Of a DNA stretch of 64,000 nucleotides, positions 1-64,000 are shown piece by piece. The notes below the pieces were generated by a model. The model did not search any database and was not told the DNA's origin. It was given only the letters and a program-made list of their open reading frames with translations. Source of the stretch: Vicinamibacteria bacterium (GTDB lineage Bacteria > Acidobacteriota > Vicinamibacteria > Marinacidobacterales > Marinacidobacteraceae); contig OZ220470.1 in NCBI GenBank assembly GCA_965115855.1, forward strand, positions 2,328,422 to 2,392,421, given 5' to 3'. Within the stretch, counting starts at the first letter, position 1. Every line of letters begins with the position of its first letter. The position numbers and the translations under genes were made by a program.

Positions 1-505
1 CGTCGTCGTGGAGGACCCGGACCACCGTGCTCTCGGTGGAGGGCAGCCCCTCGAAACTCTCCCGCTGGTAGAAATCCCCGATGGGACGCGCCCGCTCCCA
101 GGCCGCCTCGTCCAGCCATCCATCCATCGAGACCGGCTCGTCGGTCCACGCTGCGTGGATCTCCCACGTGCGGGCGGTGAGCGCGGCCACCCGCTCTTCC
201 CGGGACATGCCCCGGAGTTCCCCGGCGGAGGGACGGGTGGGACCGGGACGCGGCAGCCGCAGGGTGGCTGCTCCGTTCCCGGCGTCTGGAACCGGGGAGT
301 CCTTCGGATCCCGGAGTTGTCCCGGGGGGCCGCCCGCGAATCCCGGCGCCGAAACGAAAAGCACCATCACCAGCAGGACAGCGGCGGAAACCGGTGCTCC
401 AGCGGGGCGCATCAGGAAGCCCGCGAACGTATCAGAGGGTGCGGCTGCCCATCCGCGCTCCCCCGAAGGCTCCGCGGCCGGGTGACGGGGCCGCACCGGC
501 GCCGA

Positions 506-1480
506 TCAGCCGACGACGAAACCGGAGGCGATTTCCTGCAGCCACGGTTCGATGGCCTGGTAAAGGGTGTTCTGGCAATGGAACCGGAAGAGGTAGGTGC
601 GACCGCCGGCCGCCTTGTAGATGACCCATTCGAGGTAGTCGGCGAGCTGGGTTTCCACCGCGTAGAGAACCGCGATGCCGCCTTCCTCGAGAGTCTCGTG
701 CCGGAGCATCCGGAATCTGTCACCGAGGGTCTCCATCTCGGCTGCATAGAACGCTTCCAGAGTGATGTCGGGGAGCGCCCGGCGGACGGTCACGTCGAGG
801 GTTGCGTGCACTGTCGCTCCGCTCGGGTCCACCGCGAGTGCTCCGCTCCGGAAACCGACCACCAGGCTCTCGGCCCCCTGCTTCAGCACATGGGAGCGTG
901 TCCAGCTTTGCGGGTAGGGCACCACCAGCCCGAAGTCCTCGTCCTCCCAGGTGTCGAACAGATCCAGCGCCTCCACCGAAAAACCCTCGTACACGGTGTC
1001 CAGAATCGAACCATAGGCAATGATGCTGCGCGCCTCGCCGGTGGTGTATACCCCGAAGAGCGTTCCGGAGATCGCGGCGAGCAGCAGGCGGCCGGACTGG
1101 GGCCGGCGCTCCCACTCGAACGTCCAGACCATGCCCTCGCTCCCCTTGTGTTCCCAGCGGGATTCGGAGAGCACGTCGTGTTCCCCGATGTAGTACTGAT
1201 CCGCGATCCCGCGGAGCGTCTGTCCGGCGGGGAAGGGACCCGCCATCACCTGAACCTGGATGCCGTCCCGCTCCGGGATGTCCACCGAGGGGCCGGTGAA
1301 GGTGGCCATCCGGAACCCGCCCCGGGAGTCGGTGGCGGAGGACCAGCCACGTGGAAGCGGCAGGGATACACCGACTTCCGGGACATAGACGGTGATCAGA
1401 TCACTCGGGCCGGAAAGGTCCGGGACACAGCTTCCGGAGGCCAGCAAGACGGTGAGGGCGGCGGCGCCCCGAAGCTTCAT
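506..1480 (-). CDS. hypothetical lipoprotein (signal peptide MKLRGAAALTVLLASGSC, lipobox Cys)
   Basis: Long ORF 506..3091 is a run-through. The real gene starts at ATG 1478-1480, giving N-term MKLRGAAALTVLLASGSC (signal peptide plus lipobox). Well-composed ~325 aa product; no family recognised. Confidence 0.55.
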   Translation of the reverse strand: MKLRGAAALTVLLASGSCVPDLSGPSDLITVYVPEVGVSLPLPRGWSSATDSRGGFRMATFTGPSVDIPERDGIQVQVMAGPFPAGQTLRGIADQYYIGEHDVLSESRWEHKGSEGMVWTFEWERRPQSGRLLLAAISGTLFGVYTTGEARSIIAYGSILDTVYEGFSVEALDLFDTWEDEDFGLVVPYPQSWTRSHVLKQGAESLVVGFRSGALAVDPSGATVHATLDVTVRRALPDITLEAFYAAEMETLGDRFRMLRHETLEEGGIAVLYAVETQLADYLEWVIYKAAGGRTYLFRFHCQNTLYQAIEPWLQEIASGFVVG

Positions 1481-1482
1481 GG

Positions 1483-2943
1483 CTACTCCAACCGATAGTT
1501 CGGAGCTTCCTTGGTAACCACCACGTTGTGGGCGTGGCTCTCCCGCTGGCCGGCGCCGGTAACCCGGATGAACTCGGCGTTCTGCTGGAGCTCGGACACG
1601 GTGCGGCACCCGGCGTATCCCATTCCGGCGCGCAACCCGCCGTTCAACTGCTCCACCACCCCGCGAAGCGGTCCCTTGATGGGCACCCGCCCCTCGATGC
1701 CTTCGGGAACCAGCTTGGAAGCCGGCTGGCCGGCCTGGGCGTAGCGGTCCGCCGTCCCGGAATGCATGGCGCCGAGCGAGCCCATGCCGCGATAGGTCTT
1801 GAAGGCCCGGCCCTGGTACAGGATGGTCTCGCCCGGGCTCTCGTCGGTCCCGGCGAGCAGGTTGCCGACCATGACCGAATCGGCGCCGGCGCCGATGGCC
1901 TTCACCAGATCCCCGCTGAAGCGGATGCCGCCATCGGCGACGACGGGAACCTCGGCCACCGCACTGACCTCCATGATCGCGGAGACCTGCGGCATTCCGG
2001 TCCCCGCCACGACCCGGGTGGTGCAAATGGAGCCGGGCCCCATGCCTACCTTGAGACCATCGGCGCCGGCTTCGACCAGATCGCGAGCAGCATCGGCAGT
2101 GGCGATGTTCCCGGCCATCACATCCACCGAATCGGGGACTTCCCTCCGCAAGCGGGACACCGTGTCGATGCAGCCCCTGGTGTGTCCGTGGGCGGTGTCC
2201 ACCACGATCGCGTCCACGCCGCGTTCGACGAGGCCTCGGGCGCGTTCGAGCCCGGCGTCTCCCACGCCCACCGCGGCCGCGCAGCGGAGCCGGCCGAGAC
2301 CATCCTTGGTGGCGTTCGGGTAGTTCTGCGCCTTCTCGATGTCCTTGACCGACAGCAGACCAACCAGCGCCCCGTCCTCGTCCACGACCGGCAGCTTCTC
2401 CACCCGGCGCTCGTGAAGCGCCTGCCATGCGTCCTGGAGGGTGGCGCCGCGGGGGGCGGTCACCGGGTCGCGGGTCATCAGATCCGACACCCGGAGATCG
2501 CCTGCCGGTTCGAAACGGAGGTCCCGCCGGGTCAGGATGCCGACCAGCCGGGCGTCCCGGATGACCGGGAGACCGGAAATGCCGTGCCGCTTCATGAGCG
2601 CTCGCGCCTCGGAGATCGGGGCATCGGGGGCCACCGTGACCGGATCCACCACCATGCCGCTCTCCGACCGCTTCACCTTGGCGACTTCGTCCGCCTGCTC
2701 TTCCGGAGTCAGGTTCCGGTGGATCACCCCGATGCCTCCGACCTGGGCGATGGCGATGGCCAGCCGCGCCTCGGTAACCGTATCCATCGCCGCGCTCACG
2801 ACCGGCGCCGCCAACGGAATGCGCCGGCTGAACCGCGTCCCGAGGTCGGCATCGGCCGGAAGGACCTCCGAGTAGCGCGGGCGGAGGAGAACGTCGTCGA
2901 AGGTGAGGGTGACCGGAGGAGCCGCATGTGCCGTTTCGCTCAC
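1483..2943 (-). CDS. guaB: inosine-5'-monophosphate dehydrogenase
   Basis: IMPDH catalytic TIM barrel with tandem CBS domains ([20 protein letters not shown]..., active-site Cys loop). GTG start (VSETAH...) overlaps the secA stop by 4 nt. Confidence 0.9.
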
Positions 2944-5687
2944 GCCGCGTGACACCTCTTGTACTTCTTTCCGCTTCCGCAGGGACAGGGGTCGTTCCGC
3001 CCCACCTTCCTGCCCTTGCGGCGCAACGGGGTTCGGGAAGCGCTGCCTCCGGAAGCCGCGGGCGCCGGAGCGCCAGCCGGCGCCGCCGCAAGGGGGCCGG
3101 GAACGGCGGCGAGGTCCGGACCGGACCGGGAGGTCGCCGCCGGCCGGAGCGCCGGCGCGGGGCGCACCGCCTTCAACACATAGAGCAGCCGTATGGCCTC
3201 CGACTCGATCCGCTCCCACATCCCGCCGAACATGGCGAAGGATTCCTTCTTGTATTCGACAAGGGGGTCCCGCTGTCCGTATCCGCGAAGGCCGATGCCC
3301 TGCTTGAGCTGGTCCATCGCATGGAGATGGTCCTTCCACTGGGAGTCCACCACATGGAGCAGGATGTACCGCTCCTGGTTGCGCATCAGGTCGGCGCCGA
3401 ATTCCTCCTCCTTCGCGGCATACCGGCGATGCACCGCAGTGGTCAGGAAATCCAGCAGCTCGTCCCGACCCAGATCCTCGAGACGACTCCCGTTGTCCGG
3501 CTCGGGCACGAAGGCGAACTGGCCCCGCAGCCCGTCCCGCAGTGCGCCCAGGTCCCAGTCGTCGGGGTCCGCCTCCTTCGACGCGTGGAGATCGACCAGC
3601 CCGTCCACCGCGTCCGACGCGAGCTGGAGCACATAGTCGCGCTGATCCTTGCCCTCGAGGATCTGGCGGCGCAGCCGATAGATGGCCACCCGCTGCTTGT
3701 TCATCACGTCGTCGTACTCGAGCAGGTGCTTCCGGTAGGAGAAGTTCTGACCCTCGACCTGTTTCTGTGCCCGCTCGATCGCCCTGGTGACCATCCCGGC
3801 TTCGATGGGAACGCCTTCCTCCATGCCGAGCCGCTCCATGATCCCGCTCATCCGGCCGCTGCCGAAGATGCGCATGAGGTCATCCTCGAGGGACAGGAAG
3901 AAGCGGGAACTGCCGGGGTCGCCCTGGCGCCCGGCCCGCCCGCGCAATTGGTTGTCGATGCGACGCGACTCGTGACGCTCGGTCCCGACGATGTGGAGGC
4001 CGCCCAGGGACACGACTTCGTCGTGCGTGGCCCGGGTCTCGTTCCGGGCGGCGTCCAGCGCCCCCTCCCACTGGGCTCCGGTGGCCTCGGTCCAGTCCAC
4101 GTCCTCCTTGCGCAGCCGAGCCTTCGCGATTTCCTCGGGACTGCCGCCCAGCAGGATGTCGGTACCCCGGCCCGCCATGTTGGTGGAGATGGTGACCACG
4201 CCTCGCTGGCCCGCCTGGGCCACGATCTCCGCTTCGCGCTGGTGGTACTTGGCGTTCAGCACCATGTGCGGGATGCGCTTCCGGTTCAGCAGCCGCGCCA
4301 GTCGTTCGCTCTTCTCGATGGAGGTGGTCCCGACCAGCACCGGGCGTCCTTCCTGGTGATGGCTCCCGATTTCCTCCACGATGGCGTTCAGTTTTTCCCG
4401 TTCGGTCCGATACACCAGATCGGGATGCTCGAGACGCACCAGGGGCCGGTTGGTCGGGATCGGAACAACCTCCAGATCGTAGATCTTCTCGAACTCGGCT
4501 GCCTCGGTCTCCGCGGTGCCGGTCATTCCGGCGAGTTTTCCGTACATGCGGAAGTAGTTCTGGAAGGTGATGGTGGCAAGCGTCTGATTCTCACGCTCGA
4601 TGGTTACGCTCTCCTTGGCCTCGACCGCCTGATGAAGGCCATCGGACCAGCGGCGTCCGGGCATGAGCCGCCCGGTGAACTCGTCCACGATCACGACTTT
4701 CCCGTCCTTGACCGTATAGTCCTTCTCGCGCTTGTAGAGCGCATGGGCCCGGAGCGCTTGCAGCAGATGGTGGAGAAGCGTCATGTTCTCCGGGTCGTAC
4801 AGGTTGTTTACGCGAAGCAGGTCTTCCGCCTTGGGAACTCCCTCCTCGGTAAGAGAAACACTGCGGGATTTCTCGTCCACCGTGTAGTCCACATCCCGCC
4901 GCAGTCTCGGGATGATCCGATCCACGGTGTAGTAGAGGTCGGTGGACTGCTCCGCCGGGCCGCTGATGATGAGGGGCGTGCGCGCCTCGTCGACGAGGAT
5001 CGAGTCCACCTCGTCCACGATGGCGTAGTGGAAGAGTTTCTCGACCTCCTTCCCGTCCCGGTCCGTTTTCGTCGCGGGATGGATCCGGTGGACGAAGTTC
5101 TCCATGCGGAACTTCATGTTGTCCCGGAGATAGTCGAAGCCGAACTCGTTGTTCGTCCCGTAGGTGATGTCGGCGCCGTAGGCCCGCCGCCGGTCGGCGT
5201 CGGCGAGATCGTTCTGGATCACGCCGACCTCGAGTCCGAGGAAGCGATAGATGCGTCCCATCCAGTCGGAGTCGCGGCGAGCCAGGTAGTCGTTCACGGT
5301 GACGACGTGAACACCCTTGCCCGACAACGCGTTCAGGTACGCGGGCAGGGTCGCCACCAGGGTCTTGCCTTCCCCGGTCTTCATTTCGGCGATCTTTCCC
5401 CGGTGGAGGATTACGCCGCCGAGGAGCTGCACATCAAAGTGCCGCATCCCGAGCGTGCGGCGGGAAGCCTCCCGGCAGGCGGCGAACGCCTCCGCAATCA
5501 GGCTGTCCAGCGGCTCGCCGTTCGCGATCCGCTCCCGGAATCCGGCGGTCAGGCCGCCGAGCTCGGCATCGGACCTGTCCCGGTACTGCGATTCGAGCGA
5601 ACCGATTTTCGCCACCAGCGGCCGCAATCGCCTAAGTTCACGGTCCGATTTCTTGCCGACCACGCGGGTGAGCAGGCTCTGTATCAT
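2940..5687 (-). CDS. secA: preprotein translocase ATPase SecA
   Basis: 915 aa. DEAD-like motor domains, helical scaffold domain and C-terminal zinc-binding tail [13 protein letters not shown]. Confidence 0.95.
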
Positions 5688-5740
5688 CCGTGGCGGCGGA
5701 GTCTAGTGCGCCAGCGGCCCTTCCGCCGGGCCGGGACCGC

Positions 5741-6670
5741 TCAGCCGGGAAGCGGGGCGGGCACGTAATCCACGATGTGATTCAGTGGATTCTGGGCCCT
5801 GCCGTTCACCCAGACTTCGTAGTGGAGGTGCGGCGCCCGGCTGCGCCCGGTGTTGCCGACGGCGCCGACCACCTGACTGCGCCGGAGCCGCTGGCCGCTC
5901 CGCACTTCGATGGTCGACAGGTGCGCGTACCGGGTCACCATGCCGAACCCGTGGGACACGACCACGTTCTTGCCGTAGGTGGCGGAGCTTCCCGCCGAGA
6001 GCACCACTCCGTCGGCGGTGACCCGTACCGGGGCGCCCACGCCGGTGGAAATATCAAGGCCGTAGTGCCATTCGATGGTTCCGGTGAACGGATCGGGGCG
6101 GCGGCCAAAACCCGAAGAGAGGTATCCCCGAACCGGCCAGATGGTGGGAGTGGAGGCGATCAGGCGGCTCTTCTCCCGGACCACCCGCTCGAGAGCCACC
6201 CCCTGTTCATCGATCCGCGCAATCCGGGAAGAGAGTTCATCGATCCGCTCACTCACGTAGTCGAAACCGCTCGCCGCCGCACCGCCGATCCCCTCGAGCT
6301 GCCACTGGACCGGCTCCGCTCCGGCGAGAACCGCGATCCGCCGCAGCTGAACTTCGATCCCCTCGATCCGGGCCGCCATCTGCTCGGTCTCGCGTGCGTA
6401 CTGGGCGTTCTGCCGCCGCAGCGCCTCCCGGTCGCGCGTCAGTTCGCTGGTCTCGGTCCGTGCGCCACTCGCGATCAGCCAGGTGTGGTGGCCGAGCTGG
6501 GCCAACATGAGTACGGCCGCAAATCCGACCACGACGCCCCAGCGCCGGGGAAACCGGAGTTCGCGAGGACCGCGTCCGTCGGGGGGAAAGACGATCAGAC
6601 GGGAACCCGAGGGGAATCGGAAGGGCCGCCAGCGACGCAGAATCCCGGCAAGGGAAGGACGGCGGAACAT
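5741..6670 (-). CDS. M23 family metallopeptidase with N-terminal coiled coil (EnvC/NlpD-like)
   Basis: C-terminal LytM domain with HxxxD (HYGLD) and HxH (HLHYE) motifs; N-terminal coiled-coil region. Confidence 0.85.
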   Translation of the reverse strand: MFRRPSLAGILRRWRPFRFPSGSRLIVFPPDGRGPRELRFPRRWGVVVGFAAVLMLAQLGHHTWLIASGARTETSELTRDREALRRQNAQYARETEQMAARIEGIEVQLRRIAVLAGAEPVQWQLEGIGGAAASGFDYVSERIDELSSRIARIDEQGVALERVVREKSRLIASTPTIWPVRGYLSSGFGRRPDPFTGTIEWHYGLDISTGVGAPVRVTADGVVLSAGSSATYGKNVVVSHGFGMVTRYAHLSTIEVRSGQRLRRSQVVGAVGNTGRSRAPHLHYEVWVNGRAQNPLNHIVDYVPAPLPG

Positions 6671-6699
6671 TTTGCAGGAGCAAGTGTATTACGAGAACG

Positions 6700-7086
6700 T
6701 CACATTGTGTCAACTGGCGCCGGCCGACGGAACGCGGGAAGGTCCTCCGGCCCGAATTCGACCGGATCGCCGGCGAGGATGCGACGGGCCTTGCCGACGG
6801 CCGAGCGGACCGGCTCCCGGAAGCCGTCGGGGTCCACCAGGTGCTGCCCCGGTTGCATGGTGTCGAGGAGCTCGAGGCTGCGGGAGAGAAGGTTGCGAGC
6901 TCCGTGGAAACCGGAGGTCTGGAGGTGGTGCATCCCCGCCGCGACCAGGATGAGTACCTTGAGCGCCTCCCGGCGCGGGCCGCGCGCCTGCATCCACTCT
7001 TCCTCCAATACGTCGTGACAAGCGAAGTACTCCTTCCGGTTGAAGAGGCGGATGGCCTCGTCCATCCCATCGGTCGGTCCGGTCAT
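6700..7086 (-). CDS. DUF309-family protein
   Basis: 128 aa. Pattern EYFACHDVLEEEWM...VLILVAAGMHH is typical of DUF309. Confidence 0.55.
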   Translation of the reverse strand: MTGPTDGMDEAIRLFNRKEYFACHDVLEEEWMQARGPRREALKVLILVAAGMHHLQTSGFHGARNLLSRSLELLDTMQPGQHLVDPDGFREPVRSAVGKARRILAGDPVEFGPEDLPAFRRPAPVDTM

Positions 7087-8015
7087 CGATTCGGAAACGA
7101 GGAGAACTTCGCGCCGATTCCCGCCAGGTGCGCCCGGAACCGGTCAGCGATCATGGCAAGACCTCGGACAGCGGGACGCGCCGAGCTGTCGGTGGCGTGG
7201 GAAGAGGGGTGGTCGGTCCGGATTGCGGGTGGCGGATTCCGCCAGCGACGGGATGCCGACTCATGCGGCACGCGGGTGTGGGCCTGCTGTCCGGGGAGGG
7301 GCGCTGCGAACCGGCCGGGACGCCATCGGGCGTCCGGTGACTGCGCCACGACGGTGCCTGCCGCACCCGGGGAGAACGGGACCGCGGGATCGTGTCCCCG
7401 CTGATTCTGGCCGGGACGGTTCGGGACGTTCGCCCACGGGACTGCCGGACAGAGGGTCGTGGACCACCTCCGCACGACGGAAGGGGCGCCTTGAGGCCGT
7501 CGAACGACGTTGCGGCGGCCCGCCGGGGACGCGCTCCGGCATCACGGTGACAGCCGGGAACGGATCCTCCCGGTGTCCCGACCCGGCTCCCCGAAGAATT
7601 TCGAAGGAGTCGAGCCGCGCCTCGAAGCCCTGGGAAGGTCGGGAACACCGGTCGCTCCCGGGGCATCAGCGGCGGCGAAAATCCGGCGCGCCTCCGAAAA
7701 CTGCGAACGCCGATGCGACACGCGCATGGATGCAGGCTCCTCGCCCGCATCGAGGGCGCGTCCCGGGCATGCGGGATTCCCGGGAGGCAGCCCCGGAGTC
7801 GCGCCGCCGCCCCCTTCCGCGTCGGAGGGTCCCTCCGAGGGCCTTCCCGAATCCGTAACCCCTTGTCGCGGCGAACCGTCCGGAGGCCCGGCAACCTGCC
7901 TCCCGGCCCGTCGGTTGACGGAATCGGAGGGGGCGGGAGATCGGCGCGGCGGAGCCATTCCCGATAGGATTCCCGACTGCGGGCGCTGCGCTCTCGGCGT
8001 TGCCGCGGGATCGCG

Positions 8016-8747
8016 ATGGACCTTCTTGCTCTGCTCACTGCCACCGGGGCCGGCGTGATCTCGTTCCTTTCGCCATGCGTGCTGCCCCTGGTGCCGGGTT
8101 ATATCTCGTTCGTGTCGGGGACGTCCCTGACCGAACTGGGCGAAGCCGCCGACTCCGCCGAAACCCGGGCCCGCCGTCGGCGGGTGATTCGGAACACCGC
8201 GGCGTTCGTGATCGGCTTCTCCATCGTCTTCGTGGCGATGGGAGCGTCCGCGACCTATGTCGGGCAGTGGCTGGCCGCCAACCGGAGGTGGCTCGCCTGG
8301 ATCGCCGGAACCGTGATCATCCTCTTCGGCCTCCACACCATGGGAGTCCTGCGGATTCCGTTCCTGAACGTCGAGAAGCGGTTTCACACCGACACCGAAC
8401 CGGCCACCCTGCTGGGCTCCTTCGGGATCGGCCTTGCCTTCGCATTCGGCTGGTCCCCCTGCATCGGACCCATCCTGGCTGGCGTCCTGGTCCTTGCCGC
8501 AAGCCACGAAACCGTGGGCCAGGGAGTGGTGCTGCTCAGCGCGTATTCGCTTGGCCTCGGGGTGCCCTTCCTGCTCACCGGAATCGCGGTGGACCGGTTC
8601 CTTGCCCTTTCCTCCGGCATCAAGAAACGGATGGCGCTCGTCGAGCGGATCGCCGGCGGGTTGCTGATCGTCATCGGCGTCCTGGTATTCACCGACAGCC
8701 TGCAGTGGCTGTCGCAGTACCTGACCTTCCTTCCCGTCCTCGGATAA
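8016..8747 (+). CDS. ccdA: cytochrome c biogenesis / thiol-disulfide transporter CcdA (DsbD family)
   Basis: Polytopic membrane protein carrying the two conserved Cys (SPCVLPL and SPCIGPI). Confidence 0.85.
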   Translation: MDLLALLTATGAGVISFLSPCVLPLVPGYISFVSGTSLTELGEAADSAETRARRRRVIRNTAAFVIGFSIVFVAMGASATYVGQWLAANRRWLAWIAGTVIILFGLHTMGVLRIPFLNVEKRFHTDTEPATLLGSFGIGLAFAFGWSPCIGPILAGVLVLAASHETVGQGVVLLSAYSLGLGVPFLLTGIAVDRFLALSSGIKKRMALVERIAGGLLIVIGVLVFTDSLQWLSQYLTFLPVLG

Positions 8748-8749
8748 TC

Positions 8750-9136
8750 GTGATCGCCACTCTCGTTTCCTTCCTTCTGGCCACCGCCCCCCCCTTTCAG
8801 GACGACGGATGGGTCGTCCCCGAGGAGGCGCGCGCGATGCAAAACCCGCTTGCCGCCAGCGCGGAAACCCTCGCCGCCGGCAAGCGGCATTACCGTGCCC
8901 GGTGCGAGTCCTGTCACGGAGAGGCGGGCAAGGGCGACGGAAAGGCCATCCGTTTCATCAAGCCGGCGCCTGCCGACATCTCCACCGCCGAAGCGCGGGA
9001 CCGGATGACCGACGGCGAGATCTTCTTCAAGATCACCGAGGGGAAGAAGCCGATGCCGGGGATGGCCCGCACCCTGACCGAGGAGGAGCGATGGCAGGTC
9101 GTCCACTTCCTGCGAACCCTCCAGGCATCCCGTTGA
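8750..9136 (+). CDS. class I c-type cytochrome
   Basis: GTG start immediately after the ccdA stop; signal-like N-term VIATLVSFLLATAPP; heme motif CESCH. Confidence 0.7.
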   Translation: MIATLVSFLLATAPPFQDDGWVVPEEARAMQNPLAASAETLAAGKRHYRARCESCHGEAGKGDGKAIRFIKPAPADISTAEARDRMTDGEIFFKITEGKKPMPGMARTLTEEERWQVVHFLRTLQASR

Positions 9137-9153
9137 GGGGGGAGTTGTCCGCA

Positions 9154-9681
9154 ATGAACACGCGCCTTCCGGCCGCGACCGCGGCCCTTCTCCTGTTCTT
9201 CACCGGGTGCGTCGCACCCCCGGCGGGGGAAGGGCCCGGCGGGGGCCTCGTTGCCGAGGCGCCTGACCTGAATCTTCGCATGGTGGACGGAGAGGGCTCG
9301 GTCAGTCTGCGGAACGACGGTGCGGGCAGGGTTGTGCTGGTGGATCTCTGGGCCACCTGGTGCGTACCCTGTGTCGCCGAACTTCCCCATCTTCAGGATC
9401 TGTCGGAGAGCCTCCCGGAGGACGACTTCCTGATGCTCGGGATCGTGCTCGAATCCGGTTCCGCGGAGGACATCGCGGCGTTCGTGGCCGAGCACGGCTT
9501 GACGTACCCCAATGTGCTCGGAAGCGACGCCGACCGGGACTCCTTCGGCCCCTTCCTGGGCTATCCCACCAAATACCTGATCGGACGCGACGGCAAGCTG
9601 ATCAAGCGGTATTTCGGAGCGGTCGGCGACATCCTGAACGAGGAAATCGGCCAGCTCATCCAGTCCGGCACGCTGGACTGA
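9154..9681 (+). CDS. thioredoxin-fold thiol-disulfide oxidoreductase lipoprotein (TlpA/ResA-like)
   Basis: Lipobox LFFTGC; WATWCVPC active site; sits in the ccdA-cytochrome c operon. Confidence 0.8.
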   Translation: MNTRLPAATAALLLFFTGCVAPPAGEGPGGGLVAEAPDLNLRMVDGEGSVSLRNDGAGRVVLVDLWATWCVPCVAELPHLQDLSESLPEDDFLMLGIVLESGSAEDIAAFVAEHGLTYPNVLGSDADRDSFGPFLGYPTKYLIGRDGKLIKRYFGAVGDILNEEIGQLIQSGTLD

Positions 9682-9712
9682 CGGGGCGGGCTTCCCGTCA
9701 GTCGCCGGCGAC
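9682..9712 (+). terminator. possible GC-rich hairpin downstream of the tlpA-like gene
   Basis: gacggg-gcgggctt-cccgtc inverted repeat directly after the stop codon; no U tract follows. Confidence 0.3.
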
Positions 9713-10319
9713 TTCGATTGGAAGCCGCCGAGGTCGCTGGAGCTCCATCCCCGCGTTCTCGTCGGTGTGTCCGCCGGAATGGCGGATGCTCCGCGCGGAC
9801 GCACAGTCTCGATGGGTCCGGATCGTGGGGCGGCATCCGACGCTCCCGGGCGGAGGGATCCGACCCGTGGAGCCATGCCGCGTATCGGCCTGCCATCGGG
9901 ATTCGGGGGGGTATCCAGCGCGCCCCCCCTGGTTCCGTCCGCGGTGTCGTCGATCTCCTTGATGCAGCGGCCGGCCGGGATCCCGTTCAGGACCCGCCCG
10001 AACCACTCCCCTTCCCCGCGATTCGACCGCTTCACCCCGGCGGTCGACCGCTCGGCCCCACGCTTCGCGCAGCCCGCTCATGCCCCGGGGCGAGCCGGTC
10101 CCGTCCGGAAGGCTGCCCACGCTTCTGCGGCACGCCGACGTTGCGTCGCCGAGGACGAGCCGGATCCCGACAACCGGGTGGATCTCTCCGGCGGGGACCG
10201 CGTCCAGGTTCGTCATCGATGCCGACGAGGCGGACCGCCGGCGGTTGGCCCATCCCACCCGGCACGTATTCCGGAAATACCGAACGGCTCAGGACGCCGG
10301 CCGGTTCCGCGTGGGGGAA

Positions 10320-11633
10320 CTATCCGCGCGAGACCGGTTCGAGCTGGCCTTCGGAGGCCGCCACCACCGAGGCAACGGTCAGGTCGCCGGTGACGTTGGT
10401 GGATGTGCGGATCATGTCCAGGAGCCGGTCCACTCCCAGAATCAGCGCCACTCCCTCGGTGGGGACCCCGATGGCTTGCAGGATGATCACCAGCATGATG
10501 AGCCCGGCCCCGGGAACCGCAGCACTCCCGATCGAAGCGAGGACTGCGGTGATGAGGATGGTGATCTGTCCCTCCAGTCCGATCGGAATTGCGAGCGATT
10601 GGGCGATGAAGATCGCCGCCACCCCCTGGTAGAGGGCGGTGCCGTCCATGTTCACCGTGGCTCCCAGCGGGAGGACGAACGAGGAAACCTCCTCGTGGAC
10701 TCCCAGCTTGCTCTGGGCCTGGTCCATGGTCACCGGAAGCGTGGCGCCGCTGGAGCTGGTGGAGAAGGCGACGATCTGGGCGGGGGCGGCGGCCCGGAAG
10801 AAACGCGTGAGGCCGATCGGGGTGAACAGACGCAGCACGAGCGGATACACGACGAACATCTGGGTCAGAAGTCCCGCGACCACCACGATGCAATAGAACC
10901 CGAGCGCCCCCAGCAGGCTGAGTATCTCGCTCGGGTCATCCCCGGCCATGCCGGTGATCGCCCCGGCAAGCAGGGCGAACACTCCGACAGGGGCAAAGCG
11001 CATGATGATGTGCACGAACTCCACCACCACCGCTTCCACGGCCTTGAAAAAACCCAGCAGGGGGGTGGCGGTCTGGCCGGGAATCCGGATGATCGCGATG
11101 CCGAACATGAGGGCGACGAACACGACCTGGAGCATGTTCCGATTGCTCGCGGCCGCCGAAACCAGGTTCGCCGGAACGATGTCGGTCAGGAGCGCAAGCG
11201 GTCCCCGATTCTCGGCGACCGCGGCCGCCTGGCCTTCGCGGTCGTCCACCGCGGCCTCGTAACGCTCCCGCAGTTCGGATTGCATCGACTCGGGCACCTG
11301 GTCACCCGGGCGCAGGACGTTGGCGTAGGAGAGTCCGATCCCGGCGGCGATCGCGGTGGTCGCGATGTACACCACCAGGGTCTTCCCGCCCATCCGGCTG
11401 ACCTTGGTGAGATCGTTCAGCGACGCCACACCCACGATCAGGGTGGAGAGAACCAGCGGTACCGCGATGAGCTGCAGCGAATTGATGAACAGGACGCCGA
11501 ACGGAGTGATCCAGTTGCTGGTGAACGAAGCCCATCCGGCGGCTGACGCGACCACCCCGTAAAGGATGCCGAGCGCGAGTCCGATGATGATCTGAATCCA
11601 GAGAACGCGGTACCAGGGAGTCTTCTTGGTCAT
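10320..11633 (-). CDS. dicarboxylate/amino acid:cation symporter (DAACS family, GltP/DctA-like)
   Basis: 437 aa, 8-10 TM helices, with conserved DAACS motifs (SSSGATLP, NMDGTALY). Confidence 0.9.
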   Translation of the reverse strand: MTKKTPWYRVLWIQIIIGLALGILYGVVASAAGWASFTSNWITPFGVLFINSLQLIAVPLVLSTLIVGVASLNDLTKVSRMGGKTLVVYIATTAIAAGIGLSYANVLRPGDQVPESMQSELRERYEAAVDDREGQAAAVAENRGPLALLTDIVPANLVSAAASNRNMLQVVFVALMFGIAIIRIPGQTATPLLGFFKAVEAVVVEFVHIIMRFAPVGVFALLAGAITGMAGDDPSEILSLLGALGFYCIVVVAGLLTQMFVVYPLVLRLFTPIGLTRFFRAAAPAQIVAFSTSSSGATLPVTMDQAQSKLGVHEEVSSFVLPLGATVNMDGTALYQGVAAIFIAQSLAIPIGLEGQITILITAVLASIGSAAVPGAGLIMLVIILQAIGVPTEGVALILGVDRLLDMIRTSTNVTGDLTVASVVAASEGQLEPVSRG

Positions 11634-13051
11634 GGGGAGGGGGTGGGCCGGTGGTCCCGGAGGAAGAATCGGCCAAGGCGGCCGGGGCGGGACAATCGGA
11701 TGGGGGGCAACGCTCCCGGTTGTTGCGGATTGGCATCCACCTGGATCACCGCTTCCCCGGAAAGGATCAGGATCAGGTCGTCACCGAGGATCTTCCGTCG
11801 GAAGCCACGCAGCGGACGCATGCCGGAAGGCGGATTCGGATAGGCGGAGGCGATCATCCGGAGTTCGTCGCTGGTGGCGAGAAACTCCGGCGCCACGTCC
11901 TGCTGGCCAGCCCGGAGCCTGGTCCAGGTTTCCAGCAGAAGCGCCAGGGAATCCGGGGCGGCCCGCCGCTCCTTCCTGGTCCCGGTGAAGGGGACCGGTT
12001 TCCGGGCCCCGTTCTCGATTTCCCGGAGCAACGCCTCGCCGTTCCGGGAAAGCACCGAACGGGCGTGCTGTGCGGTCTTCGGATCGACTTTCCCCGCCTG
12101 GCGGGCGCCTTCCCGATAGGGTCGGAGCATCACCTCCACGCTCTTTGGCTGGCGCCGGGCGAGATCACGCAGGACTCCGTCCCGGAGGATCCAGGGCCGC
12201 GGCCGGTTTCCGGTGCGCGCCCGCCGCTCCCGCCAGGCGGCGAGCGTGCGGAGCGAGCCCCGCTGCGAATCGGTCAGGCCGGCAACGTCGAGATTTCGGT
12301 AGTACTCGTCCTCGGGAGGCAACCCGTAGAAGGCCGGATCGCTGAGGGGCGCCATCTCCTCCTCCAGCCACTCCAGTCGCGAGAGCGAGCGAGCCCGCTC
12401 CGTGAGCTTGTCCCGGAGACGCAACAGGTAGCGAACATCGGCAATGGCGTATTCGACCTGGCGGGGTGTCAGCGGACGCTGGAGCCAGTTCGACATCTGT
12501 TCGCTCTTGGAAAGCTCCCGACCCACAAAACCGGCAACCAGCGCGCTGAGTGCGACCTGCAGCCGCTTGCCGTGCCCGATGACCGCCGCTGCCACCTGGG
12601 TGTCGAACACGTTCTTCGGCGTCACTCCCGCCAGCGCGTGGAAGATGTCGAAGTCGTGCTTGCCGGCGTGGACCACCTTGAGCACTTCGGGGTCGGCCAC
12701 CAGTTCGAACAACGGTGCGAGATCCGGTACTGCGAGCGGATCCACCACTGCCTCCACTTCGGTCGACGCGACCTGAACGAGGCCCAGTTCGGGGAACAGG
12801 CGGTTCTCGGGGATGAACTCGGTGTCGAGTGCAAAGGCGCCGCTTTCACGGAGGTGGCGCACCAAGTCCGCAAGCGCCTCCGCATCGTGGACCAGACGAA
12901 CCCCACCGAGATCGCCGGGTGGAGCCGCGGCGGCCGGACGGCCCGATCTCCGTTGGCCGCCGGCGCGTCGTCGTCCGGGAGTCGTCCCCCCGGCGGAGGC
13001 GCGGCCCGCATTCCGTTCGGATGCCGCGTTGCGGCTGGTCTCGTCTCCCAA
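11630..13051 (-). CDS. rnd: ribonuclease D (3'-5' exonuclease plus HRDC domain)
   Basis: DEDDy exonuclease motifs (LDTEF..., HAGKHD, YAIADV) and an HRDC domain. The N-terminal ~50 aa are low-complexity, so the start is uncertain. Confidence 0.8.
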   Translation of the reverse strand: MGDETSRNAASERNAGRASAGGTTPGRRRAGGQRRSGRPAAAAPPGDLGGVRLVHDAEALADLVRHLRESGAFALDTEFIPENRLFPELGLVQVASTEVEAVVDPLAVPDLAPLFELVADPEVLKVVHAGKHDFDIFHALAGVTPKNVFDTQVAAAVIGHGKRLQVALSALVAGFVGRELSKSEQMSNWLQRPLTPRQVEYAIADVRYLLRLRDKLTERARSLSRLEWLEEEMAPLSDPAFYGLPPEDEYYRNLDVAGLTDSQRGSLRTLAAWRERRARTGNRPRPWILRDGVLRDLARRQPKSVEVMLRPYREGARQAGKVDPKTAQHARSVLSRNGEALLREIENGARKPVPFTGTRKERRAAPDSLALLLETWTRLRAGQQDVAPEFLATSDELRMIASAYPNPPSGMRPLRGFRRKILGDDLILILSGEAVIQVDANPQQPGALPPIRLSRPGRLGRFFLRDHRPTPSP

Positions 13052-13143
13052 GGATTCTCTGCGCGAGGGTGTCCGGGGGGCGATCCGAACGTCGCGCGTG
13101 CAGTCTACCGCCCGGCCCGGTCGCGTAACATCGGCGCTCCCCC

Positions 13144-14550
13144 ATGCCGGAACCCGGAATCCTGAGCGTCCTCCCTCCCGTGCTGGCCATCGTGGTTGCC
13201 CTTCTGACCCGGCAGCCGGTGCTGGCGCTCCTGGCCGGGGTGCTCTTCGGAGAGCTGGTACTGGCTGCCGGCCGTCCCGGCCCCGCCCTCGCCGCGGCGT
13301 CGGGACGGGTCGTGGACGCCTTCTCCGGCAATGCCGAGATCCTCCTGTTCAGCACCTTGGTGGGCTCCGTCCTGGTACTGGTGGGGCGGCTCGGGGGAGT
13401 GGAGGGATTCGTTCGATGGTTCCGCTCCGGAAGCGTCGCCGGCAGCCCGCTCGGAGCCCGATTGCTCGCGCTCGGGCTGGGACTCGGCATCTTCGTGGAG
13501 TCGAGCATCACCTGCCTGGTCAGCGGCTCGGTCGCGCGCCCGCTTTTCGACCGGTTTCGGCAATCCCGGGAGAAACTGGCCTATCTCACCGACTCGACTT
13601 CGGCCCCGGTCTGCATCCTGATCCCGATGAACGGCTGGGGCGCGCTGATCATCGGCATCCTGGCGACCCTCGGCGTCGAGAACGGAATCGCGCTCCTGAT
13701 CGGCAGCATTCCGTTCAATTTCTACGCGCTCGCCGCGCTCGGCCTCGCCTTCTGGTTCGGGATCACCAACCGCAACTTCGGTCCGATGGCGCGGGCCCAG
13801 CGCCGGGCGGAAGAGACCGGACAGGTGCTTCGCGAAGGGGCGACGCCGCTCGCATCCACCGAAATCCTGGAGGTGCATCCGAAGGAAGGGGCCGTCCCGC
13901 GGGCGGTCAACATGCTGGTTCCGCTGGCGGTCATGCTGGTAATGATCTTCGTTTCGCTGCGGATCACCGGAGAGGGAGACCTGCTGGCGGGAAGTGGCGG
14001 AACCTCCGTCCTCTGGGCCGTACTCACCGCCATGGTGGTTGCGGTCCTGATGGGCCTCGCCCAGGGCATCCTGCGGATCGCGGAGAGCGTGGACCTGATC
14101 CTGCGGGGAGCTTCCGGGATGGTGCCGGTGGTTGCCGTTCTCCTCGTCTCGTTCGCGATCTCCGGGGTGGCGCGGGAGCTGGGCACCGGTGTGTACCTGG
14201 CAGGGATTGCGGAGTCGGCGATTCCCGGTTGGCTGTTCCCGACGGTGCTGTTCCTGGTCACGAGCGCGGTGGCCTTCTCCACCGGGACCTCGTGGGGCAC
14301 GTTCGCGATCATGCTTCCGATCGCGATACCGGCGGTGGCGGCGCTCGGCCTGGATCCGCGCCTGGTGGTCGCGGCGGTGTTGTCCGGTGGCATCTTCGGA
14401 GACCACTGTTCCCCGATCTCCGACACGACCATCATTGCCTCGATGGCCTCCGGGTCCGATCTGGTGGACCATGTGAACACCCAGCTTCCCTACGCACTTC
14501 TGGGCGCCGGGATCGCGACGCTTGCCTTCCTCGCCGCCGGGTCGCTCTGA
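13144..14550 (+). CDS. Na+/H+ antiporter NhaC-family membrane transporter
   Basis: 468 aa polytopic membrane protein resembling the NhaC/YfcC superfamily. Confidence 0.7.
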   Translation: MPEPGILSVLPPVLAIVVALLTRQPVLALLAGVLFGELVLAAGRPGPALAAASGRVVDAFSGNAEILLFSTLVGSVLVLVGRLGGVEGFVRWFRSGSVAGSPLGARLLALGLGLGIFVESSITCLVSGSVARPLFDRFRQSREKLAYLTDSTSAPVCILIPMNGWGALIIGILATLGVENGIALLIGSIPFNFYALAALGLAFWFGITNRNFGPMARAQRRAEETGQVLREGATPLASTEILEVHPKEGAVPRAVNMLVPLAVMLVMIFVSLRITGEGDLLAGSGGTSVLWAVLTAMVVAVLMGLAQGILRIAESVDLILRGASGMVPVVAVLLVSFAISGVARELGTGVYLAGIAESAIPGWLFPTVLFLVTSAVAFSTGTSWGTFAIMLPIAIPAVAALGLDPRLVVAAVLSGGIFGDHCSPISDTTIIASMASGSDLVDHVNTQLPYALLGAGIATLAFLAAGSL

Positions 14551-14567
14551 ACGTACAATCTCCCCGG

Positions 14568-15428
14568 ATGCTCCAGGACTCGCTCCTCGACGTACGGGAA
14601 CCGGGCAGGGTGGCGGCTGCCTCCGGCCCGGAACTCGTTCCCCTCGATCGGGATCATCCCGGATTCCGTGACTCGGCATACCGGGCTCGCCGGGACACGA
14701 TCGCCCGGTTGGCTCTCGACCATCGCCCCGGAGACCCGGCGCCGGCAGTGGACTATACGAAGGAGGAGCATGCCGTCTGGGCGCGCGTGCTGGGCAGCCT
14801 GACCGCCATGCACCGCGAGTTCGCGTGCGCCGAATACCAGCTTTGCGTGGACGCGGTCTCGCTGAGCCGGGACCGGATCCCGCAGCTCGAAGAGGTGAAT
14901 GCCGTCATCCGGCCGCTCACCGGTTTCCGGATGCTGCCAGTGGCCGGCCTCGTGGAAGCGCGCGCCTTCCTGTCGGACCTCGCGGACCGCGTCTTCCTCT
15001 CCACCCAGTACATCCGGCACCACAGCCGACCCTTCTACACTCCGGAGCCGGATGTCATCCACGAACTGGTGGGGCACGCCGCCACCTTCGCCCATCCCGG
15101 ATACGCGGCGCTGAGCCGGCATTTCGGCCGGGCGGCGCGCGGCGCCGATGACAAGGACATCGAACGCATCGCCCGGTTGTACTGGTTCACGCTGGAGTTC
15201 GGAGCGGTTCTCGAGGACGGTGTTCCCAAGGCATACGGCGCCGGATTGCTCTCGTCGGTCGGCGAGCTCGAACGGTTGCGGGACGCCGAACTGCGGCCGT
15301 TCGACGTGGATGCCATCGCCGCGACACCGTTCGATCCGACCGACTACCAGCCCTGGTACTTCCTCGCACCCAGCTTCGGCGAAATGACGGAGCAGGTCTC
15401 CCGATTCCTCTCCCGGTTCACGGAGTGA
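14568..15428 (+). CDS. phhA: phenylalanine 4-monooxygenase (aromatic amino acid hydroxylase)
   Basis: Only the C-terminal 286 aa of the 871-aa run-through ORF are real. Biopterin-dependent hydroxylase motifs present (PEPDVIHELVGH iron ligands, YWFTLEFG). Confidence 0.85.
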   Translation: MLQDSLLDVREPGRVAAASGPELVPLDRDHPGFRDSAYRARRDTIARLALDHRPGDPAPAVDYTKEEHAVWARVLGSLTAMHREFACAEYQLCVDAVSLSRDRIPQLEEVNAVIRPLTGFRMLPVAGLVEARAFLSDLADRVFLSTQYIRHHSRPFYTPEPDVIHELVGHAATFAHPGYAALSRHFGRAARGADDKDIERIARLYWFTLEFGAVLEDGVPKAYGAGLLSSVGELERLRDAELRPFDVDAIAATPFDPTDYQPWYFLAPSFGEMTEQVSRFLSRFTE

Positions 15429-15526
15429 GGCGGCCGTCCGGCAGGCGAAATGGACGGGCGTCTCGCACCGTCAGGCGCCCTTGCAACTCGTTTCCGTGAC
15501 AGTCTCGTACTGGAGGGATCAGTGAC

Positions 15527-15905
15527 ATGAGCGTGGCGAAGTCGCTTTCGGAGATGTACGGGGGCATGGACGCAGCCCAAGTGCAGGCGGATTACCAGCA
15601 CGTTCTGGTTCCCGGAGAAACTGTCGAGTATGCCTGCAAGACGCTGCGCGACCTCTTCATCGTTACCGACCGGCGCATTCTCAACGTGGACAAGCAGGGA
15701 CTCACCGGCGCAAAGAAAAATTGATGAGAGCATCGCGTTCCATAAGATCGGTCGCGACTCGGTGGAGTTCGGAGGCAAGCTGGCCGGGATGGTGACGATC
15801 CGGATAGGGGCATCTGGAGCTGGCGACAAGTTGGAGGTGGTGTTCGACAAGACCGCCAACGGCGAGGGGATTCAGAAAGTGCTGTCAACCAGGATTTTGG
15901 CATGA
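15527..15905 (+). pseudogene. bacterial PH domain (bPH_1/YokE-like) gene with a +1 frameshift at an A-run
   Basis: Two adjacent ORFs (15527..15724 and the tail of 15630..15905) encode the N- and C-halves of a ~125-aa bPH protein. Deleting one A from aaagaaaaa (15713-15720) restores ...LTGAKKIDESIAF... Confidence 0.5.
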
Positions 15906-16045
15906 ATTCGTTGTCCCCGCTGTACGGAGATACGTGATTCGTGGTCCTGCCGGAGACCCGAACCGGATCTGGATAATCGGGCGCACCGATCCCCGCCGGG
16001 GAGGCGCCATGACCGGACAGATCCCGTGGTTCGTCGACGGGAACG

Positions 16046-17302
16046 TCAGACCGCGCGCAGCACCACCACGGTGGCGTCGTCCTCGGGCGCACCGCCGCGG
16101 AACTGGCGGACATCCCGCAGAATCAGGTCGCAGATTTCCGCTGCCGGGGTCTGGCGGGCGCGTTCCTGCCGCAACAGCGCGGCGAGCCGCTTTCTTCCGT
16201 ACATCTCGCCGTTGCGGTTCGCCGACTCGGTGATCCCGTCGGTGGACAGCGCGATCAGATCGCCGCTCCCGAGCTGGATTCCCTGTTCGAAGTAGCGCGG
16301 GGAGGGGAAGAGGCCCACCGGCAGCCCGGCGGCGGGCACTTCCTCGACGGTCCCGTCGGCGCGCACCAGGATCGGCGGCAGGTGGCCGGCGTTGATATGC
16401 ACGAGGCGGCGGAGCGGCACGTCCAGAACTCCGTAGAAGAGCGTCGCGTACCGGGTCTCGCCCGCCGATTCGAAGAGCAGCCGGTTGACCCGGTTGAAGA
16501 TGGCGCGCAGCGCGAGGCTCGACGTTGCGAGTGCATACACCGAGGCTCGGAGGGCGCCGACCAGCAGCGCTGCCGGCACCCCCTTGCCCGCCACGTCGGC
16601 CACCGCGATGCCGTAGCGGTCCTCGCCGAGCGGGATAAAGTCGTAGTAGTCCCCACCCACCTCCGAACAGGGTTCGTATACCGCCGCGAGGTCCATGTGG
16701 TCCAGCCGGGGTGGCGCGTGGGGAAGCAGATCCTGGAGAACCTGCCCCGCGACTTCGAGCTCGGATATGAGTTCGCGGCGTTCGACGGCTTCCGTGTGGA
16801 AGAGAATCCGCTCCAGGGCCGGTGCGGCGCCACCGGCATAGGAACGGAGTGTCTTCTGATCCCCCTCGTCGAAGGCGTCCGGTCGCGAAGCCTCCAGGAT
16901 GAGGATCCCCACCCGGCGTCCGCCGGCGCCGAGTACCGGCGCCACGAGTGCCGAACGGGCGTCGGTGCTGATGTCCGGATCCGGCGCCGCTTCGTCGTCC
17001 GATGCGCACCAGGCTTCGGATCGCCCGGCGGCCAGCACCCGGCTGACGATGCCGTCCGGACTCGGAATTGCTTCCCCGCGCCGGCGCGGGCCCCACTCCG
17101 CCCGCCTGCCCCTCTCACGCCGGGCCAGAACGGTGGCGCCATCAAGGCTCATCACCGTGAGGGTGGCCCGATCCGCCTCCGGCAGCACGATGCGCGCCCC
17201 GGCGAGAACCTGGTCTCCGGTACGCCCGACCTCAAGGCTGCGACCCATCTCCTGGAACGCCTGCAGCAGACGGCGCTCCGGGGAGAGCTCCCGGGCGCTC
17301 AC
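16046..17302 (-). CDS. GAF domain-PP2C (SpoIIE/RsbU-like) serine phosphatase
   Basis: GAF domain followed by PP2C motifs (GDYYD, DVAGKG, STDGITE). GTG start at 17302 was chosen so the gene begins after the stop of the upstream secreted-protein gene. Confidence 0.75.
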   Translation of the reverse strand: MSARELSPERRLLQAFQEMGRSLEVGRTGDQVLAGARIVLPEADRATLTVMSLDGATVLARRERGRRAEWGPRRRGEAIPSPDGIVSRVLAAGRSEAWCASDDEAAPDPDISTDARSALVAPVLGAGGRRVGILILEASRPDAFDEGDQKTLRSYAGGAAPALERILFHTEAVERRELISELEVAGQVLQDLLPHAPPRLDHMDLAAVYEPCSEVGGDYYDFIPLGEDRYGIAVADVAGKGVPAALLVGALRASVYALATSSLALRAIFNRVNRLLFESAGETRYATLFYGVLDVPLRRLVHINAGHLPPILVRADGTVEEVPAAGLPVGLFPSPRYFEQGIQLGSGDLIALSTDGITESANRNGEMYGRKRLAALLRQERARQTPAAEICDLILRDVRQFRGGAPEDDATVVVLRAV

Positions 17303-17321
17303 CCGTGCGTCCCCGGGAACC

Positions 17322-17945
17322 CTACCGGTACGCGAAGCAGTAGAAGAGACCGTCGCCGCCGGTGCCCTGGAGATCGGACTGGCTGCACCCGCGGGAACCG
17401 TGCGCCGAATTCCACGAGGTTCCGTCGTCTCCTCCCCCGATCCGGTCATGGTGGCCCACCCGGGCGCTTCCGTCGCTGCTGTTGCTGGTCCAGTTGGAAC
17501 AGTTGGTGTCGCCGTCGCCCATGAATCGGGCTCCGTCGGCGGCCGTGCCGGTGATGATGTCGTGCCGGTTCACGTCGTCCCCGCGGCCGCTGATGACGTC
17601 GCCGGTTTCGGAAACCGAATTCTCCTTGCTCAGCTTGTTGTCCGCACCATGAAGATCCGCCACGTTCCGCGCAACCATCACACCGTTGGCATTGTGCCAG
17701 GGACCGCCCTTGATCCGGTCACGGGCGTCCACCTCGTCGGTGCTTAGATAGGCATGCCAGGTGAGGCCGGGATCGGCGCCCGCTTCCCGGGCGAGCATGG
17801 TGCAGTGGGCGTCGGCGCCGTCGAGCCCGCCGAGATTGGCCCCGTCTCCCGGGCCCTGGCTCGTCAGGAAAAAGGTCATGGGTTCCTGGGCGGCGAGGAG
17901 GCCGGGAACGGCAGCGAGGGAGAGCACGAGGGTGGCGCGGCGCAT
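17322..17945 (-). CDS. secreted hypothetical protein (Cys-containing, signal peptide)
   Basis: MRRATLVLSLAAVPGLLAAQEP signal peptide; Gly/Asp-rich mature part with 5 Cys; no family assigned. Confidence 0.5.
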   Translation of the reverse strand: MRRATLVLSLAAVPGLLAAQEPMTFFLTSQGPGDGANLGGLDGADAHCTMLAREAGADPGLTWHAYLSTDEVDARDRIKGGPWHNANGVMVARNVADLHGADNKLSKENSVSETGDVISGRGDDVNRHDIITGTAADGARFMGDGDTNCSNWTSNSSDGSARVGHHDRIGGGDDGTSWNSAHGSRGCSQSDLQGTGGDGLFYCFAYR

Positions 17946-18059
17946 GGTTCGACTCCTTGTCCGGTGGGCGACCGGAGGGCCGGATTGTAGGCGGATGCGC
18001 CGCCATCCGGCCGGCGCCAACCGTCCGGTCCCTCCTCGTGGGACTCCGGCCGCCGAGCG

Positions 18060-19169
18060 TCAGGCCGAACGTGGGGGGGAATGCCGGAAACGACGCATCG
18101 CGAACCAGAACAGCGGCAGGATGAAGATGACCCAGAAGCCGTAGGTGAGGATCCGGTACCCGATGCCGATCAGCCCTTCGAGCCCGGCCTGGGCCAGGAG
18201 AACGGCAGCCAGCAGCACGAGTGTGGAGGTCGCGGGACGCAGCCACGCCTTGAGCTCCCGGCCCTGTTCCTCCACCGCGCGGGCGATCCGCTCGTTGCAG
18301 GCGTGGATGAGGCTGGTTGCGGTCTCGATGAGGGTTCCGAACAGGATCACCGGGAACGCGACGAAAAGGATCGGGGAACCGATGTGGTCCAGCAGCGTGA
18401 ACGACGGAACCGTCTCCTCGAGCATCGACGGTCCGAATCCGGCGATGGCGATGAAGAAGAAGACGGCGGGAAGGATCCCGATGGGGCCGGCGAGGATGCC
18501 GGCGAGGACCGCGTCCCGGCGGGTTCGGAGATGGCGGGCGCAGAAGAGGACCGCCGGCAGGGTGCCCACGTTGTAGGCCATGTACTCGGCGCCGCCGAGT
18601 GCCCAGTCGCGGGTGATGCCGCCCGCTCGGAAGGCGGCCCCGATTTCCGGCCCGAAGGAGCGGAGTGCGGCGACCAGCAACCCGATGTACACCGCATACA
18701 GGGCAATGGACCAGAACGAAAGGAAATTCTCGACAGCGCTGGTCCCCCGGAATACCAGCCACCCGACCACCAGAGTGATGACGATCACGCCGACGGCGTA
18801 GGGCAGGCCGAGCGAACGGGAGACGACTTCGCCGCCGGCTGCCGCCACCACCGAGACCACCACCAGCATCGAAGCCAGGTAGATCATCTCGTAGAGCCAG
18901 TTCCAACGCCCGAGCAACGCGCGGGCAAACGTCCGGTAATCGAACGCGCGGGTTCTCCGGGCCACCTCGAAGGTCAGCGCGCAGACCACCGACCAGAGGG
19001 GAACGGTGATCACCAGCATGGCCAGCAGTCCGCCGATCACCCCCTTCGTCAGAAAGAAATCCACGAGTTCCCGGCCGGTGCCGTACCCGCCAGCAATCAT
19101 CATGGACTGGAAGCAGAATCCGGGAAGCAGGATCCGCTGGAACCAGCCGGAACGCAGGGGGTTCTTCAT
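18060..19169 (-). CDS. YkvI-family (amino-acid permease-like) membrane protein
   Basis: 369 aa, ~10 TM helices, similar to the YkvI/GerAB-type transporter family. Confidence 0.6.
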   Translation of the reverse strand: MKNPLRSGWFQRILLPGFCFQSMMIAGGYGTGRELVDFFLTKGVIGGLLAMLVITVPLWSVVCALTFEVARRTRAFDYRTFARALLGRWNWLYEMIYLASMLVVVSVVAAAGGEVVSRSLGLPYAVGVIVITLVVGWLVFRGTSAVENFLSFWSIALYAVYIGLLVAALRSFGPEIGAAFRAGGITRDWALGGAEYMAYNVGTLPAVLFCARHLRTRRDAVLAGILAGPIGILPAVFFFIAIAGFGPSMLEETVPSFTLLDHIGSPILFVAFPVILFGTLIETATSLIHACNERIARAVEEQGRELKAWLRPATSTLVLLAAVLLAQAGLEGLIGIGYRILTYGFWVIFILPLFWFAMRRFRHSPPRSA

Positions 19170-19255
19170 GCGAGTGTCGCCGGTCCGGGGTGGGCCGCCG
19201 GCTGGTGGAGAATATGCGGTCCCTTCCGTCCGGGGGGCGGATATGCTCCGGCGCC

Positions 19256-19822
19256 ATGCGTGCTCAGGGAATGGGGACGGCGCCGTGCGGCGTGCTCTTC
19301 GGGCTGGTTGCGGTCTTCGCCGCGGGAGCCGCCCCTGCCCAGGAAGGGTCCGCTTCCGCCGAATCCCCGGCGGTGGAACTGGTGGAACGGTGGTTTTCCC
19401 TGGCCGGGGAACTCGGCGACGATCCAGCGAGCCACCAGGCGTTCCTGGATCTCTACGAGGAGGACGCGCTCCACATCCAGGGTCCCGCGGGAACCCACCA
19501 ACGCGGGACGGCGATGTTCCGGGGTCGGGAGAAGGTGGCGCTGCTGATCGCCCGTCTCGTGGAGCAGTGGACCGACCACACCCTCCGCCTGGAAGTCTCG
19601 ACCGCTGCCGAAGTGTCGGAGACGGTCATCCCGCAAGCTCCCGGCCCCTGGGGAGGGCCGCTGGTTGCGGTCGAGTTCACGCTGTCAGGCACGCGCAAGG
19701 ACGAGGAGCGCCGCTACACCGTGCCGGCCGCCGGATTTTTCCGGGTTCGCGGCGACCGCCTGGCCCGGGTCCGGATCTATCTCGGGATGGGCGAAGCCGC
19801 CGAGGTGGAGATCCAGCGGTAG
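19256..19822 (+). CDS. secreted hypothetical protein (NTF2/SnoaL-like fold suspected)
   Basis: Signal peptide MRAQGMGTAPCGVLFGLVAVFAAGAAPAQE; ~160-aa mature domain. Confidence 0.45.
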   Translation: MRAQGMGTAPCGVLFGLVAVFAAGAAPAQEGSASAESPAVELVERWFSLAGELGDDPASHQAFLDLYEEDALHIQGPAGTHQRGTAMFRGREKVALLIARLVEQWTDHTLRLEVSTAAEVSETVIPQAPGPWGGPLVAVEFTLSGTRKDEERRYTVPAAGFFRVRGDRLARVRIYLGMGEAAEVEIQR

Positions 19823-20032
19823 CTTGGGGTCCGTGCCGGGCACTCGCGATTCTTCGGTCCCTCGTTCCGTTCCGGGTTGCTGTAGCGCAGGTCGCCCGTC
19901 TCCGGGTAGCCCGGGCCGCTTCCGGCACATGGGCGCCCGATGATGCCCCGGCTGCGAACTCGCGTTCGGGGGCATCGGGATCGCCGCAGACCGGGACGTC
20001 TCCCCAACCCTTGAGAGGGGGCCGGTGGCCGC

Positions 20033-23000
20033 TCACCAGCCGAGGGCGCCCTGGAGCGCGAGTCGCCGGTCCCGCGTTCCCATGACGCTCTCGCGCCGCG
20101 CCCCTTCGAGGTCCAGCCGGAAGAGCGGACCCAGCTGGTAGCGGGCGCCGAGCCGCAGGGCCCGGCCCATCTCCGCCATCTGGAGGCCCGCATACGGGGT
20201 CAGGACCCCGGCCAGGGGAAGCCCGAACCCGTGGCCGCCCTCCGCCGTCAGCCGCCGCTCCGCCCGCAACCCCGCCATCGGGGTCGGGGAGAACGCCGGG
20301 GTCCGGTCGAACATCTGCTGCAGGCCGCTCTCCGTGCCCCCCTGCGACGGCGCCACCTTCAGGAACGGACCCCGTCCCTCATCGCCGGGATCGAGGCTCA
20401 CCATCGCCCCCACGCCCCACTCACGGCGTTCCGTCTCGGCGTGCGTGACCAGCGCCCGGCTACGCACTTGCAATGTCAGTCCCGGGTCCCGCATCCGGTA
20501 CGCCACGCTTCCGCCGACCTCGACCCCCGCGCCCTCCACCGCGTCGCCCCGGTCGTACAGAACCCCCACCTCCAGCGCCGGCGTCAGCGTACCCGTGCCC
20601 AGCGTCCGCTCGTGCGAGCCTTCCAGCATCAACCGCAACCGGCTGGTGTGCGCCGTCAGGCCCTCGAGGCCCGACTCCGAGGCCGTGCTGAAGCGCGCGT
20701 ACGAACCCTCGCCCTTGACCGCCAGCCGGGTCATGCCCCCCGCCAGCAGATCCGCATCCCGGAACAGCACGCTCCGACCGCCCACCGCACCGCTCGCAAA
20801 CGACATCCCCGCGTCCCGCTTGTTCATTCCCGTCTCGGTCACTCGCACCTCGCCCCGACCGTAGCCCCCGCTCGCCCACAGGTTCGACCCGTCGGGCGCC
20901 AGCCACGCCAGGTAGGGGTGCGCCGAGGTCAGTCCCGCCTCGTAGATCCCGGCCACCGAACCGGTCTCGGCGGCGCCGCTCGCATCGAAGTCGCCGGTCG
21001 CGTGCGACACCACGATCCCCGCGAGGAAGTCCGAACCGATCCGCGCGTCCGCGCCCACGTGCGCGGACCACAGTCCCCCGTCCCACGAGACCTCACGGTC
21101 GGTCCCGGAAAGCGACAGCCGTCCGCCCCGGCCCCAGACGCCGATCGCCGGGAATCCGCCCTCCTCCTCTTCCTGGCCGAGCGTCATGCCGAACGCCGCC
21201 CCGTCCAGCACGTCGGCGAGCCGCAACGGCCGGTCGGTCCGCCCGCCGAATCCGGTCCGATCTCCTAACGCTCCCGTCCGGCCGTCGTGCCGCAGGTTGA
21301 GCACTCCTTCGGAAGAGGCGGACATCGGCATCGCGCCCAGCCGCAGCTCGCGCGACGCGAACCCCGCCGACACCGACTCGATCCGGTCGGCAACCGCCCC
21401 CAGCGTCTGCGTCGCGAACCCCGCCGCGAACTGCGGAAGGATCACCTCGTTCAACCGATTCGCACGACCCAGCGCCTCCGCCGACGTCGTGTTCCGCACC
21501 GTCACCGACACCGACTCCGCCGTCACCCCGCCGTAGTCCCCGCCGGACACCCGGTGGCTCACCGTCGCCCTCATGTCCGCCAGCGAGTCCTCGTCCTCCA
21601 CCCCGCTCACCGTCACCGTCTGCGGGGTGTCCCAGTTCGCGGCGGTAAAGGAGAGCGCCTCCGAGACCGTCGCCGCTCCCCCGTCGCTGCTCGCCGGGGT
21701 GACCGTCACCGGACCCGTCGGTTCGCTGGTGAGCACCACCGTGTAGGTCCCGCTTCCGTCCTCGTCCACCGTCAGTTCGGTCGGGGTCACCGTCACCCCC
21801 GCCTTGTCGTTGTCGGTCACCCGCACCGACACCGCATCGGCCTTCACCGAGTCGTAGTCCCCGCCCGAAACCTCGTGGGTCAGGGTCGCGGTATCCGCCA
21901 CCGCGTCGGCGTCCTCCGCCGCGCGGACCGTCACCGTCTGCGCCGTGTCCCAGTTCGCGGCGGTGAACCCGCGCGACGCCGGCGCCACCGTGATGTCCCC
22001 CGCCGCGCCAGCGATCGCCACCGTCACCTCCGCCGTCGGCTCGCTGGTCAGCGCCACCGTGTAGGTCCCGCTTCCCCCCTCGTCCACCATCAGTTCGGTC
22101 GGGGTCACCGCAACCCCCGCCTCGTCGTTCTCGGTCACCCGCACCGACACATCGGCGATCGAAACCGAACCGTAGCCCCCGCCCGACGCCTCGTGGGTCA
22201 AGGTGGCTGTGTCCGCCACCGCGTCGGCGTCCTCCGCCGCCCGGACCGTCACCGTCTGTGGCGTGTCCCAGTTCGCCGGGGTGAACGTCAACGACGACGG
22301 TGAAACCGTCACATCCCCGGACGCGCCCGACACCGTGATCGTGACGTTCCCCGAAGGACGCCGGTCCAGAACCACCGTGTAGACGGCGCCGCCGCCCTCC
22401 GACACCCGCAGCGTCGCCCGCGACACCGTCACGCCTTTCGTCCCCGTGGGAGTCGTCGAGCCGCCGCCGGAACCGCCACCACCTCCTCCGCCGCCACTGG
22501 CGGTCGGCGCCTGCGACGTCGCCGTTACCCGGATCACAATCTCCTCGGTGTCCGAGTTGCCGTTCCCGTCCGACGCCGTCACCTCCATCGTGTATGTCCC
22601 TACCGTTGTCGTCGTGAACATCAAACGCGCCTGGTTCAGCGCCGTGCCGCCGGGAATCGCCGGCGCCGTCTCGCCCGCCTTGCGCGTCCAGGCGTAGGTG
22701 ATCGGGTCGTTGTCCCCGTCCGTCGCCACCGCCGTGATGTCCACCGCCTGGCCGGCCTTCACTGTCCGGTTCGCGATCCCCGACAGCACCGGCGACTCGT
22801 CGTCATCCTCGATCGTCCCCGTCGCCGTCGCGTCCGTGATCGTCGTCCCCGCCGATGCATCGGACAGGGTCACCGTGAACGTCTCGTTGTTCTCGTCGAG
22901 ATCGTCGTTCGTCACCGACACCGTGACCGTCGCGCTGCCCGCGTTCGCCGCGACCGTCGCCGCGGTCGCCGGCGTCACCGCGGTGAAGTCCGTGCCCGCC

Positions 23001-24665
23001 GTCGCCGTGTCGCCGCTTTCCGCCGTCACCGTGTACTTGAACGACGCCTCCGACGAGGGCGCAGGAGAAGCCGTCACCGTGAACGTGAACGTCCCGCCCT
23101 CCGCCGCCGTCACGTCCCCGATGCTCAGCGAGGTCGGGACGTTCTTCAGCGTGCCGTCCGCCGTGCGGTCGGCCCCCCGCACATAGCCGGTCCCGTTGCG
23201 CAGGGTGATCCGGTAGGCCTCCGCGCCTTCCACCGTCGAGTCGAGGATCGTCGGGATCGTCACCGTCCCGGTCGTGCTCGCGGTGCTGCCGAAACTTGCG
23301 GTGAAGTTCCTCGGACCGAGCGAACCCCGTATGTCCGCCGCAGTGAAACCGTTCGAACTCCGCGCCGCCAGCCGCAGACGCACCTTCAGGTCTCCGGTCA
23401 GCGCCTTGTCCGACGTGACCGTCAGGCTGATCGCCGTCCCCTCGGTCACCGCCGCCGGATCATTCAGAAGCTGCAGGACCGGCGTCGTGTCGGTCACCGT
23501 CACGTCCACATCGTCGATACCGAGCTCGTTGCCGTAGTCGGCGTCGGAGCTCGCCGACGAATGCGTCAAGGTCGCCGTGTCGTCCTCCGCGTCCGCGTCC
23601 GTCCCCGCGTTCACCGTGATCGTCTGCGCCGTGTCCCAGTTGGATGTCGTGAAGGTCAGCGGCGAACCCGCCACCGTTACATCGCCCGACGCGCCGCCCA
23701 CCGTCACGGTCACGCTCGCCGAGGGTCTCCTGTTCAGCTTCACCGTATAGGTGTTGCTGCTCCCCTCTTCAACCGTCAGCGACGACGGCGAGATAGTCAC
23801 CCCGGCGGGAGGGTTCGGTGTCGCCGTCACCTCGTTGGACATGGGAGCAAGGATGGCGGTCGGGACACCCGGAGGGGGGGTGGTCGTGCGCCCGACCTGG
23901 AAGCTGTACGCGGTACCGTTGGTCAGACCCGTCACCGTGTGGGTTCGTTTTGTCTTCCCGCCGGGAATGTCGTACATGCTGCCGCTGCCCCCTCCGGCGC
24001 CTTTCTTCTGAAGGTACACCCAGGAGAGGAAGAACTCCGGGTCCGCATATGTCCAGTCAAGTCTCACCCGTCCGTCACCCGGCGTGGCGGAAAGGACGAT
24101 GGCGCTGGCCATCGGCGTCACGGTGACTGCATCCGAGACCACTCCGTAACCGACGTTGTTCACCGCGCGGATCTTGAAACTGTACGTTCTGCCGTTCCTC
24201 AGACCCGTCACCCGGTAACTCTCCGTCGTTGCGCTGGCCCCGGTCATGGTGATCCACGACCCGTAGCGCCCCGTGCCCGACTTCTGCCGGTAATCCCATC
24301 CGGTAATGCTGGGATCACTTGGAATCGCCCACGTCAACAATACGCTTCCAGAGCCCGGAGTGGCGCTGACTCTCGTTGGCTTGACAGGTACTTGCGCTTG
24401 CTGTCCGATGATACCGGCATCCCTCTGGTTGGTCCGAGCCAACCCGGCGGCGTTCCGTGCCCCCGCATCCGGCGCAAGGACGACGGCCAGCGAGATCGTA
24501 GTGAGTGCCGCGACTCGGCGGCGAGCGTTTCTTCTACCGGGCGCCCTCAGCCCCGCGTCTGGATTTCGGGGGGGGGGGGGGGGGTAGAGAGTCGCGTTGC
24601 GCCGGACCGAAACCAGCGGGGCCCAACACCCGCGTCACGCGCTGCGGCCTTGCTGTCACTTCCAT
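20033..24665 (-). CDS. large autotransporter (type Va) adhesin-like protein
   Basis: Built from FN3 domains, five ~100-aa passenger repeats and a C-terminal beta-barrel. The C-terminal ~300 aa match autotransporter beta-domain architecture and end in ...LALQGALGW. Passenger: 2 FN3 domains, then five repeats with signature NWDTxQTVTVxAxxDADxxDDTATLTH. A signal-peptide-like region RRRVAALTTISLAVVLAPDAGA lies upstream of the first annotated codon. The proposed true start is ATG 24665 with SD AGGAG 7 nt upstream, but it is out of frame at the current 17-nt homopolymer. Confidence 0.7.
24568..24584. repeat. G17 homopolymer (C17 on the coding strand) in the autotransporter leader
   Basis: Direct count of 17 consecutive G. 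The upstream ATG frame and the signal-peptide frame differ by 1 nt across the tract. Confidence 0.9.
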
Positions 24666-25159
24666 CACGAACTCCTGCGAATGGCCGAATAAAGGAGCAG
24701 GAACACTCCATCGGGGTTGGTGAACCACCCCAGGGGAATCACCGGTTTATGTAAAGGGGATTGTTTCCGAATCAGGAGTCGCAAATCAAGTGCGTGTATG
24801 AGCCCACGGGATATCCCGGTCGTTCACGACGAAAGGGGCCTCAACTCAATTTCGAGTGGATACGGGCGGGAAGCCCGTCGGGGGGCCGGGTGTCAAGGGC
24901 GGGCGTAGCCCGGCGGAGTGGACCCTTGACGCACGGACCCACGAGGGGCATGCTTGGTTCGGGTCGAAGGCAGCAGAATGCTGTTTTCGGCCCATCACTG
25001 CCTGGGAAACTCCTCATGGAGAACCAGATATTCGGAACCGCGCTCGGCTTGACGGGACTTTGGTTCGTCGAGGTTCCTCCCGCACCGTTTTCTTCCTCAT
25101 CTCCGGGAAATTCGACTTCCCAAGCTCAGCACCCATTTCGCCTAACCCACTCGAAATTC

Positions 25160-26598
25160 GGCTCTATTGAATTTCGAGTGGGTTATGCGAGGTGAGGGTT
25201 GAGCTTGGAGAAGTCGAGTTTTCCGGCGATAAGAAAGAAAACGGTGCGGATGGTGCGGAAGGAACGATACCCCCTGGCTTTCCGCTTGGCGGATTGGAAG
25301 AGGCCATTGAGGGCTTCTATGAACCCGTTGGTCTGGCGGGTTCGGGCCCACGCGGTGATGCCGTCGAAGTGTCTTCGGATCATCCGGGCGACGGCTTTCA
25401 TGGGTTCGATCCGGGATCGATTCACGTTGGTGCACCACTGCTGGAGCATGGCCCGCATGACATGGACTTGCTTGCGGTGGAGGATGGCACGGAGTTGCTC
25501 CCGGTACCGCCAAGCTCGAGTGGTGCGCTTCCCAGCGGTCTGTGCGATCAGCGCGTTGAGTGCGGCGCGTTGGTTACGGCTGAGGTGTGTCGGATTCTTG
25601 AGCAAGGTCCAGCGCATGCCCTTGATCCCCGGATCGACCCGCTGCTCGATGCGTCTGGTTTCGTCGAGGGCACTCGAGGCGTGGGCGACGACATGGAACT
25701 TGTCGAAAGTGATTTGGGCATGGGGCAAATGCTTCGCAACCCCCTTGATGAAAGCAGGGGACATGTCGATCGAGACGAACCGGATCGCTTCGGGAGCGCC
25801 ACCCTGTACCGCCAAGTTCCGGGCGAATTGTCCGACCGTGTCGGCCCCCCGGCCCTCCCCGACAAACAGCACCCGGCGCTTGCGGGCGTCGGCGGCAACG
25901 GTGACATAGGCGTGCCCCCGGGCCCGGGAGGTCTCGTCGATTGCGACGGCGCGAACGTCGCCCTGGTCGTCCTCCGCGGAGGCGAGTTCCACGTATTGGT
26001 TGCAGATGGTCTGAACCCGGTGTGGAGAAATCTTGTTCAACCGTGCGACCGCGGCGAAGGGCATTTCCCGACTCATGACGATCACCAACGCTTCGAAGAG
26101 CGCAGTGAACCCGGAGACCTGACCCGTCCAGGGCGTGGTGACCAGCGCGATCCGTCCGTCGGGCAGACGGACTCTCGGAACCCTCGCTACCACTTCGCAT
26201 TCATACTGGAAGAAGTTGAGGTGGCGATAGCGCTTGGTCTTGGTGTCGTGGATGGGGTGTGTACCTTCGTGGTCCTTGTGAGGAAAGCGGGCGCCACGCT
26301 GAAAGTCGATATGGATGATCAGCTTGCGATCACACTCGACAAACTTCACGCTTTCGACGAACCAAGGTTCGATGAGGCCAAGGGCGGTTGCGAAGATGCG
26401 GTGGATATCTGTCATGAGATGCTTCTCCTATGCAGAGATGGGCCGAAAAGCAGCATTCTGCCGCTTTTCGAGCCCGAACCAAGCATGCCCGTCGCGGGTC
26501 CGTGCGTCAAGGGTTCGCTCCGCCGGGCTACGCCCGCCCTTGACACCCGGCCCCCCGACGGGCTTCCCGCCCGTACCCACTCGAAATTGAGTTGAGGC
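25160..26598 (-). mobile_element. ISL3-family insertion sequence, copy 1 (1439 bp)
   Basis: Identical to the copy at 56000..57438. Imperfect ~24-bp terminal IRs (GGCTCTATTGAATTTCGAGTGGGT / GCCTCAACTCAATTTCGAGTGGGT). 8-bp TSD cgaaattc at 25152-25159 and 26599-26606. Confidence 0.85.
25183..26415 (-). CDS. ISL3-family transposase
   Basis: 410 aa, identical to the ORF at 56023..57255. Its conserved blocks match the ISL3 (IS1001/IS1096/IS1165-type) family. Confidence 0.85.
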   Translation of the reverse strand: MTDIHRIFATALGLIEPWFVESVKFVECDRKLIIHIDFQRGARFPHKDHEGTHPIHDTKTKRYRHLNFFQYECEVVARVPRVRLPDGRIALVTTPWTGQVSGFTALFEALVIVMSREMPFAAVARLNKISPHRVQTICNQYVELASAEDDQGDVRAVAIDETSRARGHAYVTVAADARKRRVLFVGEGRGADTVGQFARNLAVQGGAPEAIRFVSIDMSPAFIKGVAKHLPHAQITFDKFHVVAHASSALDETRRIEQRVDPGIKGMRWTLLKNPTHLSRNQRAALNALIAQTAGKRTTRAWRYREQLRAILHRKQVHVMRAMLQQWCTNVNRSRIEPMKAVARMIRRHFDGITAWARTRQTNGFIEALNGLFQSAKRKARGYRSFRTIRTVFFLIAGKLDFSKLNPHLA

Positions 26599-26624
26599 CG
26601 AAATTCAATAGAGCCCGAAAGGGG

Positions 26625-27130
26625 AACCCATGAAGACGCGCTCGAGGGAGCGGCATCTGGCCGCATCTCGGTATCCGGCGCGGAGACAACGGCCAGCGTG
26701 ATGGTGGCGCGTGCCGCGTTCCGGCGGTTCTCCTGCTGGGCGACCTCAACCCCATGTCTGGATTTCGGGGGGAGATATGCGTTCACGCGGTACGGGGAAC
26801 CATGTCGCTGCGCAGCCGGTTGTCATGACGGTGAATTTCCCGGATCGGCAGGCAGGAAGCGCGGATGCTCATTTGAGTAACGCCTCGGAGGGTAACACCG
26901 ACAAAGCGAAGCATGTTCTCCTGGTCAGCTTCATCGTGTCATGTCCCGCTCGCTCCCTCGTCCACCGCAAGTTCGGCCAGAGTGATCGTCACCGTGATCG
27001 TCGCGCTGGTCGCTTGTCTTGCGCAGCGATGCTACCCCCGGTCGCCGTCGCAACCGCCGTGAAGTCCGTGCCCTCGGTCGCCGATGGTCAGCAAAGTCGT
27101 ATCGTCGTTCAGACCGACGCACCACATCGC
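26625..27130 (-). pseudogene. decayed paralog of the autotransporter 5' module (leader with C6 tract plus passenger-like fragment)
   Basis: 26672-26790 is homologous to 24462-24600 and includes gtctggatttcgggggg. The ORF from GTG 26786 reads MNAYLPPKSRHGVEVAQQENRRNAARATITLAVVSAPD... straight through the C6 tract. 26800-27130 resembles passenger repeat DNA (accgccgtgaagtccgtgccc...) but is frame-broken. Confidence 0.35.
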
Positions 27131-27214
27131 TCCCGGGCGCGGGATCAGGGGCGCGAAGCGCACATCCCCGATCAGAACGCCACTGTGCGGTTCCTTCACC
27201 ATCCGACAGCAGGT

Positions 27215-28576
27215 TCACGCGCGGACCGCGCGTATCCGTTCGACGGTGCGTCGGAGCGCCGGCGTCACTCCCTCGCGGCGGGCAAGACCGCGCAGATCCC
27301 ATTCGGCGACCGTTCGCATGTCCATCCGCATCCGGCCGGAGAGCGAATCGAAGACCTGCTCGTAGCCGGCGCGGGCGCCTTCCTCGTCCCCCGCGGCCAG
27401 CCGCGCGATGGCGAGCAGCAATCCCTGCCGGGCCGAGCGGGACGGATCCTGCGAACGGGCCTGCTCGAAGAGCGTCACGGCTTCCTGGTGGCGCCCCCTC
27501 AGGAACACCGCGTAGGCCAGGTTGTACCTGCCGAACACGAAATCGGGGGCGAGTTCCAGAGCCCGCCGGAATGCCGCCTCGGCCTCCGGAAGCCGCCCCA
27601 GATCGCGCAGGGTGACCCCGAGGTTGGAAACGAAGCTGTGGTTGAGCGGATCCAGCGCCGAAGCCCGCTCGAGGGGTTCCAGCGCTTCGGCGGTCCGCTC
27701 CAGTTCCCCGAGGGCCGCCCCCGCATTGGCCCAGGCAGAGGCGAACTCGGGCAAGGCCCGCGCGGCCCGCCAGAACGCATCCAGCGCCCCCTCGAGATCG
27801 TCGAGCCGGATCAGTGTCTTGCCGAGTTCGAAATGAGCCGCCGCGAACTCGGGGTCGAGGTCCGCCGCCCGGCGGAAGGCCTCCGCCGCCCGGGCCGGTT
27901 CGCGGCGTTCCGCATGGGCGCAACCGGCGAGAAGCTGGCCGACCGCGTTGTCCGGCTCTTCCCGGGCCGCGCGGAGGGAGGCTTCGGTCCGGATCCCGGG
28001 TTTCGGGGCGTGGAGGCCGATACGGCGAAGCGCCTCCGGCGTCCGGGCCGCCTCGAGGTCCCCGGCGTCGGGTCCCGAAACCGCCGGCGGGGCCGCCGGG
28101 GCCCCGGGCGGCCGTCGCACTTCGAAATGACAGGCGGCGCCGCGGCCGCCGAGTATCTCGCCCGCCCGGAGCAGAAGTTCGCCCTCGTCGGCGGTGGCGA
28201 GCAGGTTCCGCTGTCCGACGCCGAGGTGCTGGAGGCGGGCAAGGAGATAGGACGGAGTTGCGATCACCGCGACCGGGGGCGCTCCCCGGGCGGCCACCCG
28301 ACAGGGGAAGGCCCGGTGCACCTCGGGAAGCCAGACCGTGCCGGCGTCCTCGGGGATCGTTGGCAGCCGATGAAGATCGAGAGCCAGATCCTCCGTGGTC
28401 GGCGGCGTCACCGCGTCCCCGGCCGGCGGAGCGGCGCCGGCGGTTCCGAGGGTCAGCTCCCAGCGCTTGCCTCCCGGGATCGGCCGGTGCGCCGGCCAGC
28501 CGCCGCCCGTGTCCCTTTCCGAGGCTCTTCCGGCCTCCGCGACCGGAATCTCCACCGGAATCCACTCCCGTGCCAT
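27215..28576 (-). CDS. TPR repeat-containing protein
   Basis: C-terminal ~250 aa are tandem TPRs. ATG 28576 was chosen because the upstream extension of the ORF overlaps the convergent gene 28627..29287. Confidence 0.65.
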   Translation of the reverse strand: MAREWIPVEIPVAEAGRASERDTGGGWPAHRPIPGGKRWELTLGTAGAAPPAGDAVTPPTTEDLALDLHRLPTIPEDAGTVWLPEVHRAFPCRVAARGAPPVAVIATPSYLLARLQHLGVGQRNLLATADEGELLLRAGEILGGRGAACHFEVRRPPGAPAAPPAVSGPDAGDLEAARTPEALRRIGLHAPKPGIRTEASLRAAREEPDNAVGQLLAGCAHAERREPARAAEAFRRAADLDPEFAAAHFELGKTLIRLDDLEGALDAFWRAARALPEFASAWANAGAALGELERTAEALEPLERASALDPLNHSFVSNLGVTLRDLGRLPEAEAAFRRALELAPDFVFGRYNLAYAVFLRGRHQEAVTLFEQARSQDPSRSARQGLLLAIARLAAGDEEGARAGYEQVFDSLSGRMRMDMRTVAEWDLRGLARREGVTPALRRTVERIRAVRA

Positions 28577-28626
28577 CCAACGGATTATGAACGACCGGTT
28601 CGCCCCCGTATCCTTCGACCGTACCC

Positions 28627-29287
28627 GATGACCAACACGCTGCACCGCTACGGAACAGCCGCCAGCCTTGCCGACGATTACATCGTGTTCGCCATGCCGG
28701 CGCGCGGAATCAATGACGAGGGTTCGGTCGAGAAGCTCCGCCGCTTCACCGAGATCGCGATCCGGCACCGTCCGGTGAACCTCGGCGACGCCACCCGCGG
28801 CGGTATCCATCGCTCGTCGCGGCTGAATCCGCTCGCCCACTGGCGCCGCCGCCGGCGGCTCGAGGCGGAAGCGATCCGTTCCGGGGTCTCGGCGCCGACC
28901 GTGGTCTCCGCGGTCTTCGATACCGAGGAAGCCCTGGTGGCGTTCCTCGTCGACGTGAAGAAGGCGGATCTCGGGATTTCGATCAACATCAGCGGCCTGA
29001 CCGAACGGGCACGGGAACTCGCGCGCCAGGCGGGCATCATCCGCCACAGCGTCGAGTATTCCCTCGGTTTCTTCGGCAACCTGGATCGACTTCCGGACCG
29101 CGCCACCCTCCAGCTTTCGACCATGTGCGGGCACGGCATGCTCTCGTTCGGCTTCGCCCGCAAGATGCTGGACCGGGTGCGGACCGGCCGGCGGAGCCCG
29201 AAGGAGTGCGCGGAGACGATGGCGCGTTTCTGCTCGTGCGGGATCTTCAACATCACCCGCGCTTGCCGGATCCTCCGCGAGGACTGA
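28627..29287 (+). CDS. conserved hypothetical protein (Cys-rich C-terminus)
   Basis: 220 aa ending ...CAETMARFCSCGIFNITRACRIL; no family recognised. 35-nt convergent overlap with the sirtuin gene. Confidence 0.45.
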
Positions 29288-30089
29288 GTTCGGGGTCCGG
29301 CCCGTCCGGGTTCGGGAGTCCGGCGGCGTTCCCCCGGCACACCAGATCGGGAAGGACGGCGCCGATCTCCTCGCGAACCACCGCGTCGGCGAGGCGGTCG
29401 AGGGGCGTCGGTTCCCGGTTCACGATGACGAGCTGCGCCCCCGCGGCCCTGGCCAACCGGGGGATCGAGGCCGCAGGCTCCACCACGAGCGAGGATCCGA
29501 CCGCCAACAGCAGGTCGCAGCGCTCGGCGGCCCGCTGCGCGTCGGCGAGCACGTCGAAGGGCAGCATCTGCCCGAACGAAATCGTCGCCGGTTTCAGGAG
29601 TCCCCCGCAGGCGCGGCAGCGTGGCGCCCCTTCCCCGCCAGCCACCCGCCGGGCGGCCTCGTCCATCGGGATCCGCCCGCCGCAGTCGAGGCACGCCGCT
29701 TCCACCGTCGTCCCGTGCAGCTCCAGGACGGCGGCATCCGGGATTCCCGAACGCTGGTGCAGTCCGTCGATGTTCTGCGTGATCATGGCGATCAGCCGAC
29801 CCTGACGGTGCAGGGTGGCGAAGGCCTCATGCCCCGCATTCGGCTGCGCATCCCGCATCGCCGGCCATGCCGCCACCTTCTGGCGCCAGTACTCCTCCCG
29901 GTCCGCTTCGTTCGCGAGGAACTCCTGGAGGGTCACCGTCCGGTTCCGCGCCCAGATCCCGTCCGGGCTTCGGAAATCCGGGATTCCCGATTCGGTCGAG
30001 ATCCCGGCGCCGGTGAACCCGGCGATCCGATCCGCTCTGGCGACCAGCGCCCGCGCCGTTCGTCCGGTTTCGACTCCCGTGCCGACCAC
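29253..30089 (-). CDS. cobB: NAD-dependent protein deacylase (sirtuin, CobB/Sir2)
   Basis: Sir2 motifs GAGIS(T)ESGIPDFR, QNIDGLH, and Zn ribbon CxxC...CxxC. Confidence 0.85.
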   Translation of the reverse strand: MVGTGVETGRTARALVARADRIAGFTGAGISTESGIPDFRSPDGIWARNRTVTLQEFLANEADREEYWRQKVAAWPAMRDAQPNAGHEAFATLHRQGRLIAMITQNIDGLHQRSGIPDAAVLELHGTTVEAACLDCGGRIPMDEAARRVAGGEGAPRCRACGGLLKPATISFGQMLPFDVLADAQRAAERCDLLLAVGSSLVVEPAASIPRLARAAGAQLVIVNREPTPLDRLADAVVREEIGAVLPDLVCRGNAAGLPNPDGPDPELSPRGGSGKRG

Positions 30090-30094
30090 CCGGC

Positions 30095-30889
30095 TCAGTC
30101 GGCGCGTCCGAGGCCCAGATTCGTCTTTCCCCGGATGGGAACATGGCCCCGGGCCGCCAGCAGTGTGCCGAGATCATCCTGCCCGTCCGGTCCGCAGCGG
30201 GTCGCGGCGCCCACCGAGATGATCGTTTCCGATGTGCGGGCAGCCTCCTCCACTGCGGCGAGAACCTCCGGAACCCGAGACATGTCGATCTTGATCTCCA
30301 CGATCGCGGAGAGCACCCGTTCGCCGAGAAGATCCTCCCGAATGGCGCCGGTGGCGGGGTCGGGCATGAGGGCGGTGACCGGATTCCGCTTTTCGAACCG
30401 GACGCCGAGGGACGCCAGCCGCCGGGTTACACCGTCCATGTCGGCGAAGGTGGCCGAGACTCCCGGCCTGCCGAACTCCACCGTCATGCCGCATTCGCCG
30501 ACGGACACCCGCCCGGTCACATCGTTGGTCTTGACTTCCTCGGTGCCGCGGCCGTGCACCCCGGTGGCCTCGTGGGAGACCAGCGGATCGCTGAAGGCCC
30601 GGCGGACGATACGCGGCCAGGCGAGGTCGTCGGGTTCAATTGCCGAAGTCGGGCAGACGTCCGGCGCCGGGTCGAAGCGCAGCCGCAACCAGCCGAGCAC
30701 CCGGCGGAGACCGCGGATCAGACGCGGATTCAGGTTCTCGGTGCTGAGGTTGCGGTAGCAGGTGTAACACTCGACGCACTGGTCGCTGTTCACGAACGCC
30801 CGCCCGTCGTCCCCGATGCGGATCGCCGAGACCGGACAGACTGCGACGCAGTTGCCGCAGCCCACGCAACGCTCCCGGGAAATGCGCAT
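30095..30889 (-). CDS. 4Fe-4S ferredoxin-domain protein with C-terminal uncharacterised domain
   Basis: N-terminal CxxCxxCxxxCP and CxxCxxC...CP cluster motifs; ~190 aa domain of unknown function follows. Confidence 0.65.
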   Translation of the reverse strand: MRISRERCVGCGNCVAVCPVSAIRIGDDGRAFVNSDQCVECYTCYRNLSTENLNPRLIRGLRRVLGWLRLRFDPAPDVCPTSAIEPDDLAWPRIVRRAFSDPLVSHEATGVHGRGTEEVKTNDVTGRVSVGECGMTVEFGRPGVSATFADMDGVTRRLASLGVRFEKRNPVTALMPDPATGAIREDLLGERVLSAIVEIKIDMSRVPEVLAAVEEAARTSETIISVGAATRCGPDGQDDLGTLLAARGHVPIRGKTNLGLGRAD

Positions 30890-30891
30890 CC

Positions 30892-32226
<1,335 letters not shown>

Positions 32227-32283
32227 TCGGGTGTGAAGTCTACGGGAAGGAACGAGGCCGGGGCTGCAGGTTATTCTCACCGG

Positions 32284-33807
32284 ATGGGCGTTCCCGCCCC
32301 CGCAGGTTTCCGGTTCGTGCGTCGCGGCGCCTTCCTGGCGGCGGTTCTCCTGTTTCCGGTTCTGCCCGCGGCGGAAGCCGCCGGGGCTGCCGGACCGCCT
32401 TCCGTTTCCGCCCCGCAGCCACCCCGTCCGCTGCGCGTGGTGACCCGGGAAGCGACCCGGACGGTCGGGGTTCGTCGGGTGGACGGCGCCGAGATGGTGG
32501 GACTCCGGGACCTGGGCGCGGCGCTCGGTGGGTCCGTGCGCCCGATTGCCGGGGGCGACCAGATCCTGCTCGTCATCGGGGACCGGGTGGTGCGATTCGA
32601 CCGGAACCGCAGTTTCGTGACGGTGGAAGGCCGCATGCGGGTGCTCCGGGAGCCGAGTCGGGTGGTTTCCGGGGAGTGGTTCGTGCCCCTCGACTTCGTT
32701 GTCCGCGTGCTTTCCGACGTGCTCCCCGGAGACAGTGAATACGATGCGCGGGAACGGGTTCTTTTCCGCGGCGCCAGCACCACCCTCCGGGTGGAGGTCA
32801 CCCGGACTCCGGGAACCACGCGCATCACCGTGCGCACCGACCCGCCGGTGCCGCTCGGGGCGGTCGAGGGCGACGGGCGGGTGGTGGTGCCGATCCCGGT
32901 CCCCTTCCTGGAAACCACTTTCGGTGGCGAGGCCCCGCGTGATGGAGTGGTGGAGGAAGTGAATCTGAGCCGGCGATCGCGGGACTACCTGGTGGAGGTG
33001 GTCACCGGGCCGAACTACGGGCGGGTCGTGCGGGAGACCATCCCGGGAGGCATCCGGCTCGATCTGATCCGGGCGGCCGTTCGGGCGGCAGACCGCCTCG
33101 AGGATGCGGCTCGGGAGGCCCCGCCGCTTCCGCTTCGGGATCGGGGCCGCCTCGCGCCCGAGGGGATCCGGACGGTCGTGATCGACCCCGGCCACGGAGG
33201 TTCGGACATCGGTGTCACCGGCTCGTCCGGAGTGGCGGAGAAGGACCTGGCGTTGCTCGTCGCTCTCGCGCTCCGGGATCTCCTGCTGGAGGAGTACGGC
33301 CTCCGGGTCATCCTGACCCGGGATCGGGACCGCGATGTCCCGCCGGATGACCGGGCCGCATTCGCCAACGCGGCGCGCGCCGATGTCATGGTGAGCATCC
33401 ACCTGAACGCCTCGCTCGGGAGCGAGGCTTCCGGAAGCCATGTGTACTACTACGCGCCGGCCCGCTCGGCTCGTTCCACCACTCCGGATCCCGCGTTCTT
33501 CGTCCCCTGGGAGGACTCGCAGATCCCGTGGGCGCCGGAATCGCGACGGCTCGCGGAGGCCCTCCTCGTCGAATTGGAGGGACTCCCCGTTCCCGCCCGG
33601 AGCGTCGCCGGAGCGCCGCTCCTCGTCCTCGGGCGGGCGGCCATGCCCGCGGTGTTGATCGAACTGGGGTTCCTGACGTCGACGGAGGATGAGCCGCACC
33701 TCGTGCGACCCGAATTCGCAGGGGAAGCGGCGCGCGCCATCGCCGCCGGGCTCATGCGATACCGGACCCTGCTGATGGAATCGCGCGCCACCGGGATGCC
33801 GGGATGA
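32284..33807 (+). CDS. N-acetylmuramoyl-L-alanine amidase (AMIN domain plus Amidase_3, AmiC-like)
   Basis: Signal peptide, N-terminal AMIN-like beta domain, C-terminal Amidase_3 with zinc ligands (IDPGHGG, SIHLNA). Confidence 0.8.
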   Translation: MGVPAPAGFRFVRRGAFLAAVLLFPVLPAAEAAGAAGPPSVSAPQPPRPLRVVTREATRTVGVRRVDGAEMVGLRDLGAALGGSVRPIAGGDQILLVIGDRVVRFDRNRSFVTVEGRMRVLREPSRVVSGEWFVPLDFVVRVLSDVLPGDSEYDARERVLFRGASTTLRVEVTRTPGTTRITVRTDPPVPLGAVEGDGRVVVPIPVPFLETTFGGEAPRDGVVEEVNLSRRSRDYLVEVVTGPNYGRVVRETIPGGIRLDLIRAAVRAADRLEDAAREAPPLPLRDRGRLAPEGIRTVVIDPGHGGSDIGVTGSSGVAEKDLALLVALALRDLLLEEYGLRVILTRDRDRDVPPDDRAAFANAARADVMVSIHLNASLGSEASGSHVYYYAPARSARSTTPDPAFFVPWEDSQIPWAPESRRLAEALLVELEGLPVPARSVAGAPLLVLGRAAMPAVLIELGFLTSTEDEPHLVRPEFAGEAARAIAAGLMRYRTLLMESRATGMPG

Positions 33808-34340
33808 TCCGTCGCCCGCTGTGGCTCGCCGTCCTCCTGCTGCCGGCGTGTGTTTCCCCGGTCCCGGAAGGCCCCGAACCGGAACCGACCCTCGACGCCG
33901 GGGCGGCCCAGGCGCCGCCCCCGGCCGAAACCCCGGTGGGAATCCTGTGCGAGCTCGGGCCCGAAGGGCGCCTGCGGTCCCGGGAAATCCGAATCGCCGA
34001 GGGTTCCACCACCCGGGCGCGAGCCGAGTACCTGGTGCGTCGCCTGGTCGAGGAATCGGGCCTCTTTCCGGAGAACACCCGGATTCTGGATGTGTTCGTC
34101 AGCGGCCGCGGGGTTGCGGTGGTGAACTTCAGCAGGGATCTGCTTCGCGGGCATCCGGGGGGCCTTTTCGCCGAGGAGCTGACCGTATATGGCCTGAGCC
34201 ACTCGCTGGTAGCGAGTTTCCCCGCGATCGCGGAAGTGCGCCTGGTCGTCGAGGGCCGCTCGCCGCGGACGCTCGCGGGCCATCTGGATCTCGATGCCGG
34301 TTTCGGGCTGGCCCCGGATCGGTTGCTCGAGGAATCGTGA
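33804..34340 (+). CDS. GerMN domain lipoprotein
   Basis: Lipobox LLLPAC. GerMN-like domain of the kind often encoded next to amiC. ATGA overlap with the amidase stop. Confidence 0.6.
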   Translation: MIRRPLWLAVLLLPACVSPVPEGPEPEPTLDAGAAQAPPPAETPVGILCELGPEGRLRSREIRIAEGSTTRARAEYLVRRLVEESGLFPENTRILDVFVSGRGVAVVNFSRDLLRGHPGGLFAEELTVYGLSHSLVASFPAIAEVRLVVEGRSPRTLAGHLDLDAGFGLAPDRLLEES

Positions 34341-35071
34341 TGAAGCGGGCGGACGATCGGGGGCCCCTGGAAATCCGCGGGATCGGGATGCAGACCGGAT
34401 TCCTGCGTCGGGCTCCCGGGTCGGTCCTGGTTCGCCAGGGCGGTACCCGGGTGATCTGTGCCGCGGGTTGGGACGAGCGCGCGCCCGATTGGCTCAAGGG
34501 CAGGGGCCGAGGGTGGCTGACCGCAGAGTACGGGATGCTCCCCCGTTCCTCGGGCGAGCGCATCCGGCGGGAGCGGCGCGGGGTTCCGGGACGCACCTCG
34601 GAGATTCAGCGGTTGATCGGGAGGTCTCTCCGCGCGGCCCTCGATCTCGGCGGGCTCGGCGAACGGACGATCCAGCTGGATTGCGACGTGATCGAGGCGG
34701 ACGGCGGAACCCGGACGGCGGCCATCACCGGCGGTTTCGTGAGCCTGGCGCTGCTGCTCGAGGACGCGCGGCGGCGCCGGTCGTTCCGCCCGGCGCTCCG
34801 CCGGCAAATTGCGGCGGTGAGCGTGGGAGTGGTGCGCGGCGAGTTGCTTCTGGATCTTGATTACGCGGAGGATGCGGCGGCGGAGGTGGATCTCAATGTG
34901 GTGCAGACTTCGGGCGGCGACCTGATCGAGGTCCAGGGAAACGCCGAAGGGAAGCCCTTCAGTCGTACACTTCTCAACGAGATGCTGGATGCGGCGGCGC
35001 TCGGGATCGAATCCCTCGTACGGAAGCAGCGGGAAGCGCTGGCCGGCATCGCCCTCCCGGAAACGGAATGA
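34340..35071 (+). CDS. rph: ribonuclease PH
   Basis: RNase PH family (GSVLVRQGGTRVICAA, LTAEYGMLPRS, phosphate-binding TSGG). Start overlaps the upstream stop. Confidence 0.9.
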   Translation: MKRADDRGPLEIRGIGMQTGFLRRAPGSVLVRQGGTRVICAAGWDERAPDWLKGRGRGWLTAEYGMLPRSSGERIRRERRGVPGRTSEIQRLIGRSLRAALDLGGLGERTIQLDCDVIEADGGTRTAAITGGFVSLALLLEDARRRRSFRPALRRQIAAVSVGVVRGELLLDLDYAEDAAAEVDLNVVQTSGGDLIEVQGNAEGKPFSRTLLNEMLDAAALGIESLVRKQREALAGIALPETE

Positions 35072-35679
35072 ACGCCTCCCTTCTTGTCGGCACCCGGAAC
35101 GAGGACAAGGTCCTTGAAATGCGAAGGCTTCTGGGAACGCTGCCCTTGCGTCTCGTCTTCCTGTCGCCGTCGTCACTTGGCGCCGAGGTTCCTCCCGAAC
35201 CGGAAGAGACCGGTGAAGGCTTCCTCGCCAACGCCGGGATCAAGGCGCTCCACTACCAGGCGGCGACCGGCCTGCCCACCCTGGCCGAGGATTCCGGCCT
35301 GGAAGTGGATGCCCTCGACGGCGCGCCCGGAGTCCACTCGTCGCGCTGGATGGGAGTGGACACGTCGTACACCCACAAGAATCGCCGGTTGCTGGACCTG
35401 GTGCGGGGCCGGGCGCGCACCGCCCGGTACCGTTCGGCGATGGCCGTCGCCGTTCGCGGCCGGGTCATCTTCCGGGCAACCGGGGCAGTCGAGGGCCGCA
35501 TCGCCACCGATCCTCGAGGCGCCGGAGGGTTCGGGTACGACCCGGTGTTCGAAGTTCCCTCCGGGCGCACGATGGCCGAACTCGCGTCCGGGGAGAAGGA
35601 ACGGATCAGCCACCGCGGCGCTGCACTCCGCCGCACCCATGGTTTCCTCGGCGCCGCGGCCAGCAGCAAGCTTCTATAA
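35068..35679 (+). CDS. rdgB: non-canonical purine NTP pyrophosphatase RdgB (Ham1 family)
   Basis: Ham1/Maf-like fold (GTRNEDKV, FGYDPVF). Classic rph-rdgB arrangement. Confidence 0.9.
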   Translation: MNASLLVGTRNEDKVLEMRRLLGTLPLRLVFLSPSSLGAEVPPEPEETGEGFLANAGIKALHYQAATGLPTLAEDSGLEVDALDGAPGVHSSRWMGVDTSYTHKNRRLLDLVRGRARTARYRSAMAVAVRGRVIFRATGAVEGRIATDPRGAGGFGYDPVFEVPSGRTMAELASGEKERISHRGAALRRTHGFLGAAASSKLL

Positions 35680-35694
35680 TTCCGTGGCGTTTCT

Positions 35695-35771
35695 CGGGGC
35701 GTGGCGCAGTCTGGCAGCGCGCCTGCTTTGGGAGCAGGAAGCCGGAGGTTCGAATCCTTCCGCCCCGACCA
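35695..35771 (+). tRNA. tRNA-Pro (anticodon TGG), CCA encoded
   Basis: Hand-folded cloverleaf: 7-bp acceptor CGGGGCG/CGCCCCG, anticodon stem CCTGC/GCAGG with loop TTTGGGA, T-loop GGTTCGAATCC. Confidence 0.85.
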
Positions 35772-35808
35772 GGTGATGGGCGCCCGTCATGGCGCGAGGC
35801 GTCGCAAC

Positions 35809-35881
35809 GCGCCAGTAGCTCAGTGGACAGAGCGGCGGCCTTCTAAGCCGATGGTCGGGGGTTCAAGTCCTCCCTGGCGCG
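35809..35881 (+). tRNA. tRNA-Arg (anticodon TCT)
   Basis: Acceptor GCGCCAG/CTGGCGC, D-stem GCTC/GAGC, anticodon loop CTTCTAA, T-stem GGGGG/CCTCC with TTCAAGT loop. Confidence 0.85.
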
Positions 35882-35895
35882 CCGGCGCACCGGCT

Positions 35896-35968
35896 GGTGG
35901 ATGTAGCTCAATGGCAGAGCACCGGATTGTGGTTCCGGGGGTTGGGGGTTCGAGTCCCCTCATCCACC
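35896..35968 (+). tRNA. tRNA-His (anticodon GTG) with extra 5' G(-1)
   Basis: Acceptor GTGGATG/CATCCAC preceded by G. Anticodon stem CCGGA/TCCGG with loop TTGTGGT. Confidence 0.8.
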
Positions 35969-36042
35969 CCGCCCGGCGGTGAGCGCGGGGCCCGGTGCGC
36001 GGCCGGGGCATCGGGGTGCGAGTCGCGTGGCGGGATCGAGGT

Positions 36043-37127
36043 TCAGGGGACGATGACCGCCTTGGTGACGCGGAGCGCTTCCACGTCATCGAGCGCCTGG
36101 TTGGCTTCCTCGAGTCGATAGCGCTTTCCGATCACGCGCGCGGTCGGAATGTGGTCGCGCCGCCGCGCCAGCATGTCGATCGCACGCCGCCAGTGGTGGA
36201 AGTCGCTGCCCCACTGGCCGCGGATTTCGACGTGCTTGCGGTTGATTCCGGTGTGGGGGTTCACCTCGACCACGCCCGCGTCGGTGTAGTGACCAGCCAC
36301 CACATAGCGCCCTCCGTCGCGGACGATGGCAAGTCCCTCGGGGATTGCCTCCGGATGGCCGCTGGCCTCGATGACGATGTCCGCGCCGTGGCCGGGGGTT
36401 GCTTCCCGGACGGCCGCCACCCGGTCGGAGTCGTCGAGCGGAAGCACGAAGTCGGCTCCCATGGCGAGCGCGAGTTCGCGCCGCGCCGCCGGCTCGCCGA
36501 TGGCCATGATCGTGCTCGCCCCGGCGGCGCGGGCGAACGCGATGGCGGCGAGTCCGACCGGCCCGATTCCCTGGACCGCCACGGTCTCGGCCAGTCGGAC
36601 TTCGGCGCGGTCCACGGCGGCGAATCCGGTGAAGAGTCCGCACCCCCCGCCGATCAGATCGTCCACCGACAGTGCTTCCGGAAGCGCCAACATGCGCACT
36701 CCGGCGCGCAGCCAGATCCGCTCCGCCCACCCGCCAAGGAGCCCCTCTTCCGCCGGTTCGGTGATTCCGTACACGCGGCGCGACGGACAGCGGTTCGGGG
36801 TCCGCGCGACGAGACAGAAGTGGCAGGCGCCGCACGCGCCGTGCACATCGAAGAACGTGACGACGCTCCCCGGCCCCACTGGCGTGCCGGAAGCGTCCCG
36901 GTCCACCTCCCTCGCTTCCCGAATGCGTCCCACGCTCACATGGCCGGGGATCACCGGCCAGGGAACCCCGGCGAGCCGGCCGTGCCGCAGGTGGACATCG
37001 GTGCCGCAGACTTCGGACGCCAGCGTTTCGAGCAGCACCTCTCCCGGCTCGAGCCGCGGCAGCGGAACGTCGCGGAGTTCCACCTGTCTTCCGGGTCCCG
37101 GGAGAACCGCGGCCCGGGCCGTCCCGG

Positions 37128-37131
<4 letters not shown>
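36043..37131 (-). CDS. zinc-dependent alcohol dehydrogenase (MDR family)
   Basis: GHE-type catalytic zinc ligands (CGTDVH, GHVSVG), structural Zn Cys cluster (CGACHFC), Rossmann GxGxxG. ATGA overlap with the upstream rSAM stop. Confidence 0.8.
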
Positions 37132-38113
<982 letters not shown>

Positions 38114-38117
<4 letters not shown>

Positions 38118-38446
38118 ATGCTCAGCCCGTCGTTCTTCTTCCGCATCTGGATTCCGTGCACCAGCGCCGCGCCGCCCCGGATTGCCGAGGCCACGTGGAC
38201 CGCTTCCGTCATCTGGTCCAGATTCGACCCCTTCTCGAGGCATGCCTCCGTCCAGGCATCGATGCAATAAGGGCATTGCACGGCGTGGGCGACGCCGAGG
38301 GCGACGAGGGCCTTCTCCCGCGCCGTCAACGCGCCCTCGGCGAACGTCGCCTGATACCAGGCATTGAATTTCTCCCACAGTTCCGGGGCGTTCCTGCCCA
38401 TGTCGGCGAACCGCCCCAGGTCATGCTTGTTGTAGTAGTGGCTCAC
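38114..38446 (-). CDS. carboxymuconolactone decarboxylase (AhpD-like) family protein, ArsS-associated peroxidase-like type
   Basis: 110 aa, AhpD-like CxxC-type core (AHAVQCPYCIDAW). The rSAM/CMD pairing is the known arsenosugar-associated arrangement. Confidence 0.7.
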
Positions 38447-38506
38447 TCCAGCAAGCTACCACGCTCGGGATGTCCGGAGTCACCGGACCGGTGGTAGCCT
38501 CGCGCG

Positions 38507-39430
38507 ATGCCGCCGCTCCGCTCTCTCGGATTCATCGGACTCGGCGTCATGGGCAGGCCCATGGCGCGGAACCTGCTTGCCGCCGGCTTCGAGCTCACCG
38601 TCCACAGCCGGTCTCCGGGTCCGGTGGAAGATCTGGTGGCGGCCGGCGCCCGGCGTGCCGATTCCCCCGCCGATTGCGCTTCCGGGCGCGACGCCACCAT
38701 CCTGATGCTCCCGGATTCACCGGATTCCGAGCGCGTCATGCTGGGGCCGCGGGGCGTGCTGGAAGCCCGGTCGCCCAGCCCGCTCGTGGTGGACATGTCC
38801 TCGATCCGGCCGGAGACCACCCGCCGGATCGCTGCCGTGGCGGCGAAGAAGGACATCGCGTTCGTGGACGCTCCGGTCAGCGGCGGCGAGCCCGGCGCCA
38901 TCGCCGGCGAACTGGCCATCATGGCCGGGGGCGACCCGGAGGCATTCGAGACCCTCGGTCCGATCTTCGATGTTCTCGGGAAGAGTGCGGTGCACTGCGG
39001 GTCGGCGGGCGCCGGCAACACGGTGAAACTCGCCAACCAGATGATCGTGGCGGCGAACATCCAGGCAGTGGGCGAGGCGCTGCTGTTCTCGGTCCGGTCC
39101 GGCCTCGACCCCCGCATCGTGGTCGAGGCGATTCGGGAGGGGCTCGCCGGCAGCGCCGTGCTCGATGCGAAGGCGGAGAAGATGATCGCCGGCGACTGGA
39201 AGCCCGGCTTCCGTCTCGAACTCCACTTGAAGGACCTCGACAACGCCCTGGCGGCGGCCGCCGGAAGCGGCAGCCCGGTTCCGGTGACCACCGTGGTCCG
39301 CCAATTCGTCCGGACGCTCGTCGTCGATCAGGATCACGGCGCCGAGGACCACGCGGCCATCGCGCGCTACGGCGAAACGGTCGCCGGGAGCATGATCTCG
39401 GGTGCGCCAGAATGCTCCAATTCAGGCTGA
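38507..39430 (+). CDS. NAD(P)-dependent 3-hydroxyisobutyrate / 2-hydroxy-3-oxopropionate reductase family dehydrogenase
   Basis: N-terminal GLGVMG Rossmann motif; HIBADH family catalytic block (GxxGxG..K). Confidence 0.85.
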   Translation: MPPLRSLGFIGLGVMGRPMARNLLAAGFELTVHSRSPGPVEDLVAAGARRADSPADCASGRDATILMLPDSPDSERVMLGPRGVLEARSPSPLVVDMSSIRPETTRRIAAVAAKKDIAFVDAPVSGGEPGAIAGELAIMAGGDPEAFETLGPIFDVLGKSAVHCGSAGAGNTVKLANQMIVAANIQAVGEALLFSVRSGLDPRIVVEAIREGLAGSAVLDAKAEKMIAGDWKPGFRLELHLKDLDNALAAAAGSGSPVPVTTVVRQFVRTLVVDQDHGAEDHAAIARYGETVAGSMISGAPECSNSG

Positions 39431-39463
39431 TCCAAGATCGTATCTTGATTTTGACATGTTACG

Positions 39464-41143
39464 TTGCGGGCCATGATCGCCCGCGACCTGGGCTCCCGGC
39501 TCATCGAAGCGGCAACCAGATGGCCGTGCGTCACGCTCACCGGACCCCGGCAGAGCGGCAAGACGACGCTGTGCCGCGCGCTGTTTCCACAGCATCGATA
39601 CGAGACGCTGGAGGCCCCGGATGTGCGGGCGTTCGCCACCGAGGATCCCCGCGGCTTCCTGGCCCGGTTTCCGCAAGGCGCGGTTCTCGACGAGGTCCAG
39701 CGAGCGCCCGATCTGCTCTCCTGGCTTCAAGGTGTGATCGACGCCGACCCGGCGCCCGGACGCTGGATCCTCACCGGCTCGCAGAATTTCTCCCTGCTCG
39801 AATCGATCAGCCAGTCGCTCGCGGGAAGGACGGCGGTGTACAACCTCCTGCCCCTGACCCGGGGCGAGACGATGCGCTTTGCCCGGTATCCCGAAACGCT
39901 CGAAGAGACCCTCTTCACCGGTTCCTGGCCGCGCATCTTCGACGAAGGTCATGATGTCGCCGACTGGCTCGGATCCTATGTGGCCACCTACATCGAACGC
40001 GATGTGCGAACGGTGGTCAACGTGGGTGATCTCGCGGCCTTTCAGCGCTTCGTCGCGCTCTGCGCGGGCCGGACGTCGCAGTTGCTCAACTACTCCTCGC
40101 TCGCCGGGGACTGCGGGATCTCGCAACCGACGGCAAGAGCCTGGCTCGGCATCCTCGAAACCGGCTTCGTCGTGTTTCGCCTCCCGGTCCTTCGGACCAA
40201 TCTTCGCAAGCGGCTGGTGAAGACGTCCAAGCTGCATTTTTACGATACCGGGATCGCCTGCTGGCTGCTGGGCATTCGCAGCCCGGAACAACTGCGCAAT
40301 CACCCGCTTCGCGGTCCGATCTTCGAGACCTGGGTCGTTTCGGAGGTCGTCAAGCATCGGGCACACCGCGGCGAAGCCGGCGGCGTCTCGTTCTTCCGCG
40401 ACCGGACCGGGACCGAGGCCGATCTCGTGGTCGAAAACCTGAACGGCGCCGCGATCGTGGAAGCCAGGTCCGCTGCGACGCCGTCCTCCAGCCTGCTGGC
40501 GAGTGCCCGTCGGGTCCGACGACGCCTTGCCGCGCCGGGCCGCCGATATTCCGTCATCGTCGTGTATGGCGGCGACGAGCCCCAGCGCCGGGGCGCGGAC
40601 CGACTGGTTCCCTGGGGGGAACTGCATGAATTCGACTGGGGCGCCTCGGACGGGTTCGTCACGGTTCGAACCGCCGGTGCGCCGGTCGCCGGAGCGGGCG
40701 TGCTGGCGCTGTTCCCGGACAAGACGGGAAAGAACGCGGTCACCGACAATAGCGGCACGGCAGTACTCGATCTGCCTGCCACCCCGTTTCCCGTGACCGT
40801 TTTCGTCGCCGCCAGGGGGTTCGCCGCGCACGTGTCGCGCTCATGGAACCCCGCGGACGGGCCGCTTGACGTCGAGTTGGCGGAACTGCCGGATGGCGGC
40901 ACGGTGATCTTCCCGGACGGTACCGGCCAGATTCCCCTCCTGCGGGTTCGATTCCAGCCGGTCCGCGACTCCGATGGGCGCATGGTTCTCCATGTCCACG
41001 ACCTCGCCGACGCGCGACCGGCGCCCCTGGTCCTCGAACCCGGGGAGGATCTGCACCTCGCCGATTCCGAGGGGCGGGAGGCTTCGGTGCGCCTTGTCGA
41101 GATCGTCGGCCCCGCTGCCTTGGTGCAATACACAAGCGTTTGA
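39464..41143 (+). CDS. AAA ATPase (COG1373, AAA_14 plus DUF4143) with ~130-aa extra C-terminal beta-rich extension
   Basis: Walker A GPRQSGKTT; DUF4143 block KLHFYDTGIACWLLG. The product is 559 aa against a typical ~400-430 aa. Confidence 0.75.
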   Translation: MRAMIARDLGSRLIEAATRWPCVTLTGPRQSGKTTLCRALFPQHRYETLEAPDVRAFATEDPRGFLARFPQGAVLDEVQRAPDLLSWLQGVIDADPAPGRWILTGSQNFSLLESISQSLAGRTAVYNLLPLTRGETMRFARYPETLEETLFTGSWPRIFDEGHDVADWLGSYVATYIERDVRTVVNVGDLAAFQRFVALCAGRTSQLLNYSSLAGDCGISQPTARAWLGILETGFVVFRLPVLRTNLRKRLVKTSKLHFYDTGIACWLLGIRSPEQLRNHPLRGPIFETWVVSEVVKHRAHRGEAGGVSFFRDRTGTEADLVVENLNGAAIVEARSAATPSSSLLASARRVRRRLAAPGRRYSVIVVYGGDEPQRRGADRLVPWGELHEFDWGASDGFVTVRTAGAPVAGAGVLALFPDKTGKNAVTDNSGTAVLDLPATPFPVTVFVAARGFAAHVSRSWNPADGPLDVELAELPDGGTVIFPDGTGQIPLLRVRFQPVRDSDGRMVLHVHDLADARPAPLVLEPGEDLHLADSEGREASVRLVEIVGPAALVQYTSV

Positions 41144-41200
41144 GGAGCGGGGGAGTCCGGCCTCGCCGGCCAATGCCTTCGAAAGGGGATCCGCTCTCCC

Positions 41201-41818
41201 CTACGGCGCCACTCCGACCAGTACCAGCGGTACTGCGGGTACGCCGCGGCCTTGTCGGATGACGTTCAGCAGGTCGCGTTCGTAGTACGGCACTCCGGAA
41301 GACATTTCCTTCTCGAGTTCCTTCATGGGGAGTATTTCGATTCCCACGTCGATGATGTCCCGAGTGTAGAAGCTCAAGTGCTTCACGAACAGGTCATGGG
41401 CAACGAAGGCGTATTTGCCGAACTGGACTTCCACCGCGACCCGCTGCTTCACGAAGTCGGTCTGGTTGTATGACCGGATCGGTTCGTATCCCGCCTCCAC
41501 GATCTTCTGCTTCTGCTTTTCTTCGGGTAGCTCATGCACGCCGCGCATCACTCGCTCATCGGATGTGACCCAGAATGTGCTGCGACGTTGCTTCCACCCC
41601 CGGTCTTGGAAACCTTCACAAAATTCCCTGTTCATGTCCACCGGCGAATAGAGCATCCTGTTTTTGCTTCGGGATTCCTCGGAGACCTTGGTCCGACAAG
41701 CCCTGGCGTCCACAGCGCCGGCGATTTCCTCGACCTCCTGCCAGAGACCGGGATGGTGCACAAGAAGGTACTCATGGGCGTTCAAGTGGGAATACCGAGC
41801 CATGATCCGCATTGTCAA
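41201..41818 (-). CDS. BglII-family Type II restriction endonuclease
   Basis: From memory of BglII: N-term LWQEVEE against BglII LWKEIEE, and catalytic block VEVQFGKYAF against BglII VEVQFSNYPF. Local GC is markedly lower than the flanks. Confidence 0.65.
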   Translation of the reverse strand: MTMRIMARYSHLNAHEYLLVHHPGLWQEVEEIAGAVDARACRTKVSEESRSKNRMLYSPVDMNREFCEGFQDRGWKQRRSTFWVTSDERVMRGVHELPEEKQKQKIVEAGYEPIRSYNQTDFVKQRVAVEVQFGKYAFVAHDLFVKHLSFYTRDIIDVGIEILPMKELEKEMSSGVPYYERDLLNVIRQGRGVPAVPLVLVGVAP

Positions 41819-42681
41819 TGTCCCCCACGCGGCAGCCGGGGGTCGTAGACCGGTTTTCCCATCGGTCGGATGCGCAGGGTTCCGTCTTCACGCTGTCGGA
41901 TGCGTTCCCGGGCAATCTCGACATACTCGGGGATGATGTCGCAACCGTATCCCTCCCGTCCGTGGTTCAGGGCGGCGATCACCGTGCTGCCGACCCCCAT
42001 GTAGGGATCCAGCACCTTGTCGCCCGGGTCGGTCATGGCCAGCACCAGGCGCTCCACCAGTTCGATCGGAAACTGACAGGGATGGATCGTCTTTTCCGGA
42101 TGGTTGCTCTTGACATTGGGAATCTCCCAGACGTCGGTCGGATTCTTGCCTCTGGGGTTACAGGAGGGCTTGCCCGCATTCGGACCCTTGAAGTGCTTCT
42201 TTCCCGGGTACTTCGGTGGAACGCGGATCGGGTCCAGATGCCATGTATAGCTGTCGCTCCTGGTCCACCAGTTGATGGTCTCGTACCGGCCCGAAAGCCG
42301 TCGCGTGCAGTGCAGGCCATGTCCGAAGTGCCAGACGATCCGATTTCGCAGTCGCAGTCCATGTTCGCGGAAGACCGGATAGAGAATCACGTCCAGCGGG
42401 ATGATTTCGCCGTTATCCACATAATTCCCGACTTGCCAGCAGATCGACCCCTCCGGATGAAGCACCCGCACACATTCGGCGATCACCTTGCGCTGGGCCT
42501 CCACGTACGAGGACACGGGAGTTCGTTTCTCGTAGTCCTTCCCGAGGTTGTAGGGTGGTGAGGTGACGATCAATTTCATCGATCCATCAGGGACGGCTCC
42601 CAGAAATTCGAGATTGTCCTGACACGCGACAAGGGCCTTCGCCGCCTGTGCCGGAGCCGCGAGCGGCAGGCGATTCCGAAC
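41815..42681 (-). CDS. beta-class DNA methyltransferase (N4-cytosine/N6-adenine; M.BglII-like), cognate of the adjacent REase
   Basis: Motif IV SPPY (LIVTSPPYN) near the N-terminus, motif I DPYMGVGST near the C-terminus. Stop overlaps the REase start. True start uncertain, between 42681 and 42840. Confidence 0.8.
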   Translation of the reverse strand, partial: VRNRLPLAAPAQAAKALVACQDNLEFLGAVPDGSMKLIVTSPPYNLGKDYEKRTPVSSYVEAQRKVIAECVRVLHPEGSICWQVGNYVDNGEIIPLDVILYPVFREHGLRLRNRIVWHFGHGLHCTRRLSGRYETINWWTRSDSYTWHLDPIRVPPKYPGKKHFKGPNAGKPSCNPRGKNPTDVWEIPNVKSNHPEKTIHPCQFPIELVERLVLAMTDPGDKVLDPYMGVGSTVIAALNHGREGYGCDIIPEYVEIARERIRQREDGTLRIRPMGKPVYDPRLPRGGH

Positions 42682-42940
42682 CGGGCGCGGCGCGGCCCTG
42701 CTTCCTGGCCGCAATCGCAATCGCTGTCTCTCTTGCGCCACCACCAGACCGGGGTGGGCCGCGGAGCCCTGCGGCTTCGTCCGGCCGCCCGGCCGCTTCC
42801 GGTCATTTCGCAAATCCGCCGTGCCGCCGGGAGCGCTCATCGAACCCCACCTCCGCTTGGGGAGTATACCGGTCGGACTGCCGGGAACCGGCCCGGTCCC
42901 GCAGGGCTGGAGGTTCCGTCCCGGTGGTACCTTCCGGCGC

Positions 42941-43900
42941 ATGCGCCCCCTTCTTCCCATGCTCGTTCTTCTTGCCGCATGCTCACCTCCCCCGCAAACG
43001 ACAACGACGGATGCCGGCGCCTTGCCGCCGATTCTCGCCCAGAACGCCTTCCTCTACTACCGCGATCTGGCCGAGGCGGAGGCGTTCTATCGCGATGTGC
43101 TCGGGTTGCCCCTTGCCGCCGACTTCGGCTTCGCCAAGATGTTCGAGGTGGCCGAATCCGCCTATCTGACGCTGGTGGACGAGGCCGAGGGGATGCACAG
43201 CGCCGACGAACCCAGGACGGTGGCCTTCGCGCTGATCACCGAACGACTCGCCGACTGGCAGGCGCGCCTCGAGGAGGCGGGCGCCGATTTCCGCAGCCGC
43301 TTCGACGAAACGGCTGCCGATCCGGAAGCCGCCCACCACGGATTCACCGTGTTTGATCCGGGGGGCTACATCCTGGAGTTCGAGCGGTTCCTGCCCCACC
43401 CCGAGAACGCCGACCTGATGCCGATTCTGGATGCCAGCGAACCCCTGGGCGGGGATCGGGCCGCCGCCGGACCGGGGATGGGCTTCGAGGCGATGATCGT
43501 CTGGCTCTACTACCCGGAGCTCCCTCCCCTGCTCGACTTTTACCAGGAGGCGTTCGGTTTGCCACAGACGGTGGATCAGGGATGGGCGAAGATCCTTCGG
43601 ACGTCCTATGCCGGGTTCATCGGCCTCGTGGACTCGAACCGGGGCATGCACCCGTTCACCGAGGACAAGTCGGTCACCGTGAGTTTCTTCGTGGACGCGG
43701 TCGAACCCTGGCATCGGCATCTCGAGGATTTTCCCGGGTATCGATCCCGCACCGGAATCGTGAACGAGAGCGACCGGGTGCGGGTCTTCGTCGGCTACGA
43801 CCCCGGAAACTACTTCCTCGAGTTCGACGCCTTTCTGGATGCGCCGGGGAACGAGACGTTGCGGTCCCGGCTCCGGACGATCCGGCGTGTTCCCCGCTGA
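42941..43900 (+). CDS. tandem VOC (glyoxalase/bleomycin-resistance fold) lipoprotein
   Basis: Lipobox LLAACS; two VOC-like beta-alpha-beta-beta-beta modules. Confidence 0.65.
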   Translation: MRPLLPMLVLLAACSPPPQTTTTDAGALPPILAQNAFLYYRDLAEAEAFYRDVLGLPLAADFGFAKMFEVAESAYLTLVDEAEGMHSADEPRTVAFALITERLADWQARLEEAGADFRSRFDETAADPEAAHHGFTVFDPGGYILEFERFLPHPENADLMPILDASEPLGGDRAAAGPGMGFEAMIVWLYYPELPPLLDFYQEAFGLPQTVDQGWAKILRTSYAGFIGLVDSNRGMHPFTEDKSVTVSFFVDAVEPWHRHLEDFPGYRSRTGIVNESDRVRVFVGYDPGNYFLEFDAFLDAPGNETLRSRLRTIRRVPR

Positions 43901-43905
43901 CGGGG

Positions 43906-44292
43906 CTACCGGTCCTCCTCGTAGCGCTGGCGGAGCGCCTCCACCCGGCGGCGGTTGGCGCCGAAATCCCAGATGACGAAGGAAAGGGACGAGGAGCGCA
44001 CATGGATCACGCCACGCTCCCGGCAGAGGGCGAACTCCAGGTCGTCGGGAAACCCGATCCGGTTCCGGTGCCGCGCCTGGACGTACATGTCCGATGCCCG
44101 GAGGATGTCCATGCGCGGAGTCTCGGCGATCAGCTGCTTCAGCCGGGCGAATGCCGCTGGCGGGTTTCCCCGGACCGGGAAGGGCTCGACCCGGTGGCGG
44201 GCCGCCGCATCGTTCCGGCTGGACACACAGGCCCACAACACCGGACACGGCCGCAGGCGGGCCGGCGTCGATGCGGGTGCGTCGGGGCTCAA
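43906..44292 (-). CDS. DUF1499-family protein
   Basis: Pattern DLEFALCRERGVIHVRSSSLSFVIWDFGANRRRVEALR matches DUF1499. Confidence 0.5.
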   Translation of the reverse strand: MSPDAPASTPARLRPCPVLWACVSSRNDAAARHRVEPFPVRGNPPAAFARLKQLIAETPRMDILRASDMYVQARHRNRIGFPDDLEFALCRERGVIHVRSSSLSFVIWDFGANRRRVEALRQRYEEDR

Positions 44293-45710
44293 CTCTTGAA
44301 GAACGTCAGGAATCCCCGGTAGAGCGACCAGAGGTCGGCCTTGGAGGCGACGTCGTAGGTGCTGTGCATGGACAGGATGCCCACTCCCCAGTCGGTGACC
44401 TCCATGTTCATCTGGTTGAAGTAGCGCGCAATGGTGCCGCCCCCGTAGCCGGCCTTGTAGGTGTGGCTCTGCCAGGCGACATCGTCATCGTCCAGGATGC
44501 GCCGCAGGCGGGCGACGAACTCGCTGTTGGCGCTGCGGCCGGCGCCGTAGAGCTTGATCACCAGGCCGTGGTGAAGCAGCGATGCGTTGTCCGGGGCCTG
44601 GGGGCCGGGCCAGAGCGGGTTGGTCGCGGTGGTGGTGTCGGCGGTGATCATGTCGGTGTTCGAGAAGGTCTCCATCACGTCGAGGGTGTCCACCGAGCCT
44701 TGCTCCGCCCGGATCATCTCGGCGACGATGCGCCGGAACCACTCGGAACCGACGCCGATGTTGGAGCCGCTCCCGACCTCCTCGTCGGTCACCAGATAAG
44801 CCATGGCGGTGTGGGTCGGAGTCCCGATGTCCTCCAGCGCGAAGACGTTCACCACCGCGGTCAGCCGGTCGTCAAGCCCGAAGGCGCCGAAGAGCGCCCG
44901 GTCCATTCCGATTTCCCGGGGCGGGGTGGTGGGGACGATCTGGAGGTCGCTGCTCACCCAGTCCTCCGGTTCGATCCCGAACTCGTCCCGGATGAGCGAG
45001 AGGGCCCGTTCCATGGTGTCCATGCCGTCTTCGCCGCCGGTGGGCGCCGAGGCGAGGATCGGGTCCAGCTCCTCCCGTTCGATGGCGTCCGCCCGCGTCC
45101 GGTTCCGGTAGTCGCGGTCCACATGGGGGGCGAGGTCCGGGATGAGCAGGACCGGGTCGTCCTCGTCGAACCCGTAGTCGATCCAGACCACGCTCCCGTC
45201 CTTCCGGTCCACCCGGCCGGTCAGGCCGAGCGGCACATTGACCCACTGGTAGCCCTTCAGTCCCCCGTGCACCAGGGTGTCGAACGCCACCGCATCGCCC
45301 TTCCGGGTCAGCGGGTGCGGCTTCAGCTCGAGCCGGACCGAGTCGATGTGGCTGTTGACGAGCCGCATCCCGGAAGCCAGCGGTTCGCTCCCGACCACCC
45401 ACAGGAGCATGGTCCGATCCCGGTTGACCGCATGGAAGCGATCGCCGGCCTGCACCTCGCGGATCGCGGGATCCCACGCCCGGAATCCCCGCGCCTCGGC
45501 CCAGGCCACCGTTTCCCGCACGAACGCCAGTTCGGTGCGGGCCCGGTCGATGTACGGGACGAACCGCCGGTACATCGCCTCGATGGCGGCGCGCTCGGCA
45601 TCGGTGGCGTTGGCCTCCAGGTTGCCGCGGCTCCCGTATTCCTCGGATGCGGCGAAGCTCGGAGCAAGGAGCGCGAGTGCCGCGCCGCAGGTCCATCGGT
45701 TGGCAAACAT
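44289..45710 (-). CDS. M18 family aminopeptidase (aspartyl aminopeptidase-like) with signal peptide
   Basis: 473 aa M18/M42-type dinuclear metallopeptidase with conserved blocks (HIDSV, VTDEEVGS, MHSTYD). Confidence 0.8.
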   Translation of the reverse strand: MFANRWTCGAALALLAPSFAASEEYGSRGNLEANATDAERAAIEAMYRRFVPYIDRARTELAFVRETVAWAEARGFRAWDPAIREVQAGDRFHAVNRDRTMLLWVVGSEPLASGMRLVNSHIDSVRLELKPHPLTRKGDAVAFDTLVHGGLKGYQWVNVPLGLTGRVDRKDGSVVWIDYGFDEDDPVLLIPDLAPHVDRDYRNRTRADAIEREELDPILASAPTGGEDGMDTMERALSLIRDEFGIEPEDWVSSDLQIVPTTPPREIGMDRALFGAFGLDDRLTAVVNVFALEDIGTPTHTAMAYLVTDEEVGSGSNIGVGSEWFRRIVAEMIRAEQGSVDTLDVMETFSNTDMITADTTTATNPLWPGPQAPDNASLLHHGLVIKLYGAGRSANSEFVARLRRILDDDDVAWQSHTYKAGYGGGTIARYFNQMNMEVTDWGVGILSMHSTYDVASKADLWSLYRGFLTFFKS

Positions 45711-45763
45711 CGGTATTCTCCGGGTCCCCGCATCGTAACGGTTCCCGGCGGTTCGCTGGTAGC

Positions 45764-47002
45764 ATGGTCTTCCCCGGGAAGCACTTCATGGGAAAAGGCA
45801 AGATCGGTCCCCGAGGCTACCGGTCGTTCGGCTATCTGACCCCCGGGGAGGACTACGCCCCGAGGGATCTGGTGGAGGATGCCGCGCTCTTCCCCGCCCA
45901 CCCGGTGCCGCTCGGGCCGGACGAGGAGGAACGGGCCGGGCGGCTGGCAGCGGAACTGGTCCTGGTCTCGCTTCACGAACACCTCGGATCCTTCCCGCGG
46001 AACATCGGGGAGACACCGGACTATGTTCGGGAGGGTCGGATCTTCACTCCGTTCGCAGCCTTGGCGCGCAGCGACTGGGACTGCGTCTTCGACAACCTGC
46101 TGGACGGGATCTGCCGGATCGAGTCGCGGCGCGGCTGGAAGTGGAACGAGGTGCTTCACGACCTCGGGATGCGGCTCGCCGACATCGCCCATCAGGATTT
46201 TCTGATCCACTGCAAGTCGGTGGACGACATCCTTCGGGCCCACGCCGAAGGGAAGCTGGCCTGGGTGGCGGCGATCGAGGGCGCCGCGCCCATCGAGAAC
46301 GAACCGGACCGGGTCGAGGTGCTGTACGGCCTCGGCGTTCGCGAGATGGGGATCACCTACAGCGAGTCGAACGCCCTCGGCAGCGGTCTCAAGGAGGCGA
46401 ACGACGGCGGGCTGACGGCCTTCGGACGTGAGGTGGTCACCCGTATGAATCGGGTGGGGATGCTCATCGACACCGCCCATTGCGGCGACCGGACCACCCT
46501 CGACGTGATCGAGGCCAGCAGCAAACCGGTTTCCATCACCCATATCGGCGCGCGGACGCTATGGAACACCCGTCGCATGGCGCCCGACGAGGTGCTCCGG
46601 GCCTGCGCCGAGCGAGGCGGGATTATCGGCATCGAGGCGGCGCCACACACCACCCTGACCAGGCGCCACCCGAAGCACGACATCGAGTCGTTCATGGAGC
46701 ACTTCGAGTTCGTTGCCAACCTGGTGGGAATCGATCACGTCGGCTTCGGTCCGGATACCGTCTTCGGGGACCACGTGGGTCTCCATCAGGTGTACGCCTC
46801 GGCGCTTTCGATCCGGAAGGCGGGCGGCGCCCTCGGTGGCCCGGACTTCGAGCGGGTTTCCCATGTCGCCGGCATCGAGAACCCGGTCGAGGGCTCGAAG
46901 AACATCCTCCGCTGGTTGGTGAAACACGGCTACCCGGACGAGGACATCGGCAAGGTCATGGGCGGGAACGCCCTCCGGGTGCTGCGGGAAGTCTGGGGGT
47001 GA
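45764..47002 (+). CDS. membrane dipeptidase (peptidase M19 / renal dipeptidase family)
   Basis: M19 signature (DTAHCGD, GIDHVGFGPD) within a TIM-barrel amidohydrolase fold. Confidence 0.85.
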   Translation: MVFPGKHFMGKGKIGPRGYRSFGYLTPGEDYAPRDLVEDAALFPAHPVPLGPDEEERAGRLAAELVLVSLHEHLGSFPRNIGETPDYVREGRIFTPFAALARSDWDCVFDNLLDGICRIESRRGWKWNEVLHDLGMRLADIAHQDFLIHCKSVDDILRAHAEGKLAWVAAIEGAAPIENEPDRVEVLYGLGVREMGITYSESNALGSGLKEANDGGLTAFGREVVTRMNRVGMLIDTAHCGDRTTLDVIEASSKPVSITHIGARTLWNTRRMAPDEVLRACAERGGIIGIEAAPHTTLTRRHPKHDIESFMEHFEFVANLVGIDHVGFGPDTVFGDHVGLHQVYASALSIRKAGGALGGPDFERVSHVAGIENPVEGSKNILRWLVKHGYPDEDIGKVMGGNALRVLREVWG

Positions 47003-47538
47003 GGCGTCTCCGGTTCCTTCCGGTCCTCGCCGGACTGGCGGGCGCCGCTTCCGGGCAGCCGGCCATCGAGACCACGGTGGACATGACCGATCCGGGCTCC
47101 GGACGCGCCCGGACGGTGGTTCGTGTTCCCGGGGGCGCCTGGCATGCCCTCGTGCGCGGAGCGGGGCAAGGCTGGCGACTCGAGGCGCTGCGCGCTGACG
47201 AAGCCGGGGTGCTGGAGACCGCGGTGGCTCCCGGCGCGGACGGATGGGTCCGGGTTCCCGTCCCGTTGCCCGTCGAACGCGCCGGCGAGCTGGCTTTCGC
47301 TGCCACCATCCACCCGCCACCCGGATACCGGGTCGAGGATCCGTTTCCGGCGCGGGTCGAGGCGTCCGGGGCCGGAGTGCGCGTGGACCTGCCCGCGCCG
47401 CCGTCCCTCCTGCGTTTCCGGCTGGTCCCCGAACAGTCGTCGGGCCTCGGCCTGACCACCGTGGTGGACGCCGCCGCCCTGATCCTCCTGCTGGGCCTCG
47501 CCGTCCTCGGCGCCGTCCGCCTGGGCCGCGCCTGGTGA
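46998..47538 (+). CDS. hypothetical exported protein with C-terminal TM anchor
   Basis: GTG start overlaps the dipeptidase stop. Signal peptide RRLRFLPVLAGLAGAASG and C-terminal hydrophobic helix. Confidence 0.4.
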
Positions 47539-47630
47539 TCCGGTTCTCCTTCTGGGGCCCATTTGCGGCTGTTGCCGCCATCCTGATCGCATACTACGCC
47601 TGGATGCGCCATCGGGAGCGCTCCGACTGA
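47537..47630 (+). CDS. small membrane protein (DUF3311-like, typical partner of SSS transporters)
   Basis: 31 aa: VIRFSFWGPFAAVAAILIAYYAWMRHRERSD. Its stop overlaps the symporter start. Confidence 0.4.
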
Positions 47631-49066
47631 CCGGGATCGTCTTCGGCGTCTACCTCGCCACGATCTTCCTGATCGGGTGGGTGGCGCTCCGCCGCACGCG
47701 AAACGAGAGCGATTACTGGATTGCCGGGGGCCGGCTCGGCTGGTTCCTCGGGGGGGCGACGCTGGCCGCCACCCACGCGAGCGCCGGAACCTACATCGGG
47801 ACCGTGGGAGTGATCCACGCGGTGGGGTGGGAATTCGCCTGGCTCGTCCTGTTCATCCCCCTGAGCTACTGGTTCATGGCGGGGGCGCTGGCGCCCCGCT
47901 TCGCCCGCACGCGGGAACTCACCCTGCCGGCATTTCTCGAGCGCCGCTACTACAGCCGCCGCGCCCGCGCCCTCGCCGCGGTGGTGATCCTCATCGCCAC
48001 CACCGTGTACATCCAGGCGCAGGTCCTCGCCGGCGGGCTCATCGCCCAGACCGTGTTCGGCATCCCGCCGACCTGGGGCATGGCCGTCTTCACCGTGATC
48101 CTGCTGGCCTATACCGCGGTCGGCGGCATGGTGGCGGTGGTCTGGACCGACCTGGTGCAGCTGGTGGTCATGGTCGTCGGCGCGCTGATCGCGGTTCCCA
48201 TGGTCTGGCGGATACTGGATGGCCCGGCGGCCCTGTTCGCCGCCGTCGAGACCCTGCGGCCGGATGCCTTCGCGTTCGGGCAGCTGCCCGGCCTGTTGCT
48301 GTTCACGATGGGCATCTCGTTCCTGCTGGGGGGAATCGCCACCCCCGAGAAGCTGGTGCGGCTCCATGCGATGCGCGACCAGCGCTCCATCCGCCGGGGA
48401 CTGCTGCTGGCCATGGCGGTCGCCTCCGGCGTGAATCTGCTGGTGTTCCTGCTGGCGCTCGCGGCGATGGGGCTCTTTCCGGTGTTGCCGAGCGGGGATC
48501 TCGCCATGCCGCTGATCGCCTCGGCGGCGCTGCCCCCGGTGCTCGGAACGATCCTGCTCGCTGCCATCGTGTCGGCGATCATGTCCACGGTGGATTCGCT
48601 GCTGCTGGTGGCCGGATCGGCCCTTGCGCACGACATCCTCGGTGCGTTGCGCCCGGGCGCCTCCGACCGGGCCCGACTCGCCGCCGCCCGACTCGGCATC
48701 CTGCTGGTCGGGGCGGCGCCGCTGGTCCTGATCCTGAGCGGCGTGGGAGAGGGGGATCTGGTGCAGTTCATCGTGCTGTTCTTCACCGCGATCATGGCCA
48801 GCGCCTTCTTCGTGCCGGTAGTGGTGGGCGTCTACTGGCGGCGACTGACCCGCGAAGGGGCGGTGGCGGCGATGGTCGCGGGAGTGGCCACCGTATTCGG
48901 ATGGCAGGCGGATATCCTGCCGTGGACCGGGTTCGGACCAGACTTGGTGCATCCGGCGGCGCCGGGAGTGCTGGTCTCGCTGCTCGTCGGCGTGTTGGTG
49001 AGCCGAGCGACCCCGCCGCCGCCGGAGTCCGCGCTCGCGCCGTATTTCGGAGGGACGGATCGATGA
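47626..49066 (+). CDS. sodium:solute symporter (SSS family)
   Basis: ~480 aa, 13 TM helices, with SSS conserved blocks. Start codon is ambiguous (non-ATG, CTG/ATC region at 47626-47640). Confidence 0.85.
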
Positions 49067-49437
49067 AGGTGAAGGGACTCGGAGTGCGGGTTGTCGGCGG
49101 CATGGGCCTGCCGCCCTTCGGCGTGATCGTGAGCCGGGCGCCACTGCCGGAGTCCGCGCTCGCGCCATATTTCGGAGGGACGGATCGATGAAGGTGAGGG
49201 GACGCGGGGTGCGGGTTATCGGCGGCATGGGCCTGCCGCCTGTCGGCGTGATCGTGAGGCGGGCACCGCTGCCGGAGTCCGCGCTCGCACCGTATTTCGG
49301 AGGGACGGGTCGATGAAGGTGAGGGGACTCGGGGTGCGGGTTATCGGCGGCATGGATCTGCCGCCTGTCGGCGTGATCGTGAGCCGGGCGCCGCTGCCGG
49401 AGTCCGCGCTCCGGCCCTGTTTCGGGAGGACCGGCCG
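49063..49437 (+). repeat. 3 tandem copies of a 125-bp unit spanning the SSS-stop/SDR-start junction
   Basis: Period exactly 125 bp, starting at 49063, 49188, 49313 and 49438. Units are diverged, not identical. Each carries GGAGGG, an ATG and a 42-aa ORF whose TGA overlaps the next ATG. Confidence 0.9.
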
Positions 49438-50229
49438 ATGAAGCTCGAGGGACGTGGAGTTCTCGTCACGGGCGGCGCCCGCGGCATGGGCCTGCTGCTC
49501 GCGCGCATGGCGCAGGAGCGCGGAGCCCGGGTGGCGATCTGGGATACCCACGACAGCGCCCTCGCTGCTGCCAGCGGGGAACTCGGCGGCGCGGTCGCTG
49601 CCGACGCGGTGGACGTTGGGTGTCCGGAAGCGGTGGGTCTCGCAGCCGAACGGCTTCCCTTCGCGGTGGACGTGCTCGTGAACAACGCCGGCGTGGTCTC
49701 CGGCAAGCGCTTCCCCGAGCTGACGCCGGAGGAGGTCCGCCGTACCCTGCGCGTGAATCTGGAAGCGTTGTTCTGGACTACCCGCGCGTTTCTTCCCGGC
49801 ATGGTGCGCCGTGGTGAGGGCCATCTCGTGACCATGGCCTCCGCCGGCGGTCTTGTCGGCGTCCCGGCGCTCTCCGACTACTGCGCGTCCAAGTTCGGAG
49901 CGGTCGGGTTCCACGAATCGGTTCGCGCCGAACTGCGGCACACGGCGCCCGGCATCGGGACCACCCTGGTGTGCCCCTTCTTCGTGAACACCGGAATGTT
50001 CGCGGGAGTGCGGACCCGGTTCCCGTTCCTGCTCCCGATTCTCGATCCGGGCGCGGTCGCCGCGGCGACTGTCCGCGCCATCGAGCGGAATCGGGCGACG
50101 GTGGTCCTCCCCTGGTTCGTCCACTCGCTCAAGCTGCTCCGGCTGCTGCCGTCGGCCTGGCTGGATCCGATCGCCGCCTTTTTCGGCATCCACGCTTCGA
50201 TGAGAAGCTTCACCGGCCGCCGACGTTGA
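49438..50229 (+). CDS. short-chain dehydrogenase/reductase (SDR)
   Basis: TGGARGMG cofactor motif, NNAG, and catalytic YxxxK (YCASK). Confidence 0.85.
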   Translation: MKLEGRGVLVTGGARGMGLLLARMAQERGARVAIWDTHDSALAAASGELGGAVAADAVDVGCPEAVGLAAERLPFAVDVLVNNAGVVSGKRFPELTPEEVRRTLRVNLEALFWTTRAFLPGMVRRGEGHLVTMASAGGLVGVPALSDYCASKFGAVGFHESVRAELRHTAPGIGTTLVCPFFVNTGMFAGVRTRFPFLLPILDPGAVAAATVRAIERNRATVVLPWFVHSLKLLRLLPSAWLDPIAAFFGIHASMRSFTGRRR

Positions 50230-50239
50230 CCGTTTGTAT

Positions 50240-50300
50240 CGAATTCGGTAAAAATTACCAACTTCAACTTCCCTGCAAAAGTTACCAACTTCCCTGGAGG
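50240..50300 (+). promoter_or_regulatory. AT-rich promoter-like region with direct repeats upstream of the lipoprotein gene
   Basis: aaaattaccaacttc(aacttc)cctg and aaaagttaccaacttccctg at 50250-50296; SD GGAGG 8 nt before ATG 50309. Local GC is far below the genome background. Confidence 0.4.
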
Positions 50301-50308
50301 TAATCACC

Positions 50309-51073
50309 ATGCGTTTCCTTTTCCGTGCAGGTCTCCTGTTCCTGCTGGCCGGAGCTTTCGCGCTTGCCGGATGCGGCGACGACGACGATCCGGTCACCCC
50401 GGCTCCGGCCCCCGCTCCGGCTCCGGCGCCAGCCCCGGCTCCGGCACCAGCGCCAGCCCCCGCTCCCGATGATCATGACCACGACGAGGAGATGGTGATG
50501 TACACGTTCGGCGAGCCCATGCGCAAGATCGGCCCCAGTGTCGAGGGCTCCCTTCCCGAAGGCACGAAATACGCCGGTTCGCTGGCCTTGGTCGCGCACT
50601 CCGCCGACTCGATGTTGTTCGAGAAGGGCGGCATGGCGTCAGCCGGGTTGAAGACGCTGGCCGAGACCGGGGATGCCACCGACTTCCTTGCCGAAGCCGA
50701 GGCGGCGGACGCCACCGTGATCGCCAGGACCCAGGCCGAGCTGCTCGCCTTGTTCCTCAAGGAGGATCCTTCCATCGAGGTTCATCACGACAAGCCGTGC
50801 CTCACCTATGCCCAGATGATGTCGCCGACTCCCGACTGGTTCATCGGGGTCTCCAAGTTCTGTCTGGTGGACGAGAACGACGAATGGATGGAGGAAGCGA
50901 CCTTCGATCTGGTCGTCTACGACGCCGGCACCATGGATGGGGACGAGTTCGTCAAGGGCATGGGCCCGGCGACCGACCCGCAGGGCATGATCGAGCACCT
51001 CAACCTGGATCCCTGGTTCAAGGCTCCGGCGGTCGCTCAGACGCACACCCTGATGCTCAAGCACGACCACTAG
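50309..51073 (+). CDS. lipoprotein with (PA)n linker and spondin_N-like domain
   Basis: Lipobox LALAGC, (PAPA)x12 linker, His/Asp-rich segment. C-terminal domain with DWFIGVSKFCL resembles spondin_N. Confidence 0.55.
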   Translation: MRFLFRAGLLFLLAGAFALAGCGDDDDPVTPAPAPAPAPAPAPAPAPAPAPAPDDHDHDEEMVMYTFGEPMRKIGPSVEGSLPEGTKYAGSLALVAHSADSMLFEKGGMASAGLKTLAETGDATDFLAEAEAADATVIARTQAELLALFLKEDPSIEVHHDKPCLTYAQMMSPTPDWFIGVSKFCLVDENDEWMEEATFDLVVYDAGTMDGDEFVKGMGPATDPQGMIEHLNLDPWFKAPAVAQTHTLMLKHDH

Positions 51074-51137
51074 AAGGTAGTGGGGCCAGAGTCCCGCGCG
51101 AGGAGTAGCCGTTCGCGCGGGACCCCGGCGCAGTCTC

Positions 51138-52316
51138 CTACGGCGCGATGCCGGCCATCCGGGAGAAAACCGCCCGATGGCCGGCGACGATGTGCTCCCG
51201 CGCCTCCGCGTTGGGTTCGAGGGACCACTCTCCTCGTTCCATCGTGCTTCCGAGCACGATCCCGTCGTTCCTCGGCATCATCCCCAGCCCGGTCACTCCG
51301 GGAGGCGGTTCGATGGTGGGAGAGGAAAGGGAGTACTGCACCTCGGCTTGGGGGACCAGTACGGTGAGCTGTCCCCGGAACGGCACGAGTTCCTGGTCGT
51401 CGAACAGGTCCTTGGCTCCGAGTCCGCTGCAATTCATCACCAGCGACTCGTCGAGCGCTGCGATGTCCCGGGCGCTTTCGAACTTGCGGATGCGGATGCG
51501 CCCACCCGCCGCCCGGAAATCCCGGACCAGCGCGTCGAGATAGAGCGCCGGCTCGATCCGGATGGTGCTACGCCGAATCGCATATCGCGAAGGGAAGGGG
51601 TGCTCACCGGGTCCGAGCACGAAGCGTCCGGGGTCGAGCTCCTCGGGAACCAGCGGCGCGCGTCCGCGGGGGCGGCCCCGCCCGGCGCGTGGTTGCCGGT
51701 CGCTCATCGAGTACCGGTCGATCCAGGTAATCCCGTAATCCCGGCCATTGAGCCACTGGAACTCGCGAAAGGACTCCCGCGCCGCCGCCCGGAATTGCCG
51801 GTCCCAGGCCGGCGTCCGCTGGCGGTCGTCCACGGTCCACGCGCCGGGGGTGAACCCGGCCCACGCCATGTTGGAGGTGGTGTCGGGCGGTACCGACATG
51901 GCGAAGATCGTGACGTCGAAGCCGCGCCGCTGCAGCTGGCGCGCGGTGGCGAGCCCGACCGCGCCGCATCCGATCACCGCCGCCTGCCGTTCCCGATGGT
52001 CGAGGGCCTGTTCCGCGGCCATGCGGCCGCTGCCCCAGGAGAGCGAGATTCCGGCGCCGCCGTGTCCGTAGTTGTGGATCACGGTGGTGTCGTCGAGCTT
52101 CGCGGCGCGGAGGACGAATCCCGACGGGCGGTGCGGCCGAAGTCCCACCGTCGTGCGGATGATCCGGTCCGGGGAACAGAGCACCGGAGGCAGTCGGAGC
52201 GGGGGCCGCGTGCGGATGTCGGGGCGCGCCCCCCGCGTCGAACAGCCGCCGAGCGCGACTCCCAGCAGGCCGGCCCCGCCGGCGCCCATTAGCGTCCTTC
52301 GGTCCATGCGTCGCCT
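51138..52316 (-). CDS. FAD-dependent oxidoreductase (D-amino-acid oxidase family) with Tat/lipoprotein-type signal
   Basis: N-term MDRRTLMGAGGAGLLGVALGGCS; dinucleotide-binding VIGCGAVG; DAO-family C-terminal block. Confidence 0.75.
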   Translation of the reverse strand, partial: RRRMDRRTLMGAGGAGLLGVALGGCSTRGARPDIRTRPPLRLPPVLCSPDRIIRTTVGLRPHRPSGFVLRAAKLDDTTVIHNYGHGGAGISLSWGSGRMAAEQALDHRERQAAVIGCGAVGLATARQLQRRGFDVTIFAMSVPPDTTSNMAWAGFTPGAWTVDDRQRTPAWDRQFRAAARESFREFQWLNGRDYGITWIDRYSMSDRQPRAGRGRPRGRAPLVPEELDPGRFVLGPGEHPFPSRYAIRRSTIRIEPALYLDALVRDFRAAGGRIRIRKFESARDIAALDESLVMNCSGLGAKDLFDDQELVPFRGQLTVLVPQAEVQYSLSSPTIEPPPGVTGLGMMPRNDGIVLGSTMERGEWSLEPNAEAREHIVAGHRAVFSRMAGIAP

Positions 52317-52382
52317 CCCGCGGCAAGAGGCGCAACGGTACCACCCGGTTGCGGGACGGGGGACTATGATTCGAGTTCTCCG

Positions 52383-54299
52383 ATGTCCATGCCGATCGAC
52401 ACATCGCGGATGGGCGCCGGCAAGCGCGCCGCGTTCGAACTCGCGGAAGCGGCCCGGGAGACCGGCTGGCGCTATCCGACCTTTGCGGGAGGACTCTTCC
52501 TGGGTCGGCTTTCGGTGGACCTGGTCCGGCTGGAGGAACCCGCCGTCGGGATGGAGTCGGGTGGCGAAGAGTTCCTCTCGCGCCTCGAGCGGTTTCTGCT
52601 GGAGGAGGTGGATGCCCCCCGGATCGACCGCACCGGGGAGATTCCGGAGGAGGTGTTCGCCGGGCTGCGGGAACTCGGCGCCTTCGGGATCAAGATTCCG
52701 GAAAAGTACGGCGGGCTCGGACTCTCGCAACGCACCTACACCCGGGCGGCGATTCTCCTCGGGAGCCACTGCGGGAGCCTCGCGTCGCTGGTCTCGGCGC
52801 ATCAGTCCATCGGCATCGCGCAGCCGGTGCTCATGTTCGGCACCGAAGAGCAGAAACAGCGCTTCCTCCCGCCCGTGGCGGCCGGCGACATCTCCGCCTT
52901 CGCGCTCACCGAGACCACCGTCGGTTCGGACGCGGCGCGCATGCAGGCGCGGGCAACTCCGACGGCGGACGGCAGCCACTATGTCCTGAACGGCGAGAAA
53001 CTCTGGTGCACCAACGGGACCAGGGCGCGGTGGCTGGTGGTGATGGCGCGGACTCCGACGCCGAAACCGGGCGACCGCGACGGAATTACCACATTCATCG
53101 TGGACGCCGCCTGGCCGGGAGTGGAGGTCGTCCGGCGCTGCCGGTTCATGGGTCTCAAGGCCCTCTACAACGGGGTGATGCGGTTCACCGATGTCCGGAT
53201 CCCGAGCGACCATGTGCTGGGGCCACCGGGGAAGGGGCTTCGGGTGGCGCTGACGACGCTCAACACCGGGCGCCTGACCCTTCCGGGCATCTGCATCGGC
53301 GCTGCCAAGCGTTCGCTCTACATGGCGAAGACCTGGGCCAACGAGCGGATCCAGTGGGGCGCCCCCATCGGGAAGCACGCGGCGATCGCCGACAAGATCG
53401 GACGGATGGCCGCCACCACCTTCGCGATGGACGCCATGTCCGATCTGACTTCGTTGCTGGTGGATATCGGCGGCGCCGACATCCGGATCGAAGCCGCCAT
53501 CTCCAAGATGTACTCCAGCGAGTCGGCTTGGTGGATCGCCGATGAAACGGTGCAAATCCTCGGAGGGCGCGGATACGAGACCGAAGCTTCGCTCGCATCC
53601 CGCGGAGAACGCCCGTTTCCGGCCGAGCGGACACTCCGGGATGCCCGGATCAACACCATCTTCGAGGGCTCCAGCGAAATCCTCCGGCTGTTCCTTGCCC
53701 GCGAGGTGCTGGATCCGCATCTGCGGCGGGTGGGGACGGTGCTCGACGCGTCGAGCCCGTTCTGGCGACGGCTCGGTGCGGCAGCGAAGGCTGCCGCCTT
53801 CTATCTTCCGTGGTACATCAGGCAGTGGCTTCCGGCGGGTACTCCCGGCGGGGGCGCTCCCTGGGTCCGCCGGCAACTCGGTTGCGTGGCGAAGGACAGC
53901 CGTCGTCTCGCCCGAAGCCTTTTCCATGCGATGGTTCGTCACGGTCCGGGGCTCGAGCGGGAGCAGGTCCTGCTGGGCCGATTCGTGGACTTCGGAGCCG
54001 AGCTCTATGCCCAGGTCGCCACGGTTGTGCGGGCCGAAGCGCTGCTGGCGCGCGGCGCCCGGGAAGCCGACGTTCTGCCGCTGGTGGAGCGTTTCTGCGC
54101 CGGCTCGCGGGACCGCATCGCGGATCTCCGCCGCGGCATCCGCCGTAATACCGACGACCGGACCTACGCGCTGGCGCAGGACTTCCTGAAGGAGGGTTTC
54201 CCCACCCTGCTGGAGGGGCGGGTGCCGAATCGATACGCCGCTCCCGGCAGGGATCGGGAAGCGAGCGCGGCGGCTTCCGGAGCGGGAGGAACCGGATGA
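52383..54299 (+). CDS. acyl-CoA dehydrogenase family protein (long form with C-terminal extension)
   Basis: ACAD N-, middle and C-domains (catalytic region around YETEASLA...E), plus a ~200-aa C-terminal extension. Confidence 0.85.
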   Translation: MSMPIDTSRMGAGKRAAFELAEAARETGWRYPTFAGGLFLGRLSVDLVRLEEPAVGMESGGEEFLSRLERFLLEEVDAPRIDRTGEIPEEVFAGLRELGAFGIKIPEKYGGLGLSQRTYTRAAILLGSHCGSLASLVSAHQSIGIAQPVLMFGTEEQKQRFLPPVAAGDISAFALTETTVGSDAARMQARATPTADGSHYVLNGEKLWCTNGTRARWLVVMARTPTPKPGDRDGITTFIVDAAWPGVEVVRRCRFMGLKALYNGVMRFTDVRIPSDHVLGPPGKGLRVALTTLNTGRLTLPGICIGAAKRSLYMAKTWANERIQWGAPIGKHAAIADKIGRMAATTFAMDAMSDLTSLLVDIGGADIRIEAAISKMYSSESAWWIADETVQILGGRGYETEASLASRGERPFPAERTLRDARINTIFEGSSEILRLFLAREVLDPHLRRVGTVLDASSPFWRRLGAAAKAAAFYLPWYIRQWLPAGTPGGGAPWVRRQLGCVAKDSRRLARSLFHAMVRHGPGLEREQVLLGRFVDFGAELYAQVATVVRAEALLARGAREADVLPLVERFCAGSRDRIADLRRGIRRNTDDRTYALAQDFLKEGFPTLLEGRVPNRYAAPGRDREASAAASGAGGTG

Positions 54300-54466
54300 C
54301 CGAGCGCATCAAGATCGATCAGGGCGGGCTGGGGTTCGGCATCTGGGTGATCGGATGGTTGTTCACCATCGGATTTCTCGACCTCGGGTTCCGCGCCGGG
54401 TTCGTGGCCTTCGTCATCTGGCCCTACCGCCTCGGCGTCCGTTTCGCGGAGATGGTCGGCTTCTGA
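54296..54466 (+). CDS. small two-TM membrane protein
   Basis: 56 aa: MTERIKIDQGGLGFGIWVIGWLFTIGFLDLGFRAGFVAFVIWPY... ATGA overlap with the ACAD stop. Confidence 0.4.
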   Translation: MTERIKIDQGGLGFGIWVIGWLFTIGFLDLGFRAGFVAFVIWPYRLGVRFAEMVGF

Positions 54467-55404
54467 TCCCCCGGCTGCTCGTCCTGTTGTTCGTCGCCGG
54501 TTGCGGTGGGCCGCTGCCGGTGTGGCTGGACGTGGATCCGGCGGTGATGCGCGGGGGCCATGAACCCGATGACGGGGTGGCGATGGTCCAGGCGTTCCAC
54601 TCCCCGGAGGTGGAAGTGGTGGGAGTCGGTGTGGCCTTCGGGAACGCGCCACTCCCGATCGGGCTTCCGATCGCCCGGCGCATCGCCGCCGAGTACGGCC
54701 CGCCCGGCCTCCCGGTTCACGAGGGCGCCGCCTCGCCGTCCGCGGATCCCACTCCGGCATCCCGGGCGCTCGCGGCCGCCCTTCGGGAACGCCGACTGAC
54801 GGTCCTGGTGCTGGGGCCGGCGACGAATCTCGCGGCCACTCTTCGCGCGGACCCCGGGTTGGCGAAGCGGCTCGAATCGGTCGTCCTGGTGGTCGGGCGG
54901 CGCGCAGGCGAGCCCTTGACCTTTCCCGGAGGCGGCCCGAATCTTCCCGACTTCAATTTCGAGCTGGATCCGGCCGCTGCGAAGCTGGTCCTGGCGAGCG
55001 GTGTCCCGATCACCCTGGCGCCCTTCGAGTTCGCGGTGCGCCTTCCCGTGACCGAAGCCGACTGGACCCGTCTGTGGAGTACTCCGTTCGCCCGCCTCTT
55101 TCGCGGGCCGATCGAGGACTACCTCGACTGGTTCGGGGAGAACCAGGGCCTGCGGGCCACCTACCCCTTCGATTCCTATGCGGTGGCATCGGTTGTCGCG
55201 CCCCACCTTCTCCGGTGCGATCCGGAGACCGTCGCGGTGCGCCCCGGTCCCGCCGACACTCCCACCGACGAGGGAGACACCAAGCCCTGGCTGATACCGG
55301 TTGCGTCCGGAGCGGGATGGCCGGTTACCTGGTGCCACACCCCGGATCCGGCGCTGCGGGACGACTTGCTCCGTCGGCTGGCGTCGCCTCGCATCGATCC
55401 TTGA
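54463..55404 (+). CDS. inosine-uridine preferring nucleoside hydrolase family lipoprotein
   Basis: DVDPAVMRGGHEPDDGVAMV plus the GN motif of IU nucleoside hydrolases; lipobox LFVAGC. Start codon unclear. Confidence 0.7.
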   Translation: MIPRLLVLLFVAGCGGPLPVWLDVDPAVMRGGHEPDDGVAMVQAFHSPEVEVVGVGVAFGNAPLPIGLPIARRIAAEYGPPGLPVHEGAASPSADPTPASRALAAALRERRLTVLVLGPATNLAATLRADPGLAKRLESVVLVVGRRAGEPLTFPGGGPNLPDFNFELDPAAAKLVLASGVPITLAPFEFAVRLPVTEADWTRLWSTPFARLFRGPIEDYLDWFGENQGLRATYPFDSYAVASVVAPHLLRCDPETVAVRPGPADTPTDEGDTKPWLIPVASGAGWPVTWCHTPDPALRDDLLRRLASPRIDP

Positions 55405-55999
55405 CCACGGGCTCTCAGAACGGTCGGAATTTCGAAACACCTCGATGGGATTTCCGTGTCTGCTTCGGAGTTCTTTCTTTTGAGTTTCGAATCGCTACTG
55501 AACATGTACTGAAACAGGACCCACAAACGCGCACTCTGAAATGCGAACGGCTTGGGTCAACCGAATCAATGTCATTGCTTTCCTTCGAGTTGGAGTTTCG
55601 TGCGCAAATATTCCATTCCTCTTGGACCCTTTATGCGGTTACAGCTCCCACATAGAAGTTGAAGATTTTCCAAGTGATCTGTCCCTCCGTATGCTCTTGC
55701 GATAATGTGGTCAATTTCGAGATTGCGCATCTCGAAGTGCACACCACAACCTTCGCAATCACCCTCTTGTTGTCCATAAAGAGTCGCCTTGTGGCAACTT
55801 GGAGGAGGGAGAGATCCCAAATCGGTTCTGAGCGGCACATCCGTTCTATGAGCGACTCTCCCGAAAACCTCACCCCGAGCCTTTATTCGTTCAACAACAA
55901 GGTCCCCTGCCTTGGGAGAAAGGTCTATCCCTGCCCATTTTCGAGCCAACTCGTTGGCAGCAACCATGGTCGTGGCACATCCACAGAATGGATCCAAAA

Positions 56000-57438
56000 G
56001 GCTCTATTGAATTTCGAGTGGGTTATGCGAGGTGAGGGTTGAGCTTGGAGAAGTCGAGTTTTCCGGCGATAAGAAAGAAAACGGTGCGGATGGTGCGGAA
56101 GGAACGATACCCCCTGGCTTTCCGCTTGGCGGATTGGAAGAGGCCATTGAGGGCTTCTATGAACCCGTTGGTCTGGCGGGTTCGGGCCCACGCGGTGATG
56201 CCGTCGAAGTGTCTTCGGATCATCCGGGCGACGGCTTTCATGGGTTCGATCCGGGATCGATTCACGTTGGTGCACCACTGCTGGAGCATGGCCCGCATGA
56301 CATGGACTTGCTTGCGGTGGAGGATGGCACGGAGTTGCTCCCGGTACCGCCAAGCTCGAGTGGTGCGCTTCCCAGCGGTCTGTGCGATCAGCGCGTTGAG
56401 TGCGGCGCGTTGGTTACGGCTGAGGTGTGTCGGATTCTTGAGCAAGGTCCAGCGCATGCCCTTGATCCCCGGATCGACCCGCTGCTCGATGCGTCTGGTT
56501 TCGTCGAGGGCACTCGAGGCGTGGGCGACGACATGGAACTTGTCGAAAGTGATTTGGGCATGGGGCAAATGCTTCGCAACCCCCTTGATGAAAGCAGGGG
56601 ACATGTCGATCGAGACGAACCGGATCGCTTCGGGAGCGCCACCCTGTACCGCCAAGTTCCGGGCGAATTGTCCGACCGTGTCGGCCCCCCGGCCCTCCCC
56701 GACAAACAGCACCCGGCGCTTGCGGGCGTCGGCGGCAACGGTGACATAGGCGTGCCCCCGGGCCCGGGAGGTCTCGTCGATTGCGACGGCGCGAACGTCG
56801 CCCTGGTCGTCCTCCGCGGAGGCGAGTTCCACGTATTGGTTGCAGATGGTCTGAACCCGGTGTGGAGAAATCTTGTTCAACCGTGCGACCGCGGCGAAGG
56901 GCATTTCCCGACTCATGACGATCACCAACGCTTCGAAGAGCGCAGTGAACCCGGAGACCTGACCCGTCCAGGGCGTGGTGACCAGCGCGATCCGTCCGTC
57001 GGGCAGACGGACTCTCGGAACCCTCGCTACCACTTCGCATTCATACTGGAAGAAGTTGAGGTGGCGATAGCGCTTGGTCTTGGTGTCGTGGATGGGGTGT
57101 GTACCTTCGTGGTCCTTGTGAGGAAAGCGGGCGCCACGCTGAAAGTCGATATGGATGATCAGCTTGCGATCACACTCGACAAACTTCACGCTTTCGACGA
57201 ACCAAGGTTCGATGAGGCCAAGGGCGGTTGCGAAGATGCGGTGGATATCTGTCATGAGATGCTTCTCCTATGCAGAGATGGGCCGAAAAGCAGCATTCTG
57301 CCGCTTTTCGAGCCCGAACCAAGCATGCCCGTCGCGGGTCCGTGCGTCAAGGGTTCGCTCCGCCGGGCTACGCCCGCCCTTGACACCCGGCCCCCCGACG
57401 GGCTTCCCGCCCGTACCCACTCGAAATTGAGTTGAGGC
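56000..57438 (-). mobile_element. ISL3-family insertion sequence, copy 2 (1439 bp), inserted in the MTase-HNH gene
   Basis: 100% identical to 25160..26598. 8-bp TSD atccaaaa at 55992-55999 and 57439-57446. The frame bookkeeping (1447 nt, congruent to 1 mod 3) fits the flanking ORF frames. Confidence 0.9.
56023..57255 (-). CDS. ISL3-family transposase (copy 2)
   Basis: Identical 410-aa ORF. Confidence 0.85.
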   Translation of the reverse strand: MTDIHRIFATALGLIEPWFVESVKFVECDRKLIIHIDFQRGARFPHKDHEGTHPIHDTKTKRYRHLNFFQYECEVVARVPRVRLPDGRIALVTTPWTGQVSGFTALFEALVIVMSREMPFAAVARLNKISPHRVQTICNQYVELASAEDDQGDVRAVAIDETSRARGHAYVTVAADARKRRVLFVGEGRGADTVGQFARNLAVQGGAPEAIRFVSIDMSPAFIKGVAKHLPHAQITFDKFHVVAHASSALDETRRIEQRVDPGIKGMRWTLLKNPTHLSRNQRAALNALIAQTAGKRTTRAWRYREQLRAILHRKQVHVMRAMLQQWCTNVNRSRIEPMKAVARMIRRHFDGITAWARTRQTNGFIEALNGLFQSAKRKARGYRSFRTIRTVFFLIAGKLDFSKLNPHLA

Positions 57439-57710
57439 ATCCAAAACAAGGTCGCCCACGTCGGATGTGGAACTGATGATCCGGTGCAGAAGCGCGAGCG
57501 GTTTCTGTGTCGGAAAGCCGGTACGCTCCTTGGAAGACCCGGGAATGATCGGAATATCCCATACATCTCGCATTGGCATTCCGAGTGATTTTTTGTCTCC
57601 CGTGATTTTCTTGGATTTGGTAATCGGATCGAGGATTTGCGACCTCCCCTTGAATACGCGAAGAGTGGACGTTGATAACTCCTCGTAGCCCTGATTCCAA
57701 GACCATCTTA

Positions 57711-57726
57711 CCCCCCCCCCCCCCCC
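57711..57726. repeat. C16 homopolymer (G16 in the mRNA; poly-Gly codons) inside the MTase-HNH reading frame
   Basis: Direct count of 16 C. The upstream and downstream MTase frames differ by 1 nt across the tract. Confidence 0.9.
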
Positions 57727-58548
57727 GTATACCAAAAGAGAACGTCGTGCATTCGCTGAAATCGGCGCTGCTTTGACGGCCACCGCTTGTACGACCATAT
57801 GATTTCGTTCTGGAATGCGTCTTTCCCAAATACTGAATCCATGACCATTTTCAGGGGATGACTCATCGTGGGGTCACAGTGAAGCCACACTGATCCTGTC
57901 GGTTTCAGTATTCTTCGAATTTCCAAAATGCGCGGCGCCATATAGGCGAGATAGGATTTGTCGCTATCTGTAATGGCTGCCAAGATAATCTTGTGGAGAG
58001 ATGGATGCTTGGCTTCAATTAGATTGACCCACTCAGCATCTACATCGGAGAGCGACCACGTATCTTTAAAAGCAGCCCCTGCTGCCGTAGAACCAATAGG
58101 TGCGGCGTAGTCGGACTCGGAGTTGAAAGGAGGATCCAAATAGATTAGATCCACTGACTCGGAATTCATGCCTCGCATAATTGGGAGGTTGTCTCCGGTC
58201 CATACAGTCTTGTCGGCCCAATTCGGTTTGCCCATATCGAGAGGATATAGGAAACCTCACGCCATCGACACGGCACTCACCGATGGCGGCGTTTACGCTG
58301 CCTGCGAAGGACTTCGTGGCGCACGCCAAAGTGGATCGTTTTGATCGACTGCGAGGAATCGGCCTGCCTGCATGGTCCGGCAAGGGGTCGGTCCGTGCGT
58401 GCGGGATCGCCACGAGGTCAAGCGGATCGACGAGGAACTTTACGTCGGAACCAGTCGGGCTTCCACGGTGCTCTCAATGGGCATAAGCTTCCTCCGTACG
58501 CGCCGGAACTGCGCAAGGAGGTCTCTTTTGGGAAGACGAACAGCGGGA

Positions 58549-60069
58549 ATGGACGGCGGCGTCCGGTGGCGCGCGCTCCCGGCGCTGGCGCTGGCCGGGG
58601 GGCTCCTGTCCGGAAGCTGCGGCAATCCCGCTCCGGAGCGGGCGCGGAATGTGATCCTCTTCATCGGGGACGGATTCGGCATGAGCCACCTGACGCTCGG
58701 TCTCGCCTACGCCGAGGAATTCGGGGCCGGTCCGCTCGCGCTGGCCGAACTTGCCGATGCGGGTCACGCGGGGTATTCCCTGCCGGCCCCCTACGGACAT
58801 CTGGTAACCGATTCGGCGGCTGCCGCGTCCCAGATGGCCACCGGACAGCCGATGCTGGCCGGCACGCTCAGCCAGGATGTCCGGACCGGCGAACCGGTGG
58901 AAACGGTGATGGAGTGGGCCTCCCGGCGCGGGGTCGCCACCGGGCTGGTCTCGAACATGAACCTGACTCATGCAACTCCCGCGGCGTTCACGGTGCACAC
59001 CAGCTCCCGCTACAACCCCGAACCCGGACTCGCCGACCAGCTCCTTGACGAACCCCGGGTGGATGTCCTGCTCGGCGGCGGCGGTCGGGTCATGGTCCCG
59101 GAGGGGAGCCGGGTCTCGGATCACATTTCCGGGATCGCGCCGGAGGCCGACGGCGACTCCCGCCGGACCGACGGGCGCAACCTGGTGGCCGAAGCCCGGG
59201 AGGCCGGATACGCGGTCTCCGGCAATCGTGGGGAGCTCCTGGCGGTCGCCGGCGCCGAGCGGTTGCTGGGAGTGTTCGCAAGTGGCCATCTCCCCTATGT
59301 GCTGGACCGTTCGTGGAACGGCCTTGATGACACGATCCCCTCGCTCGCCGACCTGACCGGGGCGGCTCTTGCCTCGCTTGCGCCGGCGGCGGGCGGGTTC
59401 CTCCTGGTGGTCGAGGGAGGCCGCATCGACTACGCCGGACATGACAACGACGCCGGAGCGATGCTGGCCGAGATTCTCGACTTCGACCGGGCAATTCGGG
59501 TCGCCGGCGACTTCGCGCGGGAGCGCGGCGACACCCTCGTCCTGGTGACCGCCGACCACGGAACCGGCGGGTTCTCCTTCACCTATGCCGGCGGGGAACC
59601 GGCGCCGGTCCCGGAAGCGGTGTCTTGGGACTATGCGGGAGCCTTCCGGGGGCCGGCCCTCGGAACCCGCCGGCACCTCGAACTCGTCGGCGCGGCGCGG
59701 CGATCCCTCATCGAGACCCTGCAGGAGATGGATCGGCCGTTCCTCGCCCCGGAGCTCGGAGACGCGCTCGAAGTTGCCACCGGGATTCGCCTGTCCGGGG
59801 AAGAGACGGCCGACCTCGCAGCCCATCTCAACGAGGACCCCCCGGCGCCACGCGACTTCGAGGAGTTCTATCTGGACGCATCCTCGGTTCCGATGGCGCT
59901 GGTCGCCCGGAAGCTGGCCCGCCATACCCAGGTCACCTGGTCCACCGGGGGCCACACCACGGAGCCGGTGGTGCTCATCGGATACGGACCCGGGTCGGAA
60001 GGCGTCCTCGGGATCGGTCGAAATACGCGCATTTTCGAGATTGTGCAGAGAGCACTGGGTGGGGAGTGA
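58549..60069 (+). CDS. alkaline phosphatase (PhoA family) lipoprotein
   Basis: Lipobox LLSGSC. Alkaline phosphatase blocks (FIGDGFG, the active-site Ser region DSAAAAS, VEGGRIDYAGHDND, TADHGTGG). Confidence 0.85.
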   Translation: MDGGVRWRALPALALAGGLLSGSCGNPAPERARNVILFIGDGFGMSHLTLGLAYAEEFGAGPLALAELADAGHAGYSLPAPYGHLVTDSAAAASQMATGQPMLAGTLSQDVRTGEPVETVMEWASRRGVATGLVSNMNLTHATPAAFTVHTSSRYNPEPGLADQLLDEPRVDVLLGGGGRVMVPEGSRVSDHISGIAPEADGDSRRTDGRNLVAEAREAGYAVSGNRGELLAVAGAERLLGVFASGHLPYVLDRSWNGLDDTIPSLADLTGAALASLAPAAGGFLLVVEGGRIDYAGHDNDAGAMLAEILDFDRAIRVAGDFARERGDTLVLVTADHGTGGFSFTYAGGEPAPVPEAVSWDYAGAFRGPALGTRRHLELVGAARRSLIETLQEMDRPFLAPELGDALEVATGIRLSGEETADLAAHLNEDPPAPRDFEEFYLDASSVPMALVARKLARHTQVTWSTGGHTTEPVVLIGYGPGSEGVLGIGRNTRIFEIVQRALGGE

Positions 60070-60104
60070 CGCCGAGGCTGCTAGACTGCGCCATCCGGCT
60101 GGGA

Positions 60105-60180
60105 GCGCCTGTAGCTCAGTGGATAGAGCGCTTGCCTCCGGAGCAAGAAGTCAGAGGTTCGAGTCCTCTCAGGCGTACCA
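60105..60180 (+). tRNA. tRNA-Arg (anticodon CCG), CCA encoded
   Basis: Acceptor GCGCCTG/CAGGCGT, D-arm TAGCTCAGTGGATAGAGC, anticodon stem CTTGC/GCAAG with loop CTCCGGA, T-loop GGTTCGAGTCC. Confidence 0.85.
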
Positions 60181-60196
60181 GTGTTTTCCGCGGGGC

Positions 60197-60270
<74 letters not shown>

Positions 60271-60288
60271 CCCCAGACTGGGACTTCG

Positions 60289-61605
60289 ATGCCCGATTCC
60301 CCGCCCGTCGGCGGCCTCGATGGGGCTTCCCGCCCCCGCGTCTCCCGCCGCATCCTGATCCGGTCCCCGGAGGTCCGGATCAAGGGCCGCAATCGGCCCC
60401 GGTTCCGCGAGGCGCTGAAACGGAACATCCGGGAGCGTCTCGGCGGAATCGGCCTCGACTGGCGCGTGCGTTCGCTGCGCGACCGGGTCTGGATCGACGT
60501 GCCGGGGGAACAGACGGACGGCATCGGGCGGGCACTCGATGCACTCGAGACCGTTTTCGGCGTGGAACTGGCCCTGCCCGGGGTTGCGATTCCGCGCGTC
60601 GAAGGGGAGGAGGAGCGCCTCCTCCCGCATCTTCTCGACGTGGCGTGCGCACTCGCGGAGGCTGCTCCTCCCGACCGGCCGGACGCCGGTTTCGCGGTGC
60701 GGGTGCGGCGTCGCGATCCGGCCTTTCCCCTCCGTTCGCAGGGAATCGCGGAAGCGCTCGGCAAGGGAATCCTCGAGCGGACCGGCTGGCGCCGGGTGAA
60801 CCTCTCCGATCCGGCCCTTGTCGTGCGCGTCGACAATTACGAGGACGTCTGCTGCCTTTCGACCGAGCGGCGCCGCGGCCCCGGCGGACTCCCGGTCGGG
60901 GTCGCGGGACGCTTTCTGGCCCTTCTTTCCGGTGGTTTCGACTCCCCGGTGGCCGCCTGGCTGCTCGCGGGTCGGGGAGCGCAGATGGATTTCCTCCACG
61001 TGGCGCCGGGTCATCCCCACCCCGATGATCCTTCGGTGATCAAGGCCTGCCGTCTGGCCGCTGCGCTTTCCCGATACACCGGAACCTCCCGGCTGGTACT
61101 GGTTCCCTTCACCCGCCTCGACCTGGAACTCGCCGGTTCGCGAACCGGCTACGAGGCGCTGCTGTTCCGTCGCTTTGCCCTCCGCTGCGGGGAGGAGGCC
61201 GCGTCCCGTTTCGACGCGTCGGCTCTCGTGACCGGGGACAGTCTCTCGCAGGTCGCCTCGCAGACCATCGAAAATCTGATCGCCGTGGATGCGGCGGTAT
61301 CGCTTCCGGTGCTGCGGCCGCTGATCGGACTCGACAAGGCGTCAATCATGGCGCGGGCCGCCGGGATCGGAACCAGGGACATCTCGGTCGAGCCGGCCAA
61401 GGACTGCTGCGCCCTGATCGCCCGGTCGCCCCGGACCCGGTCGCGACCCGGCGGGCTCCAGTCGCTGGAACAACGCCTGTTGCCCGGACTGGACGATCTG
61501 CTCGCCGCCTCGCTGCGCGAATCGGTCGTGGCCACGTTCGCGTGGGGCGACGGTGACGGAGCGCTTCGGCCGCTCCCCGACGGCGCCCCGGCGTTGCTAC
61601 CATGA
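60289..61605 (+). CDS. thiI: tRNA 4-thiouridine(8) synthase ThiI (THUMP plus PP-loop ATPase)
   Basis: PP-loop SGGFDSPVAAW; THUMP-like N-terminal region. Confidence 0.8.
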   Translation: MPDSPPVGGLDGASRPRVSRRILIRSPEVRIKGRNRPRFREALKRNIRERLGGIGLDWRVRSLRDRVWIDVPGEQTDGIGRALDALETVFGVELALPGVAIPRVEGEEERLLPHLLDVACALAEAAPPDRPDAGFAVRVRRRDPAFPLRSQGIAEALGKGILERTGWRRVNLSDPALVVRVDNYEDVCCLSTERRRGPGGLPVGVAGRFLALLSGGFDSPVAAWLLAGRGAQMDFLHVAPGHPHPDDPSVIKACRLAAALSRYTGTSRLVLVPFTRLDLELAGSRTGYEALLFRRFALRCGEEAASRFDASALVTGDSLSQVASQTIENLIAVDAAVSLPVLRPLIGLDKASIMARAAGIGTRDISVEPAKDCCALIARSPRTRSRPGGLQSLEQRLLPGLDDLLAASLRESVVATFAWGDGDGALRPLPDGAPALLP

Positions 61606-62144
61606 ACCGGGAGGCGGATCCGATGCATTGCCAGCCCCGTTCGCTCGTCGCCCTTCTTGCTGTGGCGATTGTCCTTCCCGCGCTCGCGTTCAGCCAGCGG
61701 GCGCCCCGGCGTCCGCCGGAACCCTTCCCGGTTGCGGTGGTCGAGGGTTCCGCGGCCGACGACGCCATGGCCGAGCGTCTCCGCGAGGCGGCGGAGGTGG
61801 TGCGTGATCGGGTTGGCGACCGGGACCGCTGGTTCCGCATCGTGGATGCGACGGATGACGCCCGCATCGTTCTCCGGCTTGCCGACTATCGGGTGGCCGA
61901 GACGATGACCCCGAAGGTCCAGCGCCAGATCCTTGACGGCGCCCCCATCCTGGTGGAGGGCAGCGTGGTGGTGGAGACCCATTCGCTGAATGCGGTCGTG
62001 GTGATCCGGGGGGAAGCCGCCGCGCTGGTCGGGCTCGATGAGCGGGAACGTGGCGCCAGCCTTCGGAACGCCGCATCCGATCTTGCGGAGGAGCTTGAGC
62101 AGTACTGCAAGGACAACTACCAGCTGCTGGCCGAACCCTCCTGA
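61602..62144 (+). CDS. hypothetical exported protein
   Basis: Signal peptide LVALLAVAIVLPALAFSQ. ATGA overlap with the thiI stop. Confidence 0.5.
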   Translation: MNREADPMHCQPRSLVALLAVAIVLPALAFSQRAPRRPPEPFPVAVVEGSAADDAMAERLREAAEVVRDRVGDRDRWFRIVDATDDARIVLRLADYRVAETMTPKVQRQILDGAPILVEGSVVVETHSLNAVVVIRGEAAALVGLDERERGASLRNAASDLAEELEQYCKDNYQLLAEPS

Positions 62145-62384
62145 TCGAGGGTGCGCCCCGGCGGGTTGACCGAGGGCGGGATTCCGTGCGCCGGGACAGC
62201 CGGTGGGGGACACCCGGGTCCGGTGGGGGCGGCAGCGGGATGACCCCTTCTCCTGGTTCCCTGGCAGTGCGGCCATTTCGTCGAGTTCCCCTGCCGGGCG
62301 TCCGTCGCATATCGTGAGCGGGTGGATGCCCGGCCTCTTGTGCCGGGCCCGTTCCGCCGCCACCGGGCGGTCTCGGAGGACATC

Positions 62385-63602
62385 ATGGCCCACTCGTTTT
62401 CCCGGCGGGGTTTTCTCGGGGTCGCGGGCGCGTCCGCGGCGCTGTCAGCAGGGGAAGCGGGCGTGAGGACCGGCCCCCGCACGGAAACGGCCGAATTCGG
62501 CCAGTCGATGTGGGAACAGGATACTCCGGCGTTGATCGTGGATCTGGACGCGTTGGAGCGGAACATCGCCCGGATGGCGCGGGCGACGAACGCGAACGGA
62601 ATCGTTCCGCGGCCCCACGCCAAGACGCACAAGTGCCCCCACATCGCGCGGATGCAGCTCGACGCCGGCGCTGTCGGGATTTCGGTTGCCAAGACGGGCG
62701 AAGCGCAGGCGTTGTTCGACCACGGCATCGAGGAGCTGCTGCTGACCACCAGCAACGTCACCCCGTTCAAGATCCGCCGCGCGATGGGGCTCCGGAAACA
62801 GTGTCCCGGGTTCATCCAGGCGACGGATACCGAAGCGAATGTGCGGATGTTGTCGGAGGCGGCCGGCGCCGCCGGAGTCGCCGCCGATGTGGTCGTGGAT
62901 GTGGACCCCGGCGGCCACCGCACCGGGGTAGCCGCCGGCGAGCCGGCGCTGCAACTTGCCCGGCTGGTGGATCGGCTACCGGGGCTGCGATTGCGCGGCC
63001 TGCTCTGCTACGACGGCGGTTCCCAGCATGTGAAGGGCTTCGGGGCTCGCGAGGCACAGACGCTGGAACGCCTGGCGGCTGCGGCCGACACCTGCGAACG
63101 GATGAGGGCGTCCGGCCTCGACACCGGCATTTTCAGCGGCGGGGGGACCGGCACCTACAACATCGACCACCAGACGCCCGGGTTGACCGATGTGCAGGTG
63201 GGCAGCTATGTGTTCATGGATGCCCAGTACCTGGAGATCGGAGGCCGTGACAACCCCGACGTGTACGACGACTTCGAGCCCTCGCTCACCATCCTGACCA
63301 CCGTGCTGAACGCCCGTCACGAGGGACGGGCGACCACCGATGCGGGCGCCAAGGCCTGCACCATCAACCGGCCCTGGCCGATCGTCAAGGGCGAGACCGG
63401 GATGAGTTACACCTCGGGTTCCGACGAGTTCGGCTCGATCCGGTACGAGGATCCGAGCCGGGTCTACAGGGTCGGCGACAAGCTCGAGCTCATCGTCTCC
63501 CACTGCGATCCGGTGGTGAACCTGTACGACCGGATGGTCGCGGTCCGCGGCGGGGTGGTGCAGGCGGTCTGGCCGATCGCGGCGCGCGGCATGTCCACCT
63601 GA
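62385..63602 (+). CDS. PLP-dependent D-serine deaminase-like / D-threonine aldolase family enzyme (alanine racemase N-terminal fold) with twin-arginine signal
   Basis: Tat motif SRRGFLGVAGASAALSAG. PLP-Lys block PHAKTHKCP. DSD1/D-TA family architecture. Confidence 0.75.
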   Translation: MAHSFSRRGFLGVAGASAALSAGEAGVRTGPRTETAEFGQSMWEQDTPALIVDLDALERNIARMARATNANGIVPRPHAKTHKCPHIARMQLDAGAVGISVAKTGEAQALFDHGIEELLLTTSNVTPFKIRRAMGLRKQCPGFIQATDTEANVRMLSEAAGAAGVAADVVVDVDPGGHRTGVAAGEPALQLARLVDRLPGLRLRGLLCYDGGSQHVKGFGAREAQTLERLAAAADTCERMRASGLDTGIFSGGGTGTYNIDHQTPGLTDVQVGSYVFMDAQYLEIGGRDNPDVYDDFEPSLTILTTVLNARHEGRATTDAGAKACTINRPWPIVKGETGMSYTSGSDEFGSIRYEDPSRVYRVGDKLELIVSHCDPVVNLYDRMVAVRGGVVQAVWPIAARGMST

Positions 63603-64000
63603 CGACCTTGCGTTTCCTCCATCCGATCGACCGGCGGATGCCAATTCCGACCGTTCCTCTCCTGGAACGCAGGAATCAGCACGCCCGCGTCGCGCCGATG
63701 CACATTCCGGCTGGGTAGGCAGCGAAGGGGAGCAGCGCTTGCCCCATGGACCCTATACTGAGCCGGTGGAGGGAGGTGGGATTACTGCGAATGGTTCCCG
63801 GAATGCCGAACTGCGAGTGCCGGCCTGCGATGTCACCAGGAGTTGCCGTCAGGATCGTCGCCGGGGGGCAGCCAGGAGTTCTCTGCGAAGGTGTGGCATG
63901 GCTGCTCGGAATGGCCGGAACGAGTGTGACCTGTCGGGAGCCGAACGAGGCGGAACGGGAATGACTCCACGCGCCGAACTGCGGGTGGCCGACGCGCCTC

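What the first reader, a model, noticed from the sequence alone, without database searches (positions are those of the whole stretch)
24462..24730. Candidate phase-variation switch: 17-nt poly-G tract in the autotransporter leader separating an SD+ATG from the signal peptide
On the minus strand a good SD (AGGAG at top 24673-24677) sits 7 nt before ATG 24665 and opens MEVTARPQRVTRVLGPAGFGPAQRDSL, then a run of 17 C (top-strand G at 24568-24584). In the present frame the reading dies 11 codons later (PPPPPPKSRRGAEGAR*). The autotransporter frame, with classic signal peptide RRRVAALTTISLAVVLAPDAGA and 1450 further codons, is offset by exactly 1 nt and has no start codon of its own. A tract of 16 (or 19) fuses ATG, leader, signal peptide, passenger and beta-barrel into one ORF. 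This is the architecture of slipped-strand-mispairing contingency loci seen in Neisseria and Bordetella. I cannot name a described system combining it with an FN3-repeat autotransporter in a ~70% GC genome.
Basis: partly seen in the sequence, partly recalled or inferred. Interest (0 to 1): 0.8.

Follow-up and report, generated by a model that had tools for sequence, protein, structure and literature searches.

The report
Hypermutable poly-C tract before adhesin gene
A real 17-base run of C sits just before a large surface-adhesin (autotransporter) gene of an uncultured marine Acidobacteriota bacterium; related genes carry the same run at other lengths, so it is probably a mutational expression switch of a known kind, but placed upstream of the gene's start rather than inside it.

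Summary
G17 lies at 24568-24584 (C17 on the coding strand). The SD+ATG frame and the signal-peptide frame are offset so that 16 or 19 C would fuse them. No ATG/GTG/TTG lies between the tract and the signal peptide.

The protein is a type Va autotransporter (PF03797) with fn3, Calx-beta and PKD-like passenger domains. The host is an Acidobacteriota MAG related to Ca. Marinacidobacterium.

Homologous 5' regions keep the same tract with conserved flanks, at lengths C6, C13, C19 and C31. That argues for a real, hypermutable repeat and against an artefact.

In all four homologues a canonical start codon (GTG three times, ATG once) lies 11-42 nt downstream of the tract. The conserved flanking motifs are read in different frames, and the 27-codon "leader" has no coding signature. 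The tract therefore most likely sits in the promoter or 5' leader, as in Bordetella fim promoters. The window copy has lost its canonical start; only CTG remains.

A second tract, G16 at 57711-57726, lies inside an IS-truncated DNA methyltransferase gene.

Verdict: new member of a known kind. Length variation within a population was not tested.

The parts
24568..24584 (-). C17 homopolymer on the coding strand (G17 on top); the hypermutable repeat
24585..24596 (-). Conserved 5' flank CGCGACTCTCTA (GCGCGACAACTCTA in relatives); candidate upstream promoter or activator element
24545..24567 (-). Conserved 3' flank GAAATCC-A-GACGCGGGGCTGAGG. GAAATYC is a candidate -10-like element. The GRCGCGRGRCTG motif is shared with L003, L004, L006 and W1b.
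24548..24556 (-). GCG-GGG-CTG. GCG (24556-24554) occupies the position of the ATG in paralogue W1b. CTG (24550-24548) occupies the position of W1b's TTG and is the only start-like codon before the signal peptide.
24458..24523 (-). Signal-peptide core RRRVAALTTISLAVVLAPDAGA
   Evidence: compare the homologue signal peptides
24534..24676 (-). AGGAG (24676-24672), ATG 24665 and a 43-codon ORF running through the tract to TAG 24536-24534. It is either fortuitous, an upstream ORF, or the start used when the tract is 16 or 19.
20033..24634 (-). Autotransporter open frame (1533 codons). fn3 at about 24119-24382, then Calx-beta and PKD/He_PIG domains. The beta-barrel match lies at about 20537-21133, and the protein ends ...LALQGALGW.
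24838..25159 (.). MITE-like internally deleted derivative of the ISL3 element, 253 bp upstream of the tract
25160..26598 (-). ISL3-family insertion sequence, copy 1 (410-aa transposase), 100% identical to 56000-57438
26600..26790 (-). W1b, a decayed paralogous copy of the autotransporter 5' region. It has C6 (26772-26767), GAAATCCAGAC, ATG (26755-26753), and a signal-peptide remnant with a 7-nt deletion. It is cut by the IS.
57711..57726 (-). Second long tract: G16 on the coding (minus) strand, inside a DNA methyltransferase gene. The frame breaks at the tract, and 14 or 17 G would restore it.
57439..58235 (-). N6_N4 DNA methyltransferase pseudogene (PF01555, model positions 1-188 of 221), truncated at its 3' end by ISL3 copy 2

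Best explanation
The C17 run is a lineage-conserved, hypermutable homopolymer. It sits immediately 5' of the translation start of a family of FN3-bearing autotransporter adhesin genes in Ca. Marinacidobacterium-like Acidobacteriota, and in at least one other genome from metagenome assemblies of the same set.

Shown:
- The tract recurs at the homologous position with conserved flanks on both sides.
- Its length differs sharply between copies whose flanks are about 90% identical.
- In the homologues the start codon and signal peptide follow the tract by 11-42 nt.

Inferred:
- The tract lies in the core promoter or 5' leader, for example as a spacer between an upstream element (CGCGAC..CTCTA) and a -10-like GAAATYC.
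- Slipped-strand mispairing during replication changes its length, and so switches or tunes transcription. This would work like the C-stretch of Bordetella fim promoters.

In the window copy the family's GTG/ATG start is absent; GCG and CTG stand in its place. As sequenced, the gene is therefore either weakly translated from CTG or silent. A change to 16 or 19 C could also fuse it to the upstream SD+ATG.
For: - Tract and frames.
- Homologous loci in OZ241856.1 (Ca. Marinacidobacterium sp.; SecA 87% identical to the window's): L003 has C19 and L004 has C13. Their flanks are 89% identical over 201 nt.
- L006 has C31, followed by the same GACGCGAGGCTG...GTG motif.
- The in-window paralogue W1b has C6 followed by GAAATCCAGAC-ATG.
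- GTG-initiated ORFs begin with typical signal peptides and run 2512 aa (L004) and 1942 aa (L006). Their N-terminal regions carry fn3 domains.
- The conserved motifs are read in three different frames, and indels between the tract and the start are not multiples of 3.
- W1 and W1b show no similarity upstream of the tract, but strong similarity downstream (score 75 against a null of 16).
- The leader lacks GC3 enrichment.
- This genome seldom uses SD sequences (SecA has none), so a start without an SD after the tract is normal here.
- A related arrangement occurs upstream of other FN3/autotransporter genes, C19 in L001 and C22 in L005.
- Precedents for both promoter and coding homopolymer switches in autotransporter and fimbrial genes: PMC1891110, PMC5472700.
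Against: - No sigma-70 consensus promoter was found around the tract. GAAATC is a poor -10, whereas a tRNA promoter in this genome has a perfect TATAAT.
- No transcription start site data exist.
- The window copy lacks any canonical start after the tract, yet has a good AGGAG-N6-ATG upstream whose frame is open up to the tract. Such sites occur at only 0.03 per 100 nt.
- In L004, L006 and L005 an upstream ATG happens to be in frame through the tract.
- A second tract in the same window is clearly intragenic, so coding-region switches do occur in this genome.
- Length variation was seen only between paralogues and species, not within a population.
- Several autotransporter homologues have no tract at all (L007, L128, L129, L130).
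Confidence: 0.5

Rival explanations
1. One reading: translation starts at ATG 24665, the tract encodes a poly-proline stretch in an N-terminal extension, and length changes (17 to 16 or 19) switch the whole autotransporter ON or OFF by frameshift. This would work like nalP, ausI and bapC.
For: - A good SD plus ATG, with the frame open up to the tract. Such sites are rare.
- No ATG/GTG/TTG lies between the tract and the signal peptide.
- The 1533-codon ORF is otherwise intact with GC3 of 0.87.
- In L004, L005 and L006 an upstream ATG is in frame through the tract.
- The G16 in the methyltransferase shows that intragenic tracts exist in this genome.
Against: - Homologues have their start codon after the tract.
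- The flanks are conserved as DNA in different frames.
- The leader is not conserved in any homologue and has no coding signature.
- Tracts of 19-31 C would encode 6-10 consecutive prolines at the N-terminus.
- A 47-residue extension ahead of the signal peptide is atypical.
- The in-frame upstream ATGs in 2 of 4 family-1 loci fit chance in GC-rich DNA.
Confidence: 0.22
2. A relic with no present function. The window copy is a decaying gene that has lost its start codon and has a MITE plus IS inserted upstream. The tract is a leftover or a neutrally expanding homopolymer, with no regulatory role in this copy.
For: - GCG/CTG stand where homologues have ATG/GTG/TTG.
- The MITE and ISL3 lie 253 bp upstream, next to a decayed duplicate of the 5' region.
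- The L003 paralogue is also interrupted by an IS.
- The other tract-bearing gene in the window is dead.
Against: - A 4.6-kb ORF with strong GC3 bias is still intact.
- The tract and both flanks are kept across genomes with intact genes (L004, L006). This argues for selection on the element at family level.
Confidence: 0.2
3. A sequencing or assembly artefact: either a poly-G chemistry artefact, or a miscalled homopolymer length that creates an apparent frameshift.
For: - Relatives come from long-read metagenome assemblies (contig names such as ctg6959_18x_c). From my own knowledge, homopolymers of 16-17 are hard to size to within one base in such data.
- Both tracts in the window are one base away from a frame-restoring length.
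Against: - The tract recurs at homologous sites in independent assemblies with conserved flanks.
- The sequence is continuous and homologous on both sides, so its existence is not an artefact.
- An error of one base would matter only under the frame-fusion model.
Confidence: 0.05

Closest known systems
Bordetella pertussis fim2/fim3/fimX promoter C-stretch (PMC1891110)
   Same: A poly-C run directly upstream of a surface-structure gene in a ~67% GC genome. It is flanked by conserved promoter elements, and length changes by slippage alter transcription.
   Different: No activator site, -10 element or transcription start has been mapped here. The tracts are longer (13-31 against about 7-15). The phylum is different (Acidobacteriota). 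The downstream gene is an autotransporter, not a fimbrial subunit.
Bordetella pertussis bapC, an autotransporter with G10-13 and C14 tracts in its 5' coding region (PMC1891110)
   Same: An autotransporter in a high-GC genome with homopolymers at its 5' end, annotated as frameshifted, where a change of one base restores the frame.
   Different: In bapC the tracts lie inside the ORF and variation was shown within single colonies. Here the homologues place the start codon after the tract, and no population data exist.
Neisseria meningitidis nalP and ausI (mspA), autotransporters with poly-C tracts in the coding region; autA/autB with AAGC repeats just after the start codon (PMC5472700)
   Same: Phase-variable type Va autotransporters switched by slipped-strand mispairing near the 5' end.
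   Different: Those repeats are demonstrably coding and short. The passengers are proteases or beta-helical adhesins rather than FN3/Calx-beta/PKD arrays. The hosts are low-GC mucosal pathogens.
Phase-variable DNA methyltransferases (phasevarions); my own knowledge plus one search hits
   Same: The second tract (G16 at 57711-57726) lies inside an N6_N4 methyltransferase ORF and breaks its frame.
   Different: This methyltransferase is also truncated by an IS, so it is dead whatever the tract length. It is a beta-class N6_N4 enzyme, not a Type III mod gene.

Membership tests
Slipped-strand-mispairing contingency locus (simple-sequence-repeat phase variation) | A homopolymer or short repeat well above the length expected by chance and above the slippage threshold (about 8-9 or more for G/C) | tested here: met
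   C17. No other G/C run exceeds 8 in 64 kb, apart from the second tract of 16.
Slipped-strand-mispairing contingency locus (simple-sequence-repeat phase variation) | The repeat is placed where length changes alter expression: inside the ORF, or in the promoter or 5' leader | tested here: inconclusive
   The tract lies 17 nt before the only start-like codon (CTG), and 11-42 nt before the start in homologues. Whether it is promoter, UTR or coding is unresolved, and no sigma-70 match was found.
Slipped-strand-mispairing contingency locus (simple-sequence-repeat phase variation) | Repeat length is polymorphic among closely related sequences | tested here: met
   C13 against C19 in paralogues with 89% identical flanks. 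C6 against C17 within the window. C31 in L006. These are comparisons between paralogues and species only.
Slipped-strand-mispairing contingency locus (simple-sequence-repeat phase variation) | Reversible, high-frequency ON/OFF switching within a clonal population | not testable with these tools
   No reads or cultures are available, and the source contig could not be retrieved.
Coding-region poly-C switch of autotransporters (nalP/ausI/bapC type) | The tract lies downstream of the functional start codon, within the ORF | tested here: inconclusive
   Not met in the homologues L003, L004, L006 and W1b, where the start follows the tract. For the window copy the only canonical start is upstream, but it is not conserved and shows no coding signature.
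fim-type C-stretch promoter | The C-stretch acts as a spacer between an upstream activator or -35 element and a -10 box, with length-dependent transcription | not testable with these tools
   Conserved flanks abut the tract on both sides, which fits the model. However, no consensus hexamers were found and there is no expression data.
Type Va (classical) autotransporter | C-terminal autotransporter beta-barrel domain | tested here: met
   PF03797, 39 bits against a cut-off of 26, E = 1e-9 on the last 455 aa. The protein ends in a C-terminal W.
Type Va (classical) autotransporter | N-terminal Sec signal peptide on the same polypeptide | tested here: inconclusive
   A typical n-h-c region, RRNARRR-VAALTTISLAVVLA-PDAGA, is in frame, but no canonical start codon precedes it. 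No signal-peptide predictor was available.
Type Va (classical) autotransporter | A passenger domain between the signal peptide and the barrel | tested here: met
   fn3, fn3_6, Calx-beta, PKD/He_PIG and Big_9. This is an Ig-like repeat array, not the usual beta-helix.
ISL3-family insertion sequence (neighbouring element) | DDE_Tnp_ISL3 transposase with terminal inverted repeats | tested here: met
   PF01610, E = 1e-66, with HTH and Zn-ribbon ISL3 domains. There are two identical 1439-bp copies and inverted terminal repeats.

The most novel reading that the evidence does not exclude
Very long poly-C tracts (13-31 nt) with conserved flanks may be a shared cis-element. It would mark the 5' boundary of FN3 adhesin/autotransporter gene cassettes in several uncultured marine, possibly host-associated, bacteria recovered from related metagenome assemblies. 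The carriers include Ca. Marinacidobacterium-like Acidobacteriota and at least two genomes of unknown taxonomy, one of which (ctg6925c) is not a close relative by SecA.

Together with a poly-G tract in a DNA methyltransferase, this would be the first contingency-locus repertoire described in Acidobacteriota. The tract might also serve as a recombination junction for swapping 5' regions, since homology between paralogues begins exactly at the tract in two pairs.
Probability: 0.3. Interest if true: 0.65.

Novelty: new member of a known kind. Interest (0 to 1): 0.45.

Why it matters
Homopolymer-driven phase variation is textbook biology for a few mucosal pathogens, such as Neisseria, Haemophilus, Campylobacter and Bordetella. 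As far as my searches show, it has not been described for Acidobacteriota or for uncultured marine symbionts.

If confirmed, these organisms would be randomising the expression of large FN3-type surface adhesins. Those are the "eukaryotic-like" proteins thought to mediate host contact. They may also be randomising a DNA methyltransferase. That would point to immune-like or phage-driven fluctuating selection in that niche.

There is also a practical point for annotators. Such genes will be miscalled as frameshifted or truncated in long-read MAGs, and a start codon chosen upstream of the tract may be spurious.

Tried and rejected
1. Exact look-ups of the window's autotransporter, transposase and SecA in public assemblies found nothing, although SecA has a 100% match (P0121) on a 3,016,700-bp contig. 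The source contig and its reads could not be reached.

2. Flank-pattern scans for the locus in genome contigs and metagenome contigs gave 0 hits.

3. A looser pattern, CTA-C10+...CGAAAT, in metagenomes gave 120 unrelated hits from assorted organisms and none resembling this element. This was a dead end.

4. I tested whether the tract belongs to the IS element, since both tracts lie about 250-270 bp from an ISL3 end. I rejected this. The IS ends are sharply defined at 25160/26598 and 56000/57438, and the two tract regions share only the run itself. The second tract lies inside a methyltransferase gene.

5. I tested whether all tracts have C on the coding strand of the downstream gene. The methyltransferase tract, which is G on its coding strand, rejects this.

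6. I looked for an RNA structure that sequesters the start. Folds of four leaders are no more stable than shuffled sequences (z = 0 to +2.5).

7. A sigma-70 promoter scan around the tract found none.

8. The first alignment suggested that W1 and W1b share the upstream ATG. This did not hold, because similarity upstream of the tract is no better than for shuffled sequence.

9. The two-colour poly-G artefact is rejected, because the same tract recurs in independent assemblies.

10. The N-terminal homologue search found no protein sharing the leader peptide; its hits matched the passenger repeat domains. A tblastn of the leader against the fetched loci also found nothing significant.
Full report
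**Observation.**
The minus strand of 24300-24900 reads ...AGGAG(24676-24672)-TTCGTG-ATG(24665)... GAC TCT CTA, then 17 C (24584-24568), then GAAATCCAGACGCGGGGCTGAGG....
- The ATG frame gives MEVTARPQRVTRVLGPAGFGPAQRDSLPPPPPPKSRRGAEGAR*.
- The large frame is open from 24634 to 20033. It reads ...YPPPPPRNPDAGLRAPGRRNARRRVAALTTISLAVVLAPDAGA... and then about 1450 more codons.
- The first ATG/GTG/TTG in the large frame is TTG 24442, beyond the signal peptide.
- Removing one C, or adding two, joins the two frames.
- In this 67.3% GC window, G and C runs fall off about four-fold per added base and stop at 8. The exceptions are this G17 and a C16 at 57711-57726.

**What the gene is.**
- The last 455 residues hit the Pfam Autotransporter beta-domain above its curated threshold.
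- The passenger carries fn3, Calx-beta and PKD/He_PIG/Big_9 domains.
- SecA in the window (2940-5687, minus strand) is 100% identical to a protein on a 3,016,700-bp NCBI/ENA contig. It is 86-87% identical to SecA of three other ~2.9-3.0 Mb assemblies. One of these is OZ241856.1, "MAG: Candidatus Marinacidobacterium sp.", classified as Acidobacteriota, Vicinamibacteria.
- The relatives' contig names (ctg6959_18x_c and similar) indicate long-read metagenome assemblies. This is inference.
- The source contig itself could not be retrieved.

**Neighbourhood.**
- An ISL3-family insertion sequence of 1439 bp lies at 25160-26598 and again, 100% identical, at 56000-57438.
- A 322-bp MITE-like derivative lies at 24838-25159. 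The MITE end is 253 bp upstream of the tract.

**Comparative evidence.**
A search of species-representative genomes with the barrel region returned two paralogous loci in OZ241856.1. Both carry a long C run at the homologous place: C19 in L003 and C13 in L004.

Look-ups of more distant barrel homologues gave further cases:
- C31 in front of a 1942-aa FN3/Calx-beta gene (L006).
- C22 in front of an autotransporter (L005).
- C19 in front of an FN3 protein in another genome (L001).

Five other loci totalling about 110 kb have no run longer than 8 (L002, L007, L128, L129, L130).

Inside the window, a tblastn with the post-tract peptide found a decayed duplicate of the 5' region just beyond the IS. 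I call it W1b (26600-26790, minus strand). It reads ...ATATCT-C6-GAAATCCAGAC-ATG-GGG-TTG-AGG....

Aligned, the five "family 1" regions are:

| Copy | 5' flank | Tract | Sequence after the tract |
|---|---|---|---|
| W1 | CGCGAC-TCTCTA | C17 | GAAATCC-A-GACGCGGGGCTGAGG |
| W1b | ACGCATATCT | C6 | GAAATCC-A-GACATGGGGTTGAGG |
| L003 | GCGCGACAACTCTA | C19 | GAAATTC-GTCGAG-GCGCGGGACTGAAGCG-GTG |
| L004 | GCGCGACAACTCTA | C13 | GAAATTC-GCCAGGTTCGCCGG-GCGCGGGACTGAAGCG-GTG |
| L006 | ...TTCCTA | C31 | TCTCCTCCTCCTC-GAAAAAACC-G-GACGCGAGGCTGTGAACCG-GTG |

L003 and L004 have flanks 89% identical over 201 nt yet differ by six C. The tract is therefore real, conserved in position, and changes length far faster than its surroundings. 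That is the signature of a hypermutable repeat.

**Where translation starts.**
- In L003, L004 and L006 a GTG lies 29, 37 and 42 nt after the tract. It opens MGRLLRRFARRLTPAPLAAVVLLALGATKAQA, MGRSLRRFARRLTPAPLAAVVLLALGAAEAQA and MGALGKTACSLSAGLAAVFLLILGVAAAQ. These are ordinary signal peptides that begin at the start codon.
- From those GTGs the ORFs run 2512 aa in L004 and 1942 aa in L006. L003 is interrupted by a DDE transposase.
- In W1b an ATG lies 11 nt after the tract.
- The window copy has GCG where W1b has ATG, and CTG (24550) where W1b has TTG. It lacks the segment that carries GTG in the relatives.
- Starting at CTG would give (M)RAPGRRNARRR-VAALTTISLAVVLA-PDAGA, the same n-h-c layout as the homologues.

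**Is the leader coding?** Several results argue against it.
- The conserved motif GRCGCGRGRCTG is read in three different frames in W1, L003/L004 and L006.
- GAAATTC is read in different frames in L003 and L004.
- The indels between the tract and the start (8 nt between L003 and L004) are not multiples of three.
- W1 and W1b are strongly similar from the first base after the tract (score 75 against a null of 16 +/- 2.5). They are no more similar than shuffled sequence in the 60 or 155 nt before it.
- The 27 codons between ATG 24665 and the tract have GC1/2/3 of 0.74/0.62/0.69, whereas the gene has GC3 of 0.87.
- No homologue shares the leader peptide.
- The absence of an SD before the downstream starts is not informative, because this genome seldom uses one. 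SecA and most other genes in the window have none.

- AGGAG/GGAGG-N4-9-ATG occurs only 0.03 times per 100 nt in the window.
- The window copy has no canonical alternative start.
- In L004, L005 and L006 an upstream ATG is in frame through the tract. However, 2 of 4 family-1 loci fits chance in GC-rich DNA.

**Mechanism.**
- The conserved elements directly abutting both ends of a variable C run, with the start codon a few tens of nucleotides downstream, are what a promoter spacer repeat looks like. The described analogue is the C-stretch of the Bordetella fim2/fim3/fimX promoters (PMC1891110).
- I could not find sigma-70 hexamers there. GAAATC is a weak -10 compared with the TATAAT before tRNA-Pro. 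The promoter assignment is therefore inference.
- The leaders are not unusually structured as RNA.
- The alternative, a coding-region switch as in nalP, ausI and bapC (PMC5472700, PMC1891110), remains possible for this copy.
- Homopolymer length in long-read consensus is uncertain by about one base (my own knowledge). "Out of frame by one" is therefore weak evidence for an OFF state.

**The second tract.**
- C16 at 57711-57726 is G16 on the minus strand, inside a DNA methyltransferase gene.
- Upstream of the tract, one frame reads ...DLIYLDPPFNSESDY...FWYTGGGGG*.
- Downstream, a second frame continues ...DVWDIPIIPGSSKERTGFPTQKPLALLHRIISSTSDVGDLVLD, up to the ISL3 end at 57438.
- The frame-corrected join matches PF01555 as one stretch, model positions 1-188 of 221, E = 5.7e-34.
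- Fourteen or 17 G would restore the frame, but the IS has removed the 3' end, so the gene is dead.
- An intact paralogous methyltransferase with a BglII-like endonuclease lies at 41201-42960.
- Both long tracts in the window are thus tied to the two classic classes of contingency gene, a surface adhesin and a DNA methyltransferase.

**Comparison and novelty.**
- The phenomenon belongs to slipped-strand contingency loci.
- Phase-variable autotransporters with homopolymers at the 5' end are known, including one in a 67% GC genome (bapC).
- What is new is the host lineage. I found no literature on Ca. Marinacidobacterium, or on phase variation in such organisms.
- Also new are the length of the tracts (up to 31) and their recurrence, with conserved flanks, before FN3-type adhesin genes in several genomes assembled from the same set of metagenomes.
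- I rate it a new member of a known kind, of moderate interest. The key property, within-population length variation with an effect on expression, is untested.

Noticed in passing
window 57439-58235 (minus strand), tract 57711-57726: A G16 run lies inside an N6_N4 DNA methyltransferase gene (PF01555). The frame breaks at the tract, and 14 or 17 G would restore it. ISL3 copy 2 has also cut off the gene's 3' end. It looks like a dead, phasevarion-like locus.
   Followed up: yes
window 26600-26790 (minus strand): A decayed duplicate of the autotransporter 5' region (W1b). It has C6, an ATG 11 nt downstream, and a signal-peptide remnant with a 7-nt deletion, and it abuts the right end of ISL3 copy 1. 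Similarity to the main copy begins exactly at the tract.
   Followed up: yes
window 25160-26598 and 56000-57438; 24838-25159: Two 100% identical copies of a 1439-bp ISL3-family insertion sequence, plus a 322-bp MITE-like internally deleted derivative. Each of the two long homopolymer tracts lies about 250-270 bp from one of these elements.
   Followed up: partly
window 49014-49451: A 125-bp tandem repeat (3.5 copies, 90% identical). It duplicates the junction between the 3' end of a transporter gene (47681-49066; function not checked) and the 5' end of the next gene (49438-50229; function not checked). Each unit carries GGAGG plus ATG and a 42-codon ORF.
   Followed up: partly
window 41201-42960 (minus strand): An intact restriction-modification pair in a lower-GC island: a BglII-like endonuclease (PF09195) and an N6_N4 methyltransferase (PF01555).
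   Followed up: partly
L001 9848-9866 and L005 9549-9570: A second family of tract-bearing 5' regions (C19 and C22), upstream of FN3/autotransporter genes in two other genomes (2.0 and 3.0 Mb) from sample ERZ24894574. The post-tract sequence is conserved (ACACAGG...GAATCAGCGTGGGGA), followed by two successive hydrophobic segments. Similarity between the two loci begins at the tract.
   Followed up: partly
L003 1876-3531: In Ca. Marinacidobacterium sp. OZ241856.1, the autotransporter paralogue carrying C19 is interrupted by a DDE_Tnp_1 transposase after 415 codons.
   Followed up: partly
L006 1-19150 and L128: An array of very large FN3/Calx-beta surface-protein genes (called products of 9323, 1872 and 2658 aa) in contig ctg6925c, with internal repeats of about 2112 bp. 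Only one of these genes has a tract (C31) in front of it.
   Followed up: no
whole window, gene starts: Most genes, including secA, have no Shine-Dalgarno motif upstream. The few with a strong SD include the IS transposase and the candidate leader at 24665.
   Followed up: partly

What the first reader, a model, noticed from the sequence alone, without database searches (positions are those of the whole stretch)
24462..27130. Duplicated autotransporter leader module with different homopolymer lengths (C17 against C6) on either side of the IS cluster
About 130 bp around the tract (24462-24600) recurs at 26672-26790 (...acggccagcg[a/t]gat.gt.g.g.gtgccgcg ... gtctggatttcgggggg ...), but with only 6 G. 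In the right copy the frame from a GTG start reads without interruption MNAYLPPKSRHGVEVAQQENRRNAARATITLAVVSAPD.... This shows that in this family an upstream start is normally fused through the tract to the signal peptide, and it independently supports the ON/OFF model for the left copy. Beyond the right copy (26800-27130) lies frame-broken DNA resembling passenger-repeat sequence (accgccgtgaagtccgtgccc...). The IS relic inserted between the two modules; ancestrally they were ~330 bp apart. Possibly the remnant of a tandem paralog, or a cassette for recombinational switching of the autotransporter 5' end.
Basis: seen in the sequence. Interest (0 to 1): 0.5.

Follow-up and report, generated by a model that had tools for sequence, protein, structure and literature searches.

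The report
Relic copy of phase-variable gene leader
About 105 bp encoding the start of a large surface-protein gene (poly-C run plus signal peptide) is repeated 2.2 kb away as a broken leftover of an old gene copy, later separated from the live gene by two nested insertion sequences. The live gene belongs to a large family that appears to be switched on and off by length changes in that poly-C run.

Summary
Window 24467-24573 matches 26673-26772 (blastn E 2e-15, 76% over 107 columns, one 7-nt indel), with G17 on one side and G6 on the other. A frame-broken Calx-beta-like fragment lies at 26942-27112.

The left copy is the 5' module of an intact type Va autotransporter: fn3/Calx-beta/PKD passenger plus a PF03797 barrel. 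Homologues in many uncultivated genomes (nearest named: Ca. Marinacidobacterium, Acidobacteriota) share one architecture: promoter, SD+ATG, short leader ORF, poly-C (C10-C35), conserved linker, signal peptide.

About one third read in frame. Two ~99% identical paralogous 5' regions differ only in C14 (OFF) versus C18 (ON) and a 12-nt repeat. This is classic slipped-strand translational phase variation.

Here C17 is OFF; C16 or C19 would fuse ATG 24665 to the signal peptide.

The right copy is a truncated, non-functional sister relic. Its own ATG is out of frame at C6, and before the IS arrived its signal-peptide-frame ORF stopped two codons past the IS site.

The IS cluster is a 330-bp MITE-like ISL3 derivative (TSD CGAAAGGG) with a full 1439-bp ISL3 element nested in its end (TSD CGAAATTC).

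I found no support for a recombinational cassette system. Known mechanism, new host family; the duplication itself is ordinary gene decay.

The parts
20033..24442 (-). Main ORF of the autotransporter as listed (TTG start, 1469 aa). It has an fn3, Calx-beta and PKD/Ig passenger and a C-terminal autotransporter beta-barrel, and ends ...GALGW. The frame stays open upstream to the TGA at 24635-24637. The public annotation (P0001) starts only at internal Met66.
   Evidence: (PF03797 39.6 bits against a cut-off of 26)
24467..24567 (-). Left (live) leader module downstream of the tract. It contains the linker GAAATCCAGACGCGGGGCTGAGG, a CTG at 24550 where paralogue P0008 has its start Met, and the signal peptide RRNARRRVAALTTISLAVVLAPDAGA.
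24568..24584 (-). Poly-C tract (C17 on the coding strand, G17 on +). C17 is OFF; C16 or C19 is ON.
24534..24676 (-). Upstream leader ORF: SD AGGAG (24676-24672), ATG (24665-24663), 27 codons to the tract. With C17 it gives a 43-aa peptide ending at TAG 24536-24534. The peptide before the tract is homologous to the P0080 leader.
24830..24837 (.). Target-site duplication CGAAAGGG of the MITE-like element, left copy. The right copy is at 26616-26623.
24838..25159 (.). MITE-like internally deleted ISL3 derivative, main part. It totals 330 bp together with 26607-26615. It matches IS positions 1438-1195 (85%) and 90-1 (87%) and is inverted relative to the full IS.
25160..26598 (-). Full-length ISL3-family IS, 1439 bp. 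Transposase at 25183-26415 (410 aa). IRs are GGCTCTATTGAATTTCGAGTGGGT and GCCTCAACTCAATTTCGAGTGGGT. The 8-bp TSD CGAAATTC lies at 25152-25159 and 26599-26606. It is 100% identical to the copy at 56000-57438 and is nested in the terminus of the MITE-like element.
26607..26615 (.). Displaced last 9 bp (AATAGAGCC) of the MITE-like element, followed by its TSD at 26616-26623.
26673..26772 (-). Right (relic) leader module: C6 tract (26767-26772), linker GAAATCCAGACATGGGGTTGAGG, and a shortened signal-peptide-like stretch NRRNAARATITLAVVSAPD. It has a 7-nt deletion relative to the left copy. It shares with the left copy the loss of the family GTG, a 9-nt shorter h-region and 'APD'.
26773..26828 (-). 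Possible remnant of the right copy's own leader ORF (ATG 26828-26826, 18 codons to the tract). At C6 it reads MTTGCAATWFPVPRERISPPEIQTWG* (OFF). Homology to family leaders is weak (the cgcgNgaac motif only).
26942..27112 (-). Calx-beta / repeat-domain pseudogene fragment. It collapses segments that are more than 1.1 kb apart in the intact gene, lacks about 36 codons inside the Calx-beta domain, and carries a frameshift and stops. It lies upstream of the right leader on the coding strand.
27215..28555 (-). TPR-repeat protein gene, the upstream neighbour, intact. Its orthologue is 77% identical in Ca. Marinacidobacterium sp. OZ241856.1, but synteny beyond this gene is not conserved.

Best explanation
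The left copy is the working 5' module of a type Va autotransporter that is probably controlled by translational phase variation. Translation starts at ATG 24665, which has an AGGAG Shine-Dalgarno sequence, and runs 27 codons into a poly-C tract. The tract length decides whether the ribosome continues into the signal peptide and the 1,500-aa protein. C16 or C19 is ON. With the assembled C17 it stops after 43 aa (OFF).

The right copy is a dead sister of this module. It is left over from an earlier local duplication of the gene or of its 5' end. It has a short C6 tract, an extra 7-nt deletion and no passenger. The Calx-beta fragment further upstream is a second, deletion-collapsed relic. Because its order is wrong for a single gene, at least two former copies, or one rearranged copy, decayed here.

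Later, an ISL3-derived MITE inserted into the ~300-bp spacer. Very recently a full ISL3 element inserted into that MITE's terminus.

Shown: the repeat, the relics, the IS anatomy, the frames, and tract variability across the family. Inferred: that slippage actually switches this gene, and the order of the decay events.
For: Repeat and relics:
- Both are significant (E 2e-15, 1.5e-13, 3e-10).
- Left and right share derived characters absent from seven homologous leaders: the family GTG is lost (about 8 nt shorter), GAAATCCAGAC follows the tract, the h-region is 9 nt shorter, and both read 'APD'. They are therefore each other's closest relatives.
- The right copy is dead. ATG 26826 with C6 gives a 26-aa peptide. 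The GTG-initiated frame has no SD. Before the IS, the ORF stopped two codons past the insertion site.
- The passenger relic is a collapsed mosaic.

IS history:
- The 8-bp TSDs are CGAAAGGG (MITE) and CGAAATTC (full IS).
- The full IS is 100% identical to the copy at 56000-57438, whereas the MITE is about 85% identical to it.

Autotransporter identity: PF03797 at 39.6 bits, with an fn3/Calx-beta/PKD passenger.

Phase variation in the family:
- The eight full-length modules (WIN_left plus L002, L003, L004, L029, L030, L031, L033) carry SD+ATG, an open leader ORF, poly-C of C10-C35 and a conserved linker plus signal peptide. Four are ON and four are OFF by 1 nt.
- A promoter-like TTGATA-N17-TATCAT lies about 40 nt upstream of the leader ATG in L003 and L029. 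The tract is therefore inside the translated leader.
- L029 and L033 are paralogues on one contig. Their ~800-bp 5' regions are about 99% identical. The only indels are C14 (OFF) versus C18 (ON) and a 12-nt repeat present 3 versus 2 times.
- Among the listed homologues with this leader, 25 start at 'xGALGRTARR', about 15 read through poly-Pro and 2 start at the tract. So about one third are in frame.

This locus: the in-silico tract series gives ON only at C16 and C19.

Precedent: the NalP and MspA autotransporters are phase-variable through coding poly-C tracts of 6-15 bp (PMC3723659).
Against: - There are no population or long-read data for this locus, so switching here is inferred.
- The left module has lost the family's GTG and is about 8 nt shorter between tract and signal peptide. 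Its ON frame therefore reads a different linker (RNPDAGLRAPG) from the family's GRGAEPV, and the gene could be freshly inactivated.
- No sigma-70-like promoter was found in 24400-27300 by the simple scan.
- Long homopolymers are error-prone in long-read assemblies, so C17 could really be C16.
- The one-third in-frame ratio would also arise if the tract were untranslated.
- The order of relics (passenger fragment upstream of the leader relic) needs more than one event.
- No syntenic genome was available to show the ancestral arrangement.
- The spacer shows no similarity to the gene's 3' end.
Confidence: 0.65

Rival explanations
1. Silent-cassette system. The right leader and the passenger fragment are stored donor cassettes used to swap the 5' end or passenger segments of the expressed autotransporter by gene conversion, in the manner of pilE/pilS.
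For: The repeats are direct and on the same strand as the expressed gene. The gene belongs to a multigene family, with at least two further full-length paralogues in the same genome (P0006, P0008).
Against: - The right copy covers only the non-variable leader.
- Identity is 76%, and the longest exact match is 17 nt (CCCCCCGAAATCCAGAC).
- Recombination there would delete the live gene's SD and ATG.
- The passenger fragment is 170 bp, frameshifted, stop-containing and internally deleted.
- There is only one copy of each in 64 kb.
Confidence: 0.04
2. The left gene is itself a recent pseudogene, or is expressed independently of the tract. On this reading, loss of the family GTG and the ~8-nt deletion broke the ancestral ON frame. 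With C17, the ATG frame is still the ancestral '...PPPKSRRGAE' frame. The tract state would then be irrelevant, and any expression would come from weak CTG 24550 or TTG 24442 initiation.
For: - The left leader's ATG frame at C17 aligns with the ON frame of P0080 up to 'GAE' and then hits TAG.
- There is no ATG, GTG or TTG in the main frame between TGA 24635 and TTG 24442.
- The public annotation starts at Met66, without a signal peptide.
Against: - The 4.4-kb ORF is fully open with all domains intact.
- The same 'RAPGR' linker variant occurs in the full-length paralogue P0008 and in the right relic, so it is old and has been propagated.
- A single-C loss restores a complete fusion.
Confidence: 0.2
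3. The poly-C tract acts on transcription or on mRNA structure, as a promoter spacer or 5'-UTR element. The real start would be the GTG (or CTG/TTG) after the tract, and the upstream 'leader ORF' would be incidental.
For: - Gene callers start 25 homologues at the GTG of 'GALGRTARR'.
- A G-rich stretch (GCGGGG) lies 8-9 nt upstream of that GTG.
- One third in frame is also what chance would give.
Against: - A promoter-like site and a strong SD+ATG lie 90-140 nt upstream of the tract in L003 and L029.
- The ATG frame is open up to the tract in all loci examined.
- Upstream leader peptides are partly conserved, for example MTKxIGxxGM...SASRARExELVV.
- Folding of the leader RNA is no more stable than shuffled sequence, with z +1.3 and +1.5.
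- The left copy has no GTG at all.
Confidence: 0.1

Closest known systems
Neisseria meningitidis NalP and MspA (AusI) autotransporters
   Same: Type Va autotransporters with a poly-C tract inside the 5' coding sequence. Tract length sets ON or OFF; in NalP the tract is 6-15 bp and is ON at 7, 10 or 13 C (PMC3723659). The frame logic here is the same (ON at C16 or C19).
   Different: - The passenger here is fn3/Calx-beta/PKD repeats rather than a protease.
- The tract lies before the signal peptide, in a short leader ORF.
- Tracts are longer, up to C35.
- The family is a large multigene one, in uncultivated relatives of Acidobacteriota.
- There is no experimental evidence.
Neisseria opa gene family (CTCTT repeats in the signal-peptide coding region)
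   Same: A multigene family of outer-membrane proteins in which each copy carries its own repeat tract in the leader-coding region and switches independently, so copies in one genome are in different states. Here, L029 is OFF and L033 is ON on one contig. This comparison rests on established knowledge, not on a test run here.
   Different: The repeat is a homopolymer rather than a pentamer. The proteins are autotransporters rather than 8-stranded Opa barrels.
Bordetella pertussis homopolymeric tracts in autotransporter and fimbrial genes (bapC, tcfA, fim promoters)
   Same: A high-GC genome with poly-C/G tracts affecting surface-protein genes, accompanied by IS-driven rearrangement and pseudogene formation (own knowledge, not tested here).
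   Different: No sequence relationship. The IS family differs (ISL3 here), and in the fim genes the tracts act in promoters.
pilE/pilS-type silent cassette systems
   Same: Truncated, promoterless homologous fragments lie near an expressed surface-protein gene.
   Different: The fragments here are degenerate, few, cover the invariant leader, and lack the conserved flanks needed for gene conversion.
ISL3-family insertion sequences and their MITE-like deletion derivatives
   Same: DDE_Tnp_ISL3 transposase (E 1e-66). Terminal IRs are about 24 bp and begin GGCTCT. TSDs are 8 bp. There is an internally deleted derivative that keeps both ends.
   Different: Nothing unusual, except that the full copy is nested in the last 9-17 bp of the derivative's terminus.

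Membership tests
Type Va (classical) autotransporter | C-terminal autotransporter beta-barrel domain | tested here: met
   PF03797 matches residues 57-256 of the last 422 aa, E 6.5e-10, 39.6 bits against a cut-off of 26. The protein ends in an aromatic residue (W).
Type Va (classical) autotransporter | N-terminal Sec signal peptide preceding a passenger domain | tested here: inconclusive
   The in-frame stretch RRNARRRVAALTTISLAVVLAPDAGA has n-, h- and c-region character and aligns with the family leader GRTARRLKAGLAALFLIALAAALAPQDAQAQ. No signal-peptide predictor was available. It is only translated if the tract is C16 or C19, or if CTG is used.
Simple-sequence-repeat translational phase variation (contingency locus) | Repeat tract inside the translated 5' region, downstream of a bona fide start | tested here: met
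   AGGAG, 6 nt, then ATG 24665, with 27 open codons to C17. The same layout is seen in seven homologous loci, with a promoter-like site upstream of the ATG in two of them.
Simple-sequence-repeat translational phase variation (contingency locus) | Changes of tract length by 1-2 units toggle between the full-length ORF and early termination | tested here: met
   In-silico series C14-C20: the ORF is open only at C16 and C19. The other lengths stop after 38-44 aa.
Simple-sequence-repeat translational phase variation (contingency locus) | Tract length polymorphism between otherwise near-identical sequences | tested here: met
   Met for the family: L029 has C14 and L033 has C18 within about 800 bp of ~99% identity. 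It could not be tested for this very locus, because no second strain or reads were available.
Simple-sequence-repeat translational phase variation (contingency locus) | Reversible ON/OFF switching of protein expression at high frequency | not testable with these tools
   This needs read-level heterogeneity or an experiment.
Silent-cassette recombinational antigenic variation | Several promoterless cassettes homologous to the variable part of the expressed gene, bounded by conserved segments long enough for gene conversion | tested here: not met
   There is one leader relic (invariant part, 76% identity, longest exact run 17 nt) and one 170-bp frame-broken passenger relic. No other copies are present in 64 kb.
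ISL3-family insertion sequence | DDE_Tnp_ISL3 transposase, terminal inverted repeats, 8-bp target duplication | tested here: met
   PF01610 E 1.2e-66, plus the HTH and Zn-ribbon domains. IRs and the TSDs CGAAATTC and ATCCAAAA are confirmed for the two identical copies.

The most novel reading that the evidence does not exclude
The window samples an undescribed contingency-gene system. It would be a large family of fn3/Calx-beta autotransporters in uncultivated marine relatives of Acidobacteriota. Each member would carry a portable 5' module: promoter, SD-ATG, short leader, poly-C, 'GRGAEPV' linker, then GTG and signal peptide.

The module could give three expression states:
- a full fusion (ON);
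- termination at the conserved TGA 4 nt before the GTG, with possible re-initiation (low expression);
- OFF.

Leader relics such as the right copy would then be footprints of recombination or deletion seeded at the fragile poly-C tract, which shuffles modules between paralogues.
Probability: 0.15. Interest if true: 0.6.

Novelty: new member of a known kind. Interest (0 to 1): 0.33.

Why it matters
The duplicated leader on its own is ordinary gene decay, and the IS cluster is a routine nested insertion.

What is worth keeping is the context this finding exposed:
- Slipped-strand phase variation of surface proteins is known mainly from host-adapted pathogens. Here it appears as a conserved, family-wide design in many uncultivated 2-5 Mb genomes related to Ca. 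Marinacidobacterium (Acidobacteriota).
- Tracts reach C35, and paralogues in one genome sit in different states.
- A second long tract lies in a DNA methyltransferase gene in the same window.

Together these suggest that such organisms diversify their cell surface stochastically.

There is also a practical point. Gene callers mis-annotate OFF copies: the start is placed at the GTG or at an internal Met, and the signal peptide is lost. In addition, homopolymer errors in long-read assemblies can flip the inferred state.

Tried and rejected
- **Paralogue DNA from the same genome.** The look-up of encoding contigs had no record for P0001, P0006 or P0008. The leaders of the two other full-length paralogues in this genome could therefore be seen only as proteins.
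- **Genome-contig scan with the barrel domain.** It returned only two loci, both from Ca. Marinacidobacterium sp.. The source genome is not in that collection.
- **JGI metagenome scans.** I tried a leader-peptide alignment and the conserved 21-mer. The first gave nothing; the second gave 24 hits that all proved to be chance matches.
- **Synteny test for an ancestral tandem paralogue.** The TPR orthologue (77% identity, L032) has entirely different neighbours, so this was uninformative.
- **Spacer versus the gene's 3' end.** I tested whether the spacer between the two leaders keeps the 3' end or terminator of a decayed gene. It shows no similarity to the 3' end or downstream region of the intact gene.
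- **RNA-structure role for the poly-C leader.** Folds are no more stable than shuffles, and there is no Rfam family in the region.
- **Link between the poly-G tracts and the IS ends.** Both long tracts lie about 250-270 bp outside an IS end. I rejected a link: the flanks are unrelated, and the second tract sits inside a methyltransferase ORF.
- **Promoter scan of 24400-27300.** No sigma-70-like site passed the threshold.
- **Literature.** I found no paper on Marinacidobacterium, or on phase-variable autotransporters in Acidobacteria or sponge symbionts.

Full report
**Observation**

The window is 67% GC. On the minus strand it carries a 1469-codon ORF at 20033-24442. Upstream of that ORF on the coding strand is a C17 run, which reads as G17 at 24568-24584 on the + strand.

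The segment 24467-24573 recurs at 26673-26772. MAFFT and blastn agree on about 76% identity over 107 columns with one 7-nt gap. The blastn E-value within the window is 2e-15. The second copy has only C6, at 26767-26772.

A search for the tract-flank motif and a sensitive blastn of the leader found no third copy in the 64 kb.

- 26982-27083 matches 22911-23007 (E 1.5e-13).
- 26921-26993 matches two repeat units of the gene (E 3e-10 and 3e-9).
- blastx recovers Calx-beta motifs.

**What the gene is**

The passenger hits fn3, Calx-beta, PKD-like and Ig-like models. The last 422 residues hit the autotransporter beta-domain PF03797 above its curated cut-off (39.6 bits against 26). The protein ends in W. 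This is a type Va autotransporter.

An identical protein exists in the public collection on a 3,016,700-bp contig. There it is annotated only from internal Met66 (1404 aa), without any signal peptide. Two full-length paralogues, P0006 and P0008, lie on the same contig.

**The family leader**

The N-termini of the 120 best homologues fall into two main forms:
- 25 start at 'M-GALGRTARRLKAGLAALFLIALAAALAPQDAQAQ'.
- About 15 start 20-50 residues further upstream. They read through a poly-proline run of 3-11 P into 'xSGRGAEPV-GALGRTARR...'.

I obtained DNA for seven homologous loci: L002, L003, L004, L029, L030, L031 and L033. All show the same module:
- a Shine-Dalgarno sequence plus ATG;
- an open leader of 18-35 codons;
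- a poly-C tract of C13, C17, C10, C14, C12, C35 and C18 respectively;
- a conserved linker ccgggcgcggggctgaRccgGTGggcgcc;
- the signal peptide.

The 'M' of the first form is the GTG of this linker.

In L003 and L029 a promoter-like TTGATA-N17-TATCAT (10 of 12 matches) lies about 40 nt upstream of the leader ATG. The tract is therefore inside the transcribed and translated leader.

Four loci are in frame (L002, L003, L031, L033). Three are out of frame by one base (L004, L029, L030), and in those the gene caller fell back on the GTG.

The most telling comparison is L029 against L033. They are two paralogues on one contig, with about 800 bp of promoter and 5' sequence about 99% identical. The only indels are C14 (OFF) versus C18 (ON) and a 12-nt repeat present three versus two times.

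This is the signature of a hypermutable tract acting as a translational switch. The same mechanism is documented for the NalP and MspA autotransporters (PMC3723659).

Folding of the leader RNA gives no sign of a structured element. Rfam has nothing in the region.

**The left copy in this light**

It has AGGAG, then 6 nt, then ATG at 24665. Twenty-seven open codons follow, and their peptide aligns with the leader of P0080. Then comes the C17 tract.

With C17 the frame ends at TAG 24536-24534 after 43 aa. With C16 or C19 it runs straight into RRNARRRVAALTTISLAVVLAPDAGA and the whole protein.

The left copy differs from the family consensus. The GTG is gone, and the linker is about 8 nt shorter. 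Its ON frame is therefore shifted by one relative to the family. Paralogue P0008 begins 'MRAPGR...' exactly where the left copy reads 'LRAPGR' from CTG 24550.

I consider the gene OFF but switchable. I cannot exclude that it is freshly disabled, or that the assembled C17 is off by one.

**The right copy**

It shares with the left copy every derived feature that separates the left copy from the seven other leaders: GAAATCCAGAC after the tract, loss of the GTG, a 9-nt shorter hydrophobic core, and 'APD'. The two are therefore sister sequences from a local duplication, not imports from another paralogue.

The right copy is not functional:
- Relative to the left copy it lacks 7 more nt.
- Its own upstream ATG (26826) is out of frame at C6.
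- Once the IS sequences are removed, that frame stops two codons beyond the insertion point (...SSWVPLSS*), with no passenger.

The right copy therefore does not itself demonstrate the fused architecture. The homologues do.

**The passenger relic**

The relic at 26942-27112 lies upstream of the right leader on the coding strand, directly after the intact TPR gene (27215-28555). It is a collapsed mosaic:
- About 36 codons inside the Calx-beta domain are missing.
- The Calx-beta end abuts the start of a repeat domain that is more than 1.1 kb away in the live gene.
- It carries a frameshift and stops.

Its position is wrong for it to belong to the same former gene as the right leader. At least two decayed copies, or one rearranged copy, are needed to explain it.

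I could not recover the ancestral arrangement. The closest genome with the TPR orthologue (77% identity, Ca. Marinacidobacterium sp.) has different neighbours. The spacer keeps no trace of a gene 3' end.

**The IS cluster**

25160-26598 is a complete 1439-bp ISL3-family element. Its transposase scores E 1e-66. It is identical to the copy at 56000-57438, and its 8-bp duplication is CGAAATTC.

It sits inside the terminus of a 330-bp internally deleted derivative of the same IS, formed by 24838-25159 plus 26607-26615. That derivative is 85-87% identical to the IS ends, lies in inverted orientation, and is flanked by the duplication CGAAAGGG.

The order of events is:
1. leader duplication (about 20-24% divergence);
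2. MITE insertion (about 15% divergence from the IS);
3. very recent insertion of the full IS (0% divergence from its twin).

**Cassette hypothesis**

A recombinational switching system would need several conserved donors covering the variable part of the gene. Here there is one degenerate leader relic and one degenerate passenger relic. The longest exact match is 17 nt. Recombination at that site would remove the live gene's own start. I give this reading about 4%.

**Verdict**

The finding is a real duplication, and it is best explained as pseudogene debris beside a live gene. The mechanism it hints at is genuine and well supported at the family level, but it is of a known kind.

The wider occurrence of this leader module in uncultivated relatives of Acidobacteriota seems undescribed in the literature I could search. 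It is the part that deserves follow-up.

Noticed in passing
window 57711-57726 (context 57268-58235, minus strand): A second long homopolymer, C16 on + and G16 on the coding strand, lies inside a DNA methyltransferase gene (PF01555). The gene is split into two frames exactly at the tract: the N-part is 58235-57708 and the C-part is 57798-57268. It sits in a low-GC (54-57%) island and looks like a phase-variable methyltransferase.
   Followed up: partly
window 55572-57446: The same methyltransferase gene is also cut by the second ISL3 copy (56000-57438, TSD ATCCAAAA). Its 3' remainder, fused to an HNH nuclease domain, continues at 55997-55572.
   Followed up: partly
L029 1046-1081 and L033 (aligned): The leader ORF of two paralogues begins with a 12-nt tandem repeat, ATGACACAGGCT, present three versus two times. 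Each unit contains an ATG, so this is a second, in-frame, variable repeat at the start codon.
   Followed up: partly
L031 about 1244-1278: A C35 tract encodes 11 consecutive prolines in an in-frame (ON) family member (P0017). This is far longer than typical phase-variable tracts and would probably depend on EF-P for translation.
   Followed up: no
L001 1666-3560: In Ca. Marinacidobacterium sp., another family member is 5'-truncated. Its ORF starts inside the passenger, directly next to a 551-aa ORF on the opposite strand that may be a transposase. This would be IS-mediated decay of family members in a second genome.
   Followed up: no
window 20033-24442 (public protein P0001): The public annotation of this gene starts at internal Met66 and so lacks the signal peptide. 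This is a gene-calling consequence of the OFF tract. Homologues called from the linker GTG are probably mis-started in the same way.
   Followed up: yes
window 24694-24709, minus strand: A terminator-like hairpin, GGAGTGTTCCTGCTCC followed by TTTATTCGG, lies about 20 nt upstream of the SD of the live gene. It may be the terminator of a vanished upstream gene, or just a chance match.
   Followed up: no
window 49016-49476: A tandem array with a 125-bp period: three overlapping 211-nt copies at 85-92% identity. I did not examine it.
   Followed up: no
window 35695-35968 and 60105-60270: Clusters of three and two tRNA genes. Nothing unusual was noted.
   Followed up: no

What the first reader, a model, noticed from the sequence alone, without database searches (positions are those of the whole stretch)
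24830..26623. Nested ISL3 structure: full copy inserted into the right inverted repeat of an internally deleted ISL3 relic
The 1439-bp IS at 25160-26598 is flanked by 8-bp direct repeats cgaaattc. Those repeats and the surrounding ~340 bp are themselves an ISL3 derivative in the opposite orientation. It has an IRL-like end gcctcaactcaatttcgagtgg at 24838, an upstream leader, the first ~22 transposase codons (MENQIFGTALGLTGLWFVEV against MTDIHRIFATALGLIEPWFVE), and then jumps to the last ~20 codons plus IRR. The relic IRR (acccactcgaaattc | caatagagcc) is split precisely by the full copy. The relic carries its own TSD cgaaaggg (24830-24837 and 26616-26623). The relic is about 85-90% identical to the active copy, so it is an older MITE-like deletion derivative that later served as a target, with ISL3 homing into its own IR.
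Basis: seen in the sequence. Interest (0 to 1): 0.55.

Follow-up and report, generated by a model that had tools for sequence, protein, structure and literature searches.

The report
ISL3 element nested in ISL3 mini-element
A working 1.4-kb ISL3 jumping gene has landed inside the end repeat of a 331-bp gutted relative of itself; the structure is real and tidy, but it is an ordinary kind of transposon-in-transposon nesting.

Summary
A 1439-bp ISL3-family IS (25160-26598, transposase on the minus strand) is flanked by the 8-bp duplication CGAAATTC. It is 100% identical to a second copy at 56000-57438, which has its own duplication, ATCCAAAA. Removing the IS and one duplication copy restores a 331-bp element (24838-25159 plus 26607-26615) with its own 8-bp duplication, CGAAAGGG.

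This element is collinear with the full IS: IRL, leader and about 19 N-terminal codons, then about 21 C-terminal codons and IRR. About 1.09 kb is deleted. Its termini are almost identical to the active IS (IRR 26/26; first 120 nt 96%). Its interior is 71-81% identical, so it derives from a sister ISL3 lineage.

A second relic-type copy (58/59 residues identical) is fused to an IS3-family orfA in the genome that carries the identical transposase. This supports a small MITE-like family.

"Homing" into its own IR is not shown. The event is a canonical insertion with a target duplication. Target duplications of this clade are AT-rich, and the IR core is an AT-rich patch in a 67% GC genome. None of about 144 other IR ends, nor a metagenome scan, showed a second case.

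Verdict: a new member of known kinds, of low interest.

The parts
24830..24837 (.). Left copy of the relic's 8-bp target duplication, CGAAAGGG
   Evidence: Identical to 26616-26623. Chance of an 8/8 match is about 4e-5.
24838..24861 (+). Relic IRL, GCCTCAACTCAATTTCGAGTGGAT
   Evidence: 23/24 identical to the IRL of the active IS. The one difference (A at position 23) is private to this copy. The second relic-type copy, P0124, encodes ...FRVGT..., which is GGGTAC.
24862..25015 (+). Relic 5' leader, including the conserved hairpin motif TCAAGGGCGGGCGTAGCCCGGCGGAGTGGACCCTTGA at 24893-24929
   Evidence: Nt 1-120 of the relic are 115/120 identical to the active IS. The motif is invariant across 8 diverged ISL3 elements.
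25016..25071 (+). Remnant of the first ~19 transposase codons (MENQIFGTALGLTGLWFVE)
   Evidence: Aligns to full-IS positions 184-245 at 71%. It has the family-typical N-terminal length, whereas the active IS has 2 extra codons.
25072..25079 (+). Internal deletion junction (uncertain by a few nt). About 1085 bp of the transposase gene is missing here.
   Evidence: Relic reads ...TTGGTTCGTCGA|GGTTCCTC|CCGCACCG.... The full IS continues with AAGCGTG on the left side and resumes around position 1332-1350 on the right.
25080..25142 (+). Remnant of the last ~21 transposase codons (RTVFFLISGKFDF..., with a 1-nt deletion), out of frame with the N-terminal remnant
   Evidence: 81% identical to full-IS positions 1350-1413. 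Frames shown.
25143..25159 (+). Inner 17 nt of the relic IRR. Its last 8 nt (25152-25159, CGAAATTC) are the left copy of the inner target duplication.
25160..26598 (-). Intact 1439-bp ISL3-family IS. IRR 25160-25183, transposase 25183-26415 (410 aa), leader 26416-26574, IRL 26575-26598.
   Evidence: Pfam DDE_Tnp_ISL3 1.2e-66 and HTH_Tnp_ISL3. NCBIfam transpos_ISL3 300.9 bits against a cut-off of 180. 100% identical to 56000-57438.
26599..26606 (.). Right copy of the inner target duplication, CGAAATTC
26607..26615 (+). Displaced outer 9-nt tip of the relic IRR, AATAGAGCC
   Evidence: Joined to 25143-25159 it gives a 26-nt IRR identical to that of the active IS. See, pair I8.
26616..26623 (.). 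Right copy of the relic's target duplication, CGAAAGGG
55992..57446 (-). Second, identical IS copy (56000-57438) with its own duplication ATCCAAAA (55992-55999 and 57439-57446). It is inserted in an N6_N4 DNA methyltransferase-HNH gene.
   Evidence: It serves as the reference for the IS boundaries and shows recent activity.

Best explanation
Three successive transposition-related events produced the structure.

1. An ISL3-family element of a sister lineage lost about 1.09 kb of its transposase gene. What remained was a 331-bp non-autonomous, MITE-like element. It has both inverted repeats, the 5' leader, about 19 N-terminal codons and about 21 C-terminal codons, with the two codon remnants out of frame.
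2. That element inserted at the octamer CGAAAGGG and duplicated it. The site lies 173 bp upstream of the probable start of a giant adhesin-like gene. Mobilisation in trans by the resident ISL3 transposase is inferred, because the element's termini are essentially identical to those of the active IS. A near-identical relic-type copy lies in an IS3-family orfA elsewhere in the genome.
3. Recently, the autonomous 1439-bp IS made a canonical insertion into CGAAATTC, which is positions 10-17 of the relic's IRR. It entered in the opposite orientation and duplicated the octamer. This cut the IRR into a 17-nt inner part and a 9-nt tip, and so very likely immobilised the relic.

Shown: the anatomy, both duplications, the collinearity, the order of events (IS into relic) and the recency of step 3. 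Inferred: trans-mobilisation, and the reason the IR was hit. The most likely reason is that the IR core (TTGAATTTCGAG) is one of the few AT-rich patches this AT-preferring IS can use in a 67% GC genome, and that an insertion in a non-coding relic costs the host nothing.
For: Boundaries and duplications.

Collinear alignment to IRL, leader and N-terminus, then C-terminus and IRR.

Reconstituted IRR 26/26 identical, and a perfect 17-nt inverted match I8.

ISL3 membership of the transposase.

Recent activity. Two 100% identical copies have different duplications. A 1-residue variant, P0121, occurs in the same 3,016,700-bp contig, so there are at least 3 copies.

Sister-lineage origin. The termini are 96-100% identical but the interior only 71-81% (Fisher p = 7e-6). 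The relic N-terminus has the family-typical length.

Second relic-type copy. P0124 is an IS3-family OrfA joined at ...DRDFF to the relic-type IRL and leader. It is 58/59 identical to the relic, against 79% to the active IS. No intact relic-type transposase appears among the homologues; the next best hit after 100% is 73%.

AT-rich targets. Ten duplications of this clade are TCAAAATT, AAATTTT[T/G], AAAAGAGC, ACAAATAT, ACAAATCA, GGCGCAAC, TTTTTCCT, CGAAATTC and ATCCAAAA, plus the relic's CGAAAGGG. The window is 67.3% GC and only 6.7% of its octamers have 5 or more A/T. Only 25 AAATT/AATTT pentamers occur in 64 kb, 8 of them in the IS and relic sequences.

ISL3-derived MITEs exist elsewhere. A 298-bp element at L074 2265-2562 has a second partial copy at L042. 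A 187-nt ISL3-type MITE with 8-nt repeats is described in Microcystis (PMC11448079).
Against: The source genome could not be read.

- Only about 200 nt of the second relic-type copy are seen, and only through a protein. Whether it carries the same deletion junction is unknown. MITE status therefore rests on 2 copies.
- No exact copy of the deletion junction was found in metagenome or viral collections.
- Trans-mobilisation is untested.
- On composition alone, a hit in the 12 or so eligible positions of one particular IR is improbable: about 0.3% of the AT-rich octamers in this window and far less genome-wide. Some additional pull toward the IR cannot be excluded.
Confidence: 0.85

Rival explanations
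1. IR-directed self-targeting ("homing"). Transposase bound to the relic's IRR tethers the incoming transpososome, so this ISL3 preferentially inserts into IRs of its own kind. A side effect would be that it disables its non-autonomous parasite.
For: The target lies inside a 26-nt IRR identical to the IS's own. By AT content alone such a hit is rare. IR-targeting is documented for another IS family, IS30 (PMC9333248).
Against: There is only one event. It is a canonical 8-bp-duplication insertion inside the IR and gives an IRR-IRR juxtaposition. IS30 IR-targeting instead integrates next to the IR and gives only IRL-IRR junctions. The other identical copy sits in an ordinary AT-rich site in a gene. 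No other pair of IR cores lies within 60 nt among 150 cores in 104 loci plus the window. The head-to-head IR pattern had 0 hits in the metagenome contigs. The octamer CGAAATTC fits the clade's general AAAT/AAATT-type targets.
Confidence: 0.12
2. Reverse order with in-situ decay. A full-length sister ISL3 sat here, the active IS inserted into its IRR, and the outer element lost its interior afterwards. The 331-bp form would then never have moved as a MITE.
For: The final structure is the same under either order. The deletion junction was not seen in any other sequence.
Against: A second relic-type copy, 98% identical, exists at another locus. No intact relic-type transposase is present in that genome or anywhere in the 5.8-billion-protein set. 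The inserted IS is 100% identical to its sister copy and so very recent, which leaves little time for a later deletion. The terminal sequences are far better conserved than the interior, as expected for elements that still had to be recognised by a transposase.
Confidence: 0.12
3. Chance similarity or assembly artefact. The flanks only share short IR-like palindromes with the IS, or the nest is a mis-join of repeat copies.
For: None found. Repeat-rich regions are in general prone to misassembly.
Against: There is collinear similarity over 245 and 90 nt (E 1e-71 and 3e-23). Two perfectly placed 8-bp duplications are present. Excision restores a 26/26 IRR. The flanks differ from the IS at 14% of positions, so they are not mis-placed reads of the IS itself.
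Confidence: 0.01

Closest known systems
ISAe1 (ISL3 family, Cupriavidus necator H16 megaplasmid) and unnamed ISL3 elements of Burkholderiales
   Same: Single DDE_Tnp_ISL3 transposase of about 410 aa, about 1.3-1.5 kb long, GGCTCT.../GCCTC... terminal repeats with the core AATTTCGAGTGGGT, and 8-bp duplications.
   Different: Only about 67% nucleotide identity. The best protein relative outside the source genome is 73% identical. By the usual ISfinder thresholds (my own knowledge) this would be a new IS.
ISL3-mobilised MITEs, e.g. the 187-nt Microcystis MITE (PMC11448079) and the 298-bp element at L074 2265-2562
   Same: A short element without a transposase, with terminal repeats matching an autonomous ISL3 and an 8-nt duplication. 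The L074 element also keeps the conserved leader hairpin.
   Different: No sequence relationship beyond the IRs and the leader motif. Only 2 copies are documented here, whereas classical MITE families have many. The relic still shows recognisable transposase codon remnants, so it is a young deletion derivative.
IS30 / IS911 IR-targeting
   Same: An IS lands at the inverted repeat of a related element.
   Different: IS30 integrates next to the IR, forms IRL-IRR junctions and does not follow the normal hot-spot insertion pathway (PMC9333248). Here the IS is inside the IR, 9 nt from its tip, with the family's normal 8-bp duplication and an IRR-IRR arrangement.
Generic nested IS clusters (IS-in-IS insertions)
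   Same: A younger element interrupts an older, non-essential one, and the order of events can be read from the nested duplications. The second relic-type copy itself sits inside an IS3-family orfA.
   Different: Nothing essential. The only particular feature is that the target is the terminal repeat of a relative.

Membership tests
ISL3 family insertion sequence (the 1439-bp element) | DDE transposase of the ISL3 type | tested here: met
   Pfam DDE_Tnp_ISL3 E 1.2e-66 and HTH_Tnp_ISL3 E 3e-12. NCBIfam equivalog transpos_ISL3 300.9 bits against a cut-off of 180.
ISL3 family insertion sequence (the 1439-bp element) | 8-bp target site duplication | tested here: met
   CGAAATTC and ATCCAAAA flank the two copies. 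Relatives also show perfect 8-bp duplications.
ISL3 family insertion sequence (the 1439-bp element) | Imperfect terminal inverted repeats starting GGCTCT/GCCTC, and a total length of about 1.2-2.3 kb | tested here: met
   The 24-nt IRs match at 20/24 and the element is 1439 bp. The Microcystis ISL3 ITRs start GGCTCTTCG. The length range is from my own knowledge of ISfinder.
MITE / non-autonomous deletion derivative (the 331-bp relic) | Small size and no functional transposase | tested here: met
   331 bp. Only about 19 and about 21 codon remnants remain, out of frame with each other.
MITE / non-autonomous deletion derivative (the 331-bp relic) | Terminal repeats shared with an autonomous element in the same genome, and its own target duplication | tested here: met
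   IRL 23/24 and IRR 26/26 identical to the active IS, with the 8-bp duplication CGAAAGGG.
MITE / non-autonomous deletion derivative (the 331-bp relic) | Several copies with the same internal structure at different loci | tested here: inconclusive
   One further relic-type copy is seen through P0124, 58/59 identical over IRL plus leader. Its deletion junction is not visible. Junction scans of metagenome and viral collections gave 0 hits. The source genome is not readable.
MITE / non-autonomous deletion derivative (the 331-bp relic) | Mobilisation in trans by the autonomous element's transposase | not testable with these tools
   Needs a transposition assay.
IS30-type IR-targeting | Integration next to the IR, forming an IRL-IRR junction, without the regular hot-spot type insertion | tested here: not met
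   The insertion is 9 nt inside the IRR, with a regular 8-bp duplication and an IRR-IRR juxtaposition. Criteria are taken from PMC9333248.
Composite transposon (two identical IS copies bracketing 26599-55999) | One shared target duplication at the outer ends of the pair | tested here: not met
   Each copy has its own matching duplication, CGAAATTC and ATCCAAAA, so these were two independent insertions.

The most novel reading that the evidence does not exclude
This ISL3 lineage may recognise the terminal repeat of its own kind as a preferred target. An autonomous copy would then selectively insert into, and inactivate, the non-autonomous mini-elements that parasitise its transposase. The deeply conserved leader hairpin kept by these mini-elements would be a cis-acting site in that interplay.
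Probability: 0.1. Interest if true: 0.4.

Novelty: new member of a known kind. Interest (0 to 1): 0.2.

Why it matters
The value is mostly for annotation. The nest defines a new, currently active ISL3 insertion sequence with at least 3 copies. It also defines a small ISL3-derived non-autonomous element, and it gives a clean relative chronology of three events. It sits 173 bp upstream of a probable phase-variable giant adhesin gene, so it may affect that gene's expression. If IR-directed insertion were real it would be a modest addition to knowledge of ISL3 target choice, but a single event cannot establish it.

Tried and rejected
Reaching the source genome failed.
- Exact look-ups of the window transposase, P0001, P0121, a SIR2-family protein and P0124 all returned "not on record".
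- The IRL+leader 30-mer had 0 hits in genome contigs and in viral contigs.

Searches for more relic copies or more nests found little.
- The relic junction 23-mer had 0 hits in metagenome contigs and viral contigs.
- The head-to-head IR pattern had 0 hits in metagenome contigs.
- A search of the representative protein library with relic frame +1 gave only one spurious hit at E 8e-5.
It returned many chance or fragmentary hits and no element at 85% identity or better.

Ideas rejected.
- The Rfam miRNA-precursor hits at 25099-25226 are artefacts of the quasi-palindrome made by the abutted IRR regions (DNA fold -68.5 kcal/mol, z -15).
- I read TTGACG-N17-CATGCT in the leader as a possible transposase promoter, but the consensus scanner found no promoter-like site.
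- The composite-transposon reading of the two identical copies is rejected because their duplications differ.
- The poly-C tracts near the two ISL3 ends lie at similar distances (254 and 273 bp), but their flanks are not homologous, so I treat this as coincidence.

Literature searches for ISL3 target specificity or ISL3 IR-targeting found nothing specific.
Full report
**1. What is in the sequence**

A 1439-bp element occupies 25160-26598. Its left end is GGCTCTATTGAATTTCGAGTGGGT. Its right end, reverse-complemented, is GCCTCAACTCAATTTCGAGTGGGT.

It carries one long ORF on the minus strand (25183-26415, 410 aa). The ORF matches Pfam DDE_Tnp_ISL3 (E 1.2e-66) and HTH_Tnp_ISL3. It also matches the NCBIfam equivalog transpos_ISL3 at 300.9 bits against a cut-off of 180.

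The octamer CGAAATTC flanks the element at 25152-25159 and 26599-26606. A second copy at 56000-57438 is 1439/1439 identical. It is flanked by a different perfect octamer, ATCCAAAA. This second copy fixes the IS boundaries independently and shows two separate, recent insertions.

The protein database holds the identical transposase (P0001) and a one-residue variant (P0121) on a single 3,016,700-bp contig. The genome therefore has at least three copies.

**2. The relic**

Removing the IS and one copy of CGAAATTC joins 24838-25159 to 26607-26615. The result is a 331-bp element flanked by CGAAAGGG at 24830-24837 and 26616-26623. An 8/8 match at pre-set positions has a chance probability of about 4e-5 at this base composition.

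The 331 bp align collinearly, in the orientation opposite to the inserted IS. Relic 1-234 aligns with full-IS 1-245 (IRL, leader, about 19 codons). Relic 243-331 aligns with full-IS 1350-1439 (about 21 codons and IRR). About 1085 bp of transposase gene are missing. The junction reads ...TTGGTTCGTCGA|GGTTCCTC|CCGCACCG... and is uncertain by a few nucleotides, because the parental sequence is diverged. The two codon remnants are out of frame, and the C-terminal remnant has a 1-nt deletion.

The reconstituted IRR is 26/26 identical to the active IRR. The repeat finder output shows the displaced tip plus duplication (26599-26615) as a perfect 17-nt complement of 25160-25176 (pair I8). The IR core AATTTCGAGTGGGT occurs six times in the window, two per element, against 0.29 expected.

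**3. Where the relic comes from**

Identity to the active IS is very uneven:

| Segment | Matches |
|---|---|
| nt 1-120 (IRL and leader) | 115/120 |
| 3' leader | 51/63 |
| N-terminal codons | 44/62 |
| C-terminal codons | 52/64 |
| IRR | 26/26 |

The heterogeneity is significant (Fisher p = 7e-6).

The relic's N-terminal peptide (MENQIFGTALGL...) has the spacing typical of the family (M-x3-[IL]-F). The active IS has two extra codons (MTDIHRIF...). The relic also departs from otherwise near-invariant residues: EPW becomes GLW, AGKLDF becomes SGKFDF, and NPH becomes STH. That is what loss of coding constraint would produce.

The relic is thus a deletion derivative of a sister ISL3 lineage that shares its termini with the active IS. 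It is not a decayed copy of the active IS itself. Part of the high identity of the first 120 nt reflects a deeply conserved leader motif (section 7).

**4. Is it a family?**

The source genome could not be read. However, a protein search with the relic's longest ORF found P0124 on the 3,016,700-bp contig. P0124 is an IS3-family OrfA (HTH_Tnp_1; NCBIfam transpos_IS3 N-terminus). After ...DRDFF it continues as ASTQFRVGTGGKPVGG...AEWTLDARTHEGHAWFGSKAAECCFRPITAWETP, which is the translated IRL and leader of an ISL3 element.

By tblastn this part is 58/59 identical to the relic, but only 79% identical to the leader of the active IS. After a 1-nt indel the protein follows another relic frame exactly (SWRTRYSEPRSA).

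At least one more relic-type copy therefore exists at another locus, inside another IS, at roughly 98-99% identity. No intact relic-type transposase exists in that genome or anywhere in the database. After the 100% hit the next best is 73%. This supports, but does not prove, a small MITE-like family mobilised in trans. The second copy's deletion junction is not visible. Exact-junction scans of metagenome and viral contigs were negative.

ISL3-derived MITEs are already known.
- A 187-nt Microcystis MITE has ISL3-type ITRs and 8-nt repeats (PMC11448079).
- A 298-bp element with the same IRR and leader motif was found here in a Steroidobacteraceae MAG (L074 2265-2562), with a second partial copy at L042.

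**5. Why the IR?**

The insertion is a canonical one. It has an 8-bp duplication, lies 9 nt inside the IRR, and gives an IRR-against-IRR juxtaposition. This differs from IS30-type IR-targeting, which integrates next to the IR and yields only IRL-IRR junctions (PMC9333248).

Ten duplications collected for this clade are AT-rich with A/T tracts: TCAAAATT, AAATTTT[T/G], AAAAGAGC, ACAAATAT, ACAAATCA, GGCGCAAC, TTTTTCCT, CGAAATTC, ATCCAAAA and CGAAAGGG. The window is 67.3% GC, and only 6.7% of its octamers have 5 or more A/T. There are only 25 AAATT/AATTT pentamers in 64 kb, and 8 of them lie in IS or relic sequence. The IR core is therefore one of the scarce sequences this IS likes. An insertion in a non-coding relic is also neutral for the host.

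On AT content alone a hit in one particular IR is still improbable, so tethering by IR-bound transposase cannot be excluded. But it is a single event. No other pair of IR cores lies within 60 nt among 150 IR cores in 104 fetched loci plus the window. A head-to-head IR pattern had no hit in 241 million metagenome records. Both negatives are weakened by the fact that short-read assemblies break at repeats.

**6. Rivals**

- In-situ decay after the insertion gives the same final structure. It is disfavoured by the second relic-type copy, by the absence of a cognate transposase, and by the 100% identity of the inserted IS to its sister copy.
- Chance similarity or misassembly is excluded by the alignments and by the two nested duplications.
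- The two identical IS copies bracket 29.4 kb but have different duplications, so they are not a composite transposon.

**7. Context and things noticed**

- **Quasi-palindrome.** The abutted IRR regions form an 80-90-nt quasi-palindrome (DNA fold -68.5 kcal/mol, z -15). This explains the spurious miRNA-precursor hits in Rfam.
- **Leader motif.** The leader contains a motif, TCAAGGGCGGGC-loop-GCCCGGCG.AGCG.ACCCTTGA. It is invariant across eight elements whose transposase genes are only about 70-78% identical, and both MITE-like derivatives keep it. Covariation is uninformative because the stems do not vary. No Rfam family matches.
- **Poly-G tract near the nest.** A G17 tract at 24568-24584 lies in the 5' part of the giant fn3/Calx-beta/PKD autotransporter-like gene. 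An ATG with an AGGAG upstream (24665-24663, minus strand) is one frame off from the long ORF. The upstream extension of that ORF encodes a signal-peptide-like segment. This looks like a slipped-strand phase-variable adhesin in the OFF state. The relic's IRL is only 173 bp upstream of that ATG.
- **Poly-C tract near the second copy.** The second IS copy splits an N6_N4 methyltransferase-HNH gene at its DPFCG motif. That gene also contains a C16 tract at 57711-57726, with different frames on the two sides.

**8. Verdict**

The elements are a new ISL3 IS and a new ISL3-derived mini-element. The closest named relative is ISAe1 at about 67% nt, and the closest protein is 73% identical. Nesting of this kind is well known. 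"Homing" remains an unproven single case. Interest is low.

Noticed in passing
window 24568-24584 (G17), with 24663-24665 and the ORF 20033-24442 (minus strand): A 17-nt homopolymer sits in the 5' end of the giant fn3/Calx-beta/PKD autotransporter-like gene. An upstream ATG with an AGGAG (MEVTARPQ...) is out of frame by one with the long ORF. The upstream extension of that ORF reads ...PPPPPRNPDAGLRAPGRRNARRRVAALTTISLAVVLAPDAGA (signal-peptide-like). This is probably a slipped-strand phase-variable adhesin, currently OFF. The relic lies 173 bp upstream of this ATG.
   Followed up: partly
window 55150-58000 (minus strand), C16 at 57711-57726: IS copy 2 interrupts an N6_N4 DNA methyltransferase-HNH endonuclease fusion gene at the DPFCG motif. 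The same gene has a 16-nt homopolymer with different reading frames on either side, so it may be a phase-variable methyltransferase that is now also IS-inactivated. In the related MAG locus L002, an N6_N4_Mtase fragment also lies between two ISL3 copies.
   Followed up: partly
window 24893-24929 (+), 26507-26543 (-), 57347-57383 (-); also L001-L004, L044, L047, L053, L073, L074, L090: A conserved 33-48-nt hairpin motif in the ISL3 leader, TCAAGGG CGGGC-loop-GCCCG GCG.AGCG.A CCCTTGA, lies 12-51 nt inside the IRL. It is invariant across elements with about 70-78% identical transposase DNA and is retained by both MITE-like derivatives. The inner loop varies in length. It is not in Rfam, and covariation is uninformative. 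It could be a transposase or host-factor binding site, or an mRNA structure.
   Followed up: partly
L074 2265-2562 and L042 1-112 (Steroidobacteraceae MAG JBOHZR01): A 298-bp MITE-like ISL3 derivative with the same IRR and leader motif, in at least two copies in that MAG. The complete copy has no matching 8-bp duplication.
   Followed up: partly
window 25099-25226: Rfam E-value hits to plant and animal miRNA precursor families (MIR5185 at E 1e-7). They are artefacts of the long hairpin created by the abutted IRR regions.
   Followed up: yes
window 25160-26598 and 56000-57438: Two identical IS copies in direct orientation, 29.4 kb apart. They could serve as substrates for deletion of the intervening genes by homologous recombination. 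They are not a composite transposon, because their duplications differ.
   Followed up: yes
L001 67-1534 and 1782-3249 (ENA MAG ERZ25068685, contig ctg6959): Two copies of the 73%-related ISL3 element lie in tandem, 247 bp apart, each with its own AT-rich duplication (TCAAAATT; AAATTTT[T/G]). IS5/DDE_Tnp_1-type transposase genes are next to them, so this is an IS-dense patch.
   Followed up: no

What the first reader, a model, noticed from the sequence alone, without database searches (positions are those of the whole stretch)
39464..42700. Low-GC BglII-like Type II R-M island adjacent to an extended COG1373/DUF4143 ATPase
The REase (205 aa) shares the BglII N-terminal LWxExEE and catalytic VEVQF-x-Y-x-F blocks. 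The MTase is beta-class (SPPY ... DPYMGVGST) with M-then-R order and overlapping stop/start. GC content from ~41150 to ~42600 is visibly lower than the flanks and returns to ~70% inside the MTase 5' end, so the module looks recently acquired. Immediately upstream sits a Walker-A AAA ATPase of the DUF4143 type, which is common in defence and mobile contexts, carrying an unusual ~130-aa beta-rich C-terminal extension (…DWGASDGFVTVRTAG…LVEIVGPAALVQYTSV). Whether the ATPase works with the R-M pair is unknown.
Basis: partly seen in the sequence, partly recalled or inferred. Interest (0 to 1): 0.5.

Follow-up and report, generated by a model that had tools for sequence, protein, structure and literature searches.

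The report
BstYI-type restriction-modification cassette in defence hotspot
A small, horizontally acquired two-gene restriction-modification cassette, an orthologue of the well-known enzyme BstYI, lies beside an unrelated single-gene candidate defence ATPase in a variable slot of an acidobacterial chromosome; the cassette is ordinary, and the only unusual item is the ATPase's C-terminal module, which also occurs on many other immune-type proteins.

Summary
There are three genes: ATPase 39473-41143 (+), REase 41201-41812 (-) and MTase 41815-42840 (-). The GC dip is real (0.59 against 0.67, z = -2.4).

The interpretation needs four corrections.
- The nuclease is a BstYI orthologue: 60% identical without gaps, 203 aa, PDB E = 1e-80. 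BglII itself scores only E = 2e-3. The expected site is therefore RGATCY, with m4C predicted from the SPPY motif.
- The M and R genes are separated by 2 nt. They do not overlap.
- The GC dip is partly intrinsic to the cassette. Its relatives show the same dip in other high-GC hosts, and the GC3 difference is modest.
- The ATPase's extension is not unusual. More than 100 full-length homologues carry it.

The ATPase matches PADLOC candidate PDC-S01 (AAA_14 + DUF4143, a PD-(D/E)xK domain).

The ATPase and the R-M pair are not a conserved trio. Of 91 REase loci, 84 have the MTase adjacent and only one has any DUF4143 gene. None of the five distinct ATPase contexts read has this R-M pair.

Syntenic Vicinamibacteria carry other defence-type cargo in the same slot, between a 3-hydroxyisobutyrate-dehydrogenase-like (HIBADH-like) gene and a glyoxalase-family (VOC) gene. 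The slot is therefore a small defence hotspot filled by independent insertions.

One lead: the 165-aa tail recurs on TIR, SEFIR, Schlafen-like, kinase, protease and caspase proteins.

The parts
39473..41143 (+). Single-gene candidate defence ATPase of 556 aa. It has an AAA_14 P-loop domain (Walker A GPRQSGKTT, Walker B LDEVQ), a DUF4143 PD-(D/E)xK nuclease-like domain (D320 ... E333-A-R335, where relatives have K335), and a 165-aa C-terminal tail made of two beta domains.
   Evidence: - Pfam AAA_14 E = 1.7e-23 and DUF4143 E = 4.3e-43.
- PADLOC PDC-S01 E = 1.5e-96 over residues 1-377.
- Motif columns checked.
- More than 100 full-length homologues.
- AlphaFold model with pLDDT 80.
40652..41143 (+). 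C-terminal tail of the ATPase (residues about 397-559). It is a transthyretin/CarboxypepD_reg-like beta-sandwich followed by a second eight-stranded beta domain that no Pfam model covers.
   Evidence: - Pfam PF13620 scores 29.8 bits, below the 32.3 cut-off, and covers tail residues 8-72 only.
- Tail-only model: pLDDT 89, pTM 0.86.
- A profile search finds 711 cluster representatives.
41144..41200 (.). 57-bp spacer between the convergent ATPase and REase genes. The cassette's homology to its relatives begins inside it, at 41183.
   Evidence: - blastn borders.
- No terminator-like site.
- Folding is no better than shuffles, z = -0.7.
41201..41812 (-). Type II restriction endonuclease of 203 aa, an orthologue of BstYI. 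The predicted site is R^GATCY.
   Evidence: - PDB 1sdo E = 1.4e-80.
- 60% ungapped identity; D119, E128, Q130, K133 and S172 conserved.
- Pfam PF09195 E = 3e-37.
- PADLOC REase_II E = 2.1e-84.
41815..42840 (-). Beta-class DNA methyltransferase of 341 aa, from the ATG at 42840 that follows the SD GGAGGTG. Motif IV is TSPPYN and motif I is DPYMGVGST. The conserved core runs 41815-42672. The first roughly 55 aa form a basic, high-GC leader that is not conserved. Predicted to make m4C within RGATCY.
   Evidence: - Pfam PF01555 E = 5.6e-50.
- M.RsrI structure E = 2e-34.
- 78-85% identical to the MTases next to the closest REases.
- Start context.
- Leaders vary across the family.
- SPPY is the catalytic motif of most bacterial N4C-MTases (PMC8885841).
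41183..42672 (-). The transferable M-R cassette as delimited by DNA homology to relatives, 1490 bp, GC 0.592.
   Evidence: - blastn gives 76-78% identity to L001-L003 over exactly this span.
- GC z = -2.44.
39404..42916 (.). Variable segment of the chromosome, a defence hotspot between the HIBADH-like gene (38507-39430) and the VOC/glyoxalase lipoprotein gene (42941-43900).
   Evidence: - Host homology to syntenic Vicinamibacteria stops at 39403 and resumes at 42917.
- Relatives L021 and L022 carry other cargo in the same slot.

Best explanation
The region is a 3.5-kb variable slot in the chromosome of a Vicinamibacteria (Acidobacteriota) bacterium. It has been filled by two independent horizontal acquisitions.

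(1) A self-contained 1.5-kb Type II R-M cassette.
- The MTase is transcribed first. The REase start lies 2 nt after the MTase stop, behind a GGGGGA Shine-Dalgarno-like stretch, so the two are probably translationally coupled (inferred).
- The MTase, a beta-class enzyme with an SPPY motif, is predicted to methylate N4 of the cytosine in RGATCY.
- The REase is a BstYI orthologue. It is predicted to act as a homodimer and cut unmethylated R^GATCY in incoming DNA (inferred from BstYI).

(2) A solitary ATPase-nuclease of the PADLOC candidate family PDC-S01, with AAA_14, a DUF4143 PD-(D/E)xK domain and a two-domain beta tail.
- It most likely acts alone. A plausible model, entirely inferred, is that the tail senses or binds a trigger and the ATPase then licenses the nuclease domain.

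The two neighbours share a hotspot, not a mechanism.
For: R-M identity.

Cassette autonomy:
- Among 91 loci with REase relatives, 84 have the cognate MTase directly upstream on the same strand. The other 7 are cut off by the contig end.
- DNA homology to relatives covers only the two genes.
- Relatives of the REase occur on phage-derived contigs, and relatives of the MTase on plasmids.

Foreign to this locus:
- Syntenic relatives L021 and L022 keep ADH-radical SAM-CMD-HIBADH ... VOC but hold other genes in the slot. L021 has an AAA_15/AAA_21 ATPase resembling AriA, GajA or Old. L022 has CobQ plus a DrmD fragment.
- Host homology breaks at 39403 and 42917.
- GC and GC3 are lower than in host genes.
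- RGATCY is not avoided: 106 sites observed against 101-117 expected.

Independence of the ATPase:
- Only 1 of 91 REase loci has any DUF4143 gene, and that one is only 33% identical.
- The five distinct ATPase contexts read (nine loci in all) show a solitary gene with no BstYI-type pair. It lies next to integrases, transposases or toxin-antitoxin genes, or alone between housekeeping genes.
- The GC3 values differ: 0.80 for the ATPase and 0.74 for the R-M genes.

ATPase family: PDC-S01 E = 1.5e-96. DUF4143 is classed in the PD-(D/E)XK superfamily (PMC3424549).
Against: - No activity, methylation or expression data exist. Specificity is inferred from 60% identity to BstYI, and family members can differ in specificity, as BglII and BstYI do.
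- No 100%-identical MTase was retrieved from the source genome's own annotation, although the REase and the ATPase were. The MTase may have been called a pseudogene or missed there. In the window the ORF is intact.
- The ATPase has Arg in place of the motif Lys (K335R).
- One PDC-S01 representative gave no protection against T4, T5 or T7 in E. coli (bioRxiv 10.1101/2024.09.26.614923). Defence activity of the family is therefore unproven.
- Physical adjacency could still allow functional interplay in this particular strain.
Confidence: 0.85

Rival explanations
1. The ATPase and the R-M pair form one three-gene defence system. In this reading the ATPase-nuclease assists or regulates restriction, as in ATP-dependent or Type IV-like add-ons.
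For: They are immediate neighbours, separated by a 57-bp convergent spacer, inside one variable segment that is absent from relatives. DUF4143 is a PD-(D/E)xK nuclease-type domain.
Against: - The genes are convergent, so they are not an operon.
- 90 of 91 REase loci lack any DUF4143 gene.
- None of the five distinct ATPase contexts has this R-M pair.
- The closest relatives of each part are found in different organisms without the other part.
- BstYI works in vitro as a stand-alone Type IIP enzyme (established knowledge; commercial enzyme, used in PMC10734518).
Confidence: 0.04
2. The R-M cassette is an old resident or a decaying remnant. In this reading the low GC only reflects protein composition, and the genes are inactive.
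For: - The cassette is also 5-7 GC points below its flanks in other hosts, so the dip does not date the insertion.
- GC3 (0.74) is already fairly close to host values.
- No exact MTase entry was retrieved from the source genome.
Against: - Both ORFs are full length and colinear with their relatives. All catalytic motifs are kept and there are no frameshifts.
- The cassette is absent from the syntenic relatives sampled.
- There is no avoidance of RGATCY in 64 kb, which argues against long co-residence.
- An intact REase without a working MTase would be lethal, so an intact pair implies function.
Confidence: 0.08
3. The ATPase is not a defence gene but a housekeeping or mobile-element maintenance ATPase. 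PDC-S01 would then be a false candidate that merely hitch-hikes in variable regions.
For: - PDC-S01 is defined by embedding among defence genes and is not validated (PMC12988326).
- One member gave no protection against T4, T5 or T7.
- Several copies lie next to transposases or integrases.
- Some copies lie alone between metabolic genes.
Against: - The same tail module is fused to hallmark immune domains: TIR, SEFIR, caspase, Schlafen-like, PD-T4-6-like kinase and trypsin-like protease.
- In this lineage the same chromosomal slot holds other defence-type genes.
- Distribution across phyla at 60-73% identity indicates frequent horizontal transfer, as is typical of defence genes.
Confidence: 0.25

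Closest known systems
BstYI restriction endonuclease (Geobacillus stearothermophilus Y406; PDB 1sdo, 1vrr, 2p0j), recognising R^GATCY
   Same: - Same length (203 aa), with 60% identity in an ungapped alignment.
- D119, E128, Q130, K133 and S172 are identical.
- Same gene order, with a beta-class MTase directly upstream, in 84 of 84 informative relatives.
   Different: - The host is a high-GC acidobacterium rather than a thermophilic Firmicute.
- 40% of residues differ, mostly in the N-terminal half.
- Specificity and methylation sensitivity are untested here.
BglII (AGATCT) and M.BglII
   Same: Same Pfam family, PF09195. The catalytic block (V/I)EVQF-x-Y is shared.
   Different: The match is only marginal (E = 2.4e-3, two short stretches). 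BglII is 223 aa and uses a different recognition strategy (PMC2731914). The window's enzyme is not a BglII orthologue.
Beta-class amino-MTases: M.RsrI, M.MboIIA and CcrM (N6A, DPPY); M.PvuII and other N4C enzymes (SPPY/F)
   Same: Pfam PF01555 fold and beta-class motif order. The best solved relative is M.RsrI, E = 2e-34.
   Different: Motif IV is SPPY, as in most N4-cytosine enzymes, not the DPPY of the N6-adenine enzymes (PMC8885841). The N-terminal leader is variable and non-conserved.
PADLOC candidate PDC-S01 (AAA_14 + DUF4143 / COG1373)
   Same: Strong HMM match, E = 1.5e-96, residues 1-377 against model positions 8-406 of 422. It is a single gene lying in variable regions.
   Different: The PADLOC model ends before the 165-aa tail. 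This subfamily of about 560 aa adds a two-beta-domain module that is shared with other immune-type proteins. The motif Lys is Arg in this copy.

Membership tests
BglII/BstYI restriction endonuclease family (Pfam PF09195) | Profile match above the curated cut-off over the whole domain | tested here: met
   128.3 bits against a cut-off of 26; residues 13-204 match profile positions 1-163 of 163.
BglII/BstYI restriction endonuclease family (Pfam PF09195) | PD-(D/E)xK variant active site D ... E-x-Q (BstYI D119, E128, Q130; numbering from the alignment, role of the residues from established knowledge of BstYI and BglII structures) | tested here: met
   D119, E128 and Q130 are identical in the ungapped alignment.
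BstYI orthologue (RGATCY specificity) | Full-length colinearity and high identity to BstYI, with the contact residues K133 and S172 kept | tested here: met
   E = 1.4e-80; 203 of 203 residues aligned without gaps; 60% identity; K133 and S172 kept.
BstYI orthologue (RGATCY specificity) | Cleavage of R^GATCY | not testable with these tools
   Needs enzyme assays or a methylome. Inferred only.
BglII orthologue (AGATCT) | Close full-length similarity to BglII | tested here: not met
   E = 2.4e-3, with two short stretches only.
Type II R-M system (separate M and R genes) | Cognate MTase adjacent to the REase, with the pair conserved as a unit | tested here: met
   The M stop and the R start are 2 nt apart. 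84 of 91 related loci have M directly upstream of R, and the other 7 are truncated.
Beta-class N4/N6 DNA MTase (Pfam PF01555) | Profile match, with motif IV (S/D)PPY N-terminal to the AdoMet motif I | tested here: met
   170.8 bits against a cut-off of 26.7. TSPPYN lies about 185 residues before DPYMGVGST.
N4-cytosine MTase | SPPY catalytic motif; m4C product | tested here: inconclusive
   SPPY is present, and it is shared by most bacterial N4C-MTases (PMC8885841). The product was not measured. The best solved relatives by sequence are N6A enzymes.
PDC-S01 (PADLOC candidate single-gene system) | Match to the PDC-S01 HMMs; AAA_14 + DUF4143 architecture | tested here: met
   E = 1.5e-96. Pfam AAA_14 and DUF4143 are both above cut-off.
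PDC-S01 (PADLOC candidate single-gene system) | Stand-alone gene without a conserved partner | tested here: met
   Five distinct contexts (nine loci) share no neighbour.
PDC-S01 (PADLOC candidate single-gene system) | Anti-phage activity | not testable with these tools
   The family is unvalidated (PMC12988326). One member was negative against T4, T5 and T7.
DUF4143 as a PD-(D/E)xK nuclease | D ... (D/E)-x-K catalytic motif | tested here: inconclusive
   D320 and E333 are kept, but K335 is Arg in the window protein, whereas 45 of 47 relatives have Lys.
CarboxypepD_reg / transthyretin-like beta-sandwich (Pfam PF13620) | Profile match above cut-off, or fold match | tested here: inconclusive

The most novel reading that the evidence does not exclude
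The 165-aa C-terminal module of the ATPase may be an unnamed, mobile sensor or targeting module of prokaryotic immune proteins. It consists of a transthyretin-like sandwich plus a second beta domain with the conserved motifs GRLNPIxD and NIAINxG.

The same full-length module is attached to TIR, SEFIR, Schlafen-like/HATPase_c_4, Ser/Thr-kinase, trypsin-like, caspase, PIN and DUF4062 heads, as well as to the PDC-S01 ATPase-nuclease. If so, it would define the trigger for a whole set of single-protein defence systems, and this approximately 560-aa PDC-S01 subfamily would be an autonomous sensor-ATPase-nuclease.
Probability: 0.35. Interest if true: 0.55.

Novelty: new member of a known kind. Interest (0 to 1): 0.25.

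Why it matters
For the R-M pair, little. It adds one more BstYI-type isoschizomer candidate, from an uncultured high-GC acidobacterium, to a family that already has thousands of sequenced members.

Two things are of modest use:
- The locus documents a small chromosomal hotspot in marine or sponge-associated Vicinamibacteria (between the HIBADH-like and VOC genes) where different defence genes replace one another.
- The ATPase's tail is a module shared by many immune-type effector proteins and is not covered by Pfam or PADLOC models. That gives a concrete handle for testing what PDC-S01 senses. PDC-S01 is reported as one of the most abundant yet unvalidated defence candidates (PMC12988326).

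Tried and rejected
- **Flanking repeats or a mobility gene for the island:** only chance-level repeats were found, and there is no integrase or transposase in 39.2-43.2 kb.
- **Promoter and terminator scan, and folding of the convergent spacer:** nothing above shuffles.
- **Exact look-up of the source contig through the REase and ATPase proteins:** not on record. Cluster look-up gave no names or accessions.
- **Hypothesis that the MTase's high-GC leader was captured from host DNA:** not supported. Positions 42673-42916 match neither syntenic relatives nor related cassettes.
- **Hypothesis that the tail is the 'PNTD' region of pAgo-associated proteins:** rejected. Those PADLOC hits map to the Schlafen/HATPase_c_4 heads, and the tail alone hits nothing.
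- **Full-length fold search of the ATPase:** only generic AAA+ matches.
- **Viral fold library for the tail:** only generic beta-sandwich similarity.
- **afdb50 fold library:** unavailable.
- **ATPase relatives on viral contigs:** none found with single-protein patterns.
- **Literature searches for 'PNTD1' and for CarboxypepD_reg with TIR:** uninformative.
- **Rfam:** only tRNAs in the window, so the second low-GC region is not rRNA.
Full report
**1. What is in the sequence**

The region holds three genes:
- An ATPase on the + strand. The ORF runs 39464-41143. The start used by its homologues is the ATG at 39473, giving 556 aa.
- A 203-aa nuclease on the - strand, 41201-41812.
- A DNA methyltransferase on the - strand that ends at 41815.

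The MTase stop codon (41817-41815) and the nuclease ATG (41812) are 2 nt apart, in the context TGAcaATG. A GGGGGA stretch lies 9-14 nt upstream of that ATG. The two genes are tightly coupled but do not overlap. The TTG at 41818 listed by the ORF finder would add two residues that neither BstYI nor any homologue has.

The MTase ORF is open up to 42960. The best start is the ATG at 42840, which is preceded by GGAGGTG, giving 341 aa. The divergent neighbour is a lipoprotein of the glyoxalase/VOC family and starts at 42941.

**2. The GC dip is real, but it dates nothing**

In 300-bp windows GC falls to 0.56-0.61 between about 41200 and 42650. The flanks are 0.65-0.72.

The 1490 bp that are homologous to related cassettes have GC 0.592. 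The window mean is 0.673, so z = -2.44. Only one other place in the 64 kb is as low.

By codon position the signal is weaker:

| Genes | GC3 | GC2 |
|---|---|---|
| REase | 0.735 | 0.35 |
| MTase core | 0.738 | 0.44 |
| ATPase | 0.80 | 0.51 |
| Neighbouring host genes | 0.82-0.91 | 0.44-0.53 |

Much of the dip therefore reflects the amino-acid composition of two strongly conserved proteins. The same cassette is 5-7 GC points below its flanks in three other high-GC hosts. The dip shows that the cassette is compositionally foreign. It does not show that it arrived recently.

**3. Identity of the R-M pair**

The nuclease hits Pfam Endonuc-BglII at 128 bits against a cut-off of 26. Among solved structures it matches BstYI end to end (E = 1.4e-80), while BglII is marginal (E = 2.4e-3).

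The alignment to BstYI has no gaps: 203 aa against 203 aa, 60% identical. D119, E128, Q130, K133 and S172 are all conserved. BstYI recognises RGATCY, a degenerate site that includes the BglII and BamHI sites (PMC2731914). RGATCY, not AGATCT alone, is therefore the expected site.

The family is very large. More than 8000 hits were scored, and the nearest are 79-80% identical.

The MTase is a beta-class amino-MTase: PF01555 at E = 5.6e-50, and M.RsrI is the best solved relative. It has TSPPYN upstream of DPYMGVGST. SPPY is the catalytic motif of most bacterial N4-cytosine MTases, whereas N6-adenine enzymes have DPPY (PMC8885841). m4C is therefore predicted, not shown.

The first roughly 55 residues form a basic, high-GC leader with no counterpart in the nearest relatives. 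N-terminal leaders of very different length and sequence are common across this MTase family.

**4. The cassette is an autonomous two-gene unit**

DNA homology to the closest cassettes covers 41183-42672 and nothing else.

I collected 91 loci encoding REase relatives, 826 kb in total, from metagenomes, viral contigs and assemblies. In 84 the cognate MTase lies directly upstream on the same strand. The other 7 are cut off by a contig end.

REase relatives occur on phage-derived contigs and MTase relatives on plasmids.

Within the island there is no integrase, no transposase and no meaningful flanking repeat.

RGATCY is not avoided in the window: 106 sites observed against 101-117 expected under Markov models. 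That fits a short co-residence, or simply effective protection by methylation.

**5. The locus is a variable slot**

The downstream glyoxalase-family gene identifies the host as a member of the Vicinamibacteria (Acidobacteriota). Related genomes are labelled Candidatus Marinacidobacterium, and several are sponge-associated MAGs.

Two relatives, L021 and L022, keep the same neighbourhood: ADH, radical-SAM, CMD and HIBADH genes on one side and the VOC gene on the other. They hold other genes in between:
- L021 has a 578-aa AAA_15/AAA_21 ATPase that hits the AriA, GajA and Old models.
- L022 has CobQ plus a fragment matching the C-terminus of DISARM DrmD.

Host homology stops at 39403 and resumes at 42917. 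The whole of 39404-42916, ATPase included, is therefore accessory DNA in a small defence hotspot.

**6. The ATPase**

It has AAA_14 and DUF4143 domains, with an intact Walker A (GPRQSGKTT) and Walker B (LDEVQ). It matches the PADLOC candidate PDC-S01 at E = 1.5e-96.

DUF4143 is classed in the PD-(D/E)XK superfamily (PMC3424549). PDC-S01 is reported as the fourth most common defence-type system in prokaryotes but is still unvalidated (PMC12988326). One representative gave no protection against T4, T5 or T7 in E. coli (bioRxiv 10.1101/2024.09.26.614923).

The extension is the norm for this subfamily. More than 100 listed homologues of 555-585 aa cover 99% of the protein at 58-73% identity. The source names attached to some of them include Paracoccaceae, Rhodospirillales, Truepera, Nitrospira and Gammaproteobacteria.

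The window's copy has Arg where 45 of 47 relatives have the Lys of the E-x-K motif. It has 7 private changes at otherwise near-invariant positions, against a family median of 2 and a maximum of 12. It is high in the range but not an outlier.

**7. Is there an ATPase-R-M trio? No**

- The ATPase and the nuclease genes are convergent.
- Only 1 of 91 REase loci has any DUF4143 gene within reach, and that one is a 33%-identical paralogue.
- The five distinct genomic contexts of close ATPase relatives (nine loci) have no BstYI-type pair and share no neighbour. The gene lies alone between metabolic genes, or next to integrases, transposases and toxin-antitoxin genes.
- The nearest relatives of each part live in different genomes without the other part.

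The adjacency is best explained by two independent insertions into one hotspot.

**8. The tail: the one lead worth keeping**

Modelled alone, the tail gives a confident two-domain all-beta structure (pLDDT 89, pTM 0.86).

A profile of the tail finds 711 cluster representatives at 50% identity, 166 of them below E = 1e-30. In many of these the complete module lies at the C-terminus of quite different heads:
- TIR, TIR_2 and SEFIR domains (ThsB-like, PDC-S66-like and bSEFIR-like)
- Schlafen AlbA_2 plus HATPase_c_4
- Ser/Thr kinase (PD-T4-6-like)
- trypsin-like protease
- caspase
- PIN
- DUF4062
- Fic-like C-terminal domain

No PADLOC model hits the tail itself. This promiscuous distribution on immune-type effectors suggests a shared sensing or targeting module. 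That is inference from domain architecture only.

In the window's protein the second tail domain is the most diverged part: 44% mean identity against 59% among relatives. It also has a 3-residue deletion in the conserved NIAINxG stretch.

**9. Verdict**

It is wrong in four particulars:
- The enzyme is BstYI-type, not BglII-type.
- The M and R genes do not overlap.
- The ATPase extension is common in its subfamily.
- GC alone does not show recent acquisition.

The R-M pair is an ordinary new member of a very well-known family. The ATPase is a member of a catalogued but uncharacterised candidate family and is not a partner of the R-M pair. Overall interest is low. The tail module and the hotspot are modest leads.

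Noticed in passing
window 55572-58235 (- strand): A second low-GC islet (GC 0.49-0.55), the only other place in the window as low as the R-M cassette. It holds a beta-class N6_N4 MTase with a C-terminal HNH nuclease domain. The gene is broken into pieces (57708-58235, 57268-57798, 55572-55997) by a frameshift and by an inserted ISL3-family transposase gene at 56023-57255.
   Followed up: partly
window 40652-41143 (tail of the ATPase); proteins P0241-P0390: The 165-aa two-beta-domain tail recurs, full length, at the C-terminus of TIR/SEFIR, Schlafen-HATPase_c_4, kinase, trypsin-like, caspase, PIN and DUF4062 proteins. No Pfam model matched its second half at E ≤ 0.01, and no PADLOC model hits it.
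   Followed up: partly
window 40466-40474 (ATPase residues 333-335): The Lys of the putative E-x-K nuclease motif is Arg in this copy, whereas 45 of 47 relatives have Lys. The second tail domain is also unusually diverged and has a 3-residue deletion. This could be decay or retargeting.
   Followed up: partly
window 42673-42916: A 244-bp stretch of GC 0.72 that matches neither related R-M cassettes nor syntenic host DNA. It supplies the MTase's 55-aa basic leader, its Shine-Dalgarno sequence and its start codon. Its origin is unknown.
   Followed up: partly
window 35695-35970: A cluster of tRNA-Pro(TGG), tRNA-Arg(TCT) and tRNA-His(GTG) genes lies 3.4 kb to the left of the variable segment. The four genes in between are conserved in relatives, so the tRNAs are not the insertion site.
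   Followed up: partly
L021 8247-9983 (-); L022 7548-9029 and 9078-9689 (-): In syntenic Vicinamibacteria the same HIBADH-VOC slot holds other cargo. L021 has an AAA_15/AAA_21 ATPase resembling AriA, GajA or Old. L022 has CobQ plus a fragment matching the C-terminus of DISARM DrmD.
   Followed up: yes
L004-L007, about 13200-17677: Close ATPase relatives lie between two methylmalonyl-CoA mutase genes. About 3.5 kb further on, otherwise identical contigs carry different defence cargo: SIR2_2 plus a Type ISP enzyme in some, and Dam plus DndB plus TIR_2 in another.
   Followed up: no
L023 10783-12710: In one relative the VOC/glyoxalase gene itself is interrupted by about 1.9 kb of inserted DNA.
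   Followed up: no
protein collection: The source genome's REase and ATPase are in the protein collection at 100% identity, on a 3,016,700-bp contig. No 100% MTase was returned; the best hit is 85%. The MTase may have been missed or flagged as a pseudogene in that annotation, although the ORF is intact in the window.
   Followed up: no
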